From Candidatus Omnitrophota bacterium (GTDB lineage: Bacteria; Omnitrophota; Gorgyraeia; Gorgyraeales; Gorgyraeaceae): 58,357 nt of DNA. Location of the stretch: positions 1 through 58,357 of the forward strand of contig JAHIPS010000081.1 of assembly GCA_018902915.1 (NCBI GenBank), read 5' to 3'. Within the stretch, counting starts at the first letter, position 1, and every line of letters starts with the position of its first letter. The translations under genes and the position numbers were made by a program. Below the pieces are notes generated by a model. That model was given only the letters and a program-made list of their open reading frames with translations. It ran no database searches and was not told the DNA's origin. Positions 1 through 58,357 of this stretch are shown here, one piece after another.

Positions 1-159
1 GATGATGATATGAATACGTCGAAAAAAAGTATATTTGCCTGCGGTGATTGTAAAAAGAAGTTATTGCGTCAGGTAGTGACTGCCTGTGGCGACGGCGCTA
101 CGGCAGCATTCAACGCACAGCAATATGTGGAAAAATTAAAAGGTGCAGCTTATGAATAA
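1..159 (+). CDS. thioredoxin-disulfide reductase family protein, C-terminal fragment (5' part outside window)
   Basis: Frame 1 is open from the window edge to TAA 157-159. The translation ...SIFACGDCKKKLLRQVVTACGDGATAAFNAQQYVEKL matches the C-terminal FAD (GD) region of TrxB-type reductases. Confidence 0.6.
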   Translation, partial: DDDMNTSKKSIFACGDCKKKLLRQVVTACGDGATAAFNAQQYVEKLKGAAYE

Positions 160-273
160 AGAGGCTGCAACATGCCCAAGCTGTCGCAGTTTCTTTGGCC
201 AATATAATTTTTTAAAAAATGACAATCCTATCTTAATAATACTAAAATAGTATCATTAAGAAAGGAGGCTTAT

Positions 274-786
274 ATGATAAGCAAAAAGATGTCGGCTAGT
301 TTAAATGAGCAGATCAACAAGGAGATCTATTCAGGCTATCTTTATCTTTCAATGGCTGCCTATGCTACTTCCATTGGCCTGAATGGTTTTGCCAACTGGT
401 TTAAGGTACAGATGCAGGAAGAGATGGCTCATGCCCAGAAATTTTATGATTATGTGAACCAACAAGGAGGAAGGATAGTCCTGAAGGCCATTGATGAACC
501 GCCTAAAGACTTCGCAAGCCCAAGGGATTTATTTTCAAAGACACTGGAGCACGAGAAGATGGTGACAAAAAGGATCAATGACCTGGTAAAGCTGGCAAAA
601 AAGGAAAATGACAATGCAACAGAGACGACGTTGCAGTGGTTTGTCACAGAACAGGTCGAAGAAGAGGCAAATCCTACAGAGATGTTACAGAAACTTGATA
701 TCGTAGGAAAGGATGGAAACGGAATATTGACAATAGACAACCAGCTTGCGACAAGGGTCTTTGTCCCTCCGCAGCCTCAGGGGTGA
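274..786 (+). CDS. ferritin (non-haem, bacterial type)
   Basis: 170 aa. EIYSGYLYLSMAAY...QMQEEMAHAQKFYDY shows the ferroxidase-centre Glu/His pattern. A GGAGG RBS lies about 6 nt upstream. Confidence 0.9.
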   Translation: MISKKMSASLNEQINKEIYSGYLYLSMAAYATSIGLNGFANWFKVQMQEEMAHAQKFYDYVNQQGGRIVLKAIDEPPKDFASPRDLFSKTLEHEKMVTKRINDLVKLAKKENDNATETTLQWFVTEQVEEEANPTEMLQKLDIVGKDGNGILTIDNQLATRVFVPPQPQG

Positions 787-789
787 TCG

Positions 790-1215
790 ATGAAGGAAAA
801 GAAAGAATTCGTCTGTTATGATTGTTTTAAGCTCAGGACATGCAAGGAATCACTGGCGTCCTGGATATTTTTCTTTATCGCGCTCGTGGCTGTGATATCT
901 CTAAGGGCAATGAGCATATTTGCAAATTCCAGCCCTATGTTTGCTAAGATGCTGTGGTATGTAGGCGTTGGTGGGTTTTTAATATTCTTTATTTATAAGT
1001 TCAGGTATGATCAAATATTGCAGAGGGAGCTTGAGAAGACAGACCTAAAAGATAAGTTACTCAGTAAAAAAGAGCTTACAGAGCACGATAAAGAGGTCTT
1101 GGGAACTATTGTCTGTAAATTGAGTTCGAAAAAGGACAAGATAAATTATTTCTTTATCTTTGTAAGTTCTGGTCTAGCTTTGGCAATAGCTATATGGGTG
1201 GACTTTGTAAAGTAA
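790..1215 (+). CDS. hypothetical membrane protein with N-terminal CxxC...C
   Basis: 141 aa, starting 4 nt after the ferritin stop. It has an N-terminal VCYDCFKLRTC and then several hydrophobic helices. No family recognised. Confidence 0.5.
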   Translation: MKEKKEFVCYDCFKLRTCKESLASWIFFFIALVAVISLRAMSIFANSSPMFAKMLWYVGVGGFLIFFIYKFRYDQILQRELEKTDLKDKLLSKKELTEHDKEVLGTIVCKLSSKKDKINYFFIFVSSGLALAIAIWVDFVK

Positions 1216-1219
1216 GATT

Positions 1220-1280
1220 CCCCGTCCGCCTACGGCGGACTCGGGATAAATTCGCAATTATTATCCGCCGCGGCGGATAA
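1220..1280. repeat. two adjacent hairpins: CCCC-GTCCGCC-tac-GGCGGAC-t-CGGG (1220-1245) and the perfect 20-nt palindrome TTATCCGCCGCGGCGGATAA (1261-1280)
   Basis: Read directly. The flank GGGATAAATTCGCA (1243-1256) recurs as GGGATAATTCGCA at 20446-20458. The TCCGCC...GGCGGA stem recurs at 20307-20321 and, in a shorter form, at 28632-28648. Confidence 0.8.
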
Positions 1281-1310
1281 TGTGCTCATTTAAAAATGAG
1301 GAGGTGTAAT

Positions 1311-1703
1311 ATGCCAGAAGCAAAATATGTTTGTTCAGATGATATACTTTGCGGAGTAAATCTTCCAAAGGATGCAAAAAATCTTGCTGATCTTGAAAAA
1401 AAGCATATCCCTGTCATAGACGCGCCTAGCAATGTTAAAAAAGACGAAGTCTTTGAAGTCAATATCAAAGTCGGCGGCACAGATGGAGTCGAGCATCCTA
1501 ACGAGGCAGGTCATTTTATTGAATGGTTAGAACTTTACTGCGGCGACACATTTCTTGGCCGGGCTGGTTTTTGCGGCGGAACGAGTTACGGCGTAGCCAG
1601 GTTTAAAGTAAAGCTGTCTCATGCCCATGGTCCATTAAAGGCATGGGCAAGGTGCAATCTCCATGGACTCTGGGAAGGCACAAAAGAAATCGCGATAAGT
1701 TAA
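1311..1703 (+). CDS. superoxide reductase (1Fe / neelaredoxin-like; no desulforedoxin CxxC...CC motif)
   Basis: EKKHIPVI, HPNEAGHFIEW and CNLHGLW match the His4Cys centre II signature. GGAGG at 1299-1303 favours ATG 1311 over the ORF-track ATG 1296. Confidence 0.85.
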   Translation: MPEAKYVCSDDILCGVNLPKDAKNLADLEKKHIPVIDAPSNVKKDEVFEVNIKVGGTDGVEHPNEAGHFIEWLELYCGDTFLGRAGFCGGTSYGVARFKVKLSHAHGPLKAWARCNLHGLWEGTKEIAIS

Positions 1704-2177
1704 ATGCCCAAAAAATTAACCGAAGGCATAATCAGATTTTTCCACCACCAGCCTTATACCATAGTAACTACTGTGGATAGGGACGGGTGTCCGCATAATT
1801 CCTGTAAAGGTATAGTGGATATAGAAGAAGACGGAAAGGTATATCTCTTGGACCTTTACAAGGCAAAGACGTATGAAAACCTCAAGCAAAATCCCCACAT
1901 AAATATTACAGCAGTTGATGAGCATAAGTTTATAGGTTTTACCTTAAAGGGCAAGGCAAAGATAGCCAATAAAAATAAATTAAAGTCTCATATAGTCAAG
2001 GCATGGGAGACCAAGATCACAAAGAGGATATCACAGCGCTTACTCAAAAATCTTAAGGGAGAAAAAGGCCACCCTCTTCATCCAGAAGCGAGCTTGCCAA
2101 AGCCAGAATATCTAATAGAAGTCGATGTGAACGAAGTAATTGATCTCACGCCGCACCACATTAAATCCACCGCATAG
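1704..2177 (+). CDS. pyridoxamine 5'-phosphate oxidase family (FMN-binding split-barrel) protein
   Basis: 157 aa with a PNPOx-like pattern (TIVTTVDRDGCPHNS...VYLLDLYKAKTYENLKQNPHINI). It starts immediately after the SOR stop. Confidence 0.6.
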   Translation: MPKKLTEGIIRFFHHQPYTIVTTVDRDGCPHNSCKGIVDIEEDGKVYLLDLYKAKTYENLKQNPHINITAVDEHKFIGFTLKGKAKIANKNKLKSHIVKAWETKITKRISQRLLKNLKGEKGHPLHPEASLPKPEYLIEVDVNEVIDLTPHHIKSTA

Positions 2178-2203
2178 GTGCGCATCGCGCACCTATGCGG
2201 TGG
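2167..2203 (+). terminator. perfect 17-bp stem / 3-nt loop hairpin overlapping the stop codon of the upstream gene
   Basis: CCACCGCATAGGTGCGC-atc-GCGCACCTATGCGGTGG. No T-tract follows, so it could be a REP-like element rather than a classic terminator. Confidence 0.5.
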
Positions 2204-2217
2204 AATAGGTAAATAAT

Positions 2218-3120
2218 ATGTTAGATCTGATCATTATTGGCGCAGGCCCAGCCGGCATAACTGCTGCAGTCTATGCTGCGCGGAAGAAGATGGACCTATT
2301 GGTGATAAGTAAAGATATCGGCGGCCAGACTGCATGGAGCGGTGATATTGAAAATTATACAGGGTATCAATTTGTAACAGGGCCTGAGCTTGTGGCTAAA
2401 TTCGAAGAGCACATGAAAAAGAACAACATTGCCTTAAAAGAAAATGAAGACGTTATAGGAATCGAAAAGAAAAAAGACAAGGTTTTTGTTAAAACTGACA
2501 AGGGAGAATATGAGGCAAAGACAGTTATAATCGCATCTGGTAAACGCTCAATGGAATTAGGCGTCCCCGGGGAAGAGGAGTTTAAGAACAAGGGCCTTAC
2601 ATATTGCGCGACATGTGACGGGCCGCTTTTTTCAGAAAAAGATGTGGCAGTTATCGGCGGAGGCAATTCTGCGCTGGACGCAGCGCTTCAGTTAATCAAG
2701 ATAGCCAATCATGTATATATAATAAATATTGTTAAAGAACTGACAGGAGACCCCGTCGAGCAGGACAAGCTAAAGAACAGCAAGAATGTGACCATAATGA
2801 ACGAAGCCCAGGTGACGGCTGTCTTAGGTGATAAGTTTGTCAACGCCATTAAGATCAAGACTAAAGACAGTGAGAAAGAAATACCTGTCCAGGGTGTTTT
2901 TGTTGAAATAGGACTTATCCCTAATTCAGGTTTTGCAAAAGGAATAGACAAAAACGAAAAGCAGGAGATAAAGGTAGATAGCTATAACCACACCAATATC
3001 CCCGGCGTCTTTGCCGCAGGTGATGTTACTGACGTACCTGAGAAGCAGATTATTATAGCAGCCGGCGAAGGCGCAAAGGCCACACTGGGTGTATTTAGAT
3101 ACTTGTCTCGCCTTAAGTAA
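2218..3120 (+). CDS. AhpF-type (N-terminally short) FAD-dependent disulfide reductase / thioredoxin reductase-like
   Basis: Contains GAGPAG, the redox motif CATCDG and GGGNSA. The C-terminal half resembles the AhpF reductase module (GVFVEIGLIPNS...GVFAAGDVTDVPEKQIIIAAGEGAKA). No HRRxxxR NADPH motif. Confidence 0.8.
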   Translation: MLDLIIIGAGPAGITAAVYAARKKMDLLVISKDIGGQTAWSGDIENYTGYQFVTGPELVAKFEEHMKKNNIALKENEDVIGIEKKKDKVFVKTDKGEYEAKTVIIASGKRSMELGVPGEEEFKNKGLTYCATCDGPLFSEKDVAVIGGGNSALDAALQLIKIANHVYIINIVKELTGDPVEQDKLKNSKNVTIMNEAQVTAVLGDKFVNAIKIKTKDSEKEIPVQGVFVEIGLIPNSGFAKGIDKNEKQEIKVDSYNHTNIPGVFAAGDVTDVPEKQIIIAAGEGAKATLGVFRYLSRLK

Positions 3121-3124
3121 GATT

Positions 3125-3162
3125 AACCGCGTAGGTTGCCAAAATTGGCAACCTACGCGGTT
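3125..3162. repeat. perfect 16-bp palindromic hairpin containing GTAGG (REP-like)
   Basis: AACCGCGTAGGTTGCC-aaaatt-GGCAACCTACGCGGTT, located between the reductase gene and nth. Confidence 0.8.
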
Positions 3163-3170
3163 GACAAGGT

Positions 3171-3809
3171 ATGAAACCAGCAGAAGAAAGAGTAATAAAG
3201 ATAGTAAGGATACTACGTAAGTCCTATCCAGGACACAAAACCGTGCTTTACTATAAAACACCTTTTCAGATCATGGTAGCGACTATACTTTCTGCCCAGT
3301 GCACGGATGAGAGGGTGAATAAGATCACGCCTGGTCTTTTCAAGAAATATAAGACTGTTAATGATTTTGCAAAGGCAAGGCAGTCTGTGTTGGAGAAGGA
3401 GATCCATTCAGCTGGTTTTTATAGAAATAAGGCAAAGAATATAATAGCAGCGTCTAAAAAGATAATAAAGGAATTTAAAGGAAAAGTGCCTGATAATATG
3501 GAGGGACTTATTTCTTTGGCAGGGGTGGCTCGTAAAACCGCAAATATAGTCCTATCAAGCGGGTTTAAAAAGGCAGAAGGCATAGCTGTTGATACGCATG
3601 TTAAAAGACTTTCAGGAAGATTGGCCTTGAGTAACGAAAGAGATCCTAATAAGATAGAGCAGGATCTTCTAAAGATCGTGCCTAAGAAGGACTGGCTCGA
3701 TCTTAACTATATGCTCGTGGACCATGGCAGGGCGATATGTAATGCAAGAAAGCCGCTGTGTGGCGAGTGCGTGGTAAGTAAACTGTGCCCGTCAGCAAAC
3801 AAGGTATGA
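3171..3809 (+). CDS. nth: endonuclease III
   Basis: HhH-GPD pattern (LISLAGVARKTANIVL, VDTHV) and a C-terminal CX6CX2CX5C Fe-S loop (CNARKPLCGECVVSKLC). Confidence 0.9.
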   Translation: MKPAEERVIKIVRILRKSYPGHKTVLYYKTPFQIMVATILSAQCTDERVNKITPGLFKKYKTVNDFAKARQSVLEKEIHSAGFYRNKAKNIIAASKKIIKEFKGKVPDNMEGLISLAGVARKTANIVLSSGFKKAEGIAVDTHVKRLSGRLALSNERDPNKIEQDLLKIVPKKDWLDLNYMLVDHGRAICNARKPLCGECVVSKLCPSANKV

Positions 3810-3818
3810 TTTAACCGT

Positions 3819-3873
3819 CCCAGAGTGGGTAGATGCGTAGGCTACCCACTCTGGGTAGCCTACGCATCTACCC
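3819..3873. repeat. interleaved inverted repeats (A-B-A'-B' arrangement)
   Basis: 3819-3832 pairs with 3842-3855 (14 bp). 3827-3844 pairs with 3856-3873 (18 bp). The two perfect stems share nucleotides. Confidence 0.8.
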
Positions 3874-3882
3874 ATAGGTTAT

Positions 3883-4764
3883 ATGATAAAACAAGCAATG
3901 CTTTACGACAAACTGGACAATGGCAGGGTGAAGTGTAATCTCTGTGCGCATTGCTGCAAAATTAGCCCTGATAGCTCTGGGATCTGCGGCGTAAGAAAAA
4001 ATAAAGATGGTGAATTGTATACACTTGTCTATGGTGATGTTATTGCTTCACATGTGGATCCAATTGAGAAAAAACCCCTCTACCATTTCCTACCTGGCTC
4101 GTATTCTTATTCAATAGCGACAATAGGGTGTAATTTCAAATGCAGTTTTTGTCAGAACTGGGAGATATCCCAGGCATCAAAAAGGCAAGACGCCCTTTCA
4201 GGGTATGAACTCATGCCTGAAGAAGTCGTGCGAGAGGCAAAGAAGAATAACTGTAAGAGCATTTCGTATACTTACACTGAACCAACAATATTTTTTGAGT
4301 ATGCATATGATACTGCAAGACTTGCTAAGAAAGAGGGGCTTTATAATGTCTTTGTAACAAATGGTTACATGACAAAAGAAACGCTTAATGTTATAAAGCC
4401 GTATCTTGATGCTGCAAATGTCGATCTTAAATCTTTTCGAGAAGATTTCTATAGAGAGATGTGTGGCGCTCATCTAAAGCCTGTCCTTGATACTATAGAA
4501 CTAATGAAAAAACTTGGCATATGGGTAGAGATCACAACCCTGGTTGTAACTGGCAAAAATGATTCAGATAATGAATTTAAAGATATTGCAGAATTTATTG
4601 CAAACCTCGACCCTGGTATCCCCTGGCATATATCTCGCTTCCACCCTGATTTTAAATATCTGGAGGGAAAACCAACGCCCATTGATACTCTAAAAAGGGC
4701 GAGAGATGTAGGAAAGAAAGCAGGTCTTAGAAATATACATTTAGGTAATGTAATAGAAGTCTAA
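3883..4764 (+). CDS. AmmeMemoRadiSam-system-type radical SAM enzyme (PflA-like activase family)
   Basis: Radical SAM CX3CX2C in IGCNFKCSFCQNWEIS, plus an N-terminal Cys-rich segment (CNLCAHCC...GICG). Confidence 0.75.
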   Translation: MIKQAMLYDKLDNGRVKCNLCAHCCKISPDSSGICGVRKNKDGELYTLVYGDVIASHVDPIEKKPLYHFLPGSYSYSIATIGCNFKCSFCQNWEISQASKRQDALSGYELMPEEVVREAKKNNCKSISYTYTEPTIFFEYAYDTARLAKKEGLYNVFVTNGYMTKETLNVIKPYLDAANVDLKSFREDFYREMCGAHLKPVLDTIELMKKLGIWVEITTLVVTGKNDSDNEFKDIAEFIANLDPGIPWHISRFHPDFKYLEGKPTPIDTLKRARDVGKKAGLRNIHLGNVIEV

Positions 4765-4852
4765 AATAGATTTATAAAACCCTTTCCAAGATTCTATTGT
4801 TACCTTGTTAAATTAGGTAGTATAATAGTATTCGGACATTAAAGGAGAATAT

Positions 4853-5452
4853 ATGGATATATTGTCTAATTTAGGTGCGCTTTTAGGATGTTCGTGGGCA
4901 TCGGGTGTAAATCTTTATCTTACGATCGCAGTTCTGGGGATCCTGGATAAGATGAACATATTAAGCCTGCCGGGTGATCTAGAGGCCATATCCAATCCAT
5001 TTATAATCGGAATAGCAATAGCAATGTATCTGGTGGAATTTTTTGCAGACAAGATCCCGCTTGTGGATTCTGCCTGGGACTCTATACATACCTTTATAAG
5101 GCCAATAGGAGGCGCAGCGCTTTCATATATGGCAATGGCTGATATGGGCCCAGTGGCGCAGATACCAGCGGCCCTTTTAAGCGGCACTATTGCCATGGAT
5201 TCGCATCTTACAAAGGCCACCGCGCGCGCTGCAATAAATACTTCGCCCGAGCCATTTACCAATTCTATTGCCAGCGTCTCAGAAGATGCAATGGTAGTAG
5301 GTGTGATATGGATGATAGTGAAGCACCCGATAATAGCCGGGATAGCTGTAATACTCTTTGTGCTTTTTTCAATATGGTTTTTAAAGATGATGTTCAGGTT
5401 TGTCAAAAAGATATTTGGCCGGGGGAAGAAAGATGAGACTGATAAGAAATAA
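4853..5452 (+). CDS. DUF4126-like integral membrane protein
   Basis: 199 aa with multiple TM helices. The N-terminal pattern SWASGVNLYLTIAVLG and EFFADKIPLVDSAWDSIHTFIRP resemble DUF4126. Confidence 0.55.
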   Translation: MDILSNLGALLGCSWASGVNLYLTIAVLGILDKMNILSLPGDLEAISNPFIIGIAIAMYLVEFFADKIPLVDSAWDSIHTFIRPIGGAALSYMAMADMGPVAQIPAALLSGTIAMDSHLTKATARAAINTSPEPFTNSIASVSEDAMVVGVIWMIVKHPIIAGIAVILFVLFSIWFLKMMFRFVKKIFGRGKKDETDKK

Positions 5453-5552
5453 AATTTGCAGGCGCAGATTCAAAATACAGTTTAGAGTAAGAAAATGGTT
5501 ATTTGGCGGAAAAAAGAAAAGCCCAAAACCCATACTGACAAAGAAATCATAA

Positions 5553-5580
5553 TTGACAGGTTTTTTATTTCTGCTATAAT
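5553..5580 (+). promoter_or_regulatory. sigma70-type promoter of fur-feoAB (TTGACA-16 nt-TATAAT)
   Basis: TTGACA at 5553-5558 and TATAAT at 5575-5580, both exact consensus hexamers. Confidence 0.6.
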
Positions 5581-5606
5581 TGATATTGAAGTTCAATTTC
5601 AATTAT
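5576..5606. promoter_or_regulatory. 31-nt near-perfect palindrome overlapping the -10 element; candidate Fur box
   Basis: ATAATTGATATTGAAGTTCAATTTCAATTAT has 14 of 15 arm positions complementary. It is AT-rich with ATAAT/ATTAT hexamers, like Fur operators. Confidence 0.55.
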
Positions 5607-5620
5607 AGGGGGGGCGCGAT

Positions 5621-6046
5621 ATGGCGAGCGCATTACAGGTCTTTGTCGACTACCTCAGAAAAAAACATCTTAAATTAACAGACCAGCGAAACGCGATCTT
5701 GAATGTCTTTTTGAAGACAGAGCGCCACTTGAGCGTTGATGACCTTTATGATATTGTGAGAAAAAAGGATTCAAGTATTGGCCATGCAACTGTATTCAGG
5801 GCATTAAAGCTTTTATCTGAGGCAGGTATTGCCAAAGAGGTAAATCTCGGAGATGGCAAGACCAGGTATGAGCATAAATATGGGCATGAGCATCATGATC
5901 ATCTTGTCTGTCTTGAATGCGGCAGATTTATCGAGGCAGTGGATTCAAAGATAGAGAGACTTCAGGAAGAATTGTGTAAGAGGCATGGATTTGTAGCACA
6001 GCAACACAAAATGGAGATATTCGGGATCTGCAAGAAGTGTAGATAG
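5621..6046 (+). CDS. fur: Fur family metal-uptake regulator
   Basis: 141 aa. Winged-helix N-terminus, HEHHDHLVCLECG...CKKC metal sites, and feoAB immediately downstream. Confidence 0.85.
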   Translation: MASALQVFVDYLRKKHLKLTDQRNAILNVFLKTERHLSVDDLYDIVRKKDSSIGHATVFRALKLLSEAGIAKEVNLGDGKTRYEHKYGHEHHDHLVCLECGRFIEAVDSKIERLQEELCKRHGFVAQQHKMEIFGICKKCR

Positions 6047-6054
6047 GGGGAAGA

Positions 6055-6291
6055 ATGGTAGTGGATTTGACTCAGATGAAGCCAGATGAGACTGGTATTA
6101 TAAAGGAGCTATGCGGAGGGTGTGATTTTACAAAAAGAGTCCAGGGCATAGGTGTAAGGCCTGGCAAAAGGATAAGAAAGGTAAGTTCTCATTTCTGGCG
6201 CGGGCCGCAGACTGTCGAGGTAGACAATATGCGCGTAGCTATTGGATGGGGCATGGCCAAGAAGATTTTTATAGAGGTAGAGAGAGAATGA
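6055..6291 (+). CDS. feoA: ferrous iron transport protein A
   Basis: 78-aa SH3-like FeoA pattern (LTQMKPDETGIIKEL...GIGVRPGKRI). Its stop overlaps the feoB start (ATGA). Confidence 0.85.
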   Translation: MVVDLTQMKPDETGIIKELCGGCDFTKRVQGIGVRPGKRIRKVSSHFWRGPQTVEVDNMRVAIGWGMAKKIFIEVERE

Positions 6292-7997
6292 AAAAGATTT
6301 TATTAATGGGCAATCCCAATGTTGGAAAAAGCGCTATTTTTTCTCGACTTACAGGCGCTAGGATCATAGTCTCTAACTATCCAGGCACTACCGTTGAATT
6401 TACTCAAGGCCAGATGAAGATAGGCGAAGAAAGGCCCCTAGTAATAGATGTGCCAGGGACTTATACATTAGAGCCGACTTCAAAGGCAGAAGAAGTTGCA
6501 GTACGCATGCTAAAGGAAGGTGACTTAGTAATAAATATTGTCAATGCTACAAATCTTGAAAGAAATCTTTATTTAACCCTGGAGCTTTTAGAGAAGGACG
6601 TTCCTCTTGTAATCGCCCTCAACATGTGGGATGAAACTAAACACCAGGGAATTAATATTGATATAGAAAAATTAGAAAAAGAATTGGGTGTTCCTGTAAT
6701 TCCCACCTGTGGCTTGACAGGTGAAGGCATAAAAGAATTGATTACTCGTTTTAAAGAGGTAAAGAATTTAAAAACTAAACCTAGTTCTGACAGCGATAAA
6801 TGGGAAAGGATCGGCGAGATCGTAGAGCGCGTACAAAAATTAACGCACCACCACCATACATTTTTACAGCGCCTGGAAGAGTTAAGCATAAAACCCTTAT
6901 CAGGGCTTCCTATTGCAGCAGGTGTTATCTATGTGTCTTTCTGGGCAATACGTCTGATCGGCGAGGGGCTTATTACCTATATATTGGAGCCATTGTTTGA
7001 CAAGGCATGGACGCCTTTGATGCTCAAGTTCGGCGCCTTGCTGGGCGAGGAGACATTTTTACACGATGTCTTAATTGGGAAACTTATAGATGGCTCGATT
7101 GATTTTAAGATGTCTTTTGGAGTTCTGACAACAGGGATTTTTGTGCCAATTGCAATGGTATTGCCTTATATAATCAGCTTTTACCTGATACTGGGGATTC
7201 TGGAAGATTTTGGATATCTTCCGAGACTGGCAGTTTTAGTAGACAATTTTATGCATCACATCGGGCTTCATGGTTTTGCAATAGTCCCGATGATGCTGGG
7301 CCTGGGGTGTAATGTGCCAGGCGCGCTTGCGCTCAGGCTTTTAGAAGGTAGGCGCGAAAAATTTATCGCAGCAACACTAATGGCTATATCTATTCCTTGC
7401 ATGGCTCAGATTGCAATGATTGTAGGACTGGTAGGGCAGAGAGGCGGTCAATATCTTGGGATTATCTTTGGCACGCTTTTTATACTTTTGATAGTAAAGG
7501 GACTTATTATGAACAAGGTCATAAAGGGCGCAAGCCCTGAGATGCTTATTGAGATCCCGCCGTATAGACTTCCTCAGTTTCGGGCAGTTATTAAAAAGCT
7601 CTTCATGCGGGTATCTGGATTTTTAAAAGAAGCAGTGCCATATGTGCTTTTAGGTGTATTTTTTGTCAATATCTTGTATGCGCTGAATATAATACAATAT
7701 TTTTCAGGCCTATTCGCGCCTGTCTTAACAGGACTATGGGGCCTGCCAAAAGAAGCCATCTCTGCATTGATCATAGGTTTTTTAAGAAAGGATGTTGCTA
7801 TAGGCATGCTCGGCCCGCTGAACCTTACGACCAAGCAGCTCATAATCGGATGCACTGTGCTCGCAATTTACTTTCCCTGCATTGCTACCTTTGTAATGCT
7901 GGTCAAAGAACTCGGCATAAAAGACATGCTCAAGGCGGCTGTAATCATGATGTTCGTAGCACTCATAGTAGGCACACTTCTCAATATAATCCTATAA
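6288..7997 (+). CDS. feoB: ferrous iron transporter FeoB (short form)
   Basis: G-domain MGNPNVGKS...DVPGTY...NMWD followed by a polytopic permease. ATG 6288 is chosen because the conserved N-terminus MKKILLMGNPNVGKS begins there (the ORF track starts at 6246). Confidence 0.9.
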   Translation: MKKILLMGNPNVGKSAIFSRLTGARIIVSNYPGTTVEFTQGQMKIGEERPLVIDVPGTYTLEPTSKAEEVAVRMLKEGDLVINIVNATNLERNLYLTLELLEKDVPLVIALNMWDETKHQGINIDIEKLEKELGVPVIPTCGLTGEGIKELITRFKEVKNLKTKPSSDSDKWERIGEIVERVQKLTHHHHTFLQRLEELSIKPLSGLPIAAGVIYVSFWAIRLIGEGLITYILEPLFDKAWTPLMLKFGALLGEETFLHDVLIGKLIDGSIDFKMSFGVLTTGIFVPIAMVLPYIISFYLILGILEDFGYLPRLAVLVDNFMHHIGLHGFAIVPMMLGLGCNVPGALALRLLEGRREKFIAATLMAISIPCMAQIAMIVGLVGQRGGQYLGIIFGTLFILLIVKGLIMNKVIKGASPEMLIEIPPYRLPQFRAVIKKLFMRVSGFLKEAVPYVLLGVFFVNILYALNIIQYFSGLFAPVLTGLWGLPKEAISALIIGFLRKDVAIGMLGPLNLTTKQLIIGCTVLAIYFPCIATFVMLVKELGIKDMLKAAVIMMFVALIVGTLLNIIL

Positions 7998-8017
7998 ACA
8001 TTTTTTTAATTTTTCCC

Positions 8018-8045
8018 TTGACATCCCTAGGTTATATGTTATACT
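8018..8045 (+). promoter_or_regulatory. candidate promoter TTGACA-16 nt-TATACT upstream of the sulfur operon; a second candidate TTGACA-16 nt-TAATAT lies at 8087-8114
   Basis: Hexamers read directly. A 16-nt imperfect inverted repeat (8046-8061 / 8070-8085, core CTACTAAT / ATTAGTAG) lies between the two. Confidence 0.45.
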
Positions 8046-8126
8046 TCTAATTACTACTAATATGATTAGATTAGTAGAGATTAAAGTTGACAAGCATGAT
8101 TGGAATAGTAATATAAAGGGGAAAGC

Positions 8127-8347
8127 ATGGAACATCCAAAGAGATCACTTGCAAAGACAGTAACCTGGCGCGTAATAGCTTTTGTGGTAACTATAGTCGC
8201 TGTTTATATCTATAGCAAGGATATAAAGGAGTCTCTTGTTGTTGGGATAAGCGCAAATGTCGTAAAGATTTTTTGTATTATGCACATGAACGAGTCTGGA
8301 ACAGGGTGAAATTCGGTAGAATTAAAGCCCCAGACTACCAGATATAA
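8127..8347 (+). pseudogene. DUF2061 membrane protein, frame-shifted at a T6 run (8269-8274)
   Basis: Frame 0 gives RSLAKTVTWRVIAFVVT... then terminates. After the T6 run, the shifted frame reads LYYAHERVWNRVKFG, the canonical DUF2061 C-terminus, ending at TAA 8345-8347. One extra T would restore the frame. Confidence 0.6.
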
Positions 8348-8362
8348 TCAGAAGGGGGAGTT

Positions 8363-9088
8363 ATGAGTTTATTAGAGCCACAGGAAGACTTAAAGGTATT
8401 AGTAGAGACATTGAACTTCAAACAAAAGGTCGATCGTTCACTACAGCTTATAAAGGAAGGCTATGATAAATACGGAGACGGTTTTGTAGTAGCCAATAGC
8501 CTTGGCAAGGATTCTGTTGCAGTTTGGCATCTTGCAAAACGCGTAGATCCGAAAATACGAGGGTTTATCGTAACTACCAGGTTTAAACCCAAAGAGACGG
8601 TCAAGTTTATGAATGAAGAGGTGAGAAAATATCCTGAGCTTAAGGTTTATAAAAACGATGCGAAGATACCAGATAAGCTATATGAGACAGATCCGAACAA
8701 ATGCTGCGATATATTAAAGGTCGAGCCTGTTAAGCACGCAGTTGAAGAGATGGGAGTTACGTGCTGGGTAACAGGCCTTCGCTGCACAGAGGGTCGCACC
8801 AGGACAGATTTTAAAGAGGTCGAAGAGCGCGATAAAGGATTAATAAAATTAAACCCTATTCTCATATGGAAAGAACGCGAGGTCTGGCAATATCTGGCCT
8901 TATATGGTGTAAAGGTTAATCCTCTATATACTGAAGGTTACCGCTCTCTTGGATGCGCGCCTTGCACTAAGATCACCAATGAGGATAATGAACGTGCAGG
9001 ACGATGGATAGGCACGAGTAAATGTGGAGGCGAATGCGGTATTCATACACGGCCTTTGAAGGTAAACGTTAACGGAGACGGCATCTAA
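8363..9088 (+). CDS. cysH: phosphoadenosine/adenosine phosphosulfate reductase (Fe-S, APS-type features)
   Basis: PAPS-reductase fold (NSLGKDS, TGLRCTEGRTR), cluster cysteines KCCDILK and LGCAPCT, and a C-terminal ECGIH. Confidence 0.85.
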   Translation: MSLLEPQEDLKVLVETLNFKQKVDRSLQLIKEGYDKYGDGFVVANSLGKDSVAVWHLAKRVDPKIRGFIVTTRFKPKETVKFMNEEVRKYPELKVYKNDAKIPDKLYETDPNKCCDILKVEPVKHAVEEMGVTCWVTGLRCTEGRTRTDFKEVEERDKGLIKLNPILIWKEREVWQYLALYGVKVNPLYTEGYRSLGCAPCTKITNEDNERAGRWIGTSKCGGECGIHTRPLKVNVNGDGI

Positions 9089-10054
9089 GTGGTTATTACG
9101 CTGGTATTAATCATAGTCTCTGTTTTTGTGGCATTAAATATGGGGGCGAGCGGTTTTTCAGTTTCTTTTACTCCCTCATATGGCAGCCGTTTGCTGAAAA
9201 AGTCCAGGGCAGTTGTTCTTTATGGACTTTGTGTTTTTGCCGGTGGGTTGCTCATAGGGCCGAGGGTTGTAAGTACCCTGGTCAATAAGATCTCGCTAGC
9301 GCAGCTTAACCCATATTCCGGTCTTTTGATCTTGTTTTCGGCAGGGGCCATGATGTTTTTAAGTAACATGCTGAAAATTCCGCAGTCCACGAGTTTTGTA
9401 ACTGTGGCGAGTTTTCTGGGGGCGGGCTTATATTACGGAAAGGTAAACTGGCATACGGTTTCAAAGATTATAATCGTAGCAGCTGTTTTTTCAGCCCTTT
9501 CGTTTATAATCACGTATCTTATTAAAAGAAAGATCTACCCGCCGCACAGGGGCAACCTGCATCTTTATGAGAAGTTTCATATTCACAGGAATAAATTTAA
9601 AAATTTTATAATCTGGACTGATATGTATTCGGCCTTTGGGATAGGCACGAATAATGTCGCAAATGTTGTGGCTCCCCTGGTAGGTTCATTGGGCATAAGC
9701 CCGTTTTTAGCCCTTGGATTGTCTGCTCCTCTTTTTGGGTTGGGGGCATATTTCTTTGGAGAGAGGGTCTTGAAGACAGTGTCCAGGGACATAGTGCCGA
9801 TCGGTGAAATGTCAGCGGCCATTGTTTCATCGATCACAGCGACCTTTGTCATTATCGCGTCGTTATTAGGATTACCTGCGCCTTATGTCCAGTTTACTAC
9901 TTTTTCAGTACTTGCGATAAGTTCTGTCAAAGACGGCACAAGGCATACAGCAGGAAAATCTGTTTTTAAAAGGATAATATCCGCATGGATATGCGTGCCC
10001 GTAGCCACAGTTTTTTTGAGTTTTTTATTACACTTATTTTTTATTAAAAGGTAA
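9089..10054 (+). CDS. PiT/PHO4-family anion permease (sulfate uptake inferred from context)
   Basis: 321 aa, polytopic, with PiT-like repeats (NMGASG..., GTNNVANVVAPL). GTG start abuts the cysH stop. Confidence 0.75.
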   Translation: MVITLVLIIVSVFVALNMGASGFSVSFTPSYGSRLLKKSRAVVLYGLCVFAGGLLIGPRVVSTLVNKISLAQLNPYSGLLILFSAGAMMFLSNMLKIPQSTSFVTVASFLGAGLYYGKVNWHTVSKIIIVAAVFSALSFIITYLIKRKIYPPHRGNLHLYEKFHIHRNKFKNFIIWTDMYSAFGIGTNNVANVVAPLVGSLGISPFLALGLSAPLFGLGAYFFGERVLKTVSRDIVPIGEMSAAIVSSITATFVIIASLLGLPAPYVQFTTFSVLAISSVKDGTRHTAGKSVFKRIISAWICVPVATVFLSFLLHLFFIKR

Positions 10055-10055
10055 C

Positions 10056-10454
10056 ATGATTTATATAAATAGAGATCTTAGAAAGGTGCTTATAGAACAC
10101 TCTAAGGATGAATTTCCGAATGAGGCGTGCGGTCTTTTGGCTGGAAAAGATAACAGAGTCGAGAGGATTTATGGAATGAGAAATACCGATAAGAGCGCAA
10201 CGTCATTTTTTATGGACCCGCAGGAACAGCTGAAGGTCATGAAAGAGATGCGCGCTTCTGGCCTTGATTTTATAGGCGTATATCACTCTCATCCTGAGAC
10301 AAAGGCATATCCTTCAGCTCACGATGTTGAGCTTGCATTTTATCCTGAAGTTTCGTATGTAATTGTCTCATTAAAGGATGGAGATAATCCAGATATATGT
10401 TCATTTAAGATTGTAGAAGGGAAGATCACAAAAGAGGAAGTGAGAGTCGAATGA
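10056..10454 (+). CDS. JAMM/MPN+ metalloprotease (Mec/HcyD/QbsD-like)
   Basis: NEACG plus HSHPETKAYPSAHD, which is E...HxH-x7-S-x2-D. Confidence 0.85.
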   Translation: MIYINRDLRKVLIEHSKDEFPNEACGLLAGKDNRVERIYGMRNTDKSATSFFMDPQEQLKVMKEMRASGLDFIGVYHSHPETKAYPSAHDVELAFYPEVSYVIVSLKDGDNPDICSFKIVEGKITKEEVRVE

Positions 10455-11485
10455 GTTTTGTAGTAGTTGGCACAAATCACAGATATAGCCATATTGAGCT
10501 AAGAGAGGAAATATCTTTCTCAAAGAGAGGGCTCCAGGATGCCTTTAATTTCTTGAGAGAGACAGGTGTCTTGAAGTCCAGCGTTATCCTTTCTACCTGC
10601 AACAGGGTAGAGATATATGCTTCTACAGGTACGGCTGAGTCTGGAATACACCAGATAAAGGATTTTCTCTCTAGATTTTACGAGATCAATGGCAAAGACC
10701 TCTGGCCTTACCTTTATATATATAGGGATGAAGACGCCTTAAGGCATTTATTCAGGGTCGCATCAGGCTTGGATTCCCTGATCTTGGGTGAATCGCAGAT
10801 CTTGGGTCAGGTGAACTCTGCATTTCATGAGTCAGGAAAGAATGGCTTTGTAGATCCTTCTTTAGGAGAGATTTTTAATTCTGCGATCTCATCAGCAGGA
10901 AAGGTACATTTACAAACCAGCATATCTGAAGGGAAGGTGTCTATAGGGAGCGTGGCTGTAGATTTTATAAAGGAAAGAATAGGAAGTTTTTTAAGTAAAA
11001 ATATCTTAATTATAGGCGTTGGCAAGGTTACAGAATTGGTTTTGAAGTATCTGGAGAAAGAAGGCAAAAACGTAGTTTTTATTTCTAATAGGACTTTTGA
11101 ACGGGCTCAGTCTCTGGCTCGTCAGATTGGCGCAAAGGCGGTTAAATTTGACAATTTAAAGGAGTATTTAAGTAAAGCAGATGTAGTCATCACAGCAACA
11201 AAGAGCCCGCATTTTATTATTAATAAACAGATTATAGAAGAAGCTGTCAGTCAAAAACGCTTACTAATTGTAGATCTGGCTCTGCCAAGAGATGTCGATC
11301 CTCGGATAAAAGAGATAGATAGGATAGAATTATTCGATATAGAGGACTTAACGAAAGTTATTCAGAGGAATAGAGATAAGAAGAAACATGAGGCTCTTAA
11401 GGCCGAGCAGATTATAGAAGACGAGGTACAGAGATTATGCCAGGAACTGTCAGGGTTGGGACAAGAAAGAGCCCTCTTGCGCTGA
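10451..11485 (+). CDS. hemA: glutamyl-tRNA reductase (short C-terminus)
   Basis: VVGTNHR, active-site TCNRVEIY and the GVGKV Rossmann motif. It ends 49 nt inside the next gene. Confidence 0.85.
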   Translation: MSFVVVGTNHRYSHIELREEISFSKRGLQDAFNFLRETGVLKSSVILSTCNRVEIYASTGTAESGIHQIKDFLSRFYEINGKDLWPYLYIYRDEDALRHLFRVASGLDSLILGESQILGQVNSAFHESGKNGFVDPSLGEIFNSAISSAGKVHLQTSISEGKVSIGSVAVDFIKERIGSFLSKNILIIGVGKVTELVLKYLEKEGKNVVFISNRTFERAQSLARQIGAKAVKFDNLKEYLSKADVVITATKSPHFIINKQIIEEAVSQKRLLIVDLALPRDVDPRIKEIDRIELFDIEDLTKVIQRNRDKKKHEALKAEQIIEDEVQRLCQELSGLGQERALLR

Positions 11486-13509
11486 AACAAGTGGAAGAAG
11501 TTCTAGTTGGGCTAAAAAAATTTCATCCTGATGTAGGATTTGATATTGTTACCATAGATACATATGGAGATATGGATAAAAAAACACCTATATCAAATAT
11601 AGAAGGAACGGATTTTTTTACAAGAGAAATAGACCATGCGCTTTTAAGAGACGAGATTGATATTGCTGTTCACAGCGCTAAGGATTTACCTGACAACTTA
11701 AAAGAGGGGATCAAGATAGCGCTTATTACTGAATCAATCGATCCATACGACTGTTTAGTTTCAAAATCCGGGTTAAAACTTAGCGAACTTCCTCCAGGGG
11801 CAAAGATAGGGACGAGCAGTTCGCGCCGCAAGACACAATTGAAGAAATACAGGAGTGATTTTCAGATCGTAGATATACGAGGAAATATTGAAGAACGTTT
11901 AAGATTACTTGATGATCGCGAGCGACGAGTGACGAACGACGAGCGACGAATAGATGCCATTGTTATTGCAGCTTGTGCGCTGTTGAGATTAGGTTTAAAA
12001 CAACGCATAACCGAAAGATTGCCTTTTGAGATTCTAAGGCCACATCCTTTACAGGGTTCGTTGGCAGTAGTAACAAGAAAGGACAAGGTTGATTTGATAA
12101 ATCTCGTAAAGACAAAGAAGGTCTATATTGTTGGTGCAGGGCCAGGAAGGCCGGATTTAATAAGTGTGAGAGGATTGCGCATTCTTAAAGAGGCCGATGT
12201 AGTCATATATGATTATCTTGTCGATAAGGCCCTTTTGGATGAGACTAAGCCAGAATCTGAGCTCATATCTTGCGGCAAGCTTGGCAAGAATAGATTTTCA
12301 GGAAAGTCTATCGAGGCACAGGCAAGGATAAGTGAGCTAATTGTTGAGAAGGCTAAAGAGGGAAGGCGTGTTGTAAGACTTAAGAATGGTGATGCAACTA
12401 TTTTTAGCCGCCTAAGAGAAGAGCTCGAGGCATTAACTAGAAATAAGATAGAATTTGAAATAGTGCCTGGCGTTACAGCTGCAAGCGCAGCAGCAGGTTT
12501 TAGCGGCATACCACTTACAGATAGGCATGATTCATCCAGCGTTATTTTTTTAACAGGACACGAATCTGATGATAAGAGAAAAACTAGTATAGATTGGAAT
12601 AGAGTGGCTGATTTTGAATCCTTGGTTATATACATGGGTGTTGATAGTATCTCAAAAATAGTCTCAGAGTTAATAAAATCAGGAAAATCCGGCAACACTC
12701 CAGCAGCCGTAGTATCAAAGGCAACAGACATAAACCAGAAAACAGTCAGGGGCAAGTTGAAAAATATTGCTGAAAAGGTAAGGACAGGAGATATTGAGCC
12801 GCCAGCGATATTTATTATTGGAAAAACCGCAGAGCTGGAAAAGGATTTTAACTGGTTCAGGAAGAATAAAAGGGTTTTATTTACAGGTCTGTCTAAGGAG
12901 AGATTCTTTACAGACGGGACCTATTACCACCTGCCTTTGATTGACATAGGGCCACTCGATGACTATAAGGAATTTGACAGCCATTTGAAGAAAATCAGAC
13001 AATTTGACTGGATAGTATTTGCAAGCCGCTATGGCGTGGAGTATTTCTTCGGAAGACTTAAAAAAATTGGGCATGACTCGAGAATACTTAACAACATAAA
13101 AATCGCAGGTGTAGGAAATTCTACAAAGGCAAGGCTTCTTGATTTTGGCATTTCAGCGGATCTGGTGCCGCAAAAGGAATCTTCAGAAGGGTTGATCGAG
13201 GAGTTTGAGAAGATAGATATCAGAGGGAAGAACATATTTTTGCCCCGCTCTGATATATCTGATAAAGGCTTGGAAAAGGCCTTTCAGAAACTCGGAGCAA
13301 TAATAGCCACTTCGTCCGCATATAGAAATAGAATTTCCAGAGATTTGCCTGATTTGGACCTGACCAGCTTTGATGAGGTCATGTTTACGAGCCCTTCTAC
13401 AGTAAGGAATTTTAGAAAAAGATATGGAAGATTGCCCGAGCATGTCAAGGCAAAGTGCATAGGGGATGTGACTTTGAGGGAGGCAAAGAGATGCCGGTTA
13501 ATAGATTAA
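11437..13509 (+). CDS. trifunctional fusion: porphobilinogen deaminase domains 1-2 (no domain 3), uroporphyrinogen-III C-methyltransferase and uroporphyrinogen-III synthase
   Basis: aa 1-about 220: RVGTRKSPLALKQ...HSAKDLP...GTSSSRRKTQL...QGSLAVV (HemC). aa about 225-470: VYIVGAGPGRPDL...VRLKNGDATIF...VPGVTAASAAA (CobA/SUMT). aa about 475-690: HemD-like. Confidence 0.8.
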   Translation: MPGTVRVGTRKSPLALKQVEEVLVGLKKFHPDVGFDIVTIDTYGDMDKKTPISNIEGTDFFTREIDHALLRDEIDIAVHSAKDLPDNLKEGIKIALITESIDPYDCLVSKSGLKLSELPPGAKIGTSSSRRKTQLKKYRSDFQIVDIRGNIEERLRLLDDRERRVTNDERRIDAIVIAACALLRLGLKQRITERLPFEILRPHPLQGSLAVVTRKDKVDLINLVKTKKVYIVGAGPGRPDLISVRGLRILKEADVVIYDYLVDKALLDETKPESELISCGKLGKNRFSGKSIEAQARISELIVEKAKEGRRVVRLKNGDATIFSRLREELEALTRNKIEFEIVPGVTAASAAAGFSGIPLTDRHDSSSVIFLTGHESDDKRKTSIDWNRVADFESLVIYMGVDSISKIVSELIKSGKSGNTPAAVVSKATDINQKTVRGKLKNIAEKVRTGDIEPPAIFIIGKTAELEKDFNWFRKNKRVLFTGLSKERFFTDGTYYHLPLIDIGPLDDYKEFDSHLKKIRQFDWIVFASRYGVEYFFGRLKKIGHDSRILNNIKIAGVGNSTKARLLDFGISADLVPQKESSEGLIEEFEKIDIRGKNIFLPRSDISDKGLEKAFQKLGAIIATSSAYRNRISRDLPDLDLTSFDEVMFTSPSTVRNFRKRYGRLPEHVKAKCIGDVTLREAKRCRLID
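11921..11948 (+). repeat. heptanucleotide tandem repeat AGCGACG|AGTGACG|AACGACG|AGCGACG inside hemC
   Basis: Four consecutive 7-mers read directly. They encode part of the insertion ...DDRERRVTNDERR... in the conserved RGNI..RL...DAIV segment. Confidence 0.85.
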
Positions 13510-14507
13510 GAAGACTCAGGAGGAACAGTGCTATAAGAGACTGGGTCAGCGAGACTGTGCTAAGACCCAAGGATCTCATTTTGCCTTATTTTGTCATCGA
13601 TGGAAAGGGTGTTGATAGACCTATTAAATCTCTGCCGGAAGTTAGTCATCTATCGATTGACAAATTGCTCAAAGAAATAGCTAAGGTGGAAAAAAGAGGG
13701 ATAAGGTCTATTCTTTTGTTTGGAGTACCTAAGAAAAAGGACAAAATAGGATCTGAGGCGTATAATAAGGACGGCATTGTTCAAAGAGCGACAAAAGCAA
13801 TAAAGAAAGAATTCGAAGATTTGGTCGTAATAACAGATGTGTGTCTGTGTAGTTATACGTCTCACGGACATTGTGGTATCATTAAGGGACAAGGGACCCC
13901 ATACCACAAGGGTACGGAGCAGGCAAGTGACAAGAGACAAGGGTATATTATAGATAATGACAAGACTTTAAAGATTTTGGCGAAGATCGCTCTATCTCAT
14001 GCTGAAGCTGGTGCTGATCTAGTGGCGCCTTCAGCAATGATGGACGGACAGGTAATGTCAATAAGAGAAGGCTTAGACAAAAATGGATTTAAGGATATAG
14101 GGATAATGGCCTATGCAGCTAAATATGCGTCGAATTTTTATGGCCCTTTTAGAGAGGCATTAGATTCTGGTCCACACTTCGGAGACAGAAAGACCTATCA
14201 GATGGATTTTAGAAATTCAGACCAGGCCCTGAGAGAGATAGGCCATGATATTGAAGAGGGCGCTGATATTGTAATGGTAAAACCAGCCCTTTCATATCTG
14301 GATATTATTTATCGGGCAAAAGAGAAGTTTAATGTACCTGTAGCCGCGTATAATGTAAGCGGTGAATATGCGATGGTGAAGGCATATTCTCAGGGACAGG
14401 GGATTGAAAAAGAGTTGGCTCTGGAGATTTTGACGAGCATAAAGCGTGCTGGGGCGGATTTTATAATTACATACTGGGCAAAAGAGGCAGCGGGATGGTT
14501 AAACTGA
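13491..14507 (+). CDS. hemB: porphobilinogen synthase (Zn-type)
   Basis: DVCLCSYTSHGHCG Zn site and IVMVKPAL. ATG 13491 has GGGAGG 8 nt upstream (the ORF track starts at 13455). Confidence 0.9.
   Translation: MPVNRLRRLRRNSAIRDWVSETVLRPKDLILPYFVIDGKGVDRPIKSLPEVSHLSIDKLLKEIAKVEKRGIRSILLFGVPKKKDKIGSEAYNKDGIVQRATKAIKKEFEDLVVITDVCLCSYTSHGHCGIIKGQGTPYHKGTEQASDKRQGYIIDNDKTLKILAKIALSHAEAGADLVAPSAMMDGQVMSIREGLDKNGFKDIGIMAYAAKYASNFYGPFREALDSGPHFGDRKTYQMDFRNSDQALREIGHDIEEGADIVMVKPALSYLDIIYRAKEKFNVPVAAYNVSGEYAMVKAYSQGQGIEKELALEILTSIKRAGADFIITYWAKEAAGWLN
13926..13939 (+). repeat. two degenerate heptamers AGTGACA|AGAGACA within an approximately 15-aa insertion in hemB
   Basis: The insertion KGQGTPYHKGTEQASDKRQG lies between GHCGII and IDNDKT. 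The DNA also carries ACAAGGG three times (13880-13945). Confidence 0.7.
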
Positions 14508-15745
14508 GCGACAAGCGACAAGCGACAAGCGACAAGGAGCTTTTTAGCGAAGCCAGACGATTTATTCCTGGGGGCGTAAATAGTCCGGTGAGATCTTTTA
14601 AGGCTGTTGGGGGAAGTCCTGTCTTTATAAAGAAGGCCTACGGGGATAAGATTTATAGTGAATGCGGCGAAGAGTTTATTGATTACTGTCTTTCCTGGGG
14701 CGCTTTGATCTTAGGGCATACTCACAGGGAAGTAATCAAGGCTATAGAGAGCTCATTAAAGAACGGAACAAGTTTTGGCGCAGCTACAAGATTGGAGACA
14801 GAATTGGCAATGCTTATTGCAGAGGCTGTTCCTTCAATCGAACAGATTAGATTAACAAATTCAGGCACTGAGGCAGTTATGGGCGCGGTCAGACTTGCAA
14901 GGGCATACACTGGGAAAAATAAGATTATAAAATTTCAAGGCTCGTATCATGGGCACGCAGATTATCTTTTGGATTGCACAGGCGTGCCAGAGGACTTTAA
15001 GAGACATACAATTGTAGTTCCGTATAACGATATAGGCGCTGTTTTAGAAGCAGCTGAGCTGCACAGGGAAGATTTAGCTGCGATAATAGTTGAGCCAGTT
15101 TCCGGGAATTGCGGAGTGGTATTGTCAGACATTGGTTTTTTGCAGGGTTTGAGAAAGATCGCTGATAAATACAACACAGTTCTTATTTTCGATGAAGTTA
15201 TTACTGGATTCAGGGTTTCATACAGCGGCGCGCAGGGAATTTTTGGAATAAAAGCAGATATTACCTGCTTAGGTAAGGTTATAGGCGGGGGATTGCCGGT
15301 AGGCGCCTTTGGAGGAAGAAGGGAAATTATGGATCTTTTAGCGCCCGAAGGAGACGTCTATCAGGCAGGGACATTGTCAGGTAATCCAGTCGCGGTCACA
15401 GCCGGGATCACGACCTTGAAAATACTGAAAGAAATAAATCCATACCCAGATCTGGAAACCAAAACAAAGAAACTATGTGAAGGGATTATGGCGAGCGCTA
15501 AAAAATATGATATAAAGCTGAGGGCTAATTATATTAGTTCTATGTTTAGCATATTTTTTGGAGAAAATGGACAGGATAAGGGATTATTTAAAAAGTTTTT
15601 CCACGGATTATTAAAAAGAGGTATTTATTTTTCACCATCTGGTTTTGAGGCAAATTTTTTGTCAACCGCGCATAGTAATGAAGATGTAAAGAAGACATTA
15701 GATGTGATCGATGAGACATTTGAAAGTTTAAGGAGGTCAGAATGA
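14495..15745 (+). CDS. hemL: glutamate-1-semialdehyde 2,1-aminomutase
   Basis: [10 protein letters not shown] and PLP-Lys region CLGKVIGGG. It overlaps the hemB stop by 13 nt. Confidence 0.9.
14507..14534 (+). repeat. perfect heptanucleotide tandem repeat (AGCGACA)x4 between the hemL start codon and its conserved N-terminus
   Basis: Read directly. It begins at the last base of the hemB stop codon and encodes [10 protein letters not shown]. Confidence 0.9.
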
Positions 15746-16875
15746 ATATTCTAATCAATGGTAAAAAAGAAGAGTTAAAAGATGTTGTTACAGTGGCTAA
15801 GCTTTTAGAGCAGAAAAAGATCAGACCTGAGGTCGTGACTGTAGAATTGAACGATAAGATCATAGAAAAGAGCAAATATAATGAAATCCAGCTCAAGGAC
15901 AATGACAGAGTGGAGTTTGTCTATTACATGGGAGGCGGATCCGGAAATAATTCCAAGCTGATGGAAAATGTCCTGGAGTCGATAGGCAATACGCCCATGG
16001 TGAAACTTAATAAGATTGTAACCGAAGATATGGCCCGCATATTCGCAAAACTCGAGTTTTTTAACCCAGGCAGCAGCGTCAAAGACAGGATATGCCTTTC
16101 TATGATCGAGGATGCTGAAAACAAGGGGCTTCTTTCCAAGGGTTCCACCATAATCGAGCCCACAAGCGGAAATACCGGGATAGGTCTTGCAATGATTTGT
16201 GCTGTCAAAGGCTATAAATGCATAATCACTATGCCCGAGACAATGAGTCTCGAGAGAATCTATATACTCAGGTCTTTCGGCGCCGAGGTCATTCTTACTT
16301 CGGGCGCAGAAGGCATGAAGGGCTCTATTAAAAAAGCTGAAGAGTTACTAAAGAAGACACCAGTGAGTTTTATGCCCCAGCAGTTCAAGAATAAGGCAAA
16401 TCCTGCTATTCATAGAGAGACAACGGCCAAAGAGATATTGGATAGCACTGATGGCAAAGTGGATGCGTTTGTTGCCGGCATAGGAACAGGGGGGACTATA
16501 ACAGGCGTAGGAGAAGTTTTAAAGAAACATAACCCTGATGTTAAGATAATAGGGGTCGAACCAGCATCGAGTGCTGTGTTGTCTGGAAAAGGACCTGGGC
16601 CGCATAAGATTCAGGGAATCGGCGCGGGATTTGTACCGGATGTTTTAAATCGTCAGGTAATCGATGAGATAATTCAGGTTAAGGACAGTGATGCTTTTAA
16701 AACCTCAAGGAGATTAGCCAGGGAAGAAGGATTGTTTGTCGGTATATCAGCAGGCGCAGCAGCATGGGCAGCTATAAAGGTGGCAAAAAATCTTGACAAA
16801 GAAAAAAGGGTGGTCGTGATTTTTCCTGATACTGGTGAGAGATATTTTTCAATGCAGCAGTATTTCGAGGCATAG
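15742..16875 (+). CDS. ThiS-like sulfur-carrier domain fused to cysteine synthase (CysK/CysM family)
   Basis: aa 1-66 form a ThiS-like domain ending [10 protein letters not shown]. The linker is SGNNSKL. A CysK-type domain follows ([12 protein letters not shown] Lys in [21 protein letters not shown]). There is no stop between the domains. Confidence 0.8.
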
Positions 16876-16886
16876 GGAGCAATTAT

Positions 16887-17744
16887 ATGACTGAATATAA
16901 TATAAAAGAACTCAAGAGTGGTGGGTTGATGAAGCAGAAAGAAAAGGATATATTTTCTCTTCGTCTGCGTATAGTTGGAGGTTTTGTCAAATCCGAACAG
17001 CTGATCAAGCTTTCGGAGATAGCCGATAGATTTGGTAAAGGATATATACATTTGACCACAAGACAAGGCATTGAGATCCCGAACGTAAACATCAAAGACT
17101 TTGAGAAAGTTAAAAAGGAATTAAACGAAGCTGAGCTTCAGATGGGCGCATGTGGCCAGAGGGTAAGGACAGTAACTGCATGCCAGGGAAAGGAATGCAG
17201 TCATGGCTTAATAGATTGTCTAATGCTCGCAAGAGAGATCGATCATAAATATTTTGGCATAGGCGGCCACCCTCATAAATTTAAGATAGGGATTACTGGC
17301 TGTCCAAATGCATGTATTAAACCTCATGAAAATGACTTGGGCATATTAGGCAGATTAAAGAAAAGGTTCGTAAGAGAAAAGTGTAACTATTGCGGGCTCT
17401 GCGCAGAGATCTGTCCAGTAGGCGCAATAGAGGTGGATAAGGACGATGAGAAGATAGTATTTAATGCAGAGAAATGCATTGGATGCGGAGATTGTGTGTA
17501 TTCCTGCCCGACTGATGCGTGGCAAAAAAGGCAGGAGGGCTATACTATTTTTGTCGGTGGCAAGATGGGAAAATTCCCGAAGCTCGGCATAAAGGCCTTT
17601 GACTTTATTGAGACAAAAGAAAAGGTCTTTGAGGTCATAGAAAAGACATTAGAGTTTTATAAAAAGTTCGGCAATAAAGGCGAGAGATTCAGGGAGACAT
17701 TGGACAGAGTAGGAGTGGAGAAATACAAGGAGACGGTTTCATGA
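16887..17744 (+). CDS. small assimilatory-type sulfite reductase (siroheme/4Fe-4S with inserted ferredoxin domain)
   Basis: TTRQGIEIPNV, TACQGKECSHG...TGCPNACIKPHENDLG, and ferredoxin motifs CNYCGLCAEICP and CIGCGDCVYSCP. Confidence 0.75.
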   Translation: MTEYNIKELKSGGLMKQKEKDIFSLRLRIVGGFVKSEQLIKLSEIADRFGKGYIHLTTRQGIEIPNVNIKDFEKVKKELNEAELQMGACGQRVRTVTACQGKECSHGLIDCLMLAREIDHKYFGIGGHPHKFKIGITGCPNACIKPHENDLGILGRLKKRFVREKCNYCGLCAEICPVGAIEVDKDDEKIVFNAEKCIGCGDCVYSCPTDAWQKRQEGYTIFVGGKMGKFPKLGIKAFDFIETKEKVFEVIEKTLEFYKKFGNKGERFRETLDRVGVEKYKETVS

Positions 17745-17977
17745 GTGATGCAGTGCCAAACGAAGTCTTGAACTTGGAGAATATAGCGTGTCCGAATAAT
17801 TTTGTCAGGACAAAATTGAAACTTGAGGAGATGGAAACTGGTCAGACACTGGAGGTAATTTTGGATGATGGCGAGCCCATCAGAAATGTGCCTCGAGCCG
17901 TAAAGGAAGAAGGCCACGAGATTCTAAAGGCAGAAAAGATAGATAATAAATGGAAGATATTGATTAAAAAAATATGA
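17741..17977 (+). CDS. TusA/SirA-family sulfurtransferase
   Basis: 78 aa with the conserved Cys-Pro (NIACPNNFVRTKLKLEEM) and ...LEVILDDGEP. Its ATGA overlaps the sulfite reductase stop. Confidence 0.8.
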   Translation: MSDAVPNEVLNLENIACPNNFVRTKLKLEEMETGQTLEVILDDGEPIRNVPRAVKEEGHEILKAEKIDNKWKILIKKI

Positions 17978-17987
17978 GGTGATTACA

Positions 17988-19214
17988 ATGAGTTATGTAA
18001 AAGGATTAAAGTGCAGAGAATGCGGCAGGGAGTTTCCTAAAGAGGCCCTCTATGTATGCGAATATTGCTTTGGGCCATTAGAGGTAGACTATGATTATGA
18101 GAATATAAAGAAAAAGCTGACCAGGCAGGTTATAGAATCCCGACCCAAGAATCTCTGGCGCTACAGAGAGCTCCTGCCTATTGATGGAGAGCCTACTGAC
18201 GGCTTGAAATCAGGGTTTACTCCTTTGATAAGGGCAAGGAATCTGGAAAAGGTGCTCGGTGTAAAAGAGCTTTACTTAAAGGACGACTCTGTAAATCATC
18301 CCACGCTTTCCTTTAAGGATAGAGTGGTTGCAGTCGCCCTTTCAAAGGCGAAGGAGTTCGGCTTTAAGACTGTTGCATGCGCCTCAACAGGAAACCTTGC
18401 AAATTCTGTAGCAGCCCAGTCTGCTGTAGCTGGCCTGGAAAGATTTATATTTATACCAGCTGACCTTGAATCAGGCAAGGTTATAGGCACATTGATTTAT
18501 AATCCTACTCTTATAGCAGTAGAGGGGAATTATGACCAGGTAAACAGGCTCTGTTCAGAGGTTGCAACAAAATATAAGTGGGCATTTGTGAATATAAATA
18601 TAAGGCCTTATTATGCAGAGGGTTCAAAGACATATGGTTATGAGATTGCAGAGCAGTTAGGCTGGAGGACTCCTAAGCATATAATTGTCCCTTGCGCAGG
18701 AGGTTCTCTTATTACAAAGATCTGGAAGGGACTAAAGGAATTTAAAAATTTAGGACTGATAAATAAGGTTGATACTAAGATTTATGCAGCCCAGGCAACT
18801 GGCTGTGCGCCAATTGTTACAGCGATAAAGGAGAATTCTGAGATCATAAAGCCTATCAAGCCCAATACCATTGCCAAATCACTCGCAATAGGAAATCCTG
18901 CTGATGGCATGTATGCTGCTGCGACTGTAAAAGACTCTGGAGGCACTGCCGAAGATGTTACAGATGATGAAATCGTAGAGGCAATAAAGCTTTTGGCAGT
19001 TACAGAAGGTGTATTTACTGAGACAGCAGGAGGCGTGACACTCGGAGTTACAAAGAAACTCATCGAACAGGGAAAGATCCCCAAAGACGAAGCAATAGTC
19101 GTGTGCATAACAGGAAATGGCTTAAAGACACAGGAAGCAGTGGCTAAAAAAATAGGAAGACCTATAAAGATAAAACCAAATATTGCTTCATTTGAAGAAC
19201 ATGTGAAGCTATAA
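17988..19214 (+). CDS. threonine synthase-like PLP enzyme with N-terminal zinc ribbon
   Basis: CRECG...CEYC ribbon and PLP-Lys motif [19 protein letters not shown] lies before ATG 17988. Confidence 0.8.
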
Positions 19215-19224
19215 AGGAGGTAAT

Positions 19225-19506
19225 ATGTCAGTTAAGGTAAGGATACCAACGCCTTTACAGAAACACACGAATAATCAAGGAGAGGTCAGTGCGGATGCCA
19301 CGAATATAAGGAATCTCATCGAGACCCTTGAGAAGAATTTTCCAGGCATTAAAGAGAGGATCTGCGATGAGAGTGGCAATATCCGCAGATTTATCAATAT
19401 CTATGTCAATGAAGAGGATGTGCGGTTTTTGCAAAAAGACGAAACCCCTCTTAAGGATGGCGATGAGGTCTCAATAATTCCAGCAATAGCAGGAGGCAGT
19501 CAATGA
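19225..19506 (+). CDS. CysO/MoaD-like sulfur-carrier protein with C-terminal GG followed by Ser-Gln
   Basis: 93 aa. [11 protein letters not shown]...[14 protein letters not shown]...[15 protein letters not shown] closely parallels what I recall of mycobacterial CysO. Confidence 0.85.
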
Positions 19507-20333
19507 AACTTACAGATGCGCAGATAGAGCGCTATTCAAGACAATTGATATTGCCTAACATAGGCGGCAAGGGCCAGGAAAAGATTTTAAACGCAAAGGT
19601 CCTGGTGATCGGCGCAGGAGGACTTGGTTCGCCTGCGTCGTTATATCTTGCGTCAGCTGGCGTGGGAAAGATCGGCATTGTGGATTCTGACAAGGTCGAG
19701 GTAAACAATCTCCAGAGACAGATAGTGCATTCCACAAGTACTGTTGGGAAGCCAAAGGTAGATTCTGCAAAAGAAAGACTCAATGCAATAAATCCCGAGA
19801 TAGAGATAGTGCCTTTCAATCTACGGCTAACCTCTGCCAATATCATGGACATCATAAAGGACTATGATATTGTCGTGGATGGCTCTGATAATTTTCCGAC
19901 GAGGTTTCTTGTAAATGACGCATGTGTTCTGGCTAAGAAGCCTCTTTCGCACGGCGGCATATTCAGGTTTGACGGCCAGGCAATTACAATCTTGCCAGGT
20001 GAAAGTGCATGCTACAGGTGTCTTTTTCCTGAGCCGCCTCCGCCAGGCCTTGTTCCGAGCTGTCAGGAGGCAGGCATATTAGGTGTAGTTGCTGGGATAA
20101 TAGGGACTATCCAGGCAAACGAGGTATTGAAATATATACTGAAAACAGGGGATCTTTTGACAGGAAGATTATTGGTGTTTAACGCGCTGGATTCGAGCTT
20201 CAGGCAGGTCAAGGTCCCTAAGGATCCGAATTGTCCGGTATGCGGCAAGAATCCGACTGTTACAGAATTGATAGATTATGAACAATTCTGTCAAGTGAAA
20301 CCCAGGTCCGCCGCAGGCGGATCTGATGGCTGA
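19503..20333 (+). CDS. MoeB/ThiF/HesA-family adenylyltransferase (E1-like), no rhodanese domain
   Basis: [12 protein letters not shown] and a CxxC...CPVC Zn site. The C-terminal tail [11 protein letters not shown] is encoded by a hairpin repeat. Confidence 0.85.
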
Positions 20334-20339
20334 ACTTGT

Positions 20340-20448
20340 CCCCCCTGTTTTCTTTGTTTTCATCCCTAGAAATCGCGAATGCGATTTCAGGGATTAAATC
20401 CCGGAAATTCTCCGAATTTCACGGGACAAAGAAAACAAAGAAGGGGGG
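20340..20448. repeat. C6...G6 nested-hairpin element, copy A (outer stem plus two internal hairpins)
   Basis: C6 at 20340-20345 and G6 at 20443-20448. The outer stem TGTTTTCTTTGT/ACAAAGAAAACA is 12 bp. The inner hairpins are at 20364-20392 and 20400-20425. Confidence 0.85.
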
Positions 20449-20545
20449 ATAATTCGCACCTTCATAGAAGTTAACCAGAGAAGATGTAGTTACGAAAATC
20501 AAAGATTTTCATAACTACAGTGCTCATTAAAAAAAGGAGGAGGAC

Positions 20546-20785
20546 ATGCCAAAACTCATTGTACATCTAATATATCCACAGAAATTAATCAAAGAACCTG
20601 TAATCTACACCATGGCTAAAAAATATGATGTAATCCCGAATATCAGAAGGGCCAAGGTCACAGAGGAAATAGGCGAGATGACACTGGAACTCAACGGCAC
20701 AAAGGAAAACCTTGAGGCCGGCAGAAAGTATTTAGAAAAGACAGGAGTCAAAGTCGAACCAGTCGTAGGAGATATTGTTGAATAA
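20546..20785 (+). CDS. NIL-domain protein
   Basis: 79 aa resembling the MetN C-terminal NIL domain (IVHLIYPQKLIKEPVIY...ANIRRAKV-like pattern). Strong AGGAGGAGG RBS. Confidence 0.65.
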   Translation: MPKLIVHLIYPQKLIKEPVIYTMAKKYDVIPNIRRAKVTEEIGEMTLELNGTKENLEAGRKYLEKTGVKVEPVVGDIVE

Positions 20786-21707
20786 GAGAAAATTGTTGTT
20801 AGGTTGTTTTATTTTTTTAGCGGGAATCTCTTTTGTCGGTTGCAACCGCATGGAAAGCCTGGAGAAGATAGATCTAAGCGATACGGTAGAGTTAGAAGAG
20901 ATAAAATCCCTTCAAAGGCCTGAGATTAATATATGCGTAGGCTCTATGATTACGCCAGAAGAAGGCTACGCATATTACAAGAGACTGCTGGATTATATCG
21001 GGCAGAAACTGCACCTGAAAATAAATTTTGTTGAAAAAAGGACTTATAGAGAAGTGAACTCTTCTTTAAAAAATGGCAATATTGATGTGGCATTTGTATG
21101 TGGCGGGCCGTATGTAATGGGTCATGATGAGTTTGGCTTGGAACTTTTAACTGCTCCAGTGGTAAATGGCAAGCCATTATATTACTCTTATGTTATTGTT
21201 GGAAAGGACAGTAAGATTAATGACCTTCATGGATTAAAGGGAAAGACATTTGCCTTTGTGGACCCGATATCCAATACAGGCAAATTGATCCCTACCTATA
21301 TGTTATATGAATTAGGAGAGACCCCTCAGAGTTTTTTCAAGGAATACTCGTATACCTATGGCCATGACAGATCAATCAAGGCCGTGGCTCAGGGCATAGT
21401 TAATGGGGCAGCTGTTGACAGTCTTATATGGGACTATATGGATAAAAATGGCAGCATCTATACCCAAAAGACAAGTATAATCAAGGTTTCCGAGCCCTAT
21501 GGTATTCCTCCGGTAGTGGTGCGGCCAGGGCTGGATGAGGGCCTAAAAGCAAAAATAAAAGATATTCTGTTGAATATGCATAATAACGAAGAAGGAAAAG
21601 AGATACTTAAGGGCATGTTCATTGATAGATTCATCGAGATAGACGATTCCAGCTATGATACAATAAGACACGTCAGGGAGAGTGTTATAAAAAGAGATCC
21701 TGATTAG
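20775..21707 (+). CDS. PhnD-like (phosphate/phosphonate-type) periplasmic binding lipoprotein
   Basis: TTG start, lipobox FVGC, and PhnD-like GNIDVAFVCGGPYV and FAFVDPISNTG. Confidence 0.7.
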   Translation: MLNKRKLLLGCFIFLAGISFVGCNRMESLEKIDLSDTVELEEIKSLQRPEINICVGSMITPEEGYAYYKRLLDYIGQKLHLKINFVEKRTYREVNSSLKNGNIDVAFVCGGPYVMGHDEFGLELLTAPVVNGKPLYYSYVIVGKDSKINDLHGLKGKTFAFVDPISNTGKLIPTYMLYELGETPQSFFKEYSYTYGHDRSIKAVAQGIVNGAAVDSLIWDYMDKNGSIYTQKTSIIKVSEPYGIPPVVVRPGLDEGLKAKIKDILLNMHNNEEGKEILKGMFIDRFIEIDDSSYDTIRHVRESVIKRDPD

Positions 21708-21716
21708 AGGTAACTT

Positions 21717-23072
21717 GTGAAGAGCATACGGTCAAAACTTATTTTCTGGGTCGCGGTATTGTTTATATTTATAGGCCTGTCTATATATCTGCCTCTTTCG
21801 ATCATACTGCCGGAGAAAATTACGTCCCAGGTCATTAAAAGGGATGTGGATATTGCGAAATTCCTCTCCAATGAAACGAAGAGTCTTTTGCTACTCGACG
21901 ACAAAATTGCACTTTCAATACTCCTGCATGATAATCTGGATAGATTAGAGGATGTGCAGTATTTATTTGTTCGCGGTCCTGAGGAAAAAATAATATCCCA
22001 TACATTTAATAAAGGATTTCCAAAAGGACTTTTGTCATTTAATCCAGGTTCATATCCGCATAGCGTGAAAGGGTTTTTAAGCAATAACAGGCGTCTTTAC
22101 GACATAGCTATACCGATATTAGAAGGAGAGCTGGGAACCCTTCATATGGGCATTTCTTTAGAGTCTGGCAAAAAGGATATCGCGGAGATTGCAAAGATAA
22201 ATTATTATGTAGCGATTGTTATTCTTATAGGTCTAGGCATAGGCATCGTTGTATTTTTAATCATAGGGATTTTATTTTCAAACCAGATCATAAGATTGAA
22301 AAACTTCGCTTCCAGGATCGGAGGCGGGGATTTAGAGGCAAAGATCGACATAAAATCAAAGGACGAGATAGGGGAATTGACAACGGCATTTAATGAAATG
22401 GTCGGGCACTTAAAGGAGAACATACAGGAAATCAAGAGACTAAATACAGTGGAAGAACGTAACAGGATCGCCCTTGACCTGCACGATGGTTGCGCGCAGG
22501 ACCTGGCCAATATTATAAAAAGGATCGAGCTCAGCGAGAGACTTTATAAGATCGACCCTGCGAAGGCTATCGAGGAGCTGGCGTTATTAAGAGAAAGCAC
22601 AAAGGACCTTTTAAACAGGACGCGTCAGGTGATATTTGATCTCAAGTCGCCAGAAGAGACAGATTTTAATATAGTGGATAATTTAAATAGTTATCTCATA
22701 GAGTATAAGAAAAGTAACAACATAGATGTTAATCTAAATATCTCCGGCTCAATAGATGGTATCGTGAACAAAAAATCAGTTTTTTATATCATTCGAGAGG
22801 CGCTTGCCAATGTAAAGAAGCATAGCATGGCAAGAAAAGTGGACCTGAGTTTAGTGGCAAATAATGGCAGCAACCTAAAGATATTTATCAAGGATGACGG
22901 AAAGGGTTTTAATGTAAATCGCACAGAACTATCTGGTTCAAGTTCTGGCAAGTGGGGCCTTGCAGGTATGCGCCAGAGGGCAAGTTCTTTAGGCGGGACA
23001 TTTGTTATTGAGTCTGTACCCGAACAAGGTACAATGGTTTCTATAGATATCCCTCTTAAGGAGAGGAGTTAG
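21717..23072 (+). CDS. sensor histidine kinase (periplasmic domain-TM-HAMP-HisKA_3-HATPase)
   Basis: GTG start. H-box LDLHDGCAQDL, N-box REALANVKKHS, DDGKGF, and GLAGMRQRASSLGG. Confidence 0.85.
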   Translation: MKSIRSKLIFWVAVLFIFIGLSIYLPLSIILPEKITSQVIKRDVDIAKFLSNETKSLLLLDDKIALSILLHDNLDRLEDVQYLFVRGPEEKIISHTFNKGFPKGLLSFNPGSYPHSVKGFLSNNRRLYDIAIPILEGELGTLHMGISLESGKKDIAEIAKINYYVAIVILIGLGIGIVVFLIIGILFSNQIIRLKNFASRIGGGDLEAKIDIKSKDEIGELTTAFNEMVGHLKENIQEIKRLNTVEERNRIALDLHDGCAQDLANIIKRIELSERLYKIDPAKAIEELALLRESTKDLLNRTRQVIFDLKSPEETDFNIVDNLNSYLIEYKKSNNIDVNLNISGSIDGIVNKKSVFYIIREALANVKKHSMARKVDLSLVANNGSNLKIFIKDDGKGFNVNRTELSGSSSGKWGLAGMRQRASSLGGTFVIESVPEQGTMVSIDIPLKERS

Positions 23073-23074
23073 AT

Positions 23075-23728
23075 ATGTCAGATACTATAAGAGTATTTTT
23101 GTGCGATGATCATACGTTGTTTCGGCAGGGCATAAGGAAACTATTAACATTAGAAAATGATATCAAGGTAGTAGGCGAAGCAGATAATGGTCTGGATATG
23201 ATCCCGATGCTGAAGAAAAAAGGGCCTGATGTGATACTGCTGGATATTGGCATGCCTAAAATGGATGGGGTTACTGCTACCTATAAGGTTAAAAAACTCA
23301 TGCCGCATTTGGAAATCATCATCCTCACGGTGTATGAAGACGAGCCGCACATCTTTGAGGCAATTAAGGCAGGCGCAAAGGGATATTTATTAAAGGACGT
23401 TTCCATAGATGACCTTTTAAAGGCGATCCGCAGGGTCTATAAAGGCGAGGCCTTGATTCAGCCTGTAATAGCAGCCAAGGTCTTAAAAGAGTTTGCCATG
23501 CTTGATAAGAGGAAGATAAAAGAAGGCGACAGGTTTTATAACGAGCTGACAGAAAGAGAAAAAGAGATCCTGCGCTTGATCGCACTGGGAGGAGCCAATA
23601 AAGAAATAGCCAAAAAACTCGGAATCGTAGAAAAGACTGTAAAAAACCATATTTCTAATATCTTTCAAACCCTCCATGTCAATAACCGCACCAAGGCCGC
23701 CCTGTACGTCATAGACAAGAAGCTATAG
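23075..23728 (+). CDS. NarL/FixJ-family response regulator
   Basis: Receiver domain (LCDDH...DIGMPKMDG) plus LuxR HTH (LTEREKEILRLIALGGANKEIAKKLGIVEKTVKNHISNIF). Confidence 0.9.
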   Translation: MSDTIRVFLCDDHTLFRQGIRKLLTLENDIKVVGEADNGLDMIPMLKKKGPDVILLDIGMPKMDGVTATYKVKKLMPHLEIIILTVYEDEPHIFEAIKAGAKGYLLKDVSIDDLLKAIRRVYKGEALIQPVIAAKVLKEFAMLDKRKIKEGDRFYNELTEREKEILRLIALGGANKEIAKKLGIVEKTVKNHISNIFQTLHVNNRTKAALYVIDKKL

Positions 23729-23857
23729 GACTAAAGTCCCAGAGGAAGCTAGGTCTTTATATTTTGGCTAAATGGGACCTTTGCCTCTTGTTGGTATTCT
23801 TTATATATATACAATATAGCTAATATTCCTATTTTATATTAGGGAGAGTAGTGTTTC

Positions 23858-24511
23858 ATGAAGTGGTTTATCTCACATAATACAATACGATCATCTTTTC
23901 AACTAACACTTGAGAAAGAGTGTGGCGAGAAAGTCAGCCACTGTTATCAGTGCGGCAAGTGCTCTGCAGGATGTCCTATTGCTTTCCAGATGGATTATCT
24001 CCCAAACCAGATTATACGAATGACCCAGCTCGGCATGGAACAACAGGTACTGTCCAGCAGGACCATATGGCTTTGTGCATCATGTCTTACCTGCACTGTC
24101 AGATGCCCTCGCGAGATAGATATAGCAGAGATAATGGATTATCTAAGGCGGCAGGCGTATAAAAAAGGCATTATCCCTGTGGAAGAGACCGAGATACCTC
24201 TTTTCAATAAGATTTTTTTGAGAAATATCGAACTTTTTGGGAGACTTTATGAGATGGGCCTGATAGGCATGTTTAATATGTTGAGCGGGGAGTTTTTTAA
24301 AGACGTGTTTCTGGCCCCAAAGATGTTTCTTAAACAAAAGATCAGTATCTTCCCTCCAAGGGTTAAAAACATAAAAGAGACAAGGGCTATTTTTAAAAGA
24401 TCAGGAAAATTAGGCAAGGCGCACAGAGACAAGCTTCTTAATCCAAGGCTTTTATTTTTGAATCTATCCAGAAAGATCATAGGAAAGATAGCTAAGCGAG
24501 ATAATTCATGA
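23858..24511 (+). CDS. hdrC: heterodisulfide reductase subunit C-like
   Basis: CYQCGKCSAGCP and CASCLTCTVRCP. Confidence 0.8.
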   Translation: MKWFISHNTIRSSFQLTLEKECGEKVSHCYQCGKCSAGCPIAFQMDYLPNQIIRMTQLGMEQQVLSSRTIWLCASCLTCTVRCPREIDIAEIMDYLRRQAYKKGIIPVEETEIPLFNKIFLRNIELFGRLYEMGLIGMFNMLSGEFFKDVFLAPKMFLKQKISIFPPRVKNIKETRAIFKRSGKLGKAHRDKLLNPRLLFLNLSRKIIGKIAKRDNS

Positions 24512-25389
24512 AATACGCGTATTTTCCAGGATGTTCACTTCATTCAACCGCAAAAGAGTACGACCTGTCTACTAAAGAAGTAGCCAGGGCCCTTGGTATC
24601 GAGCTTATAGAAATCCCTGATTGGATATGCTGTGGCGCCACACCTGCCCATATCACAATGCACCTTTTATCATTGGCCCTTCCGGTAAAAAATCTCCTTA
24701 AGGCAAAAGAGATGGATTCATTTGAGGTAGTCACTTGCTGCGCCGCCTGTTTTAGCCGCCTTAAAATAGCCAATCACTTTATGCAAAATGATAACAAGCA
24801 TAGAAAAAATGTCGAAGAGATAGTAGGCGAGCCTTATAAGGGTGAGGTCAAGGTAAGGCATTTCTTGGATGTTTTGATAAATGTTTTTGGATTAAAAAAC
24901 CTGACCGAGAGGGTGACTAATAAATTGAGCGGCCTAAAGGTGGCGTGTTATTATGGATGCCTTTTAACCAGGCCCCCGGAGATTACACAGCTTGATGATC
25001 TTGAAGAGCCGCATCTCATGGACGATTTAATGAAGGTATTAGATGCCGAGCCAGTAAAGTGGCCGTATAAGACAGAATGCTGCGGCGCGAGTTTCTCACT
25101 TACAAAGACAGATATAGTGCTTAAATTATCCGGGGACATACTGCAGATGGCCCATGATGAAGGCGCACAGGCAATAGTAGTGGCTTGTCCTTTGTGCCAG
25201 TCAAATCTGGATTTAAGACAGGCAGCAATAAAGAAAAAATACAAGAAAGATTTTAATATACCGATTCTTTATTTTACACAACTTGTGGGGCTGAGTTTAG
25301 GTATTGAGCCGAAAAAATTAGGACTAGATAAGCATATCGTCAACCCTCTTCCATTGCTGAAGGAGAGAAAGGTCTTGGTCGATAAATAG
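24508..25389 (+). CDS. hdrB: heterodisulfide reductase subunit B-like (two CCG domains)
   Basis: YFPGCS, WICCGAT, TCCAACF, ECCGASF and ACPLCQSNLD. Confidence 0.85.
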   Translation: MKYAYFPGCSLHSTAKEYDLSTKEVARALGIELIEIPDWICCGATPAHITMHLLSLALPVKNLLKAKEMDSFEVVTCCAACFSRLKIANHFMQNDNKHRKNVEEIVGEPYKGEVKVRHFLDVLINVFGLKNLTERVTNKLSGLKVACYYGCLLTRPPEITQLDDLEEPHLMDDLMKVLDAEPVKWPYKTECCGASFSLTKTDIVLKLSGDILQMAHDEGAQAIVVACPLCQSNLDLRQAAIKKKYKKDFNIPILYFTQLVGLSLGIEPKKLGLDKHIVNPLPLLKERKVLVDK

Positions 25390-25391
25390 CC

Positions 25392-27356
25392 ATGAAAATA
25401 GGAGTATTTGTCTGCCATTGCGGAACTAATATTGCCGGCACTGTTGATGTAGAGCGCGTTAGCCAAGCTGCCTCTAAGTTTCCAAAGGTCAAGCACTCTG
25501 CTTCGTATAAATACATGTGTTCCAACCCTGGCCAGAATCTGGTAAAGGACGCTATTAAGAAACATAAATTAGACAGGATCGTCATTGCCTCTTGTAGTCC
25601 CAGCCTTCACGAAAAGACCTTTAGAAAGTGTGTAGAAGCAGCCGGGATAAATCCATATTTGATAGAGATGGCCAATATCAGGGAGCATTGTTCATGGGTC
25701 CACAAGGATAGAGAAAAGGCTACTCAGAAGGCGATAGAGCTTACAAGGCTCGCAGTTTCCAAGGTTTCACGAAACAAGCCGTTAGAAAAGACTTATACCA
25801 CGATAGAAAAAAAGGTTTTGATTATAGGAGGAGGTATTTCCGGGATTCAGGCGGCAATAGATATCGCGTTTGCAAATTATCCGGCTGTCATAGTAGAAAG
25901 AGAGCCTTCTATCGGCGGCAGGATGGCGCGTTTTGATAAGACCTTCCCGACGCTTGACTGCGCTGCCTGTATTTTAACTCCAAAGATGGTAACTGTTTCT
26001 CAGAGCGAACATGTCACCATGCACACCTATTCTGAAATAGAAGAAGTCTCAGGCTTCGTAGGAAATTTTACCGTAAAGATCAGGAAAAAGGCGCGGTCAG
26101 TCGATATTAATAAATGCACTGGCTGCGGCGCCTGTTACAATAAGTGTCCTGTCAAGGTCCCCTCAGAATTTGACATGGGACTTGGTAAGAGAAAGGCTAT
26201 TTACACCCCTTTTCCCCAGGCTGTTCCCAATGTACCTGTTATAGACCGTGAGAATTGTTTGTATTTCAAGACAAAAAAATGCGGCATCTGTAAAAAGATC
26301 TGTACGGTCGGCGCGATAGATTATGATATGAAAGACGAGGTTATAGAAGAGAAATTCGGCGCGATTATTGTAGCAACTGGCTTTAACCAGTTTGACCATT
26401 CAGTTTATGGTGAATACGGCTATGGTAAACATAAGGATATGATAACAGGACTGCATTTTGAGCGCATGGTAAATTCCTCTGGACCAACAGGCGGCAAGAT
26501 CATCAGGCCTTCTGACGGAAAGGAAGTGCGCGACGTTGTTTTTATTCAATGCGTTGGCTCGCGCGATGAACAGAAGGGCCTTCCTTATTGTTCAAGGCTA
26601 TGCTGTATGTACACGGCAAAACACGCGCTTCTTTTAAGAGAGCATAATAAGGATAGCCAGGCCTATGTCTTTTATATCGACATAAGGGCAGCAGGCAAAA
26701 ATTATGAGGAATTTGTAAAAAAGGTCCAGGACGAGTATGGCGCGATATATTTAAGAGGAAGGGTCTCGCGCATATTTGAGAAGGGCGGAAAGCTTATTGT
26801 AAGGGGAGCTGACACATTAAGCGGCGCGCAGATCGAGATAAAGGCGGATTTAGTGGTTCTGGCAACAGGATTGGTTGCGCAAAAGGATGCACCAAGCTTA
26901 GCGCAGATGCTGCATATACCGTATGATAAGAATAATTTGTTCACAGAGGCGCATCCAAAGCTTGCGCCTGTCGAGACAATAACAAGCGGGATATTTTTGA
27001 CAGGGGCGTGCCAGTCGCCAAAAGATATTCCAGATACAGTGGCTACTGCGTCAGCTGCGTCAGTCAAGGCCCTGGGTCTAATGGTGCAGGATAAGCTGGC
27101 AAGAGAGCCCTTGATCGCCAGTGTCAATCAGGATCTATGCTCTGGGTGCCTGGCTTGTCTAAAGGCATGCCCATTTAGCGCAATAGAAGAAGACGAGATC
27201 GAGGATCGCAAGCTCAGGAGAAAAAGAACAGTTGCAAAGGTGCGTGAAGCTGTTTGCACAGGCTGCGGCAACTGTACAGCTGTTTGCAGGATGGCTGCTA
27301 TAGATCTAGAGGGATTTACTAACACTCAGATTATGGAAGAGGTAGAAACATTATGA
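25392..27356 (+). CDS. hdrA: heterodisulfide reductase subunit A-like flavoprotein
   Basis: GGGISGIQAA FAD motif, FIQCVGSRD, several CxxCxxCxxxCP clusters and the N-terminal VCHCGTNI. Confidence 0.9.
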   Translation: MKIGVFVCHCGTNIAGTVDVERVSQAASKFPKVKHSASYKYMCSNPGQNLVKDAIKKHKLDRIVIASCSPSLHEKTFRKCVEAAGINPYLIEMANIREHCSWVHKDREKATQKAIELTRLAVSKVSRNKPLEKTYTTIEKKVLIIGGGISGIQAAIDIAFANYPAVIVEREPSIGGRMARFDKTFPTLDCAACILTPKMVTVSQSEHVTMHTYSEIEEVSGFVGNFTVKIRKKARSVDINKCTGCGACYNKCPVKVPSEFDMGLGKRKAIYTPFPQAVPNVPVIDRENCLYFKTKKCGICKKICTVGAIDYDMKDEVIEEKFGAIIVATGFNQFDHSVYGEYGYGKHKDMITGLHFERMVNSSGPTGGKIIRPSDGKEVRDVVFIQCVGSRDEQKGLPYCSRLCCMYTAKHALLLREHNKDSQAYVFYIDIRAAGKNYEEFVKKVQDEYGAIYLRGRVSRIFEKGGKLIVRGADTLSGAQIEIKADLVVLATGLVAQKDAPSLAQMLHIPYDKNNLFTEAHPKLAPVETITSGIFLTGACQSPKDIPDTVATASAASVKALGLMVQDKLAREPLIASVNQDLCSGCLACLKACPFSAIEEDEIEDRKLRRKRTVAKVREAVCTGCGNCTAVCRMAAIDLEGFTNTQIMEEVETL

Positions 27357-27775
27357 GTGAGTGGGAACCGAAGATAGTAGGCTTTCTCTGTAATTGGTGT
27401 AGCTATGCTGGAGCGGATTTAGCCGGGACCTCCAGGCTTGAATATCCGCCTAATATAAGGATTATCAGGCTCCCCTGTTCAGGCAGGGTCAACCCTTTAT
27501 TTATCTTAAAGTGTCTTTCCAATGGCGCTGACGGGGTATTGATATCCGGCTGTCATATTGGTGACTGTCACTATTCAGAGGGAAATTTTTACGCGCGCAG
27601 GAGATTTGCAGTCTTAAAGAAACTTTTGGAATATCTGGGCATAGACCCGAGGAGATTCCAGATGTCATGGGTATCTGCTTCTGAAGGCGACAAATGGGCA
27701 AGACTCGTGACAGAATTAGTAGAAGAGATCAAACAGGCCGGGCCAAACAAGGATTTCGTTAGGAAAAATGATTGA
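27353..27775 (+). CDS. mvhD: MvhD/FlxD-type [2Fe-2S] subunit
   Basis: FLCNWCSYAGADLAG, RLPCSGRV and SGCHIGDCHY. Confidence 0.85.
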   Translation: MSEWEPKIVGFLCNWCSYAGADLAGTSRLEYPPNIRIIRLPCSGRVNPLFILKCLSNGADGVLISGCHIGDCHYSEGNFYARRRFAVLKKLLEYLGIDPRRFQMSWVSASEGDKWARLVTELVEEIKQAGPNKDFVRKND

Positions 27776-28631
27776 CCAGATAAAAACTAAGGCAAAAGAG
27801 TTATTAAAGACGAAAAAAGTAGACATAGTTATTGGTTATAAGAAGGCCAGTGACAGGATAGGCGCTATACCTGCTTTTATTGATAAGGAAGGGGATATTG
27901 ATAAATTAATATGGGATGGGTATTGCGTCTATAATCTTAGCAATTATCTAAAAGACTTTCCAGGCAAAAAAATAGGAATAGTGACAAAGGGTTGCGACGC
28001 AAAGTCAATGACAGTGTTATTGCAGGAAAATCAATTGAAGAGGGAGGACATATTTATAATCGGCATCGAGTGTTCAGGCATAGTTGATGAAAAGAGGAAA
28101 GGCGGGGATATAGCCTATGATGAAAGATGCAAGGGATGTAAGCCCGCGACGCCGCCCATTTACGATGTTTTGATAAAAGAGGAAGAAAAGAAACAGGCCC
28201 CAAGATTGGAACAGGATCCTTATGAGAGCGTGCGTAAATTAGAGACAAAATCTATCGAAGAAAAGTTTAAGTTCTGGCAGGATGAATTTTCAAGATGTAT
28301 CCGTTGTTATGCCTGTAGACAGATCTGTCCCTTATGTTATTGCCCGAGATGCGTGGCTGAGCAGACGCAGCCTGCCTGGTTTTCAAAGGCGGTTTCTGTA
28401 GAGGGCAATTTCAGCTGGAACGTGAACCGCGCGATGCATCTGGCTGGAAGATGTATTGACTGCGGAGAATGCGAAAGGGCCTGCCCTGTGGGGATCCCCT
28501 TAAGAGATATAAATAAAAAGATAGAAAAGGATGTAAAAGAGCTTTTTAGTTATGAGGCAGGAGTAGACACTGAACAGAAACCTTTATTCAGCTCGTTTGA
28601 CAAAAACGACCCAGAGGATTTTATCAAGTAA
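27768..28631 (+). CDS. Fe-S subunit (FlxC-like)
   Basis: C-terminal CIRCYACRQICPLCYCPRC and CIDCGECERACP. Its position follows mvhD. Confidence 0.6.
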   Translation: MIDQIKTKAKELLKTKKVDIVIGYKKASDRIGAIPAFIDKEGDIDKLIWDGYCVYNLSNYLKDFPGKKIGIVTKGCDAKSMTVLLQENQLKREDIFIIGIECSGIVDEKRKGGDIAYDERCKGCKPATPPIYDVLIKEEEKKQAPRLEQDPYESVRKLETKSIEEKFKFWQDEFSRCIRCYACRQICPLCYCPRCVAEQTQPAWFSKAVSVEGNFSWNVNRAMHLAGRCIDCGECERACPVGIPLRDINKKIEKDVKELFSYEAGVDTEQKPLFSSFDKNDPEDFIK

Positions 28632-28694
28632 GTCCGCTTACAGCGGACTTACTTGATCCCCCCTGTTTAGTTTTGTGAAGCAAAACTAGGGGGG
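28623..28694. repeat. two hairpins: a perfect 15-bp stem spanning the stop codon (28623-28657) and C6...G6 element copy E (28658-28694)
   Basis: ATCAAGTAAGTCCGC-ttaca-GCGGACTTACTTGAT, followed by CCCCCCTGTTTAGTTTTG-tgaag-CAAAACTAGGGGGG. Confidence 0.85.
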
Positions 28695-28710
28695 ATTAAT
28701 TTAATATATT

Positions 28711-29682
28711 ATGCAAAGACTTATTACTAAACAAGATTTGGTTAACAAGTTAACAGAGCTCTTGAAAGACTTCGAGGTCGTAGGGCCAAAAGAGCTCTCT
28801 AATAAAGGTATATTCTATCAGGTCATAGAGGATGCAAAGGAGTTATATCTGGGGCAAGATTTTGCAATAGAGCCGATAAAGAAATTCTTTTTAGAGCCGT
28901 CTTCCTGGATCCTAAGACACGCTAAGGACGATGTAAGCTTAGAAAGTTTTCCCCAGTCAGATAAAAAGAGAATAGTTATTGGAGCCCGGCCGTGCGAGGC
29001 AAAAGGGTTGGCATTATTGGATAAGCTGTTCGATTCCGAATACAAGGACGATTTTTATATAAATAACCGCAAGAGGACTATTGTTGTGGGCCTTGCCTGC
29101 GCTAAACCTGACATGAGCTGTTTTTGCACATCAATGCAGGGGTCGCCAGCAGAAACCTCTGGGATGGATGCGTTGATCTTTGAATCAGGCGATGGATTTA
29201 TCATAGAGCTGGTTACTGATAAGGCAAAGCATATTCTCGGCTCTATAGGAGAGGATATTAAAGAAGATCAGAAATTAAATAAAGACAAAATGAAAGCCCT
29301 GGTCAAGAAAGTGATAAAGACACCTGAAAGCCTGGACAAGGTCTTTGAGAGCGATTATTGGGACGAGGTCTCCAGGCCGTGTATAAGTTGCGGCGTGTGC
29401 ACATTTTTATGCCCGACCTGTCATTGCTTTGATCTGGTGGATGAAGAGAAAAAGAGGATGAGGTGTTATGACGGATGCAGCTTTCCGGATTTTACGCTCG
29501 AGGCGTCTGGCGTGAATCCCAGGCCTACAAAAAAGGAACGCTACAGGCAGAGGGTATTTCACAAATTCGATTATTTTAAGAAAAATTTTGGGGAAAATCT
29601 CTGTGTAGGCTGTGGGAGATGCATCAGGCATTGTCCGGTGAAAATCGATATAGCAGATATTGTGGATAAAGCGCCTATTTAA
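28711..29682 (+). CDS. Fe-S subunit (FlxB / AsrA / sulfhydrogenase-beta-like)
   Basis: CISCGVCTFLCPTCHC and CVGCGRCIRHCP. Paired with the following FAD/NAD subunit. Confidence 0.65.
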   Translation: MQRLITKQDLVNKLTELLKDFEVVGPKELSNKGIFYQVIEDAKELYLGQDFAIEPIKKFFLEPSSWILRHAKDDVSLESFPQSDKKRIVIGARPCEAKGLALLDKLFDSEYKDDFYINNRKRTIVVGLACAKPDMSCFCTSMQGSPAETSGMDALIFESGDGFIIELVTDKAKHILGSIGEDIKEDQKLNKDKMKALVKKVIKTPESLDKVFESDYWDEVSRPCISCGVCTFLCPTCHCFDLVDEEKKRMRCYDGCSFPDFTLEASGVNPRPTKKERYRQRVFHKFDYFKKNFGENLCVGCGRCIRHCPVKIDIADIVDKAPI

Positions 29683-29685
29683 AAG

Positions 29686-30510
29686 ATGAAAAATATTTAT
29701 TTACCTCATATAGCTGAAATAGTCGACGTAAAGCAGGAGACATCTGATATAAAGACGTTCACGCTCAGGTTCAAGGATAAGGCAGTTGGGAAGGCCTTTA
29801 CCTATAAACCAGGCCAGTTTGTGGAGTTCTCGATATTTGGCGAGGGTGAATCGCCTTTCTGCATCTCGAATTCGCCCACGAGAGATTCCATAGAATGCAG
29901 TGTCAAGAAAATGGGCAAGGTCACCCAGGTCTTGCATGAGATGGATATAGGCGATGAGGTAGGCATAAGAGGGCCTTACGGCAATGGCTTTCCCCTTGAT
30001 GAATTAAAAGGCAAGAATCTTTTATTTGTTGCCGGCGGAATAGGGCTCGCGCCCTTACGCTCCTTAATAAATTATTGTTTTGATAATAGAAAAGACTATA
30101 AGACTATTACTATCGTGAATGGCGCGCGCACGTCAAAAGACCTTGTCTATAAGGATGAATATAAGACATGGGAAAAGGCAAAGGATGCGCACCTACATTT
30201 AACTGTTGACTGCCAGGAGGATAACTGGACATGCATGGTAGGCGTGGTGCCAAAGATCCTGGAAGAGATAAAACCAACCTGTAAGGACAGCATAGCTATT
30301 GTCTGCGGCCCGCCAATAATGATAAAGTTCACGCTGCCTGTTCTTATGAGATTGGGTTTTTGCCCCGAGTCTATTCTTACTACGTTAGAGATGAAGATGA
30401 AATGCGGCCTGGGTAAATGCGGCAGATGTAATATCGGAAATCTATATATTTGCAAGGATGGACCTGTTTTTAGTTATGCTCAATTAAATGGTATGAACTA
30501 TGATCATTAA
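29686..30510 (+). CDS. FAD/NAD(P)H-binding [2Fe-2S] oxidoreductase subunit (FlxA / AsrB / PyrK-like)
   Basis: FNR-like fold (YKPGQFVEF, LLFVAGGIGLAPL) and C-terminal CGLGKCGRCNIG. Confidence 0.75.
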   Translation: MKNIYLPHIAEIVDVKQETSDIKTFTLRFKDKAVGKAFTYKPGQFVEFSIFGEGESPFCISNSPTRDSIECSVKKMGKVTQVLHEMDIGDEVGIRGPYGNGFPLDELKGKNLLFVAGGIGLAPLRSLINYCFDNRKDYKTITIVNGARTSKDLVYKDEYKTWEKAKDAHLHLTVDCQEDNWTCMVGVVPKILEEIKPTCKDSIAIVCGPPIMIKFTLPVLMRLGFCPESILTTLEMKMKCGLGKCGRCNIGNLYICKDGPVFSYAQLNGMNYDH

Positions 30511-31416
30511 GATTTGGTTAAAAGCCATAAGGGCGCCATTTTTTACCGCGACCATAATCCCGGTTACTCTGGGCTCAGTGATTGCCTGGCATGATACCAA
30601 TGATTTTATGTGGCTGAGATTCTGGCTTACGATGCTTGGTGTGCTGTTTGTGCACACAGGGACAAATCTAGCCAATGATTATTTTGACCATGTCTCTGGA
30701 TGCGATGAGGCAAATTCTACGCCTACGCCTTTTAGCGGAGGAAGCAGGGTGATCCAGAATGGACTTATTGCTCCCAGGAAGATTTTATATGTCTCCCTGG
30801 TCTCATTTATTATTGGCAGCGCAATCGGCCTTTATCTAAATCATTTGTGTAAAGGGAATATAATCCTCGTCTTAGGTATGATCGGTGTATCTTTAGGATT
30901 TTTTATAGCGTCAAGTCATTCCGTATAGGATACGGGGGCTTCGGAGAGATGGCAGTAGGGATTGGCTTTGGTCCGCTGATAGTATTGGGCTCATATTATG
31001 TACAAGCGCAGATTTTACCTTTCAGGATATTCCTGATATCAATCCCTGTCGGCATTTTAATTGCCCTGGTAGTATTCATAAACGAATTTCCAGATTACCT
31101 TGCTGATAAGTCAGCAGGGAAAAGGACTATCGTGGTCAGGCTGGGGAAGAAAAACGCCATGGTTTTATATCATATTCTGTTAGTTAGTGTATATGCGGCC
31201 ATAGTATTTTTAGTAATATTTAAATTTTTACCAGTAGCGTCTTTGATCGTTTTTTTAAGCCTTCCTTTAACTATAAAGGCATTCACAGTGTCCAGGAAAA
31301 ATTTTGACAAGGTTTACGAATTATTACCAGCAAATGCCTCGACTATAGGGCTGCATATGGCAATAGGTGCACTATTATCCATAGGCATAGCGTTAGACAG
31401 GATCTTATGCGCTTAA
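30500..31416 (+). pseudogene. menA: 1,4-dihydroxy-2-naphthoate polyprenyltransferase (UbiA family), split by a frameshift at a T6 run (30899-30904)
   Basis: ORF 30500-30928 gives WLKAIRAPFFTA...NLANDYFD. After the T6 run, the other frame reads YSVKSFRIGYGGFGEMAVGIGFGPL and continues into ORF 30949-31416. One extra T restores a single ORF. Confidence 0.75.
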
Positions 31417-32384
31417 AAGATATCTATAAACCGATCGAGAAAGAACTGATGGGCGTGGAAGACCTATTGAGAGACTCTCTTAATAGCACCACGAATAAAT
31501 CCATATCCCGGGTCTGCAATTATTTATTGGATGCGAAAGGCAAAAGACTCAGGCCGGCCCTGGTTCTGCTGTCAGGTAAGGCCACTAGCGACGCTGCTGT
31601 CGCGACCCCGATACTTATAAAGATCGCCTGCGGCATAGAGCTGATCCATGCTGCTTCTTTGGTCCATGATGATGTAATCGACCATTCCAATCTCCGTCAC
31701 AATAAACCCACGATTAATTTTAAATGGGGCCAGGATCTTTCTATTGCCCTTGGAGACTACCTTTATTCTGTGGCGTATGAATTGATCTCCCAGTGCAACA
31801 ATATAGATATCCTCCAGTGTATAAGTTCTGCCACAAAGGCAATGTGCGAGGGCGAGCTTGTTCAGGTCTCAGAAAGGGATAATCTGGACCTATTAAAGAG
31901 GAGGTACATCGTTATTGTAAAAAAGAAGACAGCCAGCCTTTTTGCCGCGAGCTGCCAGTCAGGCAGCCTGGTTTCTAAAAGCAAAAGATCTTTACAGGTT
32001 GCCATGAAGGCGTATGGCTTGAATTTTGGCATCGGGTTTCAGATAACAGATGATTATCTGGATATCGTGAGCGAGGAAAAGAGATTGGGCAAAAAACCAG
32101 GACAGGATATAAGCGTGGGAGAGATGACCTTACCCTTATTAAATCTATTAAAATCAGTACCGGCACATGAAAAAGAGAAATTTAAGACATTGGTTTCCAA
32201 GGGATCTTTGAATGCGGTGAAGACGAGGCTTATTCATTCCGGGGCAGCAGAAAAGACAAGACAAGAGGTTTCCTCATATATGGGGCTTGCGAAGAAGAGC
32301 TTGGATACTCTACCAGAAACAGTCTTTAAAAGAAGCCTGGTTAATTTAACAGATTTTATAATAGAGAGAAATTTTAACCTGTAA
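31407..32384 (+). CDS. long-chain polyprenyl diphosphate synthase
   Basis: LVHDDVIDHS and FQITDDYLD (two DDxxD motifs). Confidence 0.85.
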   Translation: MRLKDIYKPIEKELMGVEDLLRDSLNSTTNKSISRVCNYLLDAKGKRLRPALVLLSGKATSDAAVATPILIKIACGIELIHAASLVHDDVIDHSNLRHNKPTINFKWGQDLSIALGDYLYSVAYELISQCNNIDILQCISSATKAMCEGELVQVSERDNLDLLKRRYIVIVKKKTASLFAASCQSGSLVSKSKRSLQVAMKAYGLNFGIGFQITDDYLDIVSEEKRLGKKPGQDISVGEMTLPLLNLLKSVPAHEKEKFKTLVSKGSLNAVKTRLIHSGAAEKTRQEVSSYMGLAKKSLDTLPETVFKRSLVNLTDFIIERNFNL

Positions 32385-32405
32385 AAAAAAGGGGGGGGTG
32401 GAAAC

Positions 32406-32804
32406 ATGAAGCTAGATTTGAAGTTAGCTGGCGTAGTTGTTTTGCTTGCCTTGGTTTTCAATGTTTGGACAAGCGAGGCATACGCTAGTTGTGGAGGATG
32501 TGGCGCAGGAGGAGAATCGGTAGATGCAGTGACAGAGGCCTTGCCTGTAAGTTTTAAGGCCGAGGTTATTTGTTTGGGTTGTGCTTTGAAAAAAGGGCAG
32601 GGTGCAAAGACGCAGTGTTCTCTGTACGGACATGTAAATGCACTTAAGAGTGAAGACGGCAGGATCTGGACGATATTGGAGAACGATGCATCTACAGGAC
32701 TTATTAATTCACATGAGTACGCGGGAAAACAGGTTGAGATCACAGGAAAAAAATTCGGCGGCACTCAGATAATAGAAATAGAAAATTTTAAACTTGTAGA
32801 ATAA
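32406..32804 (+). CDS. secreted Cys-rich small protein of unknown function
   Basis: Signal peptide ...WTSEAYA followed by SCGGCGAGG, CLGCALKKGQGAKTQCSLYGH, and a beta-rich C-terminal half. No family recognised. Confidence 0.6.
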   Translation: MKLDLKLAGVVVLLALVFNVWTSEAYASCGGCGAGGESVDAVTEALPVSFKAEVICLGCALKKGQGAKTQCSLYGHVNALKSEDGRIWTILENDASTGLINSHEYAGKQVEITGKKFGGTQIIEIENFKLVE

Positions 32805-32821
32805 CAGAAAGGAGGACGTAA

Positions 32822-34138
32822 ATGCGGTTTTTAAGAGTATGTTTGATTTTAATATTCAGTGCAGGAATTATTTTTACATCAGTGCCTGGTTTATATGCTG
32901 ATGAGACAAGCGAGATTATTTTAAAACTTCTTGTGAAAAAAGGCATAATCACCCAGGAAGACGTAGACGAGATAAAAAGCCAGGTGGTGAAAGAAAAATC
33001 ATTGGTACCTCAAGGAATAGAAGAGAGAGTAACATTACTTGAGGAGAAGTCAGAAGAAACAGGATTTCTTTCAGCGAAAGGTTATAAGATTGACGTAAAA
33101 GGCGGGGCAGAGATCGAATTTGTAAACATACAGGATGATGATGCGGGGGTAGCGCTAGATACTACAAGTAGCCCAGATGACTCTGAAAATCCTAGACTCC
33201 AGGTAGATAAAGTTACAATGAGATTTACTGTAACAGGGGAAGATGAGACAGTCGGATTTTCTACTGAGCTGGAAATGGATGAGGGAGATAAGGCCTTTTT
33301 TGACGATGCCTATATTTTTGTAAAAGATTTAGAATGGCTTCAGGCTGCTCACTCGTTTACAGTGGGTTTACAGAATAGGTTTATAGTGCCAAAGCAGATT
33401 TTCGAAAGCTATCCCTTGAATGGATTTGCTTGGTATGAGGACGAAGAATACATGGCACTCTATAAAGGTGAGCATGATGACTGGTTATACTGGTATGGCG
33501 AACTTGCCCGCGCAAATGAAATAGATGACAAGGCGCCAACAGAAAATGGTCAGTTTGAAATGATCCATGACAACAGGCGTACCAGTAATTCTGCAGAGAT
33601 AGGAAATAAATTTGCTGCTGGTGGTGGTCTTGGGCTCAAGCTTAAATTAAAAGATCTTGGGAAGGTTAATATCCTTGGATTTGGCCGTAGTGGAACATTA
33701 ACTGATGATGATGTTTCATTTATGCAGGGTTTAACTGGTTACTCTTCCTCAGAAACAAGCACTGATTATTTGAGGACAGGTGTAAATTTAGATTATAAGC
33801 ATAAAAATTGTGGGTTAAGAGGTCAGTTTATGTATGCAGAGGATGGAACTTTAGACAGAAAGGGTTGGTATATAGAGCCTTACTACAATATTCATGTTGG
33901 TTGGAGGTATTTGGATAGCATAACTCCAGCGGTACAGTTAAGCTGGTTGGATGTTGATCTTGCAAATACGACAGCTGATGCCAGAACTTGGGATCGCGAA
34001 AAGTACACACTTGGAGCAGTATTCAAGATTAACAAGAATCTTCAGTGGAAAAACGAGTACTCAATTAATGAAGAGGATACTGGCGGAGCAGAAGTTGATA
34101 ACAATGAATTTATTAGTCAGTTGAAATTTAGTTTCTAA
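32822..34138 (+). CDS. outer-membrane porin-like beta-barrel protein (phosphate-selective porin O/P-like)
   Basis: Signal peptide, an N-terminal helical segment (ILKLLVKKGIITQEDVDEIKSQV), alternating beta-strand pattern and the C-terminal motif ...QLKFSF. Confidence 0.6.
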   Translation: MRFLRVCLILIFSAGIIFTSVPGLYADETSEIILKLLVKKGIITQEDVDEIKSQVVKEKSLVPQGIEERVTLLEEKSEETGFLSAKGYKIDVKGGAEIEFVNIQDDDAGVALDTTSSPDDSENPRLQVDKVTMRFTVTGEDETVGFSTELEMDEGDKAFFDDAYIFVKDLEWLQAAHSFTVGLQNRFIVPKQIFESYPLNGFAWYEDEEYMALYKGEHDDWLYWYGELARANEIDDKAPTENGQFEMIHDNRRTSNSAEIGNKFAAGGGLGLKLKLKDLGKVNILGFGRSGTLTDDDVSFMQGLTGYSSSETSTDYLRTGVNLDYKHKNCGLRGQFMYAEDGTLDRKGWYIEPYYNIHVGWRYLDSITPAVQLSWLDVDLANTTADARTWDREKYTLGAVFKINKNLQWKNEYSINEEDTGGAEVDNNEFISQLKFSF

Positions 34139-34165
34139 GAGGTAATGGAAAAAAAGTTAAATGTA

Positions 34166-34200
34166 TCAAGGTAGGCAAGGCTTGGCCTTGCCTACCTTGA
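34166..34200. repeat. perfect 16-bp stem / 3-nt loop hairpin containing GTAGG
   Basis: TCAAGGTAGGCAAGGC-ttg-GCCTTGCCTACCTTGA, between the porin gene and the NrfD-type gene. Confidence 0.8.
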
Positions 34201-34269
34201 AGAGAAGGATGAGTTAAAAAATAGACTCGACTTGTAAAATGGTGGTAAATAAGAAAGGGGGCGGGTACA

Positions 34270-35118
34270 TTGACTGAATATAAAATTTTTACACATCTTT
34301 CATATGACTGGATGATTGTCAGCTATTTTTTTCTTGGTGGTTTAGCTGCTGGCGCGTACTTTTTTTCAGTAGCGGCAAATTATTGGATAAAGGAGTTTAA
34401 GTCACTGGCAAAGACAGCAGCGATTTTGACTCCTATAGCGCTTGCCATTGGACTGGCATTTCTCCTGCTTGATCTAGGACAGCCATTTAGGTCCTGGCGA
34501 ATTTTCCTGCATTTCAATCCTACCTCGGCTATTTCATATGGCATCTGGTTTTTAAATATTTTCTTCATCCTGAGTTTGGTCTATGCGTGGTTTACCTCAA
34601 GAGGTGAAAACGAGAAGGCAAAAAAGTTTGCCTATCTTGGCTTGCCTTTTGGTTTATTAGTAGCTATATATACAGGCGTACTTTTGGCTCAGGCGCCGGG
34701 CAAGGCATTGTGGCATTCTGCGCTTTTGCCAGTACTATTTCTTATAGGAGGAGTAATTTCCGGCATTGCATTGGTGATGCTGGTTTCTTCAGGCGCAGCA
34801 GAAAAAGCAGTTTCGGTTAAAGTCGGTAGACTTCTCGTCGGGCTTCTTTTAGTTGAATTAGGACTGATTTTAACGGAACTTATTATTCTTGCTAATGGAG
34901 ACGCTGAGGCCATAATGACAGTCAAAGTGATTTTGACAGGCCAGTATAGTTTTTTGTTCTGGATAGTAGAGATCCTCCTTGGAGCCATAATACCGATATT
35001 TATTCTTTTTAAGACTGAGGTATCCTCCAGGGCTCAAGCAGTGGCTGCAATGCTTATTTTAGTGGGGATATTTGCGATGCGTTTTATTATAGTAGTCGGT
35101 GGGCAGATTGTTAGTTAA
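34270..35118 (+). CDS. NrfD/PsrC-type quinol-interacting membrane subunit
   Basis: 282 aa with about 8 TM helices. N-terminal W..VSYFFLGGLAAGAYF is typical of NrfD family. TTG start. Confidence 0.8.
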   Translation: MTEYKIFTHLSYDWMIVSYFFLGGLAAGAYFFSVAANYWIKEFKSLAKTAAILTPIALAIGLAFLLLDLGQPFRSWRIFLHFNPTSAISYGIWFLNIFFILSLVYAWFTSRGENEKAKKFAYLGLPFGLLVAIYTGVLLAQAPGKALWHSALLPVLFLIGGVISGIALVMLVSSGAAEKAVSVKVGRLLVGLLLVELGLILTELIILANGDAEAIMTVKVILTGQYSFLFWIVEILLGAIIPIFILFKTEVSSRAQAVAAMLILVGIFAMRFIIVVGGQIVS

Positions 35119-35136
35119 AAAGTGAGAGGTGAACCA

Positions 35137-36018
35137 ATGGCAAAGGCTCATAATGATAAGAAGACGTTAGTTGTAGAGAAAGGGATTACCCGCCGGCAGT
35201 TTTTTAAGTTGGGGGGAGCTGGCGTAGCAGCTGCGGCTGTTAGTATGATTGCCGGTGAAGTCTCTGCTTCAGAAAGTTCGTTAAAGGGTAAAAGGCTCGC
35301 TATGGTGATCGACCTTCAGGGGTGCACTGGATGTGGTGGATGCATGATATCCTGTAAGAACGAGAACAATGTACAGGAAGGCGTTGCCTGGTCCTATAAA
35401 AAAAGCAGCACTACTGGTACATTTCCTAACGTAAGATATGAATATATTCCTACGTTGTGTAATCATTGTGAGAAGGCGCCGTGCGTTAGGGCTTGTCCTA
35501 CAGGGGCTATGCAAAAGATAGATGGCGACATAACCATGCATGATCCAGAGAAATGCATAGGTTGCAAGACTTGTATTGCCATGTGCCCGTATGGAGTGAT
35601 CTCCCGTAACTCAAAAAGGACTCACGGGTTCTGGAGAAAAGACAAGGCCTTGATAAAGGGTTGCACTGAATCGCCTAAAGAGGTCGTGAAAAAGGTCAAA
35701 GGAACAGTCGTTCCTTATTATAATCCGGATAGAGAAAAAAATATTAAGGGATCAGGTTTAAGATATAAAGGTATTGTGGAGAAGTGCACTTTCTGTGACC
35801 ACAGGGTAAAAAGAGGAAAATTGCCATACTGTGTCTTGAGGTGCCCGGCGCAGGCGAGGATATTCGGAGACCTGAATGATACTAAGAGTAAGGTGAATGA
35901 GATCCTTGGAAAGTACAAGCCGATGAGACTCAAGGAACATCTTGGAACAGAACCCAAAGTGTTTTATGTAAGAGACTATAATCCCGGTAATTATAAAAGA
36001 AGTTATGGAAGTATCTAG
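35137..36018 (+). CDS. 4x[4Fe-4S] electron-transfer subunit with its own twin-arginine signal
   Basis: ITRRQFFKLGGAGVAAAA; CTGCGGCMISC, CNHCEKAPCVRACP, CIGCKTCIAMCP and CTFCDHR...CVLRCP. Confidence 0.85.
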   Translation: MAKAHNDKKTLVVEKGITRRQFFKLGGAGVAAAAVSMIAGEVSASESSLKGKRLAMVIDLQGCTGCGGCMISCKNENNVQEGVAWSYKKSSTTGTFPNVRYEYIPTLCNHCEKAPCVRACPTGAMQKIDGDITMHDPEKCIGCKTCIAMCPYGVISRNSKRTHGFWRKDKALIKGCTESPKEVVKKVKGTVVPYYNPDREKNIKGSGLRYKGIVEKCTFCDHRVKRGKLPYCVLRCPAQARIFGDLNDTKSKVNEILGKYKPMRLKEHLGTEPKVFYVRDYNPGNYKRSYGSI

Positions 36019-36038
36019 GTAAAAAAGGAGGACGAGAG

Positions 36039-38630
36039 ATGGACACGAAGAATAGTAAAATGACCCGTAGAGATTTCGTAAAAAGCGCTGTGCTTACAGG
36101 CGCAGCTGTCGCAGTCGGCTCTAATCTTAAACCGGCATTAAGGGCTTTTGCGGCAACAGCTGAGCCCCCATTTACTGAATCCGGGAAATGGAAACCAACT
36201 ACATGTCAGGGGTGTACTTCCTGGTGTTCTGTGCAGGCGTATGTAGTGGATGGAAGGGCTATAAAGGTAAGAGGCAACCCGAATTCCAAGGTAAATGGAA
36301 AGGCTGGTTGTCCCCGCTCGCATATGTCTCTCCAGCAGGTCTATGACCCTGACAGGATCAAGGTCCCGATGAAGAGGACCAATCCTAAAAAAGGTAAAAA
36401 TGAGGATCCTGGATTTGTCCCTATATCATGGGATGAGGCGCTTAATACGATTGCTGACAAGATAATGGAGCTCAGGAACGCCGACGAGACATATAAATAT
36501 ATGCTTATGAGAGGCAGATATTCATATATGCGGGACATACTCTATGATCGCATGACCAAGATCATAGGTTCTCCCAATAATATCTCCCACAGCGCAATCT
36601 GCGCCGAGGCAGAAAAATTTGGACCTTATTATACAGAAGGATTATGGGATTATAGGCAATACGATATTAAAAACACCAGATATGTAATTTTGTGGGGAGC
36701 TGATCCTATTTCAGCCAACAGGCAGGTTTCCTATTATCTGAGTGAATGGGGCGATATGCTTGACAGGGCGCAGGTAGCTGTCATAGATCCGAGATTGTCT
36801 GCTACTGCTACTAAGGCGGATGAATGGTTGCCTATTAAGCCTGGTCAAGACGGGGCATTGGCTTCTGCAATGGCTCATGTAATTCTGACTGAGGGCCTGT
36901 GGTACAAGGACTTTGTCGGAGATTTTGATGTAAACTCTCCTGTAAAAAAGTTTGAGAAGGACAAGACAATACCAGAAGAATTTGCTTCTACCCAGTCTGA
37001 CGGCAGCACGTTAAATTCACAAACTTTCAAGGAAAAATACACGCATGGCCTTATTAAGTGGTGGAATATAGAGCTTTATGATAAAACACCGGAGTGGGCA
37101 GAAAAGAGGACTGGCATAACGGCTGATCAAATAAGAAGAGTAGCGATAGGATACGGAAAAGCAGCGCCGCATGCTATTTGCTGGGTCGGTGGCGGTCCGG
37201 TTATGCAGGTCAGAGGCGGGTATACTAGCATGGCTGCGCATGCCTTAAATGGACTTGTTGGTTCAGTGGATAATGTAGGCGGGACACTCCAGGCCAATAA
37301 AGAGTATACGAAAGCATTTCCAAAACCAGATGACTTCATGGATGATATAGCAAAGGAAGGCAAAAAGCATAAGAAGATAGACCATAGAGGGAGAAAGGAA
37401 TTCCCGAGCCTTAAGAAAGGAAAACCAGGTTCAGCGGTTGTTACCAACAGGGCAGCGGATGGGATATTGAACGAAGACCCTAGTGAAATAAAGGTTGCGA
37501 TAGGCTACATGAATAACTTTGCATTTTCATGTCCTGGCTCAGAAAGATGGGAAAAGGCCTTGAGTAAGATCCCTTTTCTCGTCCATATTACCACGCATGC
37601 AGCAGAATTTACGTGGTTTTCTGATATAGCGCTGCCTTCCACTCATCATATGTTCGAGAAATGGGGATGGGTGAAGTCACACGGTAATGGATATCGCCAC
37701 GTTACTCTGCTACAGCCAGTGAATGATAGAGTGTGGGATGTGAAGACAGACGAAACCGAGATACCATGGCTTATAGCTGAAAAGCTTGCGCAAAGAGGAT
37801 TTGATAACTTATTGCGCCACTACAAGGAATACAAGGATCCGGAAACTGGTAAGGCGCCTACCAATGAAAAAGAGTTTGCCCTTTACGCGCTTAAATATGC
37901 CACTGAGAAACTCTGGGATCCTTCTAAATATGAAGGCGGAGATAAGTTAAGCGGCTGGCAGGAACTTGTAGAAAAGGGCGTTTGGAATTCAGACCCTTAC
38001 CCCTATAAAAAGAGATGGGGAAAGATGAAGACCAAGACCGAGAAGTTCGAGTTTTATAGCGAGACACTAAAAGAGGCCCTGACCGCGCACGCAGAAAAAC
38101 ATAATACCAGCACAGATGATATACTTTCTACTTGTAACTACCAGGCCAGGGGTGAGAAGGCATTTGTTCCACACTACGAGGAGCCGGTTACGTGGGGCAG
38201 CAAAAAAGAATATCCGTTTGTTCTGGTTGATTACAAGTCCAGGCTTAACAGGGAAGGCAGGTCTGCTAATTGTTCGTGGTATCAGGAATTTAAGGATATT
38301 GACCCTGGGGATGAGGCATGGAATGACGTGGCCAAGATAAATCCTGTGGATGCAAAGGCATTAGGGATAAGGGATGGCGCCAGGATCAAGTTGACATCCA
38401 AGATAGGAGAGATCGAGTGCACCGCGAAGTTATGGGAAGGTGCGCGCCCCGGAACCATTGCAAAGTGTTATGGACAGGGGCACTGGGCTTATGGTAAGCT
38501 GGCAGCTAAGAGGTTTGGTAAAGTGCCCAGAGGAGGAAACAATAATCAAATAATCCCTGCTGATTACGATCGCCTGAGCGGTTCCACAGCGTTTTATGGA
38601 TTGGCAAGGATTAAGGTCAGTAGGGCATAG
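36039..38630 (+). CDS. Tat-exported Mo-bisPGD catalytic subunit, ArrA/ArxA-like by motif spacing (Psr/Phs/Ttr superfamily)
   Basis: MTRRDFVKSAVLTGAAVAVG; C56-x2-C59-x3-C63-x27-C91; RGRY at 158-161; H184-S185-x2-C188-x4-K193. 863 aa. The Mo-bisPGD family assignment is high confidence; the Arr/Arx subtype is moderate. Confidence 0.7.
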   Translation: MDTKNSKMTRRDFVKSAVLTGAAVAVGSNLKPALRAFAATAEPPFTESGKWKPTTCQGCTSWCSVQAYVVDGRAIKVRGNPNSKVNGKAGCPRSHMSLQQVYDPDRIKVPMKRTNPKKGKNEDPGFVPISWDEALNTIADKIMELRNADETYKYMLMRGRYSYMRDILYDRMTKIIGSPNNISHSAICAEAEKFGPYYTEGLWDYRQYDIKNTRYVILWGADPISANRQVSYYLSEWGDMLDRAQVAVIDPRLSATATKADEWLPIKPGQDGALASAMAHVILTEGLWYKDFVGDFDVNSPVKKFEKDKTIPEEFASTQSDGSTLNSQTFKEKYTHGLIKWWNIELYDKTPEWAEKRTGITADQIRRVAIGYGKAAPHAICWVGGGPVMQVRGGYTSMAAHALNGLVGSVDNVGGTLQANKEYTKAFPKPDDFMDDIAKEGKKHKKIDHRGRKEFPSLKKGKPGSAVVTNRAADGILNEDPSEIKVAIGYMNNFAFSCPGSERWEKALSKIPFLVHITTHAAEFTWFSDIALPSTHHMFEKWGWVKSHGNGYRHVTLLQPVNDRVWDVKTDETEIPWLIAEKLAQRGFDNLLRHYKEYKDPETGKAPTNEKEFALYALKYATEKLWDPSKYEGGDKLSGWQELVEKGVWNSDPYPYKKRWGKMKTKTEKFEFYSETLKEALTAHAEKHNTSTDDILSTCNYQARGEKAFVPHYEEPVTWGSKKEYPFVLVDYKSRLNREGRSANCSWYQEFKDIDPGDEAWNDVAKINPVDAKALGIRDGARIKLTSKIGEIECTAKLWEGARPGTIAKCYGQGHWAYGKLAAKRFGKVPRGGNNNQIIPADYDRLSGSTAFYGLARIKVSRA

Positions 38631-38643
38631 AGACGGGAGCTAG

Positions 38644-39240
38644 TTGAAAACAGAAGAAACTTTACTACATGAAAATGCTCGCGCTGAGCAGTACAAGTTT
38701 CTATCGGAATGTTATCATGCACCTGATGAGAAACTGATAGAGATGCTGTGCTCAAGGAAGGATTCTGTTCAGGACTTGCTTAAAAACATTCCGACTATTG
38801 ATGATCTCGAGCAATTAAAAATTGAATACTCAAGGCTTTTTCTTGGGCCATTTAAAGTCCTTGTGCCACCCTATGGTTCTGTGTATCTTGAACATGAGAG
38901 AAGGGTCATGGGTGAATCAACCATAGATGTGAAGAGGTGGTATGAGAAGGAAAAGCTCGATATATTGATTAGAGAGGTCCCGGATCACATAGCCATAGAA
39001 TTGGAGTTTATGTATCTCCTTGTTTTTAAGCAAATAGAGGCAACCAAAGACTCTGATTCTGTCGGTGCCTGGAATTATCAGAAAAAACAGGCTTCTTTTT
39101 TGAATACCCATCTGGGAAAGTGGGCCCCTGAATTTTCTGAAAAGTTGGAGGCAAGCGCCAGAAACGGGTTTTACAAAAATTTAGCCCGGTACACGAGATT
39201 ATTTGTCGAAGAAGACGCAAAAGGCCTATCGACCTTATAG
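38644..39240 (+). CDS. TorD/DmsD-family molybdoenzyme chaperone
   Basis: TTG start. YSRLFLGPFKVLVPPYGSVYLE and PDHIAIELEFMYLL are typical of TorD-like proteins. Confidence 0.75.
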   Translation: MKTEETLLHENARAEQYKFLSECYHAPDEKLIEMLCSRKDSVQDLLKNIPTIDDLEQLKIEYSRLFLGPFKVLVPPYGSVYLEHERRVMGESTIDVKRWYEKEKLDILIREVPDHIAIELEFMYLLVFKQIEATKDSDSVGAWNYQKKQASFLNTHLGKWAPEFSEKLEASARNGFYKNLARYTRLFVEEDAKGLSTL

Positions 39241-39267
39241 TGCTGATTGAAGAAGGGGGTGGATCGA

Positions 39268-39666
39268 ATGAGCAATAAGTCAAAGATCCTGATTATCGAC
39301 GACGATCCGGATATTTCAGAGGCGATGAAGGTAGTTCTGGAGAGTAAGCAATATCAGGTCGCTACTGCCAAGACCGGGGAACAGGGCCTGAAAAAAGTAA
39401 AACAGGAAAAGCCGGATCTTGTCATACTGGACGTCATGATGGAAACACAGGGCAAGGGTTTTGACGTCGCAAGGGCTATTAAAGGAGACGAAGATACCAA
39501 AGACACTCCTATCCTTATGCTCACAGCTGTCAAAGAAAAGACAGGATTGGATTTCAAGAAAGAGGCAGGCGATGATGCCTGGCTTCCAGTTGACGCTTAT
39601 CTTGACAAACCGCTCAAACCCGAAGAATTGATTTCAAAGGTCGGACTGCTTTTAGGAAAGAGTTAG
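39268..39666 (+). CDS. single-domain (CheY-like) response regulator
   Basis: KILIIDDDPD...DLVILDVMM...PILMLTA...K. ATG 39268 has an upstream GGGGGTGG RBS. Confidence 0.85.
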   Translation: MSNKSKILIIDDDPDISEAMKVVLESKQYQVATAKTGEQGLKKVKQEKPDLVILDVMMETQGKGFDVARAIKGDEDTKDTPILMLTAVKEKTGLDFKKEAGDDAWLPVDAYLDKPLKPEELISKVGLLLGKS

Positions 39667-39679
39667 AATATAAGATGTT

Positions 39680-40993
39680 ATGGAGAGCTTGAATTCGCGT
39701 GAGGGTCTCTTTGAAAGGATCCATTGGCTCATTAAGCTGCGATGGATAGCTGTTACAGGGGTCTTTCTGTCTGTATTCATAGCAGTTAATGTACTCAAGA
39801 TTCCTGTTCCAGATATACCTTTATATGCTATAGCGCTTATACTCGGGATATATAATCTCACATCCCTTGTCTATGTAAACAGGTCAAGGGCGAATTTTCC
39901 CGCACTAGCCAACAGGATCGCCAATACGCAGATAGCCATTGATCTTTTTATCCTTGCCAGCCTCGTGCATTTTTCCGGAGGCATAGAGAATCCTTTTATA
40001 TTTTATTTTATCTTTCATATGATCATCGCGAGCATACTTCTTTCGCGGCGCGCATCTTTCCTACAGGCCACGTTCGCGGTCATATTGTTTTCCATGATGG
40101 TGGCCTTAGAGTATCTTGGGATCTTGCCACATTATTGTTTAGTTGGGTTTGTTTCCTCTGATCTCCACAACAATGCTATTCACATTAGCGGCATAGCCTT
40201 TGTTTTTGTTTCTACCTTGTATATAGCAGTGTATATGGCCACGTCTATTTCAAGGAGATTAAGAGAACGCGAGGCAAGTTTAAAAGAGGCAAACGCACTT
40301 TTAAAGCAGAAGGACAGAATAAAAAGCGAGTATGTCTTAAGAGTTACACATGATATAAAGGAACACCTGGCAGCGATCCAGAGCTGTATCGAGCCGGTAA
40401 CAGGCGGCATAGTGGGTTCACTCAATGAAAAACAAATGAACCTGCTCCAGAGGGCTGATGAACGCGCGGGAAAACTCATGTTTTTTGTAAAGGCACTATT
40501 AGAGGTCACGAGCATAAAATTGAGTAAAGAGATCCGCATGGGACATTTTGATTTTAGCGACATGCTGAAAGACGCCATCCATACTATTGCGCGCAAGGCA
40601 GGAAACAAAAACATATTCCTCAGCTCCACTGTGGAACCTGGCATACAGAAGATACGTGGGGCCAGGGAATATATACAGGAACTTATCTCAAACCTTTTGG
40701 CAAATTCCGTGAAATACACGCCCCGCAATGGAAAGGTAGATATCGATGTTATTGATAAAGGCAATTCTATTCTTATACAGATTAAGGACACCGGCATAGG
40801 AATACCTGGGGAGGAGCTATCAAAGGTATTTGACGAGTTTTACAGGGCATCCAATGCCAGGGAAATCGAAAAAGACGGCACAGGTCTGGGGCTTTCAATA
40901 GCAAAGCAGGTGGTGGCTAGGCACAATGGAAAGATCTGGGTAGAGTCAGTCCAGGGCAAAGGCACCACGTTCTTTATAATGTTACCTAAATAG
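39680..40993 (+). CDS. polytopic sensor histidine kinase
   Basis: About 6 N-terminal TM helices, H-box [11 protein letters not shown]-box [17 protein letters not shown] and GTGLGLSIA. Confidence 0.85.
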
Positions 40994-41009
40994 AAACAAG
41001 GAGGGTGAG

Positions 41010-41186
41010 ATGTTTAAGTTTGGAATGGGTGAGCTTGTTGTAATTTTATTGATCGTGCTTCTTTTATTTGGCGCGTCAAGGCTGCCTGAGATAGCACGTT
41101 CATTGGCTAAATCAGTCAAGGAATTCAAAAAGGCGGGGAAAGAGCTAAAGGGCGACATAGAAGACGTTACAAAAGACGAAACATGA
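41010..41186 (+). CDS. tatA: twin-arginine translocase TatA/E
   Basis: 58 aa (below the ORF-track cutoff). [42 protein letters not shown] is the canonical TatA pattern. GGAGGG RBS. Confidence 0.85.
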
Positions 41187-41187
41187 T

Positions 41188-41883
41188 ATGGATGAACGGC
41201 TCACACTAGTAGAACATCTGGACGAGGTCAGGACAAGACTCCTGAAGTCAGTCGTGTTCGTGATCATTATATCGTGTGTGCTTTATAGCATCATAGACGT
41301 GCTTATCCCTATGCTTGCCAGGCCTGTTAAGCGGCTCATATTCATAGCGCCGCAAGAGGCATTCGTAGTAAATATTAAAATAGCTTTTATGGGAGGACTT
41401 TTTTTTTCTTCGCCGTATCTTCTATACCATATCTGGGAATTTGTCTCAGTGGGCCTGGAGAAAAAGGAAAGGAGATACGTCCTCATATTCGGACTATTGT
41501 CTTTTGTGCTTTTTATATCGGGGTGTGGCTTCGGGTATTTCGTAATCTTACCTATTGCCATAAAGTTTCTCCTGGGGTTTGCGACGGATGTCATAAGCCC
41601 CATGATAACAGTGAGCAACTACGTCTCTTTTGTCGGGACTATAATCTTTGCCTTTAGTCTCGTGTTCCAGCTGCCTCTAATAATGCTTTTTCTCACAAAG
41701 ATCAATATAGTTACGCCTGTGTTTCTGTCAAAGAAAAGAAGACATGCAATAGTCGCCATGTTTGTAGTGGCAGCGATTCTAACGCCGCCAGACGTAATCA
41801 CCCAGCTTTTAATGGCAGGACCGCTACTGATTTTATACGAAATCGGTATTATGTTTTCCAAATGGGCATATAGGCCAGCATGA
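41188..41883 (+). CDS. tatC: twin-arginine translocase TatC
   Basis: LTLVEHLDEVRTRL..., 6 TM helices, and ...LTPPDVITQ. Confidence 0.9.
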   Translation: MDERLTLVEHLDEVRTRLLKSVVFVIIISCVLYSIIDVLIPMLARPVKRLIFIAPQEAFVVNIKIAFMGGLFFSSPYLLYHIWEFVSVGLEKKERRYVLIFGLLSFVLFISGCGFGYFVILPIAIKFLLGFATDVISPMITVSNYVSFVGTIIFAFSLVFQLPLIMLFLTKINIVTPVFLSKKRRHAIVAMFVVAAILTPPDVITQLLMAGPLLILYEIGIMFSKWAYRPA

Positions 41884-43115
41884 TAAAAGTCAAAGATGCA
41901 CTGAAGATAATATTGAGTAGTATAAAACCGCTAGGAAACGAGAAGGTCAGGCTCCTGGATGGCCTGGATAGGGTGTTGGCTGATGATATTCATGCAAACT
42001 GCAATTTGCCGCCATTTGATAATTCTGCAATGGACGGGTATGCAGTTAGGGCAAAGGATACTAAAGGCGCCTCTGGAATCCGTCCAAAGATCTTAAAGGT
42101 AATAGAGGATGTAGCCGCAGGTTATACAGCAAAAAACAAGGTTTGTGATAATCAGGCCATAAGAATAATGACAGGCGCGCCAGTTCCAAATGGGGCTGAC
42201 AGCGTGATTATGGTGGAGTTTACAAAAAAAGATAAAAATCTAGTCGAGATATTTAAGCAGACTAAAAAAGGGGAGAATATTCGTAGAGCTGGTGAGGATG
42301 TAAAGAAAAAGCAAAAGGTTTTATCCAAAGGCACTATCTTGAGGCCGCAGGAAATAGGCATGCTCGCTTCACTCGGCATAGCCAGGATAAATGTGGCAAA
42401 AAGGCCAAGGGTTGGGATACTGGCTACAGGAGATGAGCTGGTGGGGGTGGAAGAGAGATTAACAAAAGGTAAGATCAGGAATAGTAATACCTATATAGTC
42501 CATGGCCAGATACTAAAGTGTGGGGCCACACCAGTTGATTTAGGCATTGCAAGGGACTACAGGACAAAGGTAAGGAAAAAAATCGAGGCAGGTTTCGCCA
42601 AACGTCTGGATATGCTCCTGGTCATAGGAGGGATTTCTGTTGGCGATTATGATTTAGTAAAGGATGTCTTATTGGACATGGGAATGAAGATGAAATTTTG
42701 GAAGGTTTGCCAGAGGCCGGGAAAACCCCTGGCATTTGGGATTATAAGAGGTATCCCTGTGTTTGGCCTGCCAGGTAATCCCGTATCCTCCACAATAAGC
42801 TTTGAGGAATTTGTCAGGCCCTCGCTACTAAAGATGCAGGGTTCAAAGAATCTGTTCAGGCCAGGCGTTTGGGCGATCCTGACTCAGGATTTTCAGAAGA
42901 AAAAAGACCTCAGGTATTTTATCCGTGCGAGGCTTAAAAATATAGATGGAAAGTTTTACGCCTCGATTACCGGGCCGCAGGGTTCAGGTATTATAAATTC
43001 GCTTGTTTTAGCTGACGGCATAATAGTGGCACCTGAAGAAAAGACGTTTCTTAAAAAAGGACATAAGGTATATGTCCAGCTTTTAAGGCATGGATTTGAC
43101 GGAGGCGCGATTTGA
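41880..43115 (+). CDS. moeA: molybdopterin molybdenumtransferase
   Basis: PPFDNSAMDGYAV, IMTGAPVP, TGDEL and LPGNPVSS. Confidence 0.9.
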   Translation: MIKVKDALKIILSSIKPLGNEKVRLLDGLDRVLADDIHANCNLPPFDNSAMDGYAVRAKDTKGASGIRPKILKVIEDVAAGYTAKNKVCDNQAIRIMTGAPVPNGADSVIMVEFTKKDKNLVEIFKQTKKGENIRRAGEDVKKKQKVLSKGTILRPQEIGMLASLGIARINVAKRPRVGILATGDELVGVEERLTKGKIRNSNTYIVHGQILKCGATPVDLGIARDYRTKVRKKIEAGFAKRLDMLLVIGGISVGDYDLVKDVLLDMGMKMKFWKVCQRPGKPLAFGIIRGIPVFGLPGNPVSSTISFEEFVRPSLLKMQGSKNLFRPGVWAILTQDFQKKKDLRYFIRARLKNIDGKFYASITGPQGSGIINSLVLADGIIVAPEEKTFLKKGHKVYVQLLRHGFDGGAI

Positions 43116-43690
43116 ATCCGGCTACTGGAATAATATTGGCAGGCGGCAAAAGCACTCGCATGAAAACTGACAAGGCGTTTTTAAAACTCGGCCCAAAGAC
43201 AATGATCGAAGAACTTGTTTCAAAGTTGGAGAAAAAATTTTCAAAACTCATGATTATCGCCAATGATAAAGAAAGATACTCGAGGTTTGACATGCAGGTC
43301 ATAGAGGATATTATACCTGATAAAGGGCCGTTAGGCGGCATATACACTGGTCTCGTTAAATCAGATAGCTTTTATAATTTCATCTTTAGCTGCGACGCGC
43401 CTTTTGTAAATCCTGATTTAATAGATTATATGATCAGTAAAGCAAAAGACTTTGATATAGTAGTGCCTAAATGGCAAGATCGATTCGAACCACTTCATGC
43501 TATTTATTCGAAGGACTGCATAGAAGCAATTGAGAGCCAGCTAGGAAAGAATGAATTGAAAGTAACGAATTGCCTCCAATATGTTAAAGTCAGGGTGATA
43601 AACGAGAAAGAGATCTCTCGATTTGTCTCCAGCCAGCCTTTCTTCGCTAATATAAATACACCTCAGGATCTTTATATGTTGTCACAGTAG
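43112..43690 (+). CDS. mobA: molybdenum cofactor guanylyltransferase
   Basis: GIILAGGKSTRM, GPLGGIYTG and FSCDAPF. TTG start overlaps the moeA stop. Confidence 0.85.
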   Translation: MNPATGIILAGGKSTRMKTDKAFLKLGPKTMIEELVSKLEKKFSKLMIIANDKERYSRFDMQVIEDIIPDKGPLGGIYTGLVKSDSFYNFIFSCDAPFVNPDLIDYMISKAKDFDIVVPKWQDRFEPLHAIYSKDCIEAIESQLGKNELKVTNCLQYVKVRVINEKEISRFVSSQPFFANINTPQDLYMLSQ

Positions 43691-43771
43691 CTTAGCCTTG
43701 AATAGAGTTTAGTCAATGACAAAATGCCAAAGTTATTGTAAACTAATACTAATGGCAAAGCAGGAGTTATT

Positions 43772-44215
43772 ATGGGGAATTTTTTAAGCGCTATTTTATC
43801 ATCCTATGAGGGAAAAGAGGATGAATTAATACCTATTTTACAGCAGGTTCAGGAGAAACTTGGTTATCTCCCTGAAGAGGCCATGCTTGAGATAGCCAAA
43901 TTTACTGGTGTATCGGAAAGTAAGATATATGGCGTGGCGTCGTTTTATGCGCAGTTTCGCTTTACACCGGTAGGCAAGAACAAAGTCACGGTATGTCGTG
44001 GGACTGCCTGCTATGTTCGTGGTGCGCCACGGATCCTGGAAGAAGTAGAAAGACGTTTAGGTATCCGGGATGGAGAGACTACAAAAGACCTGGAATACAC
44101 CATCGATACTGTGGCGTGTATTGGTTGCTGCGCACTATCTCCTTGCATGATGATCAATAAAGAGGTACATATCAAGTTAACCCCACCGAAGATAGACAAG
44201 ATCTTCTCCAAATAA
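43772..44215 (+). CDS. NuoE-like [2Fe-2S] subunit
   Basis: VCRGTAC...CIGCCALSP thioredoxin-like ferredoxin motif. Confidence 0.85.
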   Translation: MGNFLSAILSSYEGKEDELIPILQQVQEKLGYLPEEAMLEIAKFTGVSESKIYGVASFYAQFRFTPVGKNKVTVCRGTACYVRGAPRILEEVERRLGIRDGETTKDLEYTIDTVACIGCCALSPCMMINKEVHIKLTPPKIDKIFSK

Positions 44216-44226
44216 GGTAATAGCTT

Positions 44227-46215
44227 ATGTTGTTTAAGGAACTACAAGAGCGCGCAAAAAAAGAGTGGGAAGGGATAAAACAAAGTGAACCCCTGGTGAT
44301 CTCAGTGGGTGCTGCTACTTGCGGTAGGTCTGCGGGCGCGCTATCTGTGCTTCAAGCCTTCAAAGATGAATTAAATACTCGTCGTATTCGTGCCCGCATC
44401 GTTGAGGTAGGATGTATCGGCCTATGTTACAGAGAGCCCATTGTTACTATTACTAAATCCGGACATCCTGGCATATGTTATGGCAATATAACGCCTCCAA
44501 AGGTTATAGAACTCATCGAAGGTCATATTATCAATGACAAGGTCTTAGAAGATTATGCGCTGGGTACTATCGGAGAGGGCAGCATTGACAAAGTCCCTAG
44601 CCTCTTTCAGATCCCAGTGCTTAAGCCGCAAGTGAGACGTATCATGAATAATTTCGGGTTCATTGACCCTACAAATATAAATCATTATATTGCTAATGGC
44701 GGCTATAGTGGCCTGGCAAAGGCCCAAAAGATGAAACCAGGACAAATAATTAATGAACTAAAGAAATCCGGCTTGAGAGGCAGGGGTGGCGCTGGTTTTC
44801 CTACCTGGCAAAAATGGCAGTTTTGCTTAAATGCAAAAGGTAGACATAGATATATTATCTGCAATGCTGACGAGGGCGACCCAGGCGCTTTTATGAACAG
44901 GTCTCTTCTTGAAAGCGACCCGCATTCTGTATTGGAGGGACTACTTATAGCTGGTTATGCTATTGGAGCAGAAAAAGGCTATATCTACTGTCGCGCAGAA
45001 TATCCCTTAGCATTGGATAGACTAAAAATAGCTCTTAAAGAGATGGAAAAAAACATGTTTTCAGGAAACAATTGTGATTCCGGGTTTAATTTTCATATAG
45101 AGATAAAGCAGGGCGCAGGCGCTTTTGTTTGCGGCGAGGAGACCGCTCTTATTGCCTCTATCGAAGGCAAACGTGGCATGCCTAACCCCCGGCCACCTTT
45201 TCCTGCAATATCCGGGCTATGGGGAGAGCCTACTATTATCAATAACGTGGAGACCCTGGCGTCTGTAGCTTCTATATTTAAGAATAATGCTGATTGGTTT
45301 GGCCAATATGGTACGCAAAAAAGCAAGGGTACTAAGACTTTTGCGTTAGCAGGCAAGATAAGGCGCACTGGTCTTATTGAAGTGCCGTTAGGTGTTACGC
45401 TAAGAGAGGTAATATACGAGATAGGCGGCGGGATTCAGAACGATAAAAAATTCAAGGCAGTTCAGACAGGCGGCCCCTCAGGCGGATGCTTACCCGCTTC
45501 TCTTTTAGATGAACCTATTGATTACGAGTCACTCGCTCAAGCCGGCTCAATTATGGGTTCCGGCGGCATGGTGGTAATGGACGAAGATACCTGCATGGTG
45601 GATATTGCCCGCTATTTTCTTGATTTTACGCAAAAAGAATCCTGCGGAAAATGTGTTCCCTGCAGGCTCGGCACAAAACAGATGCTTGATATTCTTAATG
45701 ATATAACTCAAGGAAAAAGTAGATCTGAAGATATTGATCTTCTTCTCGAATTAGCTGAAGGGATAAAGGCAGGTTCACTCTGTGGTCTCGGCCAGACAGC
45801 GCCAAATACAGTACTTACTACTATTCGTTATTTTCGGGATGAGTACGAGGCGCATATAAAACATAGGAAATGTCCGGCAGGTGTTTGTAAAGCACTGATC
45901 CGCTATTCTATTGACGAAGCTAAGTGTACTGGATGCGGTGTTTGTAAAAAAGAGTGTCCAGGGGACGCCATCTCGCGGTATAGGAAAGTATATCCCCCCT
46001 TGTTTCCTTCCCCGCAGATTTGCTGGTGCAAATCTAATCGCGGGGACAGGTCGGAAACAAAACAGGGGGGACGGCGAAAATCGCTTAAAAATTATCGCCG
46101 CAAGGCGATTTTCTTGGGAGAAAAGAAAAAACCTCATAAGATAGATCAGGCAACCTGTATTAAATGCGGGGTCTGTAAAGAGGTCTGCAGATTTGAGGCT
46201 GTGAAGATAGAATAA
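44227..46215 (+). CDS. NuoF-like NAD(H)/FMN subunit with C-terminal 2x[4Fe-4S] domain, carrying a 141-nt in-frame repeat insertion
   Basis: GLRGRGGAGFPT, NADEGDPGAF, ESCGKCVPCRLG, CTGCGVCKKECP and CIKCGVCKEVC. Confidence 0.85.
   Translation: MLFKELQERAKKEWEGIKQSEPLVISVGAATCGRSAGALSVLQAFKDELNTRRIRARIVEVGCIGLCYREPIVTITKSGHPGICYGNITPPKVIELIEGHIINDKVLEDYALGTIGEGSIDKVPSLFQIPVLKPQVRRIMNNFGFIDPTNINHYIANGGYSGLAKAQKMKPGQIINELKKSGLRGRGGAGFPTWQKWQFCLNAKGRHRYIICNADEGDPGAFMNRSLLESDPHSVLEGLLIAGYAIGAEKGYIYCRAEYPLALDRLKIALKEMEKNMFSGNNCDSGFNFHIEIKQGAGAFVCGEETALIASIEGKRGMPNPRPPFPAISGLWGEPTIINNVETLASVASIFKNNADWFGQYGTQKSKGTKTFALAGKIRRTGLIEVPLGVTLREVIYEIGGGIQNDKKFKAVQTGGPSGGCLPASLLDEPIDYESLAQAGSIMGSGGMVVMDEDTCMVDIARYFLDFTQKESCGKCVPCRLGTKQMLDILNDITQGKSRSEDIDLLLELAEGIKAGSLCGLGQTAPNTVLTTIRYFRDEYEAHIKHRKCPAGVCKALIRYSIDEAKCTGCGVCKKECPGDAISRYRKVYPPLFPSPQICWCKSNRGDRSETKQGGRRKSLKNYRRKAIFLGEKKKPHKIDQATCIKCGVCKEVCRFEAVKIE
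45976..46116. repeat. C6...G6 modular element copy C, inserted in frame in the NuoF-like CDS
   Basis: Left flank ATAGGAAAGTATAT (45980-45993), C6 at 45994-45999, inner hairpin CCCCGCAGATTTGC-tggt-GCAAATCTaatcGCGGGG, G6 at 46065-46070, and right module ACGGCGAAAATCGC...GCGATTTTCTTG (46071-46116). Confidence 0.85.
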
Positions 46216-46219
46216 AATA

Positions 46220-46245
46220 GTAGGCCAGGTTTAAACCTGGCCTAC
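46220..46245. repeat. perfect 26-nt palindrome GTAGGCCAGGTTTAAACCTGGCCTAC
   Basis: Read directly. It lies between the NuoF-like stop and the fdhA start. Confidence 0.85.
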
Positions 46246-46249
46246 GGTG

Positions 46250-48964
46250 ATGATTATGATAAAGATAACCATTGATAATATACAAGTAAAAGCTAAAGCA
46301 GGGACGACAATATTAGAAACAGCGCTTGAAAATGATATTTACATCCCGCATCTTTGCTATTACCCTGATCTGAAACCAGTTGGCGCGTGCCGATTGTGTA
46401 TGGTAGAGATCCCTGGAAGAGGGTTAACGATTTCATGCAAGACCTTGGTAGAAAAAGGAATGGTTGTAAGGACAGAAAGCCCCCAGACCAGTAAGGTGCG
46501 GAGAACTGCTGTAGAGCTGCTTATTGTAAATCACCATGCGGATTGTCTTTCCTCCACCAAAGATACTCAGTGTAAATTAAAGGAGATAGCTACTTATGTT
46601 GGCATTGAGGAAGAGCGGTTAAAGCGATTGAGGGCCACGACTAAAACTACTCCTATTGACAGATCCAATCCTTTTTTTGACCGCGAACCTGATAGGTGCG
46701 TACTTTGTGGTATTTGCGTAAGAACCTGTGAAGAGATACAAGGCGCGAGTGCTATAGATTTTGCGTTTAGAAGCTATGACACTACTATTAGTACTTTTGG
46801 AAACAAACCTATCCTGGAATCCAGATGCGAGTCCTGTGGCGAGTGCGTAGTGAGATGTCCTGTAGGCGCATTAAGGCCTAAGGATTACCAAAAGCCTTCC
46901 CGTGAGGTAAAGAGCGTGTGTACCTATTGCGGCGTTGGCTGCGGGATCTACCTGGGCGTCAGGGATAACTCTATTGTTAGTGTACGGGGCAATACTGATA
47001 GCCCTGCAAATGAAGGCAGGCTTTGCGTCAAGGGGCGATTTGGCTATAATTTTGTTAATCACCCTGACCGGTTGACTACGCCCCTTATCAAGAAAAATGG
47101 CAAATTTGTTGAAGCTACATGGACAGAGGCGCTGGAACTTATTGCAAAAAAATTCTCTCTTTATAAAAAGGAGCAGTTTGCTGCTATTGCTTCAGCCAGG
47201 TGCACTAACGAAGAAAACTATCTTGTTCAAAAATTTACCAGGGCGGTAATGGGAACAAATAATGTTGACCACTGCGCGCGGCTTTGCCACGCGCCTACTG
47301 TTGCAGGCCTGGCTCAATCCTTAGGTAGCGGCGCGATGACCAATACCATCAGCGAGATCGGCCTTACCGCATGTATCTTAGCCATAGGCACCAATACCAC
47401 ATCCGCCCACCCTGTAATCGGGCTGCAGGTAAGAAAAGCAGCTAAGCACTCTGCAAAGCTTATCGTGGCCAATCCTAAAGAGATCGACCTTTGTCGCTTC
47501 GCTGATGTATTCATACGACACCGGCCCGGTACTGATATAGCCCTCTTGATGGGTATGATGCGAGTTATTCTCGATGAAGGGCTATATGACTTACCCTTTA
47601 TTGAAAAACGTACCGAGGGTTTCGAGGCCTTTAAGAAGACGCTTTCTAATTTTGACATGGATTTTGTAGAGAAGACAACAGGCGTAGACCGAAAGACGAT
47701 TATTAAAGCAGCCAGGATCTATGCTACCTCTAAACCCAGCACTATTCTATATGCTATGGGTATCTGCCAGCATTCTCATGGCACTGATAATGTACTGGCT
47801 ATCAGTAATCTATCGCTCATCACGGGGAACATCGGCAAGCCCTCATCAGGGGTCAACCCGTTACGGGGGCAGAACAATGTTCAGGGCGCCTGTGATATGG
47901 GATCTTTGCCTAATGTCTATCCCGGTTACCAGAAAGTGGATGACCCTGAGGTAAAAAAGAAATTTGAATCAGCCTGGGGTGTTCCTTTAGATCCATCGCG
48001 CGGGTTGACTCATTTTGAGATATCTGATGCCGCGTATGACAAGAAAATAAAAGCCCTTTATCTTGTCGGTGAAAATCCGATCTTAAGCGAAGCAAATGCC
48101 AGTCATGTCGAAGACGCTATAAAAAGATTGGAATTTTTTGTGGTCCAGGATATATTCCTTACAGAAACCGCTGAATTGGCTGATGTAGTCTTGCCTGCAG
48201 CAAGCTTTGCTGAGAAGGACGGGACTTTCACGAACAGCGAGCGACGCGTTCAGAGGATACATAAGGCAATAGAGCCTGTTGGAAATGCAAAGCCTGACTG
48301 GTGGATCACATGCCAGATCGGTAAAAAACTGGGAGGTAAAGGATTTGATTTTTCAGATCCTGGAGAGATCATGGATGAGATCGCTTCTTTAGTCCCGAAT
48401 TATAAAGGCATATCCTATGATCGGCTGGAAAAAGGGGGACTCCAGTGGCCCTGTCTTGATTATAAACATAAAGGGACACAGATCCTTCACACCGAACGCT
48501 TCGCTACAAAAAGCGGCAAGGCTAAATTTATATCACTTGAATATAGGCCATCACAAGAAATCCCTGATAGCGAGTATCCGCTCGTCCTCACTACTGAGAG
48601 CAGTCTTTACCACTATACCTCAGGCGCTATGACGCGAAGAGTGGATGGCCTTAATATATTAAGGAAGCAGGAACTGGTAGAGATCAACCCGGAAGATGCG
48701 AATAGGCTTGGGATCAGTGATGGCCAGACAGTGCGTATAACTTCCCGGCGGGGCGAGGTGCAGGCTAAAGCAAAGGTAACAGATGTTCCGTTGCCAGGCG
48801 TGATCTCTATGAGCATTCATTTTGCCGAAACAAAGACCAATCTAGTTACCAATGCTGCTTTGGATCCTATATCAAAGACACCTGAGACAAAGGTATGCGC
48901 GGTGAAAGTCTGCCCTGTTAAAAGCTTTAACCACAGAGAACACAGAGGAAAAGATATAGTTTAA
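46250..48964 (+). CDS. fdhA: formate dehydrogenase alpha subunit (NuoG-like N-terminus plus Mo/W-bisPGD), cysteine type
   Basis: 2Fe-2S CYYPDL...CRLC...SC, CVLCGICVRTC, CESCGECVVRCP, CTYCGVGC and active site HCARLCHAPT (Cys at the Sec position). The start could be GTG 46247, ATG 46250 or ATG 46256. Confidence 0.85.
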   Translation: MIMIKITIDNIQVKAKAGTTILETALENDIYIPHLCYYPDLKPVGACRLCMVEIPGRGLTISCKTLVEKGMVVRTESPQTSKVRRTAVELLIVNHHADCLSSTKDTQCKLKEIATYVGIEEERLKRLRATTKTTPIDRSNPFFDREPDRCVLCGICVRTCEEIQGASAIDFAFRSYDTTISTFGNKPILESRCESCGECVVRCPVGALRPKDYQKPSREVKSVCTYCGVGCGIYLGVRDNSIVSVRGNTDSPANEGRLCVKGRFGYNFVNHPDRLTTPLIKKNGKFVEATWTEALELIAKKFSLYKKEQFAAIASARCTNEENYLVQKFTRAVMGTNNVDHCARLCHAPTVAGLAQSLGSGAMTNTISEIGLTACILAIGTNTTSAHPVIGLQVRKAAKHSAKLIVANPKEIDLCRFADVFIRHRPGTDIALLMGMMRVILDEGLYDLPFIEKRTEGFEAFKKTLSNFDMDFVEKTTGVDRKTIIKAARIYATSKPSTILYAMGICQHSHGTDNVLAISNLSLITGNIGKPSSGVNPLRGQNNVQGACDMGSLPNVYPGYQKVDDPEVKKKFESAWGVPLDPSRGLTHFEISDAAYDKKIKALYLVGENPILSEANASHVEDAIKRLEFFVVQDIFLTETAELADVVLPAASFAEKDGTFTNSERRVQRIHKAIEPVGNAKPDWWITCQIGKKLGGKGFDFSDPGEIMDEIASLVPNYKGISYDRLEKGGLQWPCLDYKHKGTQILHTERFATKSGKAKFISLEYRPSQEIPDSEYPLVLTTESSLYHYTSGAMTRRVDGLNILRKQELVEINPEDANRLGISDGQTVRITSRRGEVQAKAKVTDVPLPGVISMSIHFAETKTNLVTNAALDPISKTPETKVCAVKVCPVKSFNHREHRGKDIV

Positions 48965-48968
48965 TATA

Positions 48969-49072
48969 GTAGGAAAGTATATCCCCCTAGATTTACTCCT
49001 TATAGTCGTAAATCTAAGCAGGGGGGACTGCGAAAATTGCAGAAAGTTATTGCCGAGGGCAATTTTCTTGTG
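48969..49072. repeat. C6...G6 modular element copy D
   Basis: Left flank GTAGGAAAGTATAT, then CCCCCTAGATTTAC-loop-GTAAATCTAagcaGGGGGG, and right module ACTGCGAAAATTGC...GGCAATTTTCTTG. Confidence 0.85.
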
Positions 49073-49546
49073 AAGACGATAGTGATATCAGGTAGTCATA
49101 GCAATATTGGCAAGACCTCCGTGGCTGAGGTTATGCTCAGCAGTTTAAATGGCTGGTCAGGGCTCAAGGTAACAACAGTAAAAGAGAAGTCTGGATGCGA
49201 GCGTGGTAGTAATTGTACGGTGTGTTCTGAATTAAAAGATGATTTTGATATTATTACGGATAAAAAGATAATCAACGAGAAAAATACAGACACTGCCCGA
49301 ATGAAAAGCTCAGGCGCGAAGAAAGTAGTTTGGCTCAAGGCGAATACGAGTGGTCTGAAGCAGGGTTTAAAAAAGGCGCTTTACTGTTTGCGGGGTTCGA
49401 AAGGCGTGGTAATCGAAGGGACAAGTGTTTTAAAATATATAAATCCGGATCTGGCAATATATCTAAAGGATGGCGCAACGCGACCGAAACCAAGCGCTAA
49501 ACAGACAGAGAAAAAGGCAGATATAGTTTATGACATTAATAGATAA
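49070..49546 (+). CDS. P-loop NTPase, MobB-like by context (atypical)
   Basis: VISGSHSNIGKTSVAE P-loop, a CERGSNCTVC motif, and location among Moco genes. GTG 49070 is preferred because 49037-49069 is repeat sequence. Both the start and the function are uncertain. Confidence 0.4.
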   Translation: MKTIVISGSHSNIGKTSVAEVMLSSLNGWSGLKVTTVKEKSGCERGSNCTVCSELKDDFDIITDKKIINEKNTDTARMKSSGAKKVVWLKANTSGLKQGLKKALYCLRGSKGVVIEGTSVLKYINPDLAIYLKDGATRPKPSAKQTEKKADIVYDINR

Positions 49547-50516
49547 TTTCAATCGCAGGATAGATTATTTGCGCATCTCAGTCACAGACAGGTGTAACTT
49601 GAGGTGTAAATATTGTATGCCTGCATGTGGTATTGCGAATAAACTTCACAGCGATCTTCTATCATTTGAAGAGATTGCAAAGATTGTGAGGATAGGAGTT
49701 TCTTTAGGTGTAGATAAGGTCCGTCTTACAGGTGGCGAGCCATTAGTGAGGAAGGATATTGTAGGACTTGTGAAGATCTTAGCTAATATAGAAGGCCTAA
49801 AGGATATTTCCATGACAACTAATGGCATTCTCTTAAAGAATTATGCGTCACAACTTAAAAAAGCCGGACTCAAAAGACTAAATATAAGTTTAGACACATT
49901 GCAAGAAGAGAAATATAGAGATATAACAAGGGGAGGAGAATTAAAAGAGGTAAAAGAGGCGATCAAACTTTCTCTAGAAGCAGGATTTCATCCATTAAAG
50001 ATAAACATGCTTCTTTTGGCCGGCATAAATGAGGACGAGATCATTGATTTTTTAAGATTGACGATAAACCTGCCTATACACGTCAGGTTCCTGGAGTTTA
50101 TGCCGACCAAGAATAATGAGTTCTGGCATTCCAGGGAGGATTTTATATCGTATAAAGAGGTAGTGGGTATCTCTAAAGGGTTAGGGCACGTGGAAGACAT
50201 CGATGTTCATGGCAATGGACCGGCAAAAAACTTCAGGATCAAACACGCAAGAGGCACATTTGGATTTATTGCTCCTTTGAGCGAAAGTTTTTGTTCAAGC
50301 TGTAACAGGCTCAGACTTACATCAGATGGATTCTTAAAGGCATGTCTGCATTCAGACCTTAAGATCAATCTAAAAGATCCTATAAGGCGGGGCATGGATG
50401 AAAAAAGTCTTATCCAGCTCATAAACCTGGCAGTAAATACAAAACTAAAAGAACACATTCTTAGCGAGAATCCGATTTCATCATCAGAATATCTGATGTG
50501 TCAGATAGGGGGATAA
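49530..50516 (+). CDS. moaA: GTP 3',8-cyclase
   Basis: RISVTDRCNLRCKYC radical SAM motif and C-terminal CSSCNRLRLTSDG. Confidence 0.9.
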   Translation: MTLIDNFNRRIDYLRISVTDRCNLRCKYCMPACGIANKLHSDLLSFEEIAKIVRIGVSLGVDKVRLTGGEPLVRKDIVGLVKILANIEGLKDISMTTNGILLKNYASQLKKAGLKRLNISLDTLQEEKYRDITRGGELKEVKEAIKLSLEAGFHPLKINMLLLAGINEDEIIDFLRLTINLPIHVRFLEFMPTKNNEFWHSREDFISYKEVVGISKGLGHVEDIDVHGNGPAKNFRIKHARGTFGFIAPLSESFCSSCNRLRLTSDGFLKACLHSDLKINLKDPIRRGMDEKSLIQLINLAVNTKLKEHILSENPISSSEYLMCQIGG

Positions 50517-50520
50517 AGCA

Positions 50521-50979
50521 GTGGACAGTGGCGATATAAGAATGGCGGATATAAGTGAAAAGTCACAGACTAAGAGGATGGCTATTGCGCAGGCAAAGGT
50601 TTTTATGAAAAGGGATACTTTGTCAAAGCTGATCAAGGGTAAGATTCCCAAGGGTAATGTCCTTGCTTGCGCAAATATAGCAGGTATTATGGCTGCTAAG
50701 AAGACGAGTGAGCTTCTTCCCCTGTGCCATCCTTTAGAGATCACTGATGTAAAATTGGAGTTTGATATCGATGAGAAAAAGGCCTGTATATTAGTAAAGG
50801 CAATAGTTTCTGTTCTTGGTAGGACTGGCGTTGAAATGGAGGCATTGACTGCAGCCTCTATTGCATCTCTAACTATCTATGATATGTGTAAGCCGGTGGA
50901 TAAAGATATAGTGATTTCGGATATCATGCTTTTAGAAAAAAGCGGGGGAAAGAGTGGCGCCTATAAAAGGCAGGGTTAA
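50521..50979 (+). CDS. moaC: cyclic pyranopterin monophosphate synthase
   Basis: MADISEKSQTKRMAIA..., KGNVLACANIAGIMAAKKTSELLPLCHPL and TGVEMEALTAAS. GTG start. Confidence 0.85.
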   Translation: MDSGDIRMADISEKSQTKRMAIAQAKVFMKRDTLSKLIKGKIPKGNVLACANIAGIMAAKKTSELLPLCHPLEITDVKLEFDIDEKKACILVKAIVSVLGRTGVEMEALTAASIASLTIYDMCKPVDKDIVISDIMLLEKSGGKSGAYKRQG

Positions 50980-51418
50980 GTCTATCTCCACATCCTCAAA
51001 AAAAGGCTGCAAGAAAAAGAACACGCAGATCGCTGTATTAAAAGAGGATTTTGGTATTGTGGGCGACGCGCATGGAGGAGGCGAGAGACAGGTGAGTTTG
51101 CTCGCAATCGAGTCTATTGAAAAGATGCGAAAAAAAGGCGTGGATGTAACTTCAGGTGATTTTGCAGAAAATATTACAACCTCTGGCATGGACTTGATGA
51201 GCTTAAAACTTGGCTCTCATTTAAAGATAGGTAAATCTGCCTTGTTAGAGATCACGCATATCGGCAAGGTGTGTCATGATAGATGCGAGATCTTTCGTCA
51301 GGTAGGAGACTGTGTCATGCCAAGAGAAGGAATATTCGCAAAGGTCTTAAAAGGAGGCGTTATTAAACCAAGAGATAGAATGGAGGTAGTGAAGCAATGG
51401 AAAAGCCATACACTGTAG
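50954..51418 (+). CDS. MOSC domain protein
   Basis: GIVGDAH...RQVSLL...GDFAENITT...IGKVCH pattern. Confidence 0.7.
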   Translation: MAPIKGRVKSISTSSKKGCKKKNTQIAVLKEDFGIVGDAHGGGERQVSLLAIESIEKMRKKGVDVTSGDFAENITTSGMDLMSLKLGSHLKIGKSALLEITHIGKVCHDRCEIFRQVGDCVMPREGIFAKVLKGGVIKPRDRMEVVKQWKSHTL

Positions 51419-51882
51419 CGGTATTAACGATAAGTGATAAATGTTCTAAAGGTCAGCGTGAGGACGAGAGCGGAAAGATCACCCAGGACCTTATTAAGAA
51501 GCTTCCTGGTGATGTCGTGAAATACGAGATCATCCCTGACGAATCTGAGATGATCAAGGAGCGTATTAAAAATTATTGTGATGAATTGAAGGTAGACCTG
51601 GTCCTTACAAATGGCGGCACTGGGTTTACTACAAGGGATGTTACCCCTGAGGCCACAAAAGAGGTTATTGAGAAAGAGATCCCTGGCATTCCTGAAGCGA
51701 TGCGCACGCTTTGTCTCGGCCTCACCAAAAGGGCAATGCTTTCAAGAGGCATCTCGGGCATTAGAGGAAAGACATTGATACTTAATTTACCAGGCAGCAC
51801 CAGGGGCGCTAAAGAATCCTTGGAAGCTATACTTGATGGCCTGGCTCATGGCCTGGATATGGTTATCGGAAGGGAACACTAA
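51397..51882 (+). CDS. moaB: MoaB/MogA-family molybdopterin adenylyltransferase-like protein
   Basis: VAVLTISDK, LVLTNGGTGFTTRDVTPEAT and NLPGSTRGA. Confidence 0.8.
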   Translation: MEKPYTVAVLTISDKCSKGQREDESGKITQDLIKKLPGDVVKYEIIPDESEMIKERIKNYCDELKVDLVLTNGGTGFTTRDVTPEATKEVIEKEIPGIPEAMRTLCLGLTKRAMLSRGISGIRGKTLILNLPGSTRGAKESLEAILDGLAHGLDMVIGREH

Positions 51883-52404
51883 GTGATTCTACTAAATCTT
51901 TTCCTTTCATTCCTTAGAATAGGATTATTCGCAATAGGCGGGGCGTATTCGTTCCTGCCCCTCATTGAAAAAGAAGTTGTTGTGAAGTATGAGTGGCTGA
52001 CAAAGAGTGAGTTTCTGGATGTGTTGGGGATGGTGAAGATATTGCCAGGTGCTATATCAATCAAGTTTGCCACCTATACTGGTTTTAAGATCGCAGGCAT
52101 CCCCGGCGCTATTATAGCGAACCTCGGCAACATCCTTGGCCCAGCCAGCCTGATTATCATTGCGTCCAGCATATACGCTAAATACAAGGACGTCCCCAGT
52201 GTCCAGGGCGCGTTCAACGTGATCCAACTCGTGATTTTTGCCATGATCCTCGCCGTAGCTTTCCAGCTAGTAAGCTCATCCCAACTCCTGTCACTGCGAA
52301 ACATACTGATTATCGTTGTCTCGTTCCTGCTCTTTTCCTTTACCAAGATTCACCCCGCTATCATAATCATCGCCGCCGCTCTTCTCGGCGCTTTTTTGAA
52401 ATAA
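51883..52404 (+). CDS. short-chain chromate-transporter (CHR) family protein
   Basis: FLRIGLFAIGGAYSFLPLIEKEVV...LPGAISIKFATYTG. GTG start abuts the moaB stop. Confidence 0.7.
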   Translation: MILLNLFLSFLRIGLFAIGGAYSFLPLIEKEVVVKYEWLTKSEFLDVLGMVKILPGAISIKFATYTGFKIAGIPGAIIANLGNILGPASLIIIASSIYAKYKDVPSVQGAFNVIQLVIFAMILAVAFQLVSSSQLLSLRNILIIVVSFLLFSFTKIHPAIIIIAAALLGAFLK

Positions 52405-52520
52405 TATAAACCTGGCGGCCCAGGGTATTCATTCCAAGAAAAAATCAAAAACTTCCCTTGACCCGCCAAAGAGCTGGAGAGGTCTACACAAAATGTTCAA
52501 AGAACATTTTGCTTGATAGC

Positions 52521-52788
52521 ATAGGAAATTATATGCCCCCCTGTTTTGTTTCGCTTCACCCCTAGAAATTGCAAAGCAATTTCAGGGACTTTAGTCCTGG
52601 GAATTCTTCGAATTCCTCAGGGCTCAACAAAACAAAGCAGGCCTGTCCCCCCTGCTTTGTTTTTGACCTGTCCCCGCGATTAGATTTGCGCCAGCAAATC
52701 TGCGGGGAAAAAACAAGGGGGGAGGGGACTGCGAAAAATCTCTTTGAGTCACCGAGCTCGCTGAAAGGCGGGCGAGATTTTTCTTGAG
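52521..52788. repeat. composite C6...G6 modular element (copies B1 and B2 plus right module) in a 430-bp gene-free interval
   Basis: Left flank ATAGGAAATTATATG. B1 has C6 at 52536-52541 and inner hairpins at 52560-52587 and 52596-52621. B2 has C6 at 52647-52652 and G6 at 52717-52722. The right module is ACTGCGAAAAATCTC...GAGATTTTTCTTGAG, ending at 52788. Confidence 0.85.
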
Positions 52789-52833
52789 TTTGTTGTTTTT
52801 AGGAGTATAATACAGAAAAAGAAAGGGGGATGT

Positions 52834-53283
52834 ATGTGGAAAAGGTTAATTGTTTTACTGCTCGTGGTTTCTTTTGGTTTGATGGCGAGCTATGTTTATG
52901 CAGGAGGGTGTGAAAAAGGAAAAAGCGACAAGCATAATATGGAGGACAAGGTATTTCACAAGGCCATGATGCTGATTAAAAATCAGGAAGAATTAGGTCT
53001 TACAGACGAACAAATAAAGAAGGTAAAGGATCTGAAGATTGCTACTAAGAAGGACGTGATAAAGAAAAAGGCTGATATTGAGATACTTGGTCTGGATATA
53101 AAGGCAGCCTTGTGGGATGATGTAGTAGATTTAAACGCACTAAATGCATTGATTGACACGAAGTATGAGCTTAAAAAAGAAAAGACAAAGTCTTTGGTAG
53201 CTGCATATGTGGAGCTCAAAGGCGTTTTGACAGAAGAACAAAAGACAAAACTCAAAGATCTTTGCAAAAAAGATAAAAAGTAA
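52834..53283 (+). CDS. periplasmic CpxP/Spy/ZraP-like (LTxxQ) protein
   Basis: Signal peptide, LGLTDEQIKKVKDL and LTEEQKTKLKDL, otherwise helical and Lys/Glu-rich. Confidence 0.7.
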   Translation: MWKRLIVLLLVVSFGLMASYVYAGGCEKGKSDKHNMEDKVFHKAMMLIKNQEELGLTDEQIKKVKDLKIATKKDVIKKKADIEILGLDIKAALWDDVVDLNALNALIDTKYELKKEKTKSLVAAYVELKGVLTEEQKTKLKDLCKKDKK

Positions 53284-53289
53284 AACTTA

Positions 53290-53325
53290 GTAACAGAGGA
53301 AGGTTTAAAAACCTTCCTCTGTTAC
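53290..53325 (+). terminator. 17-bp-stem hairpin after the CpxP-like gene
   Basis: GTAACAGAGGAAGGTTT-aa-AAACCTTCCTCTGTTAC. No clear T-tract follows. Confidence 0.5.
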
Positions 53326-53421
53326 TGTAAATAATCCTGCCTGACTTAACTATTCTGATCTATCTGAAAATCTAAAATTTTTTCTATATTCTTATCGACA
53401 GTTTCTTGACGCCGGTATATA

Positions 53422-53437
53422 ATGCACATATGTGCAT
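53422..53437. promoter_or_regulatory. perfect 16-nt palindrome ATGCACATATGTGCAT overlapping a TATAAT (53418-53423); candidate operator
   Basis: Read directly. A -35-like TCGACA lies 17 nt upstream of the TATAAT. Confidence 0.5.
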
Positions 53438-53452
53438 AACTACGAGGACGAT

Positions 53453-53758
53453 ATGAGACCGAAAAAGACACGGTGGGTTAAATGCGAGCCTGGCGAAAGG
53501 TGTTTTAGGCCGCAGTGTAAGCCACTGAATAAATTAGAAGGTGTTAATTTGACTATTGATGAATTTGAGGCAATACGACTTTCAGACCTGGAAGGATTAA
53601 CACAGCATGAAGTGGCCAGGAAGATGAAAGTGCATCGCTCAACAATATCAAGGGTTCTTGCATCAGGCCATAAAAAGGTAGCAGACGCATTGGTAAATAT
53701 AAAAGCTATAAAGATTGAAGGCGGATGCTGCAAGATCATAATGAAAGAGAAAAGATAA
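53453..53758 (+). CDS. DUF134/UPF0251 DNA-binding protein
   Basis: MRPKKTRWV...FRP...LTIDEFEAIRLSDLEGLTQHEVARKMKVHRSTISRVLASGHKKVADALV...IKIEGG. Confidence 0.8.
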   Translation: MRPKKTRWVKCEPGERCFRPQCKPLNKLEGVNLTIDEFEAIRLSDLEGLTQHEVARKMKVHRSTISRVLASGHKKVADALVNIKAIKIEGGCCKIIMKEKR

Positions 53759-53780
53759 AAGGACAGGTAAGGGTGTCAGG

Positions 53781-54215
53781 ATGAGAGGTTTTATATTTTT
53801 ATTTTTCTTATTTTTTATTTTAGCGCCTAATCTTATAGCTGAAGAAAATGTTTCAGATAATATGGACTATCTCGGTGTGTATTATTTTCGCAGTAATTTC
53901 CGCTGTAGCAACTGCTATAAGATAGAAGAATACACGAAAGAATCTGTAGAAGGATTCTTCGAAAAAGAACTGTCTTCGGGTGAACTGGTTTACAAAGTTA
54001 TAAATATTGATGAAAAAGAAAATAGTCATTTTATTGAGGGTTATCAGCTTTACACAAAATCAGTGGTGCTTTCTAGGGTAGTAAGCGGGGAAGAAACAGA
54101 GTACAAGAATCTTCAAAAGATCTGGGAATACCTTGATGATAAAGACAAATTTCGTAACTACATAAAAGAAGAAATAAATAGTTTCTTGCATAAGAAAAAA
54201 GAAGAGGAAATATGA
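53781..54215 (+). CDS. secreted thioredoxin-like CxxC protein
   Basis: Signal peptide, then FRCSNCYKIEEY. Translationally coupled to the CcdA-like gene. Confidence 0.5.
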   Translation: MRGFIFLFFLFFILAPNLIAEENVSDNMDYLGVYYFRSNFRCSNCYKIEEYTKESVEGFFEKELSSGELVYKVINIDEKENSHFIEGYQLYTKSVVLSRVVSGEETEYKNLQKIWEYLDDKDKFRNYIKEEINSFLHKKKEEEI

Positions 54216-54889
54216 TATTTATTTCTGCATTGTGGTTAGGAATACTTGCTTCAATAAGCCCATGCCCTCTTGCTAGTAACATTGAAGCTGTCTCATTTTT
54301 ATCCAAAAAGATCACGCGTCCAAAGATTGTGTTGTCGACAGGTATGGCTTACACGCTTGGTCGCATGATTAGTTATGCACTAGTAGGCTCTATTATTGTA
54401 ATGTCGCTTGTAAGCGTGCCGATTGTGGCTAATTTTCTTCAGAAATATATGAATAGAATAATGGGACCTATTCTTCTCATTGTAGGGTTTTTTCTCCTGG
54501 ATATTATAAGGTTTAATATACCGAGAATTTCTTGTTCCCAGAGAACAAAGGAAAGTATGGCGAATTCTGGAGCCAAGGGAGCGTTCACACTCGGTGTAAT
54601 ATTCGCGCTTTCATTTTGTCCTATATCCGCGGCACTATTCTTTGGCAGTTTAATTCCCATGGCTTTAAATAACAGTTGCGGTATTGCGCTGCCTTTTATT
54701 TATGGTCTAGGCACAGGTCTTCCGGTTGTTGTTTTTTCTTTAGGTATAGCCCTGGGAGTGAAGTCTTTTTCATATTGGTTTTCTAAAGTGAAGCAATTCG
54801 AGCCGTATGCAAGGAAGGTTACAGGAGGAATATTTATTCTTGTCGGCCTGTATTACATATGGGCATATATTCTTGTTGGAATGTTTTAG
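54212..54889 (+). CDS. CcdA/DsbD-family transmembrane thiol:disulfide electron transporter
   Basis: 225 aa, 6 TM helices. Conserved Cys-Pro motifs ASISPCPLASN and LSFCPISAALF. Confidence 0.7.
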   Translation: MIFISALWLGILASISPCPLASNIEAVSFLSKKITRPKIVLSTGMAYTLGRMISYALVGSIIVMSLVSVPIVANFLQKYMNRIMGPILLIVGFFLLDIIRFNIPRISCSQRTKESMANSGAKGAFTLGVIFALSFCPISAALFFGSLIPMALNNSCGIALPFIYGLGTGLPVVVFSLGIALGVKSFSYWFSKVKQFEPYARKVTGGIFILVGLYYIWAYILVGMF

Positions 54890-54898
54890 GGGGCATCA

Positions 54899-55975
54899 GT
54901 GGAAACAGTTGTTCACGAAGAGCGTGGGTTAAGTTTTTTTGAGAAATATCTCACTATATGGGTGATCGCCTGTATTGGTATAGGGATTTTGCTTGGGAAA
55001 TTATTTCCACAGGTCGCTGTCAAACTGGACAGTATCTCGATTTATCAGGTATCAATACCCATAGCAATATGTCTTTTTTTCATGATGTATCCTATCATGG
55101 TGAAGATCGATTTTAGAGAGGTTATTAAGGCAGGTAAGGCGCCCAAGCCAGTTCTTCTTACATTATTTGTCAACTGGTGCATCAAGCCGTTCACCATGCT
55201 TTTTATAGCCAGTTTATTTTTAGGCGTATTTTTTAAGAAAATGCTTCCTGGTTTTGAGATAGTTAGGGGAGGACAGGAGGTAGAATTATACCGGTCTTAT
55301 ATTTCAGGGTGTATATTACTGGGTATTGCGCCGTGCACAGCCATGGTGCTTATCTGGGGACATCTATCTAAAGGTAATGACGGCCACACCCTGGTCATGG
55401 TGGCAATAAATTCCCTGACCATGCTTTTTCTTTATGCGCCTTTAGGCGGCTGGCTTTTGGGCGTGAACAAGATGCCTATTCCATGGCAGACGATCGTACT
55501 TTCGGTCGTGATGTATGTGGGTGTGCCGCTTTTTCTGGGCTATCATACGCGAAAATGGATTATTGCCAGGAAAGGCCTTAAGTGGTTTCAAGAGAAATTC
55601 ATTCGTTATCTAACTCCGGTCTCAATCACTGCATTACTTTTTACGCTCATTCTTTTATTTTCATTTAAAGGAGAGCTGATTATCAATCAACCCCAGACAA
55701 TAGTCTTAATCGCGATCCCGCTTTTTATCCAGACCTGTCTAATATTTGGCCTGACCTATGCACTGGCAAGGTGGCTCAAGCTTCCATACATGGATGCTGC
55801 GCCATCTGCATTGATAGGAGCGAGCAATCATTTTGAAGTAGCTATTGCCACTTCCACAGTGCTCTTTGGCCTTTCTTCAGGCGCATCCCTGGCAACAGTA
55901 GTAGGGGTATTAATAGAGGTACCAGTCATGCTGATGTTGGTGAAGGTATGTTTACGGACTCGACATCTATTTTAG
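54899..55975 (+). CDS. acr3: ACR3-family arsenite efflux permease
   Basis: [23 protein letters not shown] and the conserved Cys in GIAPCTAMV. 10 TM helices. GTG start. Confidence 0.85.
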
Positions 55976-55999
55976 AAAGGTATTATTTTTTTATTCCCC

Positions 56000-56029
56000 T
56001 TGACATAGGGTAGGGGGGCAGGGTATACT
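56000..56029 (+). promoter_or_regulatory. promoter TTGACA-18 nt-TATACT whose spacer carries GGGTA-G6-CAGGGTA; candidate CsoR operator
   Basis: TTGACA at 56000-56005, G6 at 56013-56018, TATACT at 56024-56029. Confidence 0.5.
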
Positions 56030-56049
56030 TGTAATGGGAGGATAATGAT

Positions 56050-56334
56050 ATGAGACAAAAGACCGTACATCAGGAACAAGTGCCAGCGCTAAAAAGGATC
56101 GAGGGGCAGGTCAAGGGAATACAGAGGATGATAGAGGAAAAAAGATATTGCGTGGATATCATTACTCAGATACACTCTATTATAGGTGCACTTTATACGG
56201 TGGAGAGCAATGTATTCCACAAGCATATTGATGGTTGCGTTGTACATGCCTTGAAAGGAAAATCCGAGGCTGAAAAACAAAAGAAGATAGATGAGATTAT
56301 TAGCTTGATTCAGAGATTCAGAAGGAGTCCTTGA
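56050..56334 (+). CDS. csoR: CsoR-family Cu(I)-sensing repressor
   Basis: RIEGQVKGIQRMIEEKRYCVDII...HKHIDGC, which is the x-C-H-C ligand fingerprint (H-x3-C). Confidence 0.8.
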   Translation: MRQKTVHQEQVPALKRIEGQVKGIQRMIEEKRYCVDIITQIHSIIGALYTVESNVFHKHIDGCVVHALKGKSEAEKQKKIDEIISLIQRFRRSP

Positions 56335-56335
56335 A

Positions 56336-57589
56336 ATGAGAATTCCACACTTTATTTTCGTAATAGCTATATTGGCCATTAGCGCAGGATATGCTTATTC
56401 TGAAGAAGCAGTAACGCTTGATTTATTGATTGAAGAGGCATTGAGTAATAATCCAAATATACAATCTGCCTATAGCGATTGGAAGGCTCAGGAATATAAG
56501 GCAAGATATGTAAGAGGGCTTCCTGATCCGCAAGCAAGCTATGGATATTTTGGCGAGAGCGTTGAGACAAGGGTCGGGCCTCAGGAGCAAAAGTACGGTG
56601 TTTCCCAGAAGATCCCGTTTCCGGGAAAGTTAAACCTTAAAGGTAAGGCGCAGGCCAAGCTTGCCAGCATATTGGAAGAAAAGTACGAAGCTGCAAAGCG
56701 CGAGATCATAAAGGAAATAAAGTTTTTATATTATGACATTTATTGGGTGGATAAGGCGATTAAAATAACAGAGGAAGAAAAGGCAATAATAGAGGGCCTG
56801 GAAAAGGTAGCGCAGCGCAAGTATGAATCAAATCTTACGCCCCAGCAGGATGTCATCAAGGCGCAGGTGGAGCTTTCAAAATTGATCGATAAGTTATTCC
56901 TTTTAAGGCAGAATAGAAAGAGCTTGGAGGCGAAGGCGAATAGGCTCCTTAACAGGCCAAGGGGCAAAGAATTAGGTAAGACCAGTGACGTTGAACCAGT
57001 AGAATTTATCTATGAACTTGACGAGCTTCACAGGATATCAGACGCGTCCAGTCAGCAGCTACTCGCTTCTAAGTTGGATATAGAAAGAGCTGAGTACGAA
57101 AGGTCTCTGGCAAGATTGGATTATCTTCCAGATTTTACATTTGGTATTGACTACACCGAGATAGGAAGCGGCAGCACCACTCAGCCAAATGATGGTGACG
57201 ATACGTGGATGGGCAAGATCTCTGTAAATGTTCCAATATGGTTTGGTAAATTAAACGCCCAGGTCAAGGAGAAAAAGGCGCTTTTAGAGTCAAGTAAGAA
57301 AAACCACGAAGACACGGAAAATGTCGTGGATTATGAGGTTGAGGATTTATATTTTAAAATCACGACCTATAAAGATATAATCTCGCTTTATAAGACAGCG
57401 CTGGTGCCGCAGGCAGAGCAGGCCTATGATGCAGCAAGGACCAGCTATGAAACAGGTAAAGTAGATTTTCTAAACTGGCTTGATGCCGAGAGGGTACTTT
57501 TACAGACAAGGCTTGCGCATTACAAGGCGATCGTAGATTATGAGAAGTCGATTGCGTATTTAGAGCGTGTCGTAGGGAGAGATTTGTAA
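56336..57589 (+). CDS. TolC/CusC-type outer-membrane efflux protein
   Basis: 417 aa. Signal peptide and two OEP repeats (LTLDLLIEEALSNNPNIQSA...; ...AERVLLQTRLAHYKAIVDYEKSIAYLERVVG). Confidence 0.8.
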   Translation: MRIPHFIFVIAILAISAGYAYSEEAVTLDLLIEEALSNNPNIQSAYSDWKAQEYKARYVRGLPDPQASYGYFGESVETRVGPQEQKYGVSQKIPFPGKLNLKGKAQAKLASILEEKYEAAKREIIKEIKFLYYDIYWVDKAIKITEEEKAIIEGLEKVAQRKYESNLTPQQDVIKAQVELSKLIDKLFLLRQNRKSLEAKANRLLNRPRGKELGKTSDVEPVEFIYELDELHRISDASSQQLLASKLDIERAEYERSLARLDYLPDFTFGIDYTEIGSGSTTQPNDGDDTWMGKISVNVPIWFGKLNAQVKEKKALLESSKKNHEDTENVVDYEVEDLYFKITTYKDIISLYKTALVPQAEQAYDAARTSYETGKVDFLNWLDAERVLLQTRLAHYKAIVDYEKSIAYLERVVGRDL

Positions 57590-57597
57590 CTGGTTCT

Positions 57598-57669
57598 GTC
57601 ATTGCGAGGCGCGAAGCGCCGAAGCAATCTCAAAAAGAGATTGCTTCGCTTCGCTTCGCTCGCAATGAC
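57598..57669. repeat. 72-nt hairpin (11 + 11 bp perfect segments, A5 loop) containing (GCTTC)x3
   Basis: GTCATTGCGAG...GAAGCAATCTC-aaaaa-GAGATTGCTTC...CTCGCAATGAC. It lies between the cusC-like stop and the cusB-like start. Confidence 0.85.
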
Positions 57670-57683
57670 AAAAAGGAGTAACC

Positions 57684-58357
57684 ATGAAAAATATTCTTAT
57701 AATAGTATTTATTTCTACCTTGATTCTCGCGGGTTGCAGCCAAAGCAAAACAGACGAAATACGGAATACGGATGACGGAATACGATATTATACCTGTGGC
57801 ATGCATCCGAGTGTAAAGGTCTCTGTGGAAGAGTATAATAAAGGTAACAAGAGTTGCCCGATCTGCAATATGAATCTAACTCCGGTCTATAAAGAAACAA
57901 AAGAATCTAAAGAGAGAAAAATACTTTTCTATCGCAATCCAATGAATCCCAGTATAACATCAGATGTGCCGACCAAGGATGAGATGGGTATGGACTATAT
58001 CCCGGTGTATGAATCAGAAGGAGCCGATGACGCTTATTATGGCTGTGGGATGGAAGGCGTGGAGCATGTGTTTTTGATAAAAGAAATTCCAGGCATGAAG
58101 TTTTGCCCTATATGCGGTATGCCCCTTAAGAAATTATCAAAAGATGAGGCGGATAAATTAAAAGGAGTAGTGAGCACGGTTAAGATAAAGGGTAATGAAA
58201 TAAGGCTGGCAGGCGTTCAGACTGAATCTCTAAAAAAACTCCATCTCTATAAAGAAATCCGCACAGTAGGCAGGGTTGCCTATGACCCAGAACTCGCGAT
58301 TGCCCAGGAGGAATTTATCGCGGCCCTGGAGGTCTCTGATAAGATCCAGCAAGGGAA
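57684..58357 (+). CDS. CusB-like efflux adaptor lipoprotein with N-terminal heavy-metal-binding domains (3' end outside window)
   Basis: Lipobox LILAGC, YYTCGMHPSV...CPICNMNL and a second degenerate copy YYGCGMEG...CPICGMPL. The frame is open to the window edge. Confidence 0.75.
   Translation, partial: MKNILIIVFISTLILAGCSQSKTDEIRNTDDGIRYYTCGMHPSVKVSVEEYNKGNKSCPICNMNLTPVYKETKESKERKILFYRNPMNPSITSDVPTKDEMGMDYIPVYESEGADDAYYGCGMEGVEHVFLIKEIPGMKFCPICGMPLKKLSKDEADKLKGVVSTVKIKGNEIRLAGVQTESLKKLHLYKEIRTVGRVAYDPELAIAQEEFIAALEVSDKIQQG

Follow-up and report, generated by a model that had tools for sequence, protein, structure and literature searches.

The locus described here raised the question of whether an uncultured member of Candidatus Omnitrophota encodes a respiratory enzyme for arsenic and, if so, whether that enzyme would reduce arsenate or oxidize arsenite. 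The window, meaning the whole stretch of DNA that was analyzed, comprises 58,357 nucleotides (GCA_018902915.1 JAHIPS010000081.1:1-58357). The original prediction had placed within it a Mo-bisPGD enzyme of the ArrA/ArxA type together with an NrfD-type anchor, an Fe-S subunit and a TorD-like chaperone, in the order C-B-A-D. The four open reading frames were recovered at the predicted coordinates with fitting Pfam and NCBIfam families, and this set of components was borne out:

34270-35118, plus strand: arrC, NrfD-like quinol-interacting membrane anchor with 8 transmembrane helices (282 aa; Pfam NrfD)
35122-36018, plus strand: arrB, 4x[4Fe-4S] subunit bearing a separate Tat signal (298 aa)
36039-38630, plus strand: arrA, Mo-bisPGD catalytic subunit (863 aa)
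36066-36071: twin arginines of the arrA Tat signal
36204-36311: Fe-S cysteine motif of arrA
36510-36521: RGRY motif of arrA, R158-Y161
36588-36617: H184, S185, C188 and K193 of arrA
36651-36653: Y205 of arrA
38644-39240, plus strand: arrD, TorD/NarJ-family chaperone for Tat proofreading and cofactor insertion (198 aa)

Judged by sequence and predicted structure, the 863-aa protein was a clear member of the ArrA family. It contained the Pfam domains Molybdop_Fe4S4, Molybdopterin and Molydop_binding, and began with a Tat signal (T-R10-R11-D-F-V-K, then a hydrophobic stretch and AFA-A); residues 1-46 were disordered in the AlphaFold2 model. In a phmmer search of the PDB, it matched chain A of 6cz7 over its full length (E = 0, 1098 bits), indicating homology rather than chance, while the second-best match, PsrA, reached 152 bits. 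Identity to ANA-3 ArrA was 56.4% over 821 aa (BLASTP). The AlphaFold2 model (pLDDT 85.8) matched 6cz7 with TMq 0.91 / TMt 0.97 and an rmsd of 2.2 Å, and PsrA came next at 0.70. The top NCBIfam family was likewise ArrA, with 1265 bits, followed by PhsA with 242, and TtrA scored 61; on these scores, an identity as PsrA, PhsA or TtrA was rejected. The match to the ArrA profile NF041714 was full-length (residues 8-862 against profile positions 3-847 of 848) and more than 1000 bits above the next family, yet it fell below the equivalog cutoff of 1600 bits. The cutoff is a matter of annotation rather than biology, and it is why relatives of this ArrA are named only "molybdopterin-dependent oxidoreductase".

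Regular-expression checks located the Fe-S motif (C56-x2-C59-x3-C63-x27-C91), R158GRY161 and H184-S-x2-C188-x4-K193 exactly at the predicted coordinates. The protein aligned to 6cz7 chain A without gaps across the motif region, and once the offset of 40 between chain numbering and native ANA-3 numbering was considered, the predicted uniform offset of 5 residues from ANA-3 held. PMC10654088 lists Cys61/64/68/96, Tyr166, His189, Ser190, Lys198 and Tyr210 for ANA-3 ArrA. In the alignment, Cys56/59/63/91 of the window protein corresponded to the four listed cysteines, and Tyr161, His184, Ser185, Lys193 and Tyr205 to the remaining residues in the order given, all being identical; C188 aligned with the Mo-ligand Cys193. 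The RGRY and HS..C....K residues therefore did align with the ArrA pocket, as the original prediction had expected. R158, G159, R160, Y161, H184, S185 and C188 were invariant in 26 ArrA-clade proteins (41-85% identity), and K193 and Y205 were conserved in at least 90% of the same set. The enzyme chemistry of this ArrA is ordinary rather than new.

Enzymes of the DMSO reductase family often change substrate, and one of the ArrA clade could have turned to selenate or selenite, antimonate, thiosulfate or polysulfide, for example. The related clade P0128/P0130, in which the motif tyrosine has been lost, indicates that the scaffold diversifies. Relatives were abundant in environments with no known association with arsenic, and the record titles of several close ones pointed to marine sediment or comparable habitats low in arsenic. 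We nevertheless consider another substrate unlikely for the window enzyme, as 9/9 of the pocket, ligand or motif residues compared were the same as in ANA-3 ArrA, the window protein fell inside rather than beside the clade of the characterized enzyme, and arsenic-resistance genes (ACR3, arsF-like and arsG-like) were present on the same contig.

The original prediction had held the direction of catalysis to be undecidable from sequence, but the choice between ArrA and ArxA could largely be made. In a neighbor-joining tree of 50%-identity cluster representatives (100 bootstraps; ANA-3 being the only named ArrA reference), the window protein, ANA-3 ArrA and all 20 GTDB loci formed one clade with 100% bootstrap support, whereas the XGRGWG-bearing representative P0157 belonged to a separate clade with 99% support. 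The window protein did not branch within Psr, Phs or Ttr. The Arx clade, recognized by motif and gene context, was ~35% identical to the window protein, and the P0157 locus (L028) read arxX / arxB2-A-B-C-D. According to PMC6549141, citing Glasser 2018, (R/K)GRY marks ArrA and XGRGWG marks ArxA. The aligned motif was MRGRYSY in the window against FGRGWGP in P0157, and RGRY was invariant in the ArrA clade. Neither an arxB2 ferredoxin gene nor an arxX/arxXSR-type sensor gene adjoining arrA was found in the window; L028, a 7.9-kb contig, carried genes for both an arxB2-type ferredoxin and an arxX-type Phosphonate-bd protein, with arxS/arxR beyond its end.

The RGRY motif and the grouping with ANA-3 ArrA, apart from the Arx clade, favored reduction, so that the enzyme is most likely a menaquinol:arsenate oxidoreductase. 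That the complex would instead serve as a physiological anaerobic arsenite oxidase, passing electrons from arsenite to the quinone pool as Arx does, appeared very unlikely. ArrA and ArxA are sister groups with a common Fe-S motif and cysteine ligand, and the A-B-C-D relatives have the same gene order as arxABCD. Arr reportedly runs in both directions in vitro, and for this reason the physiological direction is not provable from sequence. The motif, the distance from the Arx clade and the lack of arxB2 and of an arxX-type phosphonate-binding sensor gene all argued against oxidation. The neighboring quinone genes, moreover, were those of menaquinone, whose low potential suits arsenate reduction better than arsenite oxidation (established bioenergetics, discussed in Duval 2008) and would disfavor the latter at neutral pH.

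The partner subunits were consistent with such a reductase. The arrC gene started with TTG, preceded by a Shine-Dalgarno-like GGGGG, and its product matched Pfam NrfD PF03916 (E 5e-41, 141.8 bits vs a cutoff of 25.8), with ~8 hydrophobic segments, in keeping with the NrfD-like core of eight helices in two four-helix bundles. ArrC was 54-80% identical to the ArrC proteins of five other loci (L001, L003, L020, L024, L025), and hhalign matched it with 99.1% probability to residues 48-328 of the 10-helix ArrC from A-B-C-D loci. A single-sequence phmmer search with ArrC against the PDB gave no match, and its profile matched ActC (8k9e_C) and PsrC (2vpw_C). The predicted Tat signal of the Fe-S subunit was confirmed by Pfam (TAT_signal, residues 22-40), with the twin arginines at nt 35191-35196; the true arrB start is probably the ATG at 35137. 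ArrB contained 16 cysteines in four ferredoxin-type groups, matched 6cz7_B over residues 58-287 (E 5.5e-79), and had ArrB as its top NCBIfam family (292 bits, below the equivalog cutoff of 450). ArrD matched Pfam Nitrate_red_del (E 7e-30) and TorD/DmsD-type NCBIfam families, and wherever that stretch lay on the contig, arrD directly followed arrA in B-before-A loci or arrC in A-B-C-D loci.

The layout of the cluster differed from what has been published. Reported arr orders are arrAB or arrCAB, in which only A bears a Tat signal (Duval 2008), and the arx order is arxB2ABCD (PMC6549141); the canonical arrangement, with A before B and a signal-less B, was not matched by C-B-A-D with a twin-arginine signal on ArrB. 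No description of an arrCBA, arrCBAD or arrBA order was found in the literature searched. The order, predicted to be unusual, was therefore real and unusual relative to the literature, but it was common among the closest uncultured relatives of the window ArrA, recurring in MAGs of Omnitrophota, Planctomycetota and Dehalococcoidia, and it characterizes a sub-lineage, not an isolated case. An ArrB Tat signal was present in 8/8 B-before-A loci and in 0/13 A-B-C-D loci. The window and the five B-before-A loci most closely related to it encoded the short 8-helix ArrC, while A-B-C-D relatives had a 10-helix ArrC. In all five diderm loci where the upstream sequence could be read far enough, a porin gene preceded the cluster, and in three Omnitrophota loci so did a gene for a small Cys-rich protein seen only in Omnitrophota. 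B-before-A members could be described by these traits together: the Tat-bearing ArrB, a dedicated porin in diderm members, a mostly 8-helix ArrC and, in Omnitrophota, the Cys-rich secreted protein. On a single origin of the C-B-A-D order, the trees disagreed; the ArrB tree gave one Tat-ArrB clade with 91% support, but in the ArrA tree the Dehalococcoidia locus L019 grouped with A-B-C-D Chloroflexi. The cluster is an architectural variant of a known arsenate respiration system, with an undescribed, recurring layout in which the anchor comes first, the Fe-S subunit has a Tat signal and a probably dedicated outer-membrane porin is encoded upstream.

Menaquinone genes had been predicted upstream, and menA and a polyprenyl synthase gene were found there, followed by two genes for secreted or outer-membrane proteins and a hairpin:

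30500-31416, plus strand: menA, 1,4-dihydroxy-2-naphthoate polyprenyltransferase, frameshift-split into 30500-30928 and 30949-31416 (NCBIfam)
31407-32384, plus strand: long-chain polyprenyl diphosphate synthase for the menaquinone side chain (NCBIfam)
32406-32804, plus strand: sec132, small Cys-rich secreted protein and possible lipoprotein
32822-34138, plus strand: omp438, predicted outer-membrane porin of the 16-strand type, helical in its N-terminal region (AlphaFold2 and Foldseek)
34166-34200, plus strand: hairpin with a perfect 16-bp stem and 3-nt loop in the spacer between the porin gene and arrC

The two MenA halves covered NCBIfam profile positions 11-134 and 151-296, and the T6 run at 30899-30904 lacked one T relative to sister contig L025, whose MenA (306 aa) is intact. 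If real, the frameshift would compromise menaquinone supply. The lesion immediately upstream of the cluster could be taken as a sign of a decaying, non-functional remnant or an assembly chimera, but a single base lost in a homopolymer run is a typical sequencing error. All four arr genes, tatAC, moeA and mobA were intact; the genes recurred in the same order at 64-88% identity in sister contigs L017 and L025, and the same contig was present in the Logan assembly of SRR11548473. Decay or misassembly is thus exceedingly improbable.

The polyprenyl synthase matched NCBIfam HepT, solanesyl and octaprenyl synthases (E down to 3e-67), and its position was kept in L022, L025 and L027. Neither a Pfam nor an NCBIfam family was found for sec132, even at E up to 10; its family comprised 19 proteins, the named members of which were all from Omnitrophota, and in L025 and L027 its gene was likewise flanked by those for the polyprenyl synthase and the porin. 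Pfam and NCBIfam likewise gave nothing significant for omp438 at E up to 10, and its predicted identity as a porin was recognized through structure prediction. The AlphaFold2 model (pLDDT 78, pTM 0.71) matched OmpU, OmpC, OprO, OprP and OmpM1 in Foldseek (prob 1.0, TMq 0.48-0.56), and its N-terminal ~80 aa were common to Omnitrophota proteins of Pfam Porin_5/Porin_O_P. Porin genes lay 5' of arr in L001, L022, L023, L024 and L025. A phosphate-selective porin was considered, as OprO and OprP were among the best TM-scores, but general porins scored equally, and selectivity therefore cannot be claimed for omp438.

The 131-nt spacer between the porin gene and arrC (34139-34269) folded at -36.7 kcal/mol (z = -5.2, with 0/200 shuffles as good), the fold being dominated by the 34166-34200 stem-loop. 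No U-tract follows this hairpin, which is why it was not flagged in a terminator scan that found 17 candidates against 9.6 expected. L025 carried a different long palindrome after its porin gene. A scan for sigma-70 promoters gave no more hits than expected by chance (26 against 26), and no tRNA, Moco riboswitch or other Rfam RNA family was found in the window.

Downstream of arrD, the predicted tatAC, moeA and mobA genes were found at 41010-43690, and ACR3, predicted about 15 kb away, was about 16 kb downstream:

39247-39666, plus strand: receiver-only response regulator (Pfam Response_reg)
39680-40993, plus strand: 6TM-PilS-type histidine kinase (Pfam HATPase_c, 6TM_PilS)
41010-41186, plus strand: tatA
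41188-41883, plus strand: tatC
41880-43115, plus strand: moeA
43112-43690, plus strand: mobA
54899-55975: ACR3 (TIGR00832, 404 bits vs a cutoff of 283)

The response regulator and kinase also directly followed arrD in L017; in L002, a response regulator did so, with a histidine-kinase-like match ~6 kb further downstream. The pair is a possible candidate for regulating the arr cluster. The tatA, tatC, moeA and mobA genes followed arrD in L017, L022 and L023 as well, and genes for MoaA/C/B were encoded nearby in the window.

Considered together, the cluster very probably encodes ArrCBA, a menaquinol:arsenate oxidoreductase anchored in the membrane and facing the periplasm, together with the maturation chaperone ArrD, and the surrounding genes may act with it as one functional unit. 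Arsenate would probably pass the outer membrane through the upstream porin. ArrC, with eight helices and no cofactor, would bind and oxidize menaquinol, and electrons would then travel through the four [4Fe-4S] clusters of ArrB and the [4Fe-4S] cluster of ArrA to the Mo-bisPGD center. There, arsenate, held by the Arg and Tyr of RGRY and by His184, Ser185, Lys193 and Tyr205 near the Mo-ligand Cys188, would be reduced to arsenite. ArrA and ArrB, each with a twin-arginine signal, would be exported folded through the adjacently encoded TatAC. ArrD would proofread the insertion of a cofactor made by MoeA, MobA and MoaA/C/B, and ACR3 would expel arsenite entering the cytoplasm.

A further suggestion, which we regard as doubtful, is that the B-before-A lineage with its Tat-bearing ArrB represents a functionally distinct arsenate-respiration module that is permanently membrane-bound, channel-fed and a self-contained island. 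If so, a channel in the outer membrane, selective for the substrate, would supply the complex, possibly aided by an accessory protein that binds arsenic in the periplasm. Genes for the menaquinone tail, Tat export and the Mo cofactor would move along with it as a respiration island, through which Omnitrophota with small genomes, as well as other uncultured phyla, could respire traces of arsenate in sediments.

The gene arrA is the standard marker of microbial arsenic mobilization in aquifers and sediments, and our findings extend a well-conserved ArrA lineage to Omnitrophota, Planctomycetota and Dehalococcoidia. These three groups were not listed among arrA hosts in a cold-seep survey (PMC10060404), a compendium of Omnitrophota did not mention arsenic (PMC10066038), and in papers naming both Omnitrophota and arrA, no link between them was found. 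The lineage is systematically under-annotated because its members score too low for the PGAP equivalog cutoff, and surveys using such cutoffs will undercount arsenate respirers. The proposal of Duval et al. that order and signal placement can serve as clade markers in this enzyme family is extended by the tight link between gene order and the ArrB Tat signal, which also offers a natural experiment in two-subunit Tat targeting, in which a subunit either hitch-hikes or has its own signal.

Compared with known systems, the window ArrA resembled that of Shewanella ANA-3 (6cz7) in fold, Fe-S cysteines, Mo-ligand cysteine, RGRY and pocket, and the 4x[4Fe-4S] core of ArrB was collinear in both. ANA-3 ArrB, however, starts at the Fe-S core and lacks the Tat signal of the window ArrB. 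Shewanella has arrA followed by arrB and no membrane subunit, the tetraheme CymA acting as the quinol oxidase (PMC2762525; Duval 2008), unlike the C-B-A-D order of the window with its encoded NrfD-type anchor. The arrCAB and arrABC(D) clusters of other arsenate respirers, as well as the A-B-C-D clusters found in MAGs of Desulfobacterota and Anaerolineae (L004-L016), shared the same set of Mo, 4x[4Fe-4S], NrfD-like and TorD-like proteins. Among the A-B-C-D relatives, ArrA was 66-75% and ArrB about 60% identical to the window proteins, but ArrB was signal-less and ArrC, the "ArrC" of Calisto and Pereira 2021, had 366-383 aa and 10 helices, with ~21-23% identity to the 282-aa, 8-helix protein of the window. 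Arx (arxB2ABCD with arxXSR, as in Alkalilimnicola ehrlichii, and here P0157/L028) lies on the same superfamily branch and shares the Fe-S motif, cysteine Mo ligand, Tat export and NrfD-type and TorD-type partners, differing in its XGRGWG motif, the ~35% identity, the extra arxB2 and a divergent arxX sensor gene.

PsrABC of Thermus thermophilus (2vpw) likewise places a periplasmic Mo-bisPGD subunit and a 4x[4Fe-4S] subunit on an 8-helix NrfD-like menaquinol-binding anchor and is the best structural template for the wiring of ArrC, ArrB and ArrA, although PsrA was 21% identical (TM 0.70) and lacked the arsenate pocket motif, and the psr order is ABC (Duval 2008). Tetrathionate reductase TtrBCA has its Fe-S gene before the Mo gene, as in the window, but in the order B-C-A rather than C-B-A (Duval 2008). 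The NCBIfam families TtrA, TtrB and TtrC scored far below ArrA and ArrB for the window proteins. Both TtrA and TtrB reportedly carry Tat signals, so that a complex with two such signals, as found here for ArrA and ArrB, has a precedent.

Four open reading frames, arrC, arrB, arrA and arrD, were found exactly where the original prediction had placed them, with families assigned by Pfam and NCBIfam:

34270-35118, forward strand: arrC, 282 aa, membrane subunit (Pfam NrfD, E 5e-41)
35122-36018, forward strand: arrB, 298 aa, with 16 Cys in four ferredoxin-type groups and a Pfam TAT_signal at residues 22-40
36039-38630, forward strand: arrA, 863 aa, catalytic subunit
38644-39240, forward strand: arrD, 198 aa, Nitrate_red_del/TorD-like

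Among all PDB sequences, the best match to ArrA was the catalytic subunit of the Shewanella sp. ANA-3 arsenate reductase (6cz7; E = 0, 1098 bits, residues 46-862 against 11-813), followed by Thermus PsrA at 152 bits, and BLASTP gave 56.4% identity to ANA-3 ArrA over 821 residues. An AlphaFold2 model built with 26 homologues as input (pLDDT 85.8, pTM 0.87) superposed on 6cz7 with TM 0.91/0.97 and an rmsd of 2.2 A, the next structure being PsrA (TM 0.70). The NCBIfam ranking placed the ArrA equivalog first (1265 bits, below its curated cutoff of 1600 bits) and PhsA second (242 bits). Homologues P0002-P0120, cluster representatives from the protein search, were called “molybdopterin-dependent oxidoreductase” or “anaerobic selenocysteine-containing dehydrogenase” where they were named at all. 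A cutoff that excludes a 1265-bit protein, together with such generic names, indicated that environmental ArrA is systematically under-annotated.

A pattern check of the translated ArrA reproduced exactly the predicted Fe-S motif C56-x2-C59-x3-C63-x27-C91, as well as R158GRY161 (nt 36510-36521) and H184-S-x2-C188-x4-K193 (nt 36588-36617). The proposed offset of exactly 5 residues from ANA-3 ArrA also held once the 6cz7 chain numbering (native numbering minus 40) was converted. In the alignment to 6cz7, which had no gaps in this region, ANA-3 Cys61/64/68/96 corresponded to identical Cys56/59/63/91, and Tyr166, His189, Ser190, Lys198 and Tyr210, the substrate contacts named in PMC10654088, to identical Tyr161, His184, Ser185, Lys193 and Tyr205. 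Across 26 clade members (41-85% identity), R158, G159, R160, Y161, H184, S185 and C188 were invariant, and K193 and Y205 were at least 90% conserved. The enzyme is a new member of the ArrA family. In an ArrA-like sister clade (P0128 and P0130, 44% identical), KGRS(T/A) replaced (R/K)GRY, and THD/NHD stood in place of SHS ahead of the Cys ligand; with the arsenate-contacting Tyr lost, the substrate of those proteins may differ.

The related ArxA carries XGRGWG at the position where ArrA has (R/K)GRY, as PMC6549141 states with reference to Glasser et al. (2018). We searched 1.84 billion cluster representatives exhaustively with HMMER and aligned 128 full-length sequences; (R/K)GRY and SHSxxCAEAEK proved common to the window, ANA-3 ArrA, all 20 relatives from GTDB genomes and the nearest representatives, and the Arx reference, P0157, read FGRGWGP. 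Neighbour joining (100 bootstraps) placed the window and ANA-3 ArrA in one clade (100%), and P0157 and three others, ca. 35% identical to the window's ArrA, in a separate one (99%). The genes around P0157 have the textbook arx layout, in which a divergent phosphonate-binding-type sensor gene is followed by a ferredoxin gene (arxB2), arxA, arxB, arxC (NrfD-type, 381 aa) and arxD. Neither the sensor nor arxB2 was found in the window. The motif, the clade shared with ANA-3 ArrA and the lack of Arx-specific genes together indicated an ArrA-type protein. Arr is reported to be reversible in vitro. The ArrA type of the protein and the adjacent menaquinone genes favour arsenate reduction as the probable working direction, judged from sequence.

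Our findings suggest that the complex encoded here is very probably a working respiratory arsenate reductase. On the model of ArrAB (6cz7) and PsrABC (Thermus; 2vpw), ArrC would oxidise menaquinol and hand electrons to the four clusters of ArrB; by way of the single cluster in ArrA they would reach the Mo centre and reduce arsenate there, in the periplasm. ArrA and ArrB would be exported by TatAC with ArrD as chaperone, the upstream porin would let arsenate in, and ACR3 would clear cytoplasmic arsenite. Both the oxidation of quinol and the reduction of arsenate would face the periplasm, so that no proton gradient is expected from the complex itself, a point discussed by Duval et al. (2008); ion translocation by NrfD-like subunits is an idea reviewed by Calisto and Pereira (2021). 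The chemistry is expected to be that of ordinary arsenate respiration, and the cluster should be useful to arsenic-cycling surveys, to questions of Tat targeting and to the study of operon evolution.

Other genes noted in the window were as follows:

30500-31416, forward strand: menA, split into two frames at a T-run (30899-30904)
32406-32804, forward strand: sec132, small secreted Cys-rich protein
32822-34138, forward strand: omp438, porin-like barrel by predicted structure
43772-48964, forward strand: NuoE-like, NuoF-like and FdhA (905 aa; TIGR01591, 871 bits, above cutoff)
53781-55975, forward strand: arsF-like (NF040494), arsG-like (NF040495) and ACR3 (TIGR00832) in a row, all three above NCBIfam cutoffs

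Loci L025 and L017, contigs of one MAG (GCA_964445715.1) that meet within arrB and whose ArrA is 88% identical, had the same gene order as the window all the way from the HdrA-like genes to mobA, indicating that this island is conserved. It runs from HdrA2-like, MvhD, ferredoxin and FAD-NAD oxidoreductase genes through menA, a polyprenyl synthase gene, sec132 and the porin gene to arrCBAD, response regulator and histidine kinase genes, tatAC, moeA and mobA. The first block (25392-30510) comprised an HdrA2-like flavoprotein, MvhD/FlpD, ferredoxins, a Fer4_22 protein and an FAD/NAD DHODB-type oxidoreductase; similar blocks lay near arr in several unrelated MAGs (L025 451-6056, L024 11261-17583, L023 16168-18028). 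The block may serve arsenate respiration as a module for electron input or bifurcation. A real frameshift in menA would mean that menaquinone synthesis is broken beside a menaquinol-dependent reductase. The sister contig L025 encodes an intact MenA of 306 aa, and one T added to the window's T6 run restored an L025-like reading (GFFYSVKSF...); the frameshift is probably a homopolymer sequencing error.

Farther downstream, the NuoE-like, NuoF-like and FdhA proteins constitute an NAD-linked formate dehydrogenase, making formate a candidate electron donor. Its genes sit between mobA and moaA, moaC, MOSC and moaB-like genes, a region resembling a “molybdoenzyme island”. The family names arsF and arsG refer to aromatic-arsenical detoxification, which was unexpected for an uncultured sediment-type bacterium. 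At 56050-57589, a putative CsoR/RcnR-like repressor gene (94 aa, recognized by eye from sequence) preceded an outer-membrane efflux gene (Pfam OEP), and a metal efflux operon seems to begin at the end of the window. The first 20 kb held anaerobe markers (desulfoferrodoxin, ferritin, FeoB, Fur) and genes of sulfur assimilation and tetrapyrrole synthesis. All credible genes in positions 1-58357 were on the forward strand, an unusually long co-directional stretch, and GC skew was positive in each 2-kb bin. The closest named relatives of ArrA, sec132 and omp438 were from Candidatus Omnitrophica/Omnitrophota MAGs, according to bin labels assigned by others, which makes an Omnitrophota bacterium the probable source.

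The omp438 product had no Pfam match, and its first ca. 80 residues were common to Omnitrophota proteins matching Pfam Porin_5 or Porin_O_P. Its model (pLDDT 78) showed a 16-strand-type beta-barrel after an N-terminal helical region and resembled the trimeric porins OmpU, OmpC, OprO, OprP and OmpM1 (probability 1.0, TMq 0.48-0.56). OprO and OprP scored among the best by TM but were equalled by general porins, so phosphate selectivity could not be read from these scores; selectivity of the modelled barrel for arsenate or phosphate is purely hypothetical. A porin gene also lay 5' of arr in L001, L022, L023, L024 (with an SLH domain) and L025, often followed in relatives by a gene for a 213-225-aa protein that the window does not have. 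The signal peptide of sec132 ends in a lipobox-like ...AYAS-C, and the protein carries the motifs CGGCG and CLGC-x10-C-x3-H. Its family numbered only 19 proteins, the named members being from Omnitrophota. The gene held the same slot between polyprenyl synthase and porin genes in L025 and L027. On L026 (7574-9299), an Omnitrophota-type contig, the homologue lay away from arr, indicating that the small Cys-rich protein may not be arr-specific, and an arsenic- or metal-binding role is speculative. That homologue was flanked on one side by an Rrf2 regulator gene and on the other by PAPS reductase/PHO4 genes matching those at 8363-10054 of the window. The 131-nt spacer between porin gene and arrC was dominated by a perfect 16-bp hairpin (34166-34200; -36.7 kcal/mol, z -5.2) followed by no U-tract; L025 had a different long palindrome 3' of its porin gene.

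Published arr clusters are arrAB or arrCAB, with gene order and Tat-signal placement conserved per clade of the enzyme family (Duval et al. 2008), and PMC6549141 gives the arx order as B2-A-B-C-D. Our full-text literature search found no description of a C-B-A-D arr order. When layouts were compared among loci from GTDB genomes and assemblies, arrB preceded arrA in the window (recovered again as L021), L001, L002, L003, L017/L025, L019, L020, L022, L023 and L024, from Omnitrophota, Planctomycetia, Phycisphaerales and Dehalococcoidia; all read C-B-A-D except one cytochrome-porin-B-A-D. The A-B-C-D layout was that of L004-L016, whose hosts were Anaerolineae, Desulfobacteria and their relatives, with one Pseudomonadota MAG among them. 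Tat placement followed gene order: ArrB had a twin-arginine signal in each of the eight B-before-A loci where the N-terminus of ArrB could be seen, whereas it started at the Fe-S core (“MPRYAM...”), as in Shewanella, in all 13 A-B-C-D loci. Tat-ArrB proteins formed one clade (91%; ArrB tree, 300 bootstraps), as did the core B-before-A ArrA proteins (96%). The B-before-A order may have had a single origin, but the Dehalococcoidia ArrA (L019) clustered with A-B-C-D Chloroflexi in the ArrA tree. Neither a cold-seep survey (PMC10060404) nor an Omnitrophota compendium (PMC10066038) lists the host phyla of this layout as carrying arrA. The cluster thus represents a variant in architecture of which the literature searched gave no description; it stands out by its B-before-A order, by Tat signals on ArrA as well as ArrB, and by the porin and small-protein genes that accompany it.

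A short 8-TMH anchor is a further trait of the variant among the closest relatives of the window. The window's ArrC (282 aa, ca. 8 hydrophobic segments) was 54-80% identical to those of L001, L003, L020, L024 and L025, but only ca. 21-23% identical to the 366-383-aa ArrC of A-B-C-D loci. The short type aligned over residues 48-328 of its long counterpart (hhalign probability 99.1%), indicating one additional helix at each end of the latter, which corresponds to the 10-TMH form that Calisto and Pereira (2021) call “ArrC”. No NrfD gene was found at the arr locus of L022, an Omnitrophota/Omnitrophica relative whose ArrA is 79% identical; there (4062-7913), genes for a 466-aa multihaem cytochrome c and a Porin_5 protein lay directly upstream of Tat-arrB, arrA and arrD. 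A cytochrome in place of NrfD recalls the CymA solution of Shewanella and suggests that the same enzyme clade has an alternative, CymA-like connection to the quinone pool.

Follow-up and report, generated by a model that had tools for sequence, protein, structure and literature searches.

The Rickettsia palindromic elements (RPEs) exemplify selfish palindromic DNA that resides inside essential protein genes and persists there by staying in frame. They are repeats of ~100-150 bp, found between genes as well as within unrelated housekeeping genes, and nearly half of the copies are intragenic in three of ten families (Ogata et al. 2000, as summarised in PMC10969869). The repeat family described here, from a 58,357-nt stretch of Omnitrophota DNA (the window, analysed at its full length) and from further genomes, appears to behave like RPEs, with in-frame insertion, a recurring peptide and sites that seem compatible with the protein fold. 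This likeness, already drawn in the original prediction, stands for behaviour, with three further genes that contain the family in frame; we do not extend it to sequence, and the hosts are Omnitrophota and neighbours. In contrast to RPEs, ~4 of roughly 30 copies are intragenic, and the family has a plainly modular build that includes nested as well as flipped hairpins and, on the 3' side, a terminator-like module. RPE-like behaviour would then extend to free-living or episymbiotic uncultivated Omnitrophota, in support of a general route to new protein surface loops.

Other small repeats share different parts of this picture. Classical bacterial MITEs (ERIC, Correia, and others) are likewise small, multi-copy, strongly folded and devoid of a transposase gene, lie in transcribed intergenic regions and are now and then fused in frame to host ORFs, with intragenic ORF-carrying copies on record (PMC10969869, PMC3184786). 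However, no target-site duplication was seen for the family here, and its putative terminal inverted repeats are imperfect and only 8-9 bp long (TAGGAAAG / CTTTTCTTG). REP/BIME/REPIN sequences with RAYT (TnpA-REP) also form palindromic hairpins just past stop codons and mosaics in alternating orientations (PMC2817692, PMC3116915, PMC3733652, PMC8266576), again with no target duplication and with a HUH-type single-strand mechanism being plausible. Units of the present family are longer (33-110 nt vs 20-40), most carry ATAGG instead of the GTAG/CGTC tag, and four copies are intragenic, though most lie ≤12 nt after a stop codon, and mosaics occur. The pneumococcal BOX, RUP, and SPRITE repeats (Croucher et al. 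2011, as summarised in PMC10969869) have a similar A-B(n)-C-like modular build, nested insertions and a rho-independent-terminator-like module, but hosts and sequences are unrelated and the pneumococcal repeats are not noted for recurrent in-frame insertion in conserved enzymes. IS200/IS605 and palindrome-associated derivatives resemble the family in their lack of target duplication, hairpins near both ends, strand or orientation bias (PMC6006769, PMC3479197), and perhaps insertion beside a short specific sequence resembling the element's other end; here, however, the target tetranucleotide does not adjoin a fixed left end and the mechanism is only putative. Literature searches turned up no relevant Omnitrophota repeat elements (motif strings matched primers by chance only), and the family, of which we found no description, appears to be previously undescribed. 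It is most likely a small, non-autonomous, hairpin-rich MITE/REP-like family that has spread among Omnitrophota and into a few further lineages without cultivated members.

An insertion in a NuoF/HydB-like gene

The copy that is central to this study lies in a gene that probably encodes a subunit of a NuoE/NuoF/formate-dehydrogenase-type complex:

43772-44215, + strand: NuoE-like 2Fe-2S subunit, putatively of the same complex (Pfam 2Fe-2S_thioredx)
44227-46215, + strand: NuoF/HydB-like host gene (ORF, translation, Pfam, PDB 9bov_B)
45976-46116, + strand: inserted repeat copy, hereafter winA, missing in the orthologous sites of L001 and L053 and in 97/98 homologues
46247-48964, + strand: molybdopterin formate-dehydrogenase-like catalytic subunit with a NuoG-like N-terminus (Pfam Molybdopterin, Molydop_binding, Fer2_4, NADH-G_4Fe-4S_3)

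The host ORF is intact; its product, a NuoF/HydB-like flavoprotein of 662 aa, carries a 2x[4Fe-4S] ferredoxin domain at its C-terminus (Pfam Complex1_51K, SLBB, NADH_4Fe-4S, and Fer4; top PDB match 9bov_B, E=7.5e-226), and an identical copy of the product is on record from 2 contigs. It is 88% identical to its closest orthologue, P0002, and retains all residues invariant across 82 homologues. As originally read, winA consists of 141 nt or 47 codons with no stop, in frame within the ORF; it encodes residues 584-630, RYRKVYPPLFPSPQICWCKSNRGDRSETKQGGRRKSLKNYRRKAIFL, flanked by ...CPGDAIS and GEKKKPHKIDQATCIKCGVC, and its boundaries coincide exactly with codon borders. Its predicted place in the linker between the two ferredoxin clusters also stands, since the two CxxCxxCxxxC(P) motifs, with cysteines C567/570/573/577 and C644/647/650/654 that are invariant in the homologue alignment, bracket the segment (C567-C577 and C644-C654). 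The closest relatives of winA itself are an intergenic copy in L043 (94% identity) and a copy inside ybeY in L051 (88%).

The original statement that homologous subunits read directly through AISGEKKKPH proved right: P0002 contains this exact string, and 97 of 98 database homologues show a gap throughout all 47 winA columns. The sole exception, P0094, has an unrelated 10-aa insertion in the same loop, and a homologous 47-aa segment in unrelated orthologues, one caveat raised with the original prediction, was found in none of the 98. Alignments to the PDB chains 9bov_B, 9n5u_B, and 7t2r_B stop at 583-586 and restart at 629-630, with zero intervening residues of their own. In the DNA, the empty site falls between ATCTCA and GGAGAAAAG in L001 and between ATATCA and GGGAAAAAG in L053, two close orthologue loci that contain no module of the repeat family. 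The comparison with homologues and empty sites confirms winA as a clean insertion into what appears to be an otherwise intact gene. Relative to the empty sites, one additional substitution or 1-nt loss is required (TCA to TCG).

The AlphaFold model keeps the ferredoxin fold, including strands 582-584 and 637-639 around the segment, with pLDDT mostly >90 except for ~30 at 587-631. The low pLDDT of the supposed surface loop is weak evidence for disorder, because any segment without homologues would be expected to score low. The winA peptide brings two cysteines (C-W-C) beside the Fe-S ligands, which could be harmful, as well as many basic residues next to them, and the insertion may be regarded as a natural test of the added sequence tolerated by a HydB/NuoF-type ferredoxin domain. 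The in-frame and stop-free state of winA alone is not very improbable: 14% of dinucleotide shuffles also leave its reading frame open, and 2.7% of shuffles reach its three open frames out of six.

Modular architecture, copies and recurrence in frame

Five units of the family were found in the 58-kb window, namely three composite copies (winA and the first two below) and two bare hairpins:

48969-49070, + strand: intergenic copy B, 102 nt, after the stop codon of the FdhA-like gene and before the gene that follows
52521-52786, + strand: intergenic copy C, 266 nt, with two tandem hairpin cores, not in the L001 spacer
20340-20448, + strand: stand-alone C6...G6 hairpin without arms, beginning 6 nt past the stop codon of ORF 19503-20333
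28658-28694, + strand: stand-alone minimal C6...G6 hairpin, 37 nt, between ORFs 27768-28631 and 28711-29682

The description of winA as a full copy of an otherwise intergenic repeat was borne out by the same arm and right module in copies B and C. Its shared left flank ATAGGAAAGTATAT matches at 45980, 48969, and 52521 (5 window matches at ≤2 mismatches vs 0.98 expected) and its shared right module GGGGGGACNGCGAAAAT at 46065, 49021, and 52722 (3 window matches vs 0.02 expected). The C6...G6 core with an internal hairpin recurs too, the winA core (45995-46072) being 88% complementary over 78 nt to 52645-52722, so that the second core of copy C is its reverse complement. Both intergenic copies start where first placed, but they end at 49070 and 52786, on the last G of CTTG, and not at 49072 and 52788; in copy B this G is also the first base of the next gene's GTG start codon. 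The syntenic relative L001 is without all three composite copies, and at the copy B site its two genes overlap (ATGA) with no element. The spacers around copy C and the 52 nt before copy B are unique and hold no further modules.

From 5' to 3', the repeat comprises an arm TAGGAAAGTATA, then a long C6...G6 hairpin into which further modules may be nested, two small hairpins of which the second is terminator-like, and the end TTTTCTTG. In winA these are:

45979-45993, + strand: left arm TATAGGAAAGTATAT, conserved in every aligned copy and not included in the genome-scan pattern
45994-46070, + strand: long C6/G6-closed hairpin P2, stem TTGTTTCC/GGAAACAA, 3' bulge AAAC (z=-6.1 fold, compensatory changes in helices 2-3)
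46010-46052, + strand: nested inner module CCCCGC-AGATTTGC-loop-GCAAATCT-AATC-GCGGGG-ACAGGTC (covariation, helices 4-6)
46073-46085, + strand: small hairpin P3, GGCG-AAAAT-CGCT (outer pair, 156-168, is GU, UA, AU, and GC across copies)
46094-46116, + strand: terminator-like hairpin P4 (ATCGCC-GCAA-GGCGAT), then the conserved right end TTTTCTTG (compensatory pairs, helix 8)

P2 is also found by itself and in flipped orientation. Its nested inner module is present in winA, L007, L010, L015, L019, L024, L026, L043, and L051 and missing from the minimal copies L002 and L031, and covaries, e.g. as CTCCAC...GTGGAG in L026. The folding energy of winA is -62 kcal/mol (z=-6.1), and over the copies z ranges from -3 to -6. 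When RNAalifold was run on the raw MAFFT alignment, misalignment of the variable interiors of the hairpins left the C/G-run helix as the only one recovered, and flipped and nested hairpins make a single covariance model unsuitable for the family; pairing was scored instead by counting pairs in an explicit structure. Across 19 copies, 94.5% of the cells of the proposed structure were paired vs 46-60% with partners slid, compensatory change occurred at nine pairs, and none of 500 shuffles attained the observed values. The pairing of arm and right end (helix 1) spans 8 bp with three G.U-type mismatches and no covariation. Three invariant G.U pairs, on the + strand only, are found in the closing helix P1; outside it, 17 G.U against 14 A.C show no strand bias, which leaves an RNA-only reading of the repeat unsupported. 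In each of the three window copies, a terminator scan marked P4 and its T-tract as terminator-like. Rfam 15, searched with the entire window, gave no match at gathering score, and with E≤10 two element regions returned sub-threshold generic hairpins only (miRNA precursors and one CRISPR repeat at 15 bits). A sigma-70 promoter made of TTGAYAG and TATAT in or upstream of the arm was ruled out by a spacing of only 11 nt. Most copies have ATAGG in the arm, and window copy B alone has GTAGG.

Beyond the window, a genome scan with the right module retrieved at least six Omnitrophota MAGs, one Ratteibacteria MAG, and one "Planctomycetia" MAG, with the module on 8 contigs of one MAG; a metagenome scan with the left arm yielded 17 matches (5 true copies, the remainder chance), and a scan of viral contigs 0 matches to the repeat. 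The complete Omnitrophota genome CP070655.1 is among the carriers. Genes are mostly co-oriented with the element, both upstream (17/22) and downstream (17/21), and most copies have ≤12 nt between them and the stop codon upstream and 11-16 nt to the start codon that follows. In L010 the upstream gene takes its stop codon from the TAG of the left arm; at the right end, TTG or G contributes to the start codon of thiL, beside which a copy lies in three assemblies (L010, L044, L047), and of the gene after fdhA.

Besides the NuoF/HydB-like gene, at least three more genes contain the family in frame. An exhaustive HMMER search with the 47-aa winA peptide found YbeY (P0121), in which the inserted peptide is 74% identical to that of winA and the site spans 53 residues vs 5 in PDB 1oz9_A; this protein occurs with its insert in two independent assemblies, L051 and L052. 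A word-indexed search with the same peptide gave no matches, and a second HMMER match, P0122, was discarded because it is a tandem-repeat protein of no relation (26% identity, 11 matched stretches). An aldolase-SCP2 protein (L033/P0123) has 366 aa vs ~333 aa in 119/119 homologues; its junction resembles an AGG microhomology join in which 9 nt of host sequence were replaced, unlike a clean transposition. In an NfnB/GltD-like gene (L013) the whole element is reversed and in frame in opposite orientation. The three forward gene insertions share one frame, RKVYPPLF...KQGGRRKS...IFL, which is free of stops in 14/22 copies. All four gene-internal copies are a multiple of three in length and free of stops, and no frame-breaking insertion in a gene was found among ~27 copies. 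Insertions of 33-48 aa, N-terminal extensions and altered start or stop codons of this kind will enter protein databases through automated pipelines.

Probable origin and possible mobility of the inserted copy

We consider it likely that winA is a copy of a mobile MITE/REP-like repeat that sits in frame in a surface turn and leaves the gene open. The copy would have landed in the C-terminal ferredoxin domain, between its two motifs for [4Fe-4S] binding, and it may have survived there through a net insertion divisible by three, a frame which the family keeps free of stops (RKVYPPLF...KQGGRRKSL...AIFL) and a turn that could accommodate added residues; with these three together the gene would stay open. 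Most likely, the NuoF/HydB-like protein is made with an added basic and disordered 47-residue loop. That this loop is translated and tolerated we infer, as we do the way in which the repeat moves.

Several properties of the family would also suit a functional RNA or DNA signal (intercistronic terminator or attenuator, mRNA-stabilising hairpin, or protein-binding site) recruited at operon junctions, with the NuoF copy as a by-product or as a regulator of the downstream fdhA. These are the conserved multi-helix structure with its compensatory changes, the terminator-like P4 and T-tract, the co-oriented position near stop and start codons, the codons supplied by arm and right end in some loci and the one-stranded G.U pairs of P1. 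We nevertheless find it rather unlikely, given the lack of strand bias outside P1, hairpins in both orientations relative to the arms, the entire element reversed in L013, presence/absence polymorphism among close relatives and no Rfam match; purifying selection in compact genomes could also give the position pattern. Such a role and a mobile origin of the repeat are mutually compatible. It is improbable that the NuoF/HydB-like gene is a recently inactivated pseudogene with a non-functional protein: the remaining ORF is intact, at the identity to P0002 and with the invariant residues given above, its operon partners are intact, and the family is in frame in three more conserved genes with no frame-breaking case, even if 141 nt keep the frame by length, the chance of an open frame is not negligible, and Cys-Trp-Cys and many basic residues are placed beside Fe-S ligands.

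Two further readings would spare the protein the extra loop altogether. Removal of winA from the mRNA in an intron-like manner, or programmed ribosome bypass, would give a mature protein reading AIS-GEKKKPH and would agree with the strong fold and the exact codon borders of the segment. A removed element, however, needs neither a multiple of three nor an open frame, yet all four gene-internal copies have both; searches relaxed to E≤10 gave no match to a family of ribozymes or introns, and neither a take-off/landing codon pair nor splice-like boundaries that match were seen, which makes this very improbable. Even less credible is a repeat copy misplaced into the gene during metagenome assembly. 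Although the contig is metagenome-assembled and repeats are classic misassembly sites, the same gene continues at the same codon on both flanks, and a chimera, the other caveat raised with the original prediction, is not indicated; the identical product from 2 contigs, the analogous ybeY insertion in independent assemblies and the thiL-adjacent copy in three assemblies point the same way.

If winA is a mobile copy, as we favour, the repeat might be mobilised in trans by a single-stranded DNA hairpin-recognising enzyme of the HUH, IS200-IS605 or RAYT type, a suggestion we make tentatively. The repeat copies (91-266 nt) contain no transposase gene, and within 8-kb flanks orphan arms run into other hairpin modules, not transposase genes. 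Our leaning towards a HUH-type enzyme comes from the lack of target duplication (none at filled/empty sites or in the flanks of ~24 copies), hairpins near both ends, co-orientation with genes and the T-rich CTTG, similar to the terminus of the element itself, that often lies immediately 5' of a copy. CTTG lies ≤12 nt upstream of the arm at 7/26 parsed arm positions (~6/24 true copies) vs 3.6% background, at a variable distance of 3-5 nt and with an enrichment that stems partly from tandem copies. The well-defined modular hairpins, with compensatory changes, flip-flop orientation and nested modules, provide a concrete substrate for seeking the mobilising enzyme.

A bolder and rather improbable extension is that the repeat acts as a portable "operon-junction cassette", moved by a HUH-type hairpin-specific enzyme at T-rich CTTG sites, which would bring a stop codon (arm TAG), a folded RNA terminator or attenuator, and a start codon (end TTG). 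Since one reading frame is kept open, it could also serve as a source of reusable basic surface loops for redox and RNA-processing enzymes of Omnitrophota. The left boundary of the repeat is blurred, as the 3-5 nt from the upstream CTTG to TATAGG vary between copies, and in one variant (L007, 7681-7757) the arm on one side is accompanied by an inverted, non-identical arm copy on the other.

An in-frame insertion in the NuoF-like gene

The NuoF/HydB-like gene carries a 141-nt repeat copy, CGGTATAGGAAAGTATAT-CCCCCC...GGGGGG-ACGGCGAAAATCGC...GGCGATTTTCTTG, which, as originally noted, gives in the host frame 47 codons free of stops (residues 584-630, between ...CTGCGVCKKECPGDAIS and GEKKKPHKIDQATCIKCGVC). 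Three of its six frames are open, a number that 2.7% of shuffles reach.

44227-46215, + strand: NuoF/HydB-like gene (662 aa)
45976-46116, + strand: repeat copy within this gene
48969-49070, + strand: intergenic copy B
52521-52786, + strand: intergenic copy C, with two hairpin cores

The host protein combines Complex1_51K, SLBB and NADH_4Fe-4S domains with a C-terminal two-cluster ferredoxin domain, and its neighbours encode a NuoE-like 2Fe-2S protein, a molybdopterin formate-dehydrogenase-like subunit and molybdenum-cofactor functions. Many close homologues (P0003, P0016-P0019 and others) are fusions of ~1050 aa in which a GltD/NfnB-like FAD oxidoreductase, joined to the NuoF-like part, takes the place of the ferredoxin domain.

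The anticipated clean 47-aa indel is borne out by alignment. For three solved homologues (9bov_B, 9n5u_B, 7t2r_B) the alignment stops at residues 583-586 and picks up again at 629-630, their own residues running on without a gap, and the insert columns are empty in 97 of 98 database homologues, all below 700 aa; protein P0094 has an unrelated 10-residue insertion in the same turn. The closest orthologue (P0002; 616 aa, 88% identity outside the insert) reads directly through the site, ...AISGEKKKPHKIDQATCIKCG..., as expected. Its locus, L001, is syntenic with the window (MoeA, MobA-like, NuoE, NuoF, FdhA, MoaA...). With slashes marking junctions, the empty sites are GCTATCTCA/GGAGAAAAG in L001 and GCTATATCA/GGGAAAAAG in a second relative, L053, and the filled site is GCCATCTCG/141 nt/GGAGAAAAG. 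Against these two loci the window shows no target duplication but a single further difference, either TCA to TCG or the loss of 1 nt. Neither locus contains repeat modules, and copies B and C are likewise absent from L001.

An AlphaFold2 model built from an 82-sequence alignment (mean pLDDT 84, pTM 0.84) preserves both cluster motifs and the flanking strands 582-584 and 637-639; insert residues 587-631 have a pLDDT of ~30 and no secondary structure. This prediction fits a disordered surface loop, although such low confidence is expected of any orphan segment. The loop would be strongly basic and include Cys-Trp-Cys.

A family of composite palindromic repeats

The repeat parts that the insert was predicted to share with intergenic copies are genuine and far above chance: the left arm matches at 45980, 48969 and 52521, the right module at 46065, 49021 and 52722 (three matches vs 0.02 expected), and 52645-52722 is complementary to the core at 45995-46072 (88% over 78 nt). 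Both intergenic copies are present, but their last bases are 49070 and 52786, in each case two earlier than first estimated. All three composite copies lie in + orientation, as do all non-overlapping long ORFs (>=130 aa) in window 1-58357; the eight minus-strand ORFs listed lie inside or overlap longer + strand ORFs.

A right-module pattern scan of one genome per species returned 32 stretches. The full architecture occurs in at least six Omnitrophota MAGs (CG1_02_40_15, MEGAHIT-group-1.510, bin81, bin.352, CG02_land, WOR_2 RIFCSPLOWO2_12_FULL_46_30 (eight contigs)), one Ratteibacteria MAG and one MAG labelled Planctomycetia; some ten other matches are apparently chance. Scanning metagenomes for the left arm brought in five more true copies. 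Rfam searches of the window and element regions yielded nothing resembling the repeat, and its motif strings were not found in searchable literature.

The minimal unit (~91 nt; L002, L031) reads TATAGGAAAGTATAT, then CCCCC-TTGTTTTC-TTCG-GAAAACAA-AACA-GGGGG, ACNGCG-AAAAT-CGCN, a spacer and ATCGCY-loop-RGCGAT-TTTTCTTG. Larger copies nest further modules within the long hairpin, either CCCCGC-AGATTTGC...GCAAATCT-AATC-GCGGGG-ACAGGTC (module A, as in the NuoF-like insert) or CCCTAGAAATTGC... (module B, at window 20340, in copy C and in L049), and a small palindrome, CCCTTACGGGCACAGG, is part of the L007 and L019 arms and returns, reversed, within the L033 3' loop. The long hairpin also stands alone (window 20340-20448 and 28658-28694, L027 at 6858, L028 at 540), is flipped relative to the arms in the L018 subfamily and the second core of copy C, and at L007 7681-7757 lies between an arm and an inverted, non-identical arm copy. 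The left arm seems common to several module types, since at L007 ~7133 and L026 ~3427 the same arm (TAGGAAAtTATA / TAGGAAGGTTTAT) leads into another kind of hairpin, ...CCCCGTTAGAGA...TCTCTAACGGGG....

Across 19 main-family copies, an explicit four-helix structure (closing arm/end helix, long hairpin with inner module, small hairpin, terminator-like hairpin) is paired in 94.5% of cells, vs 46-60% with partners slid. In nine pairs both partners have changed, and the observed values were reached by 0 of 500 shuffles. Mismatches outside the invariant closing helix are balanced (17 G.U vs 14 A.C), so the palindromes behave symmetrically at the DNA level. The last hairpin and its T-tract were flagged terminator-like in all three window copies.

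Copies within and between genes

The element recurs in frame in other genes. When the 47-residue peptide was searched exhaustively with HMMER against 1.8 billion representative proteins, it recovered P0121, a YbeY endoribonuclease found in two independent assemblies, which has 53 residues where PDB 1oz9_A has 5. The DNA of its insert is a complete element, 88% identical to the NuoF-like copy (74% as peptide); intergenic copy L043 reaches 94%. In L033 the host is a class II aldolase-SCP2 protein gene, where the element uses the same frame as in the NuoF-like gene and gives 366 aa vs ~333 aa in 119 of 119 homologues, which read ...FAKERPNK/FEQELK...; the left junction falls within an AGG microhomology, and the element takes the place of 9 nt of the host. 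In L013 an NfnB/GltD-like protein has the reversed element in its linker, again in frame. Of 22 copies, 14 are stop-free in the forward frame, RKVYPPLF...KQGG(R/L)RKS...IFL, and no copy examined for gene context breaks a gene.

Intergenic copies share the orientation of the upstream gene in 17 of 22 cases and of the downstream gene in 17 of 21. In many, no more than 12 nt separate the upstream stop codon from the element, and 11-16 nt separate its end from the next start codon. Of 26 parsed arm positions, 7 have CTTG in the preceding 12 nt (true copies: ~6 of 24; background 3.6%), usually in T-rich context like the element's own end; tandem or degenerate copies account for part of this enrichment. 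The terminal G of copy B is the first base of the next gene's GTG; in element-free L001 the corresponding gene overlaps fdhA as ATGA. Upstream of thiL, the arm's TAG is the preceding gene's stop codon and the element's terminal TTG is likely the thiL start codon. This copy recurs in three assemblies (L010 6698-6830, L044 3633-3766, L047 1088-1221) with two right-module versions; the insertion is therefore stable in populations and still diverging.

Mode of spread and related repeats

We consider it highly probable that a small non-autonomous palindromic repeat inserted in a tolerant turn and persists there because the gene stays open. The insertion itself, the family, the empty sites and the recurrence elsewhere in genes are directly observed; that the segment is translated, that the protein tolerates it and how the repeat moves are inferences. 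Decay of the host gene into a pseudogene is improbable, removal of the segment or its translational bypass very improbable, and misassembly scarcely credible. The repeat might also have been recruited as an RNA or DNA signal where operon genes meet, a doubtful reading but one compatible with the insertion.

For mobility, an HUH-type enzyme that recognises hairpins in single strands and acts in trans is a tentative candidate, towards which we lean because of the missing target duplication, the hairpins near the ends, the bias in orientation and the insertion beside CTTG. Recombination or template switching may instead have been at work, given that the left boundary varies and that the L033 junction lies in microhomology.

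In behaviour the family comes nearest to Rickettsia palindromic elements and to MITEs, ERIC among them, that have ORF-carrying copies inside genes (PMC10969869), while its construction recalls the mosaic REP/BIME and the pneumococcal BOX/SPRITE repeats (PMC2817692, PMC3733652, PMC10969869). It lacks both the target duplication of MITEs and the GTAG/CGTC tag of REPs, and is filed with small palindromic mobile repeats able to live in frame within genes.

Other sequences in the window deserve mention. A perfect 26-nt palindrome, GTAGGCCAGGTTTAAACCTGGCCTAC (46220-46245), with REP-like GTAG...CTAC ends, fills the 31-nt spacer from the NuoF-like stop codon to the FdhA-like start codon; it has the appearance of another small insertion into this operon because these genes overlap by 4 nt in L001 and L053, and it is single-copy in the window and all loci examined. 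Directly upstream of copy B, the FdhA-like C-terminus (48915-48968) is ~17 codons longer than in L001 and of unique sequence (...KSFNHREHRGKDIV, then stop), and the 52 nt before the copy match nothing among the loci examined. At 52784-52811 the terminal TTG of copy C opens a -35-like hexamer, TTGAGT, with TATAAT 16 nt downstream, ahead of ORF 52834-53283, possibly a hybrid promoter judging by sequence. A terminator-like palindrome with a 17-bp stem lies on the - strand at 53289-53326, and two 23-nt arms of perfect complementarity, 3 nt apart (TGGGTAGATGCGTAGGCTACCCA / TGGGTAGCCTACGCATCTACCCA), lie at 3826-3874 between ORFs 3171-3809 and 3883-4764.

Follow-up and report, generated by a model that had tools for sequence, protein, structure and literature searches.

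Among the described systems closest to the repeats reported here, IS608 lacks inverted repeats and does not duplicate its target. Its insertion site is 3′ of a TTAC that stays outside the element, 19 nt ahead of the left hairpin; its right cut lies inside the element 10 nt after the right hairpin, and it targets the lagging-strand template (PMC3201880). IS91 uses a CTTG/GTTC target, with rare CTCG and TTTG, makes no duplication, carries subterminal palindromes and forms a single-stranded circle; one of its ends bears one palindrome or two, and at the other a palindrome borders the CTCG cleavage site (PMC13181058). For the palindromic elements of Rickettsia and the QMITEs of Coxiella, both small palindromic repeats, in-frame insertions into protein genes are described, as are C-termini and stop codons supplied by the repeat (PMC5896051; PMC3733652). 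REPs with a GTAG tag have been described in the PVC superphylum, and REPs can also lie within genes (PMC3733652).

The window analysed here is a stretch of 58,357 nt with about 42% G+C, in which nearly every gene lies on the + strand and the GC skew is positive throughout. It comes from Omnitrophota, a phylum of uncultured bacteria, and homologues of its NuoF and MoeB place it there. The hairpin repeats in it were originally predicted as one family of C6...G6 cores (copies A, B1, B2, C, D, E and a mini-copy). The best reading is that they are a family of small mobile DNA elements without genes, not described before, in Omnitrophota. In the way it works this family is like IS200/IS605-derived or IS91-like miniatures; in looks it resembles REP, BIME, BOX and NIME repeats, and its behaviour inside genes is that of the Rickettsia and Coxiella elements.

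With the IS200/IS605 PATEs (IS608), the composite represented by B, C and D, termed type 1, shares the lack of terminal inverted repeats and target duplication, subterminal hairpins at both ends and a fixed strand orientation. As in IS608 the target tetranucleotide stays outside the element, the left distance being 18 nt here against 19 and the right distance 7 nt here against 10. The target, however, is CTTG-like instead of TTAC or TTGAT, the left hairpin is variable in size and content and may be doubled or flipped, and no TnpA or TnpB partner was found among the window ORFs and the loci examined. The likeness to IS91 lies in the CTTG target with minor CTCG and TTTG and a T always at position 2, the lack of duplication and a head-to-tail junction. 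Compared by description, the target in both adjoins the palindrome-bearing end, and the palindrome of the other end borders a CTCG/GTTC-type cleavage site. TTTA, frequent among the flanks here, is a difference from IS91, and we know of no miniature derivatives of IS91 established as a family. Palindromic modules arranged in mosaics, placed after stop codons and reused in varied order and orientation recall REP/BIME, NIME and BOX, and GTAGG palindromes occur in the same genome, but the type-1 polarity is fixed, its ends are specific and non-palindromic, and its hairpin foot does not bear the GTAG tag. In-frame insertion and new C-termini and stop codons are shared with the Rickettsia palindromic elements and the Coxiella QMITEs, whereas the host phylum is another and type-1 insertion is target-specific without duplication. 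We know of no sequence relation between type-1 elements and those of Rickettsia and Coxiella.

Anatomy and spread of the type-1 composite

Inspection of the sequence at each site bore out the positions given for the predicted copies. The + strand of the window has five C6 runs (20340, 28658, 45994, 52536 and 52647), each opening one of the listed cores, and a C5 run at 48983 opens core D. The arrangement CCCCCC-N20-50-GGGGGG occurs once in the window, as copy E, against 0.01 expected by chance. B1, D and the mini-copy deviate from the C6...G6 form of the core. B1 has no G6 and terminates in CAGG at 52641, with CCTGT joining it to B2; D has C5 and is without the TGTTT/AAACA arms; the mini-copy has at 1220–1245 only C4 and G3, enclosing a GTCCGCC hairpin. 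The flanks of A and the mini-copy consist of another module pair (type 2) than those of B, C and D. What spreads in the case of B, C and D is the whole composite of left end, core and right end, and not the C6...G6 core.

The type-1 composite spans 96–271 nt and has no coding capacity. Its left end is unpaired and 18–19 nt long, comprising CAGTA or ATAGCA and then TAGGAAAKTATAT; the left flank had been recognised as a module, and its true start is 5–6 nt further left, at the CAGTA or ATAGCA. The core, CCCCC(C)TTGTTTTCT...AGAAAACAARCAGGGGG(G), is clamped by a C-run and a G-run, and one or two such cores with swappable inner hairpins are present. The right module, AC.GCGAAAATCGC...AGTT-ATCGCC-gaa-GGCGAT-TTTCTTG, is a hairpin terminating in TTTTCTTG. 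The shortest element is 96 nt (loci L002 and L021). In longer elements the core loop holds a 42-nt inner hairpin or a double hairpin, and a second, flipped core gives B and L019 a common two-core layout. This modular, nestable, C/G-clamped left hairpin is the unusual trait of the family. The exact left flank TAGGAAAKTATAT is found in the window in B, C and D only, and profile HMMs built for each end and for the inner hairpin (E 1e-7 to 1e-18) match only these copies in the window, showing that the flank modules predicted to be common to the three are real.

Copy B, 271 nt (52516–52786, + strand), contains B1 and B2 and is defined by sequence and by HMM matches to the left end, the inner hairpin (− strand) and the right end. 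A target-like CTTG (52512–52515) precedes its left end ATAGCATAGGAAATTATAT (52516–52534). The core B1 with two inner hairpins (52536–52641), the CCTGT joint (52642–52646), the flipped inner-hairpin core B2 (52647–52722), an AGGGG linker (52723–52727) and the right-end hairpin module ending in TTTTTCTTG (52728–52786) follow. Copy C, 141 nt or 47 codons (45976–46116, + strand), is delimited by homologues, an empty site, a blastn break and HMM matches, and consists of a left end (45976–45993), a core (45994–46070) and a right end (46071–46116). Cores B2 and C are reverse complements of each other, and the HMM of the inner hairpin accordingly matches 46010–46051 on the + strand in copy C and 52666–52707 on the − strand in copy B, both with E about 1e-15 to 1e-16. 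Copy D (48964–49070, + strand), defined by sequence and by comparison with L001 and L077, has a left end (48964–48982), a short core (48983–49026) of C5...G6 around a AGATTTAC hairpin, and a right end (49027–49070).

Folded as single strands, the copies are far more stable than shuffled sequence (z −4.4 to −9.3), and the + and − strands fold equally well. Across copies, 98.6% of cells are paired in the right-end long stem and 94.5% in the right-end inner stem, each with two pairs changed on both sides. The inner hairpin is paired in 100% of cells and has three such pairs, a number reached in 1/500 shuffles. The stems therefore stay complementary between copies, as the original prediction held, with few compensatory changes, and the ends are common to the copies as well. 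Low variation together with paired stems means that the stems are kept, by selection on DNA or on RNA, which are not separable here. The reverse complement of the left end (− strand of 45981–45993, 48970–48982 and 52522–52534) reads TATACT or TATAAT, a good −10 box facing the upstream gene with a weak −35. A reading of the left end as a sigma-70 promoter was rejected: on the + strand the −35-like and −10-like pieces are just 10–11 nt apart, and on the − strand TATAAT/TATACT is perfect and the −35 poor.

A search for the left flank followed by a C-run, made once in each collection, gave 22 loci in genomes and 49 in metagenomes. A locus was taken as a true copy when a G-run and then the right module followed, and the remaining matches were chance. 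Further copies were thus found in other assemblies, with 18 unique complete copies, about nine truncated ones and 26 unique left flanks. Neither outcome that would have told against the original prediction, a lack of further copies or a lack of shared ends and covariation, was obtained. The hosts are five Omnitrophota MAGs, one MAG labelled Planctomycetia (five contigs) and metagenome contigs, nine of them from one sample, Ga0265296; copies are numerous in the Ga0265296 population and in SRP256446_co1_219. At least 10 copies lie at contig ends. Since the family is abundant enough to break assemblies, its recognition should aid MAG assembly and annotation; the annotation errors concern genes that are split or extended, start codons wrongly assigned and spurious ORFs called across elements. 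No type-1 copy is present in the relatives L001, L077 and L078 (48 kb in total). A scan of viral contigs gave chance matches only, and a search of a plasmid collection gave no match. Rfam has no match at gathering score in the window and none at E ≤ 1 over 45900–52900, and a full-text literature search found no paper describing small repeats in Omnitrophota.

Two related loci are built differently. In the MAG labelled Planctomycetia, L013:1–165 is a two-core copy whose second inner hairpin is broken by unrelated sequence with another hairpin repeat (...cattgcgagccccgaaggggcgaagcaatc...), which may be a nested insertion. At L017:5530–5601 a GGAAAGT-loop-ACTTTCC hairpin replaces the C/G-clamped core and is followed by a normal right-end module and then a ribosome-binding site.

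Insertion sites, target and orientation

The gene contexts predicted for the copies are correct: they lie after moeB, flxC, fdhA and chrA, in the NuoF-like gene and over the MobB-like start. Syntenic relatives used for comparison were L001 (GCA_042570105.1), L077 (GCA_018824235.1) and the metagenome contigs L078, L079 and L076.

Copy C is in frame and stop-free, between both C-terminal 4Fe-4S Cys motifs (ferredoxin domain) of the NuoF-like gene, and its 47 residues are absent from six NuoF homologues. The site reads ATCTCA|GGAGAAAAG in L001 and ATCTCG(CGGTATAGG...TTTTCTTG)GGAGAAAAG in the window, with the element in brackets. The blastn alignment stops exactly at 45975/46117, and the empty site has one CTCA, leaving an ambiguity of at most 1 nt. 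The exact empty site and the blastn break thus demonstrate a clean insertion with no duplication. A second in-frame copy, of 138 nt, is in ybeY on a metagenome contig (L027). Its ORF matches Pfam YbeY (E 3e-30) and has 53 residues in place of 5 in solved YbeY structures. The nuoF and ybeY copies both begin on a codon boundary, are a multiple of 3 nt long and use the common frame (R/Q)YRK(V/L)YPPLF...KQGGRRKS...AIFL, which argues, from the reading frame, that the in-frame copies are probably translated rather than removed. A protein search for more in-frame insertions with the 47-residue copy C peptide gave no candidate.

Copy D and the A region are absent from the syntenic relatives, which are 80–96% identical. 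Copy D separates fdhA from the mobB-like gene, and these genes overlap (ATGA) in L001 and L077; the window has 150 nt (48921–49070) at this site against 5 nt in both relatives. The last G of copy D and the flanking TG form a new GTG start of mobB (49070–49072). Comparison with L077 and L001 shows an extra 43 nt, present in the window only, upstream of the D left end (48921–48963, + strand). This stretch contains the direct repeat CACAGAG-AA-CACAGAG, provides the final 14 codons and the stop of fdhA, and is of unexplained origin. With 43 extra nt and 5 ancestral nt missing, the D site is not a clean paste. Within fdhA, the region around the active-site Cys codon (..HCARLCHAPTVAG..), window 47282–47340, gives a sub-threshold SECIS_3 match (33.6 bits, E 1e-4), which may be the remnant of a selenocysteine insertion element in a formate dehydrogenase of the Cys type.

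The tetranucleotide directly 5′ of the element is CTTG in 12, TTTA in 7, TTTG in 3 and CTCG in 2 copies, or 24 of the 26 unique left flanks. These four tetranucleotides have a background of 2.2% per position (P about 1e-30), and the two flanks without a target motif are those of L017 and L038. The right terminus of the element is CTTG always, whatever the left tetranucleotide, and the two differ in 12/24 copies. The constancy of the right CTTG while the left tetranucleotide varies shows that no target is duplicated. Set against the reverse-complemented right end (CAAGAAAATCGC...), the left end (CAGTATAGGAAAK...) agrees with it in CA alone, and the element therefore has no terminal inverted repeats. 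In L054 a right end is joined straight to the next left end, head to tail (...TTTTCTTG|CAGTATAGG). This junction and the empty site of copy C fix the type-1 boundary, placing the left cut site 18 nt 5′ of the left hairpin foot and the right cut 7 nt 3′ of the right hairpin foot.

MITE- or REP-like mobile DNA had been one of the predicted options. Mobility is borne out by the empty orthologous sites, the related copies in many Omnitrophota assemblies, often breaking contigs, and the in-frame insertions in nuoF and ybeY. The elements are small, non-coding, multi-copy and insertion polymorphic, as a classical MITE would be, but the absence of terminal inverted repeats and target duplication means that they are not classical MITEs.

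The top strand of the element is the G-rich strand in 16/16 loci and is co-oriented with most ORFs in 15 of them. Because the G-rich strand is also the coding strand in 15/16 loci, the strand bias is confounded and could reflect transcription rather than replication. In L004, L019, L024 and copy B (promoter region 52784–52811), a promoter reappears once the two flanks are joined: (Y)TTG|ACA or AGT, 16–17 nt, TAnnnT. An equal right-hand −35/−10 arrangement is seen in L017, whose left flank is without the motif. The terminal CTTG with a flanking ACA or AGT makes a −35 box, 16–17 nt upstream of a −10 box, so that these insertions lie inside promoters that are not destroyed. By rebuilding its own target, the element can sit in a −35 box, between overlapping genes, and in frame in nuoF and ybeY. 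The family offers a clean case, found in nature, of insertion that is target-specific and leaves no duplication. Covariation between guide and target of the IS608 kind was looked for and not seen, as the G/T variants at the left end are not matched by the tetranucleotide in the flank. The repeats were also considered as attC-like and this was rejected, since GTTRRRY fits one right flank only.

Type-2 composites and loose hairpin modules

Copy A lies in a type-2 composite, a 239-nt insertion (20292–20530, + strand) recognised by comparison with L076–L079. On the + strand it has a left module of a GTCCGCC hairpin and CTGAACTTGT (20292–20339), the C6...G6 core A with two inner hairpins (20340–20448) and a right module, ATAATTCGCAC...hairpin...GTGCTCATT (20449–20528). 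The composite provides the final residues and the stop codon of MoeB; the gap between moeB and the following NIL gene is 3–4 nt in L076 (96% MoeB identity), L078 and L079. The type-2 mini-copy (1220–1290, + strand) is defined by sequence and by its right module, which is common to the A region and L077. It consists of a C4-GTCCGCC hairpin-G3 (1220–1245), ATAAATTCGCAATT (1246–1259), a hairpin (1260–1281) and GTGCTCATT (1282–1290), and on its 3′ side stand an A-run, a Shine-Dalgarno-like sequence and an ATG. The flanks of A and the mini-copy thus consist of a left region with a GTCCGCC hairpin and a right module, ATWAATTCGCA-hairpin-GTGCTCATT. At the A site L077 has identical flank modules, but its core and second hairpin are unrelated to those of the window. 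Such a change of core within unchanged flanks points to recombination or cassette exchange at this site too.

Between window 17978–24068 and L078, nucleotide identity is about 82% left of the A insertion and about 95% from about 20.7 kb on, a step which suggests, from the alignment, a possible boundary of recombination or transfer no more than a few hundred bases from the A element. A 462-residue MoeB (P0121; L075:1137–2525, ENA contig) was considered as a case of element insertion and rejected, as it has instead an exact internal duplication of about 190 residues, probably an assembly artefact.

Copy E (28623–28694, + strand; sequence and fold) is a palindrome followed by a solo core. The palindrome (28623–28657), perfect over 15 bp, includes the final codons and stop of the Fer4 gene upstream and terminates in CTTGAT, and the CCCCCC...GGGGGG core stands alone at 28658–28694. 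Solo right ends were found at L017:5556 and L054:138, and a solo inner hairpin at L002:4871. The latter belongs to three chained AGATT(T/A)...-type hairpins at L002:4840–4940 (and L042:1–130), with no left- or right-end modules near.

The (G)TCCGCC-loop-GGCGGA(C) sequence is a separate hairpin family beside or inside the elements. It occurs in the window at 1225–1240, 1264–1278, 20307–20322 and 28633–28648, in the core of L044 and in the flanks of L050 and L002. At 1213 and 28629 this hairpin comes after AAGTAAG, which contains the stop codon of the upstream gene. A further set consists of perfect palindromes with stems of 11–23 bp directly after stop codons, most of them GTAGG/CCTAC (2166–2204, 3125–3162, 3826–3874, 34166–34200, 46220–46245 and 53289–53326). 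The GTAGGCCAGGTttaaACCTGGCCTAC palindrome at 46220, between nuoF and fdhA, is present again in the flank of the L024 element. These post-stop palindromes look like GTAG-tagged REPs, a resemblance that hints at a RAYT-type enzyme in the genome.

Mechanism and alternative explanations

Insertion polymorphism, exact boundaries, the lack of terminal inverted repeats and target duplication, the flank motif, the strand bias and the hairpins are directly supported for the type-1 elements. These properties fit HUH single-strand transposons. By this analogy we infer a single-strand HUH mechanism and its enzyme, and hold, with somewhat better than even confidence, that B, C and D are a non-autonomous element moved as single-stranded DNA by an HUH transposase in trans. 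The enzyme, IS200/IS605-like or an IS91-like rolling-circle type, would recognise both subterminal hairpins. It would cut on the left 3′ of a flank YTTR (mostly CTTG), 18 nt before the left hairpin, and on the right 3′ of the element's own terminal CTTG. The strand would then be pasted 3′ of another YTTR, without duplication and always in a single orientation. Copies would survive where harm is small, just upstream of a ribosome-binding site, in a −35 box rebuilt by the CTTG, or in an in-frame protein loop.

No transposase domain, including Y1_Tnp, was found among the window ORFs scanned. Queries with approximate sequences of IS608 TnpA, IS200 TnpA and E. coli RAYT gave only chance tblastn matches in about 0.4 Mb of loci; the best of these, in L019, proved to be a NuoD-like gene. 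No large unexplained ORF adjoins any copy. Every left end found has a right end straight after the core, so that no full-length parent element was seen. Should the partner enzyme be found, the short ends and the CTTG-type target would make a compact substrate for HUH single-strand transposition in a new phylum.

A different origin is conceivable in which the repeats are REP/BIME-like mosaics, their hairpin modules cut and rejoined by a domesticated single-copy Y1 RAYT (TnpA-REP) and then kept for host functions. Type-1 modules found solo, flipped and in varied combinations would suit this reading, as would at least five perfect GTAGG palindromes just after stops (3125, 3826, 34166, 46220 and the L027 flank), with related ones at 2166 and 53289 and one found again in L024. 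However, no GTAG is present at the foot of the type-1 left hairpin, TAGG being 13 nt upstream. The order and orientation of the parts are constant in 17/18 copies across distant genomes, which one transposing unit fits better than free assembly does. No RAYT gene was found with the approximate E. coli RAYT query, and the Y1_Tnp domain is absent from the window ORFs scanned. We consider such mosaics unlikely.

The same low probability is given to functional RNA modules, acting as an intercistronic terminator or attenuator, an mRNA stabiliser or a translation-coupling cassette, for which spread would be secondary. The co-orientation with genes in 15/16 loci agrees with a role in RNA, and so does the right-end hairpin and T-run of B, C and D, a predicted terminator by a simple consensus scan. 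Of the measurable copies, 7/11 end at most 31 nt before the next start codon, and elements provide stop codons (fdhA, moeB), the mobB GTG start and a rebuilt −35 box. Yet a terminator would harm the genes that hold the in-frame nuoF and ybeY copies, and in close relatives the corresponding sites function with no element there, the genes overlapping or lying 3–4 nt apart. The best-conserved part is the unpaired 18-nt left end, the strands fold equally well, Rfam has no match, and there is too little variation to tell selection on RNA from that on DNA.

Less probable still is that the hairpins are exchangeable cassettes, which a single-strand recombination system inserts, swaps and inverts at hairpin loops or fixed pads. 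The unrelated cores between identical moeB-pad flanks in two relatives, the inner hairpins in outer loops and the flipped cores could come from such a system, and a hairpin-in-hairpin mobile system of this sort would be without a described equivalent. Hardly credible is a classical DDE-type MITE with a 4-bp CTTG target duplication: left flank and right terminus are both CTTG in 12/26 copies, but 12 others have TTTA, TTTG or CTCG on the left with the right still CTTG, the copy C empty site has a single CTCA, the ends are not mutual inverted repeats, and the mismatched flank pairs largely refute it.

A separate observation in the window concerns a UbiA prenyltransferase (30500–31416) that is read as two ORFs, covering profile positions 2–95 and 120–236. 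The second frame continues upstream past the first stop, indicating a frameshift, a pseudogene or a sequencing error near 30900–30925.
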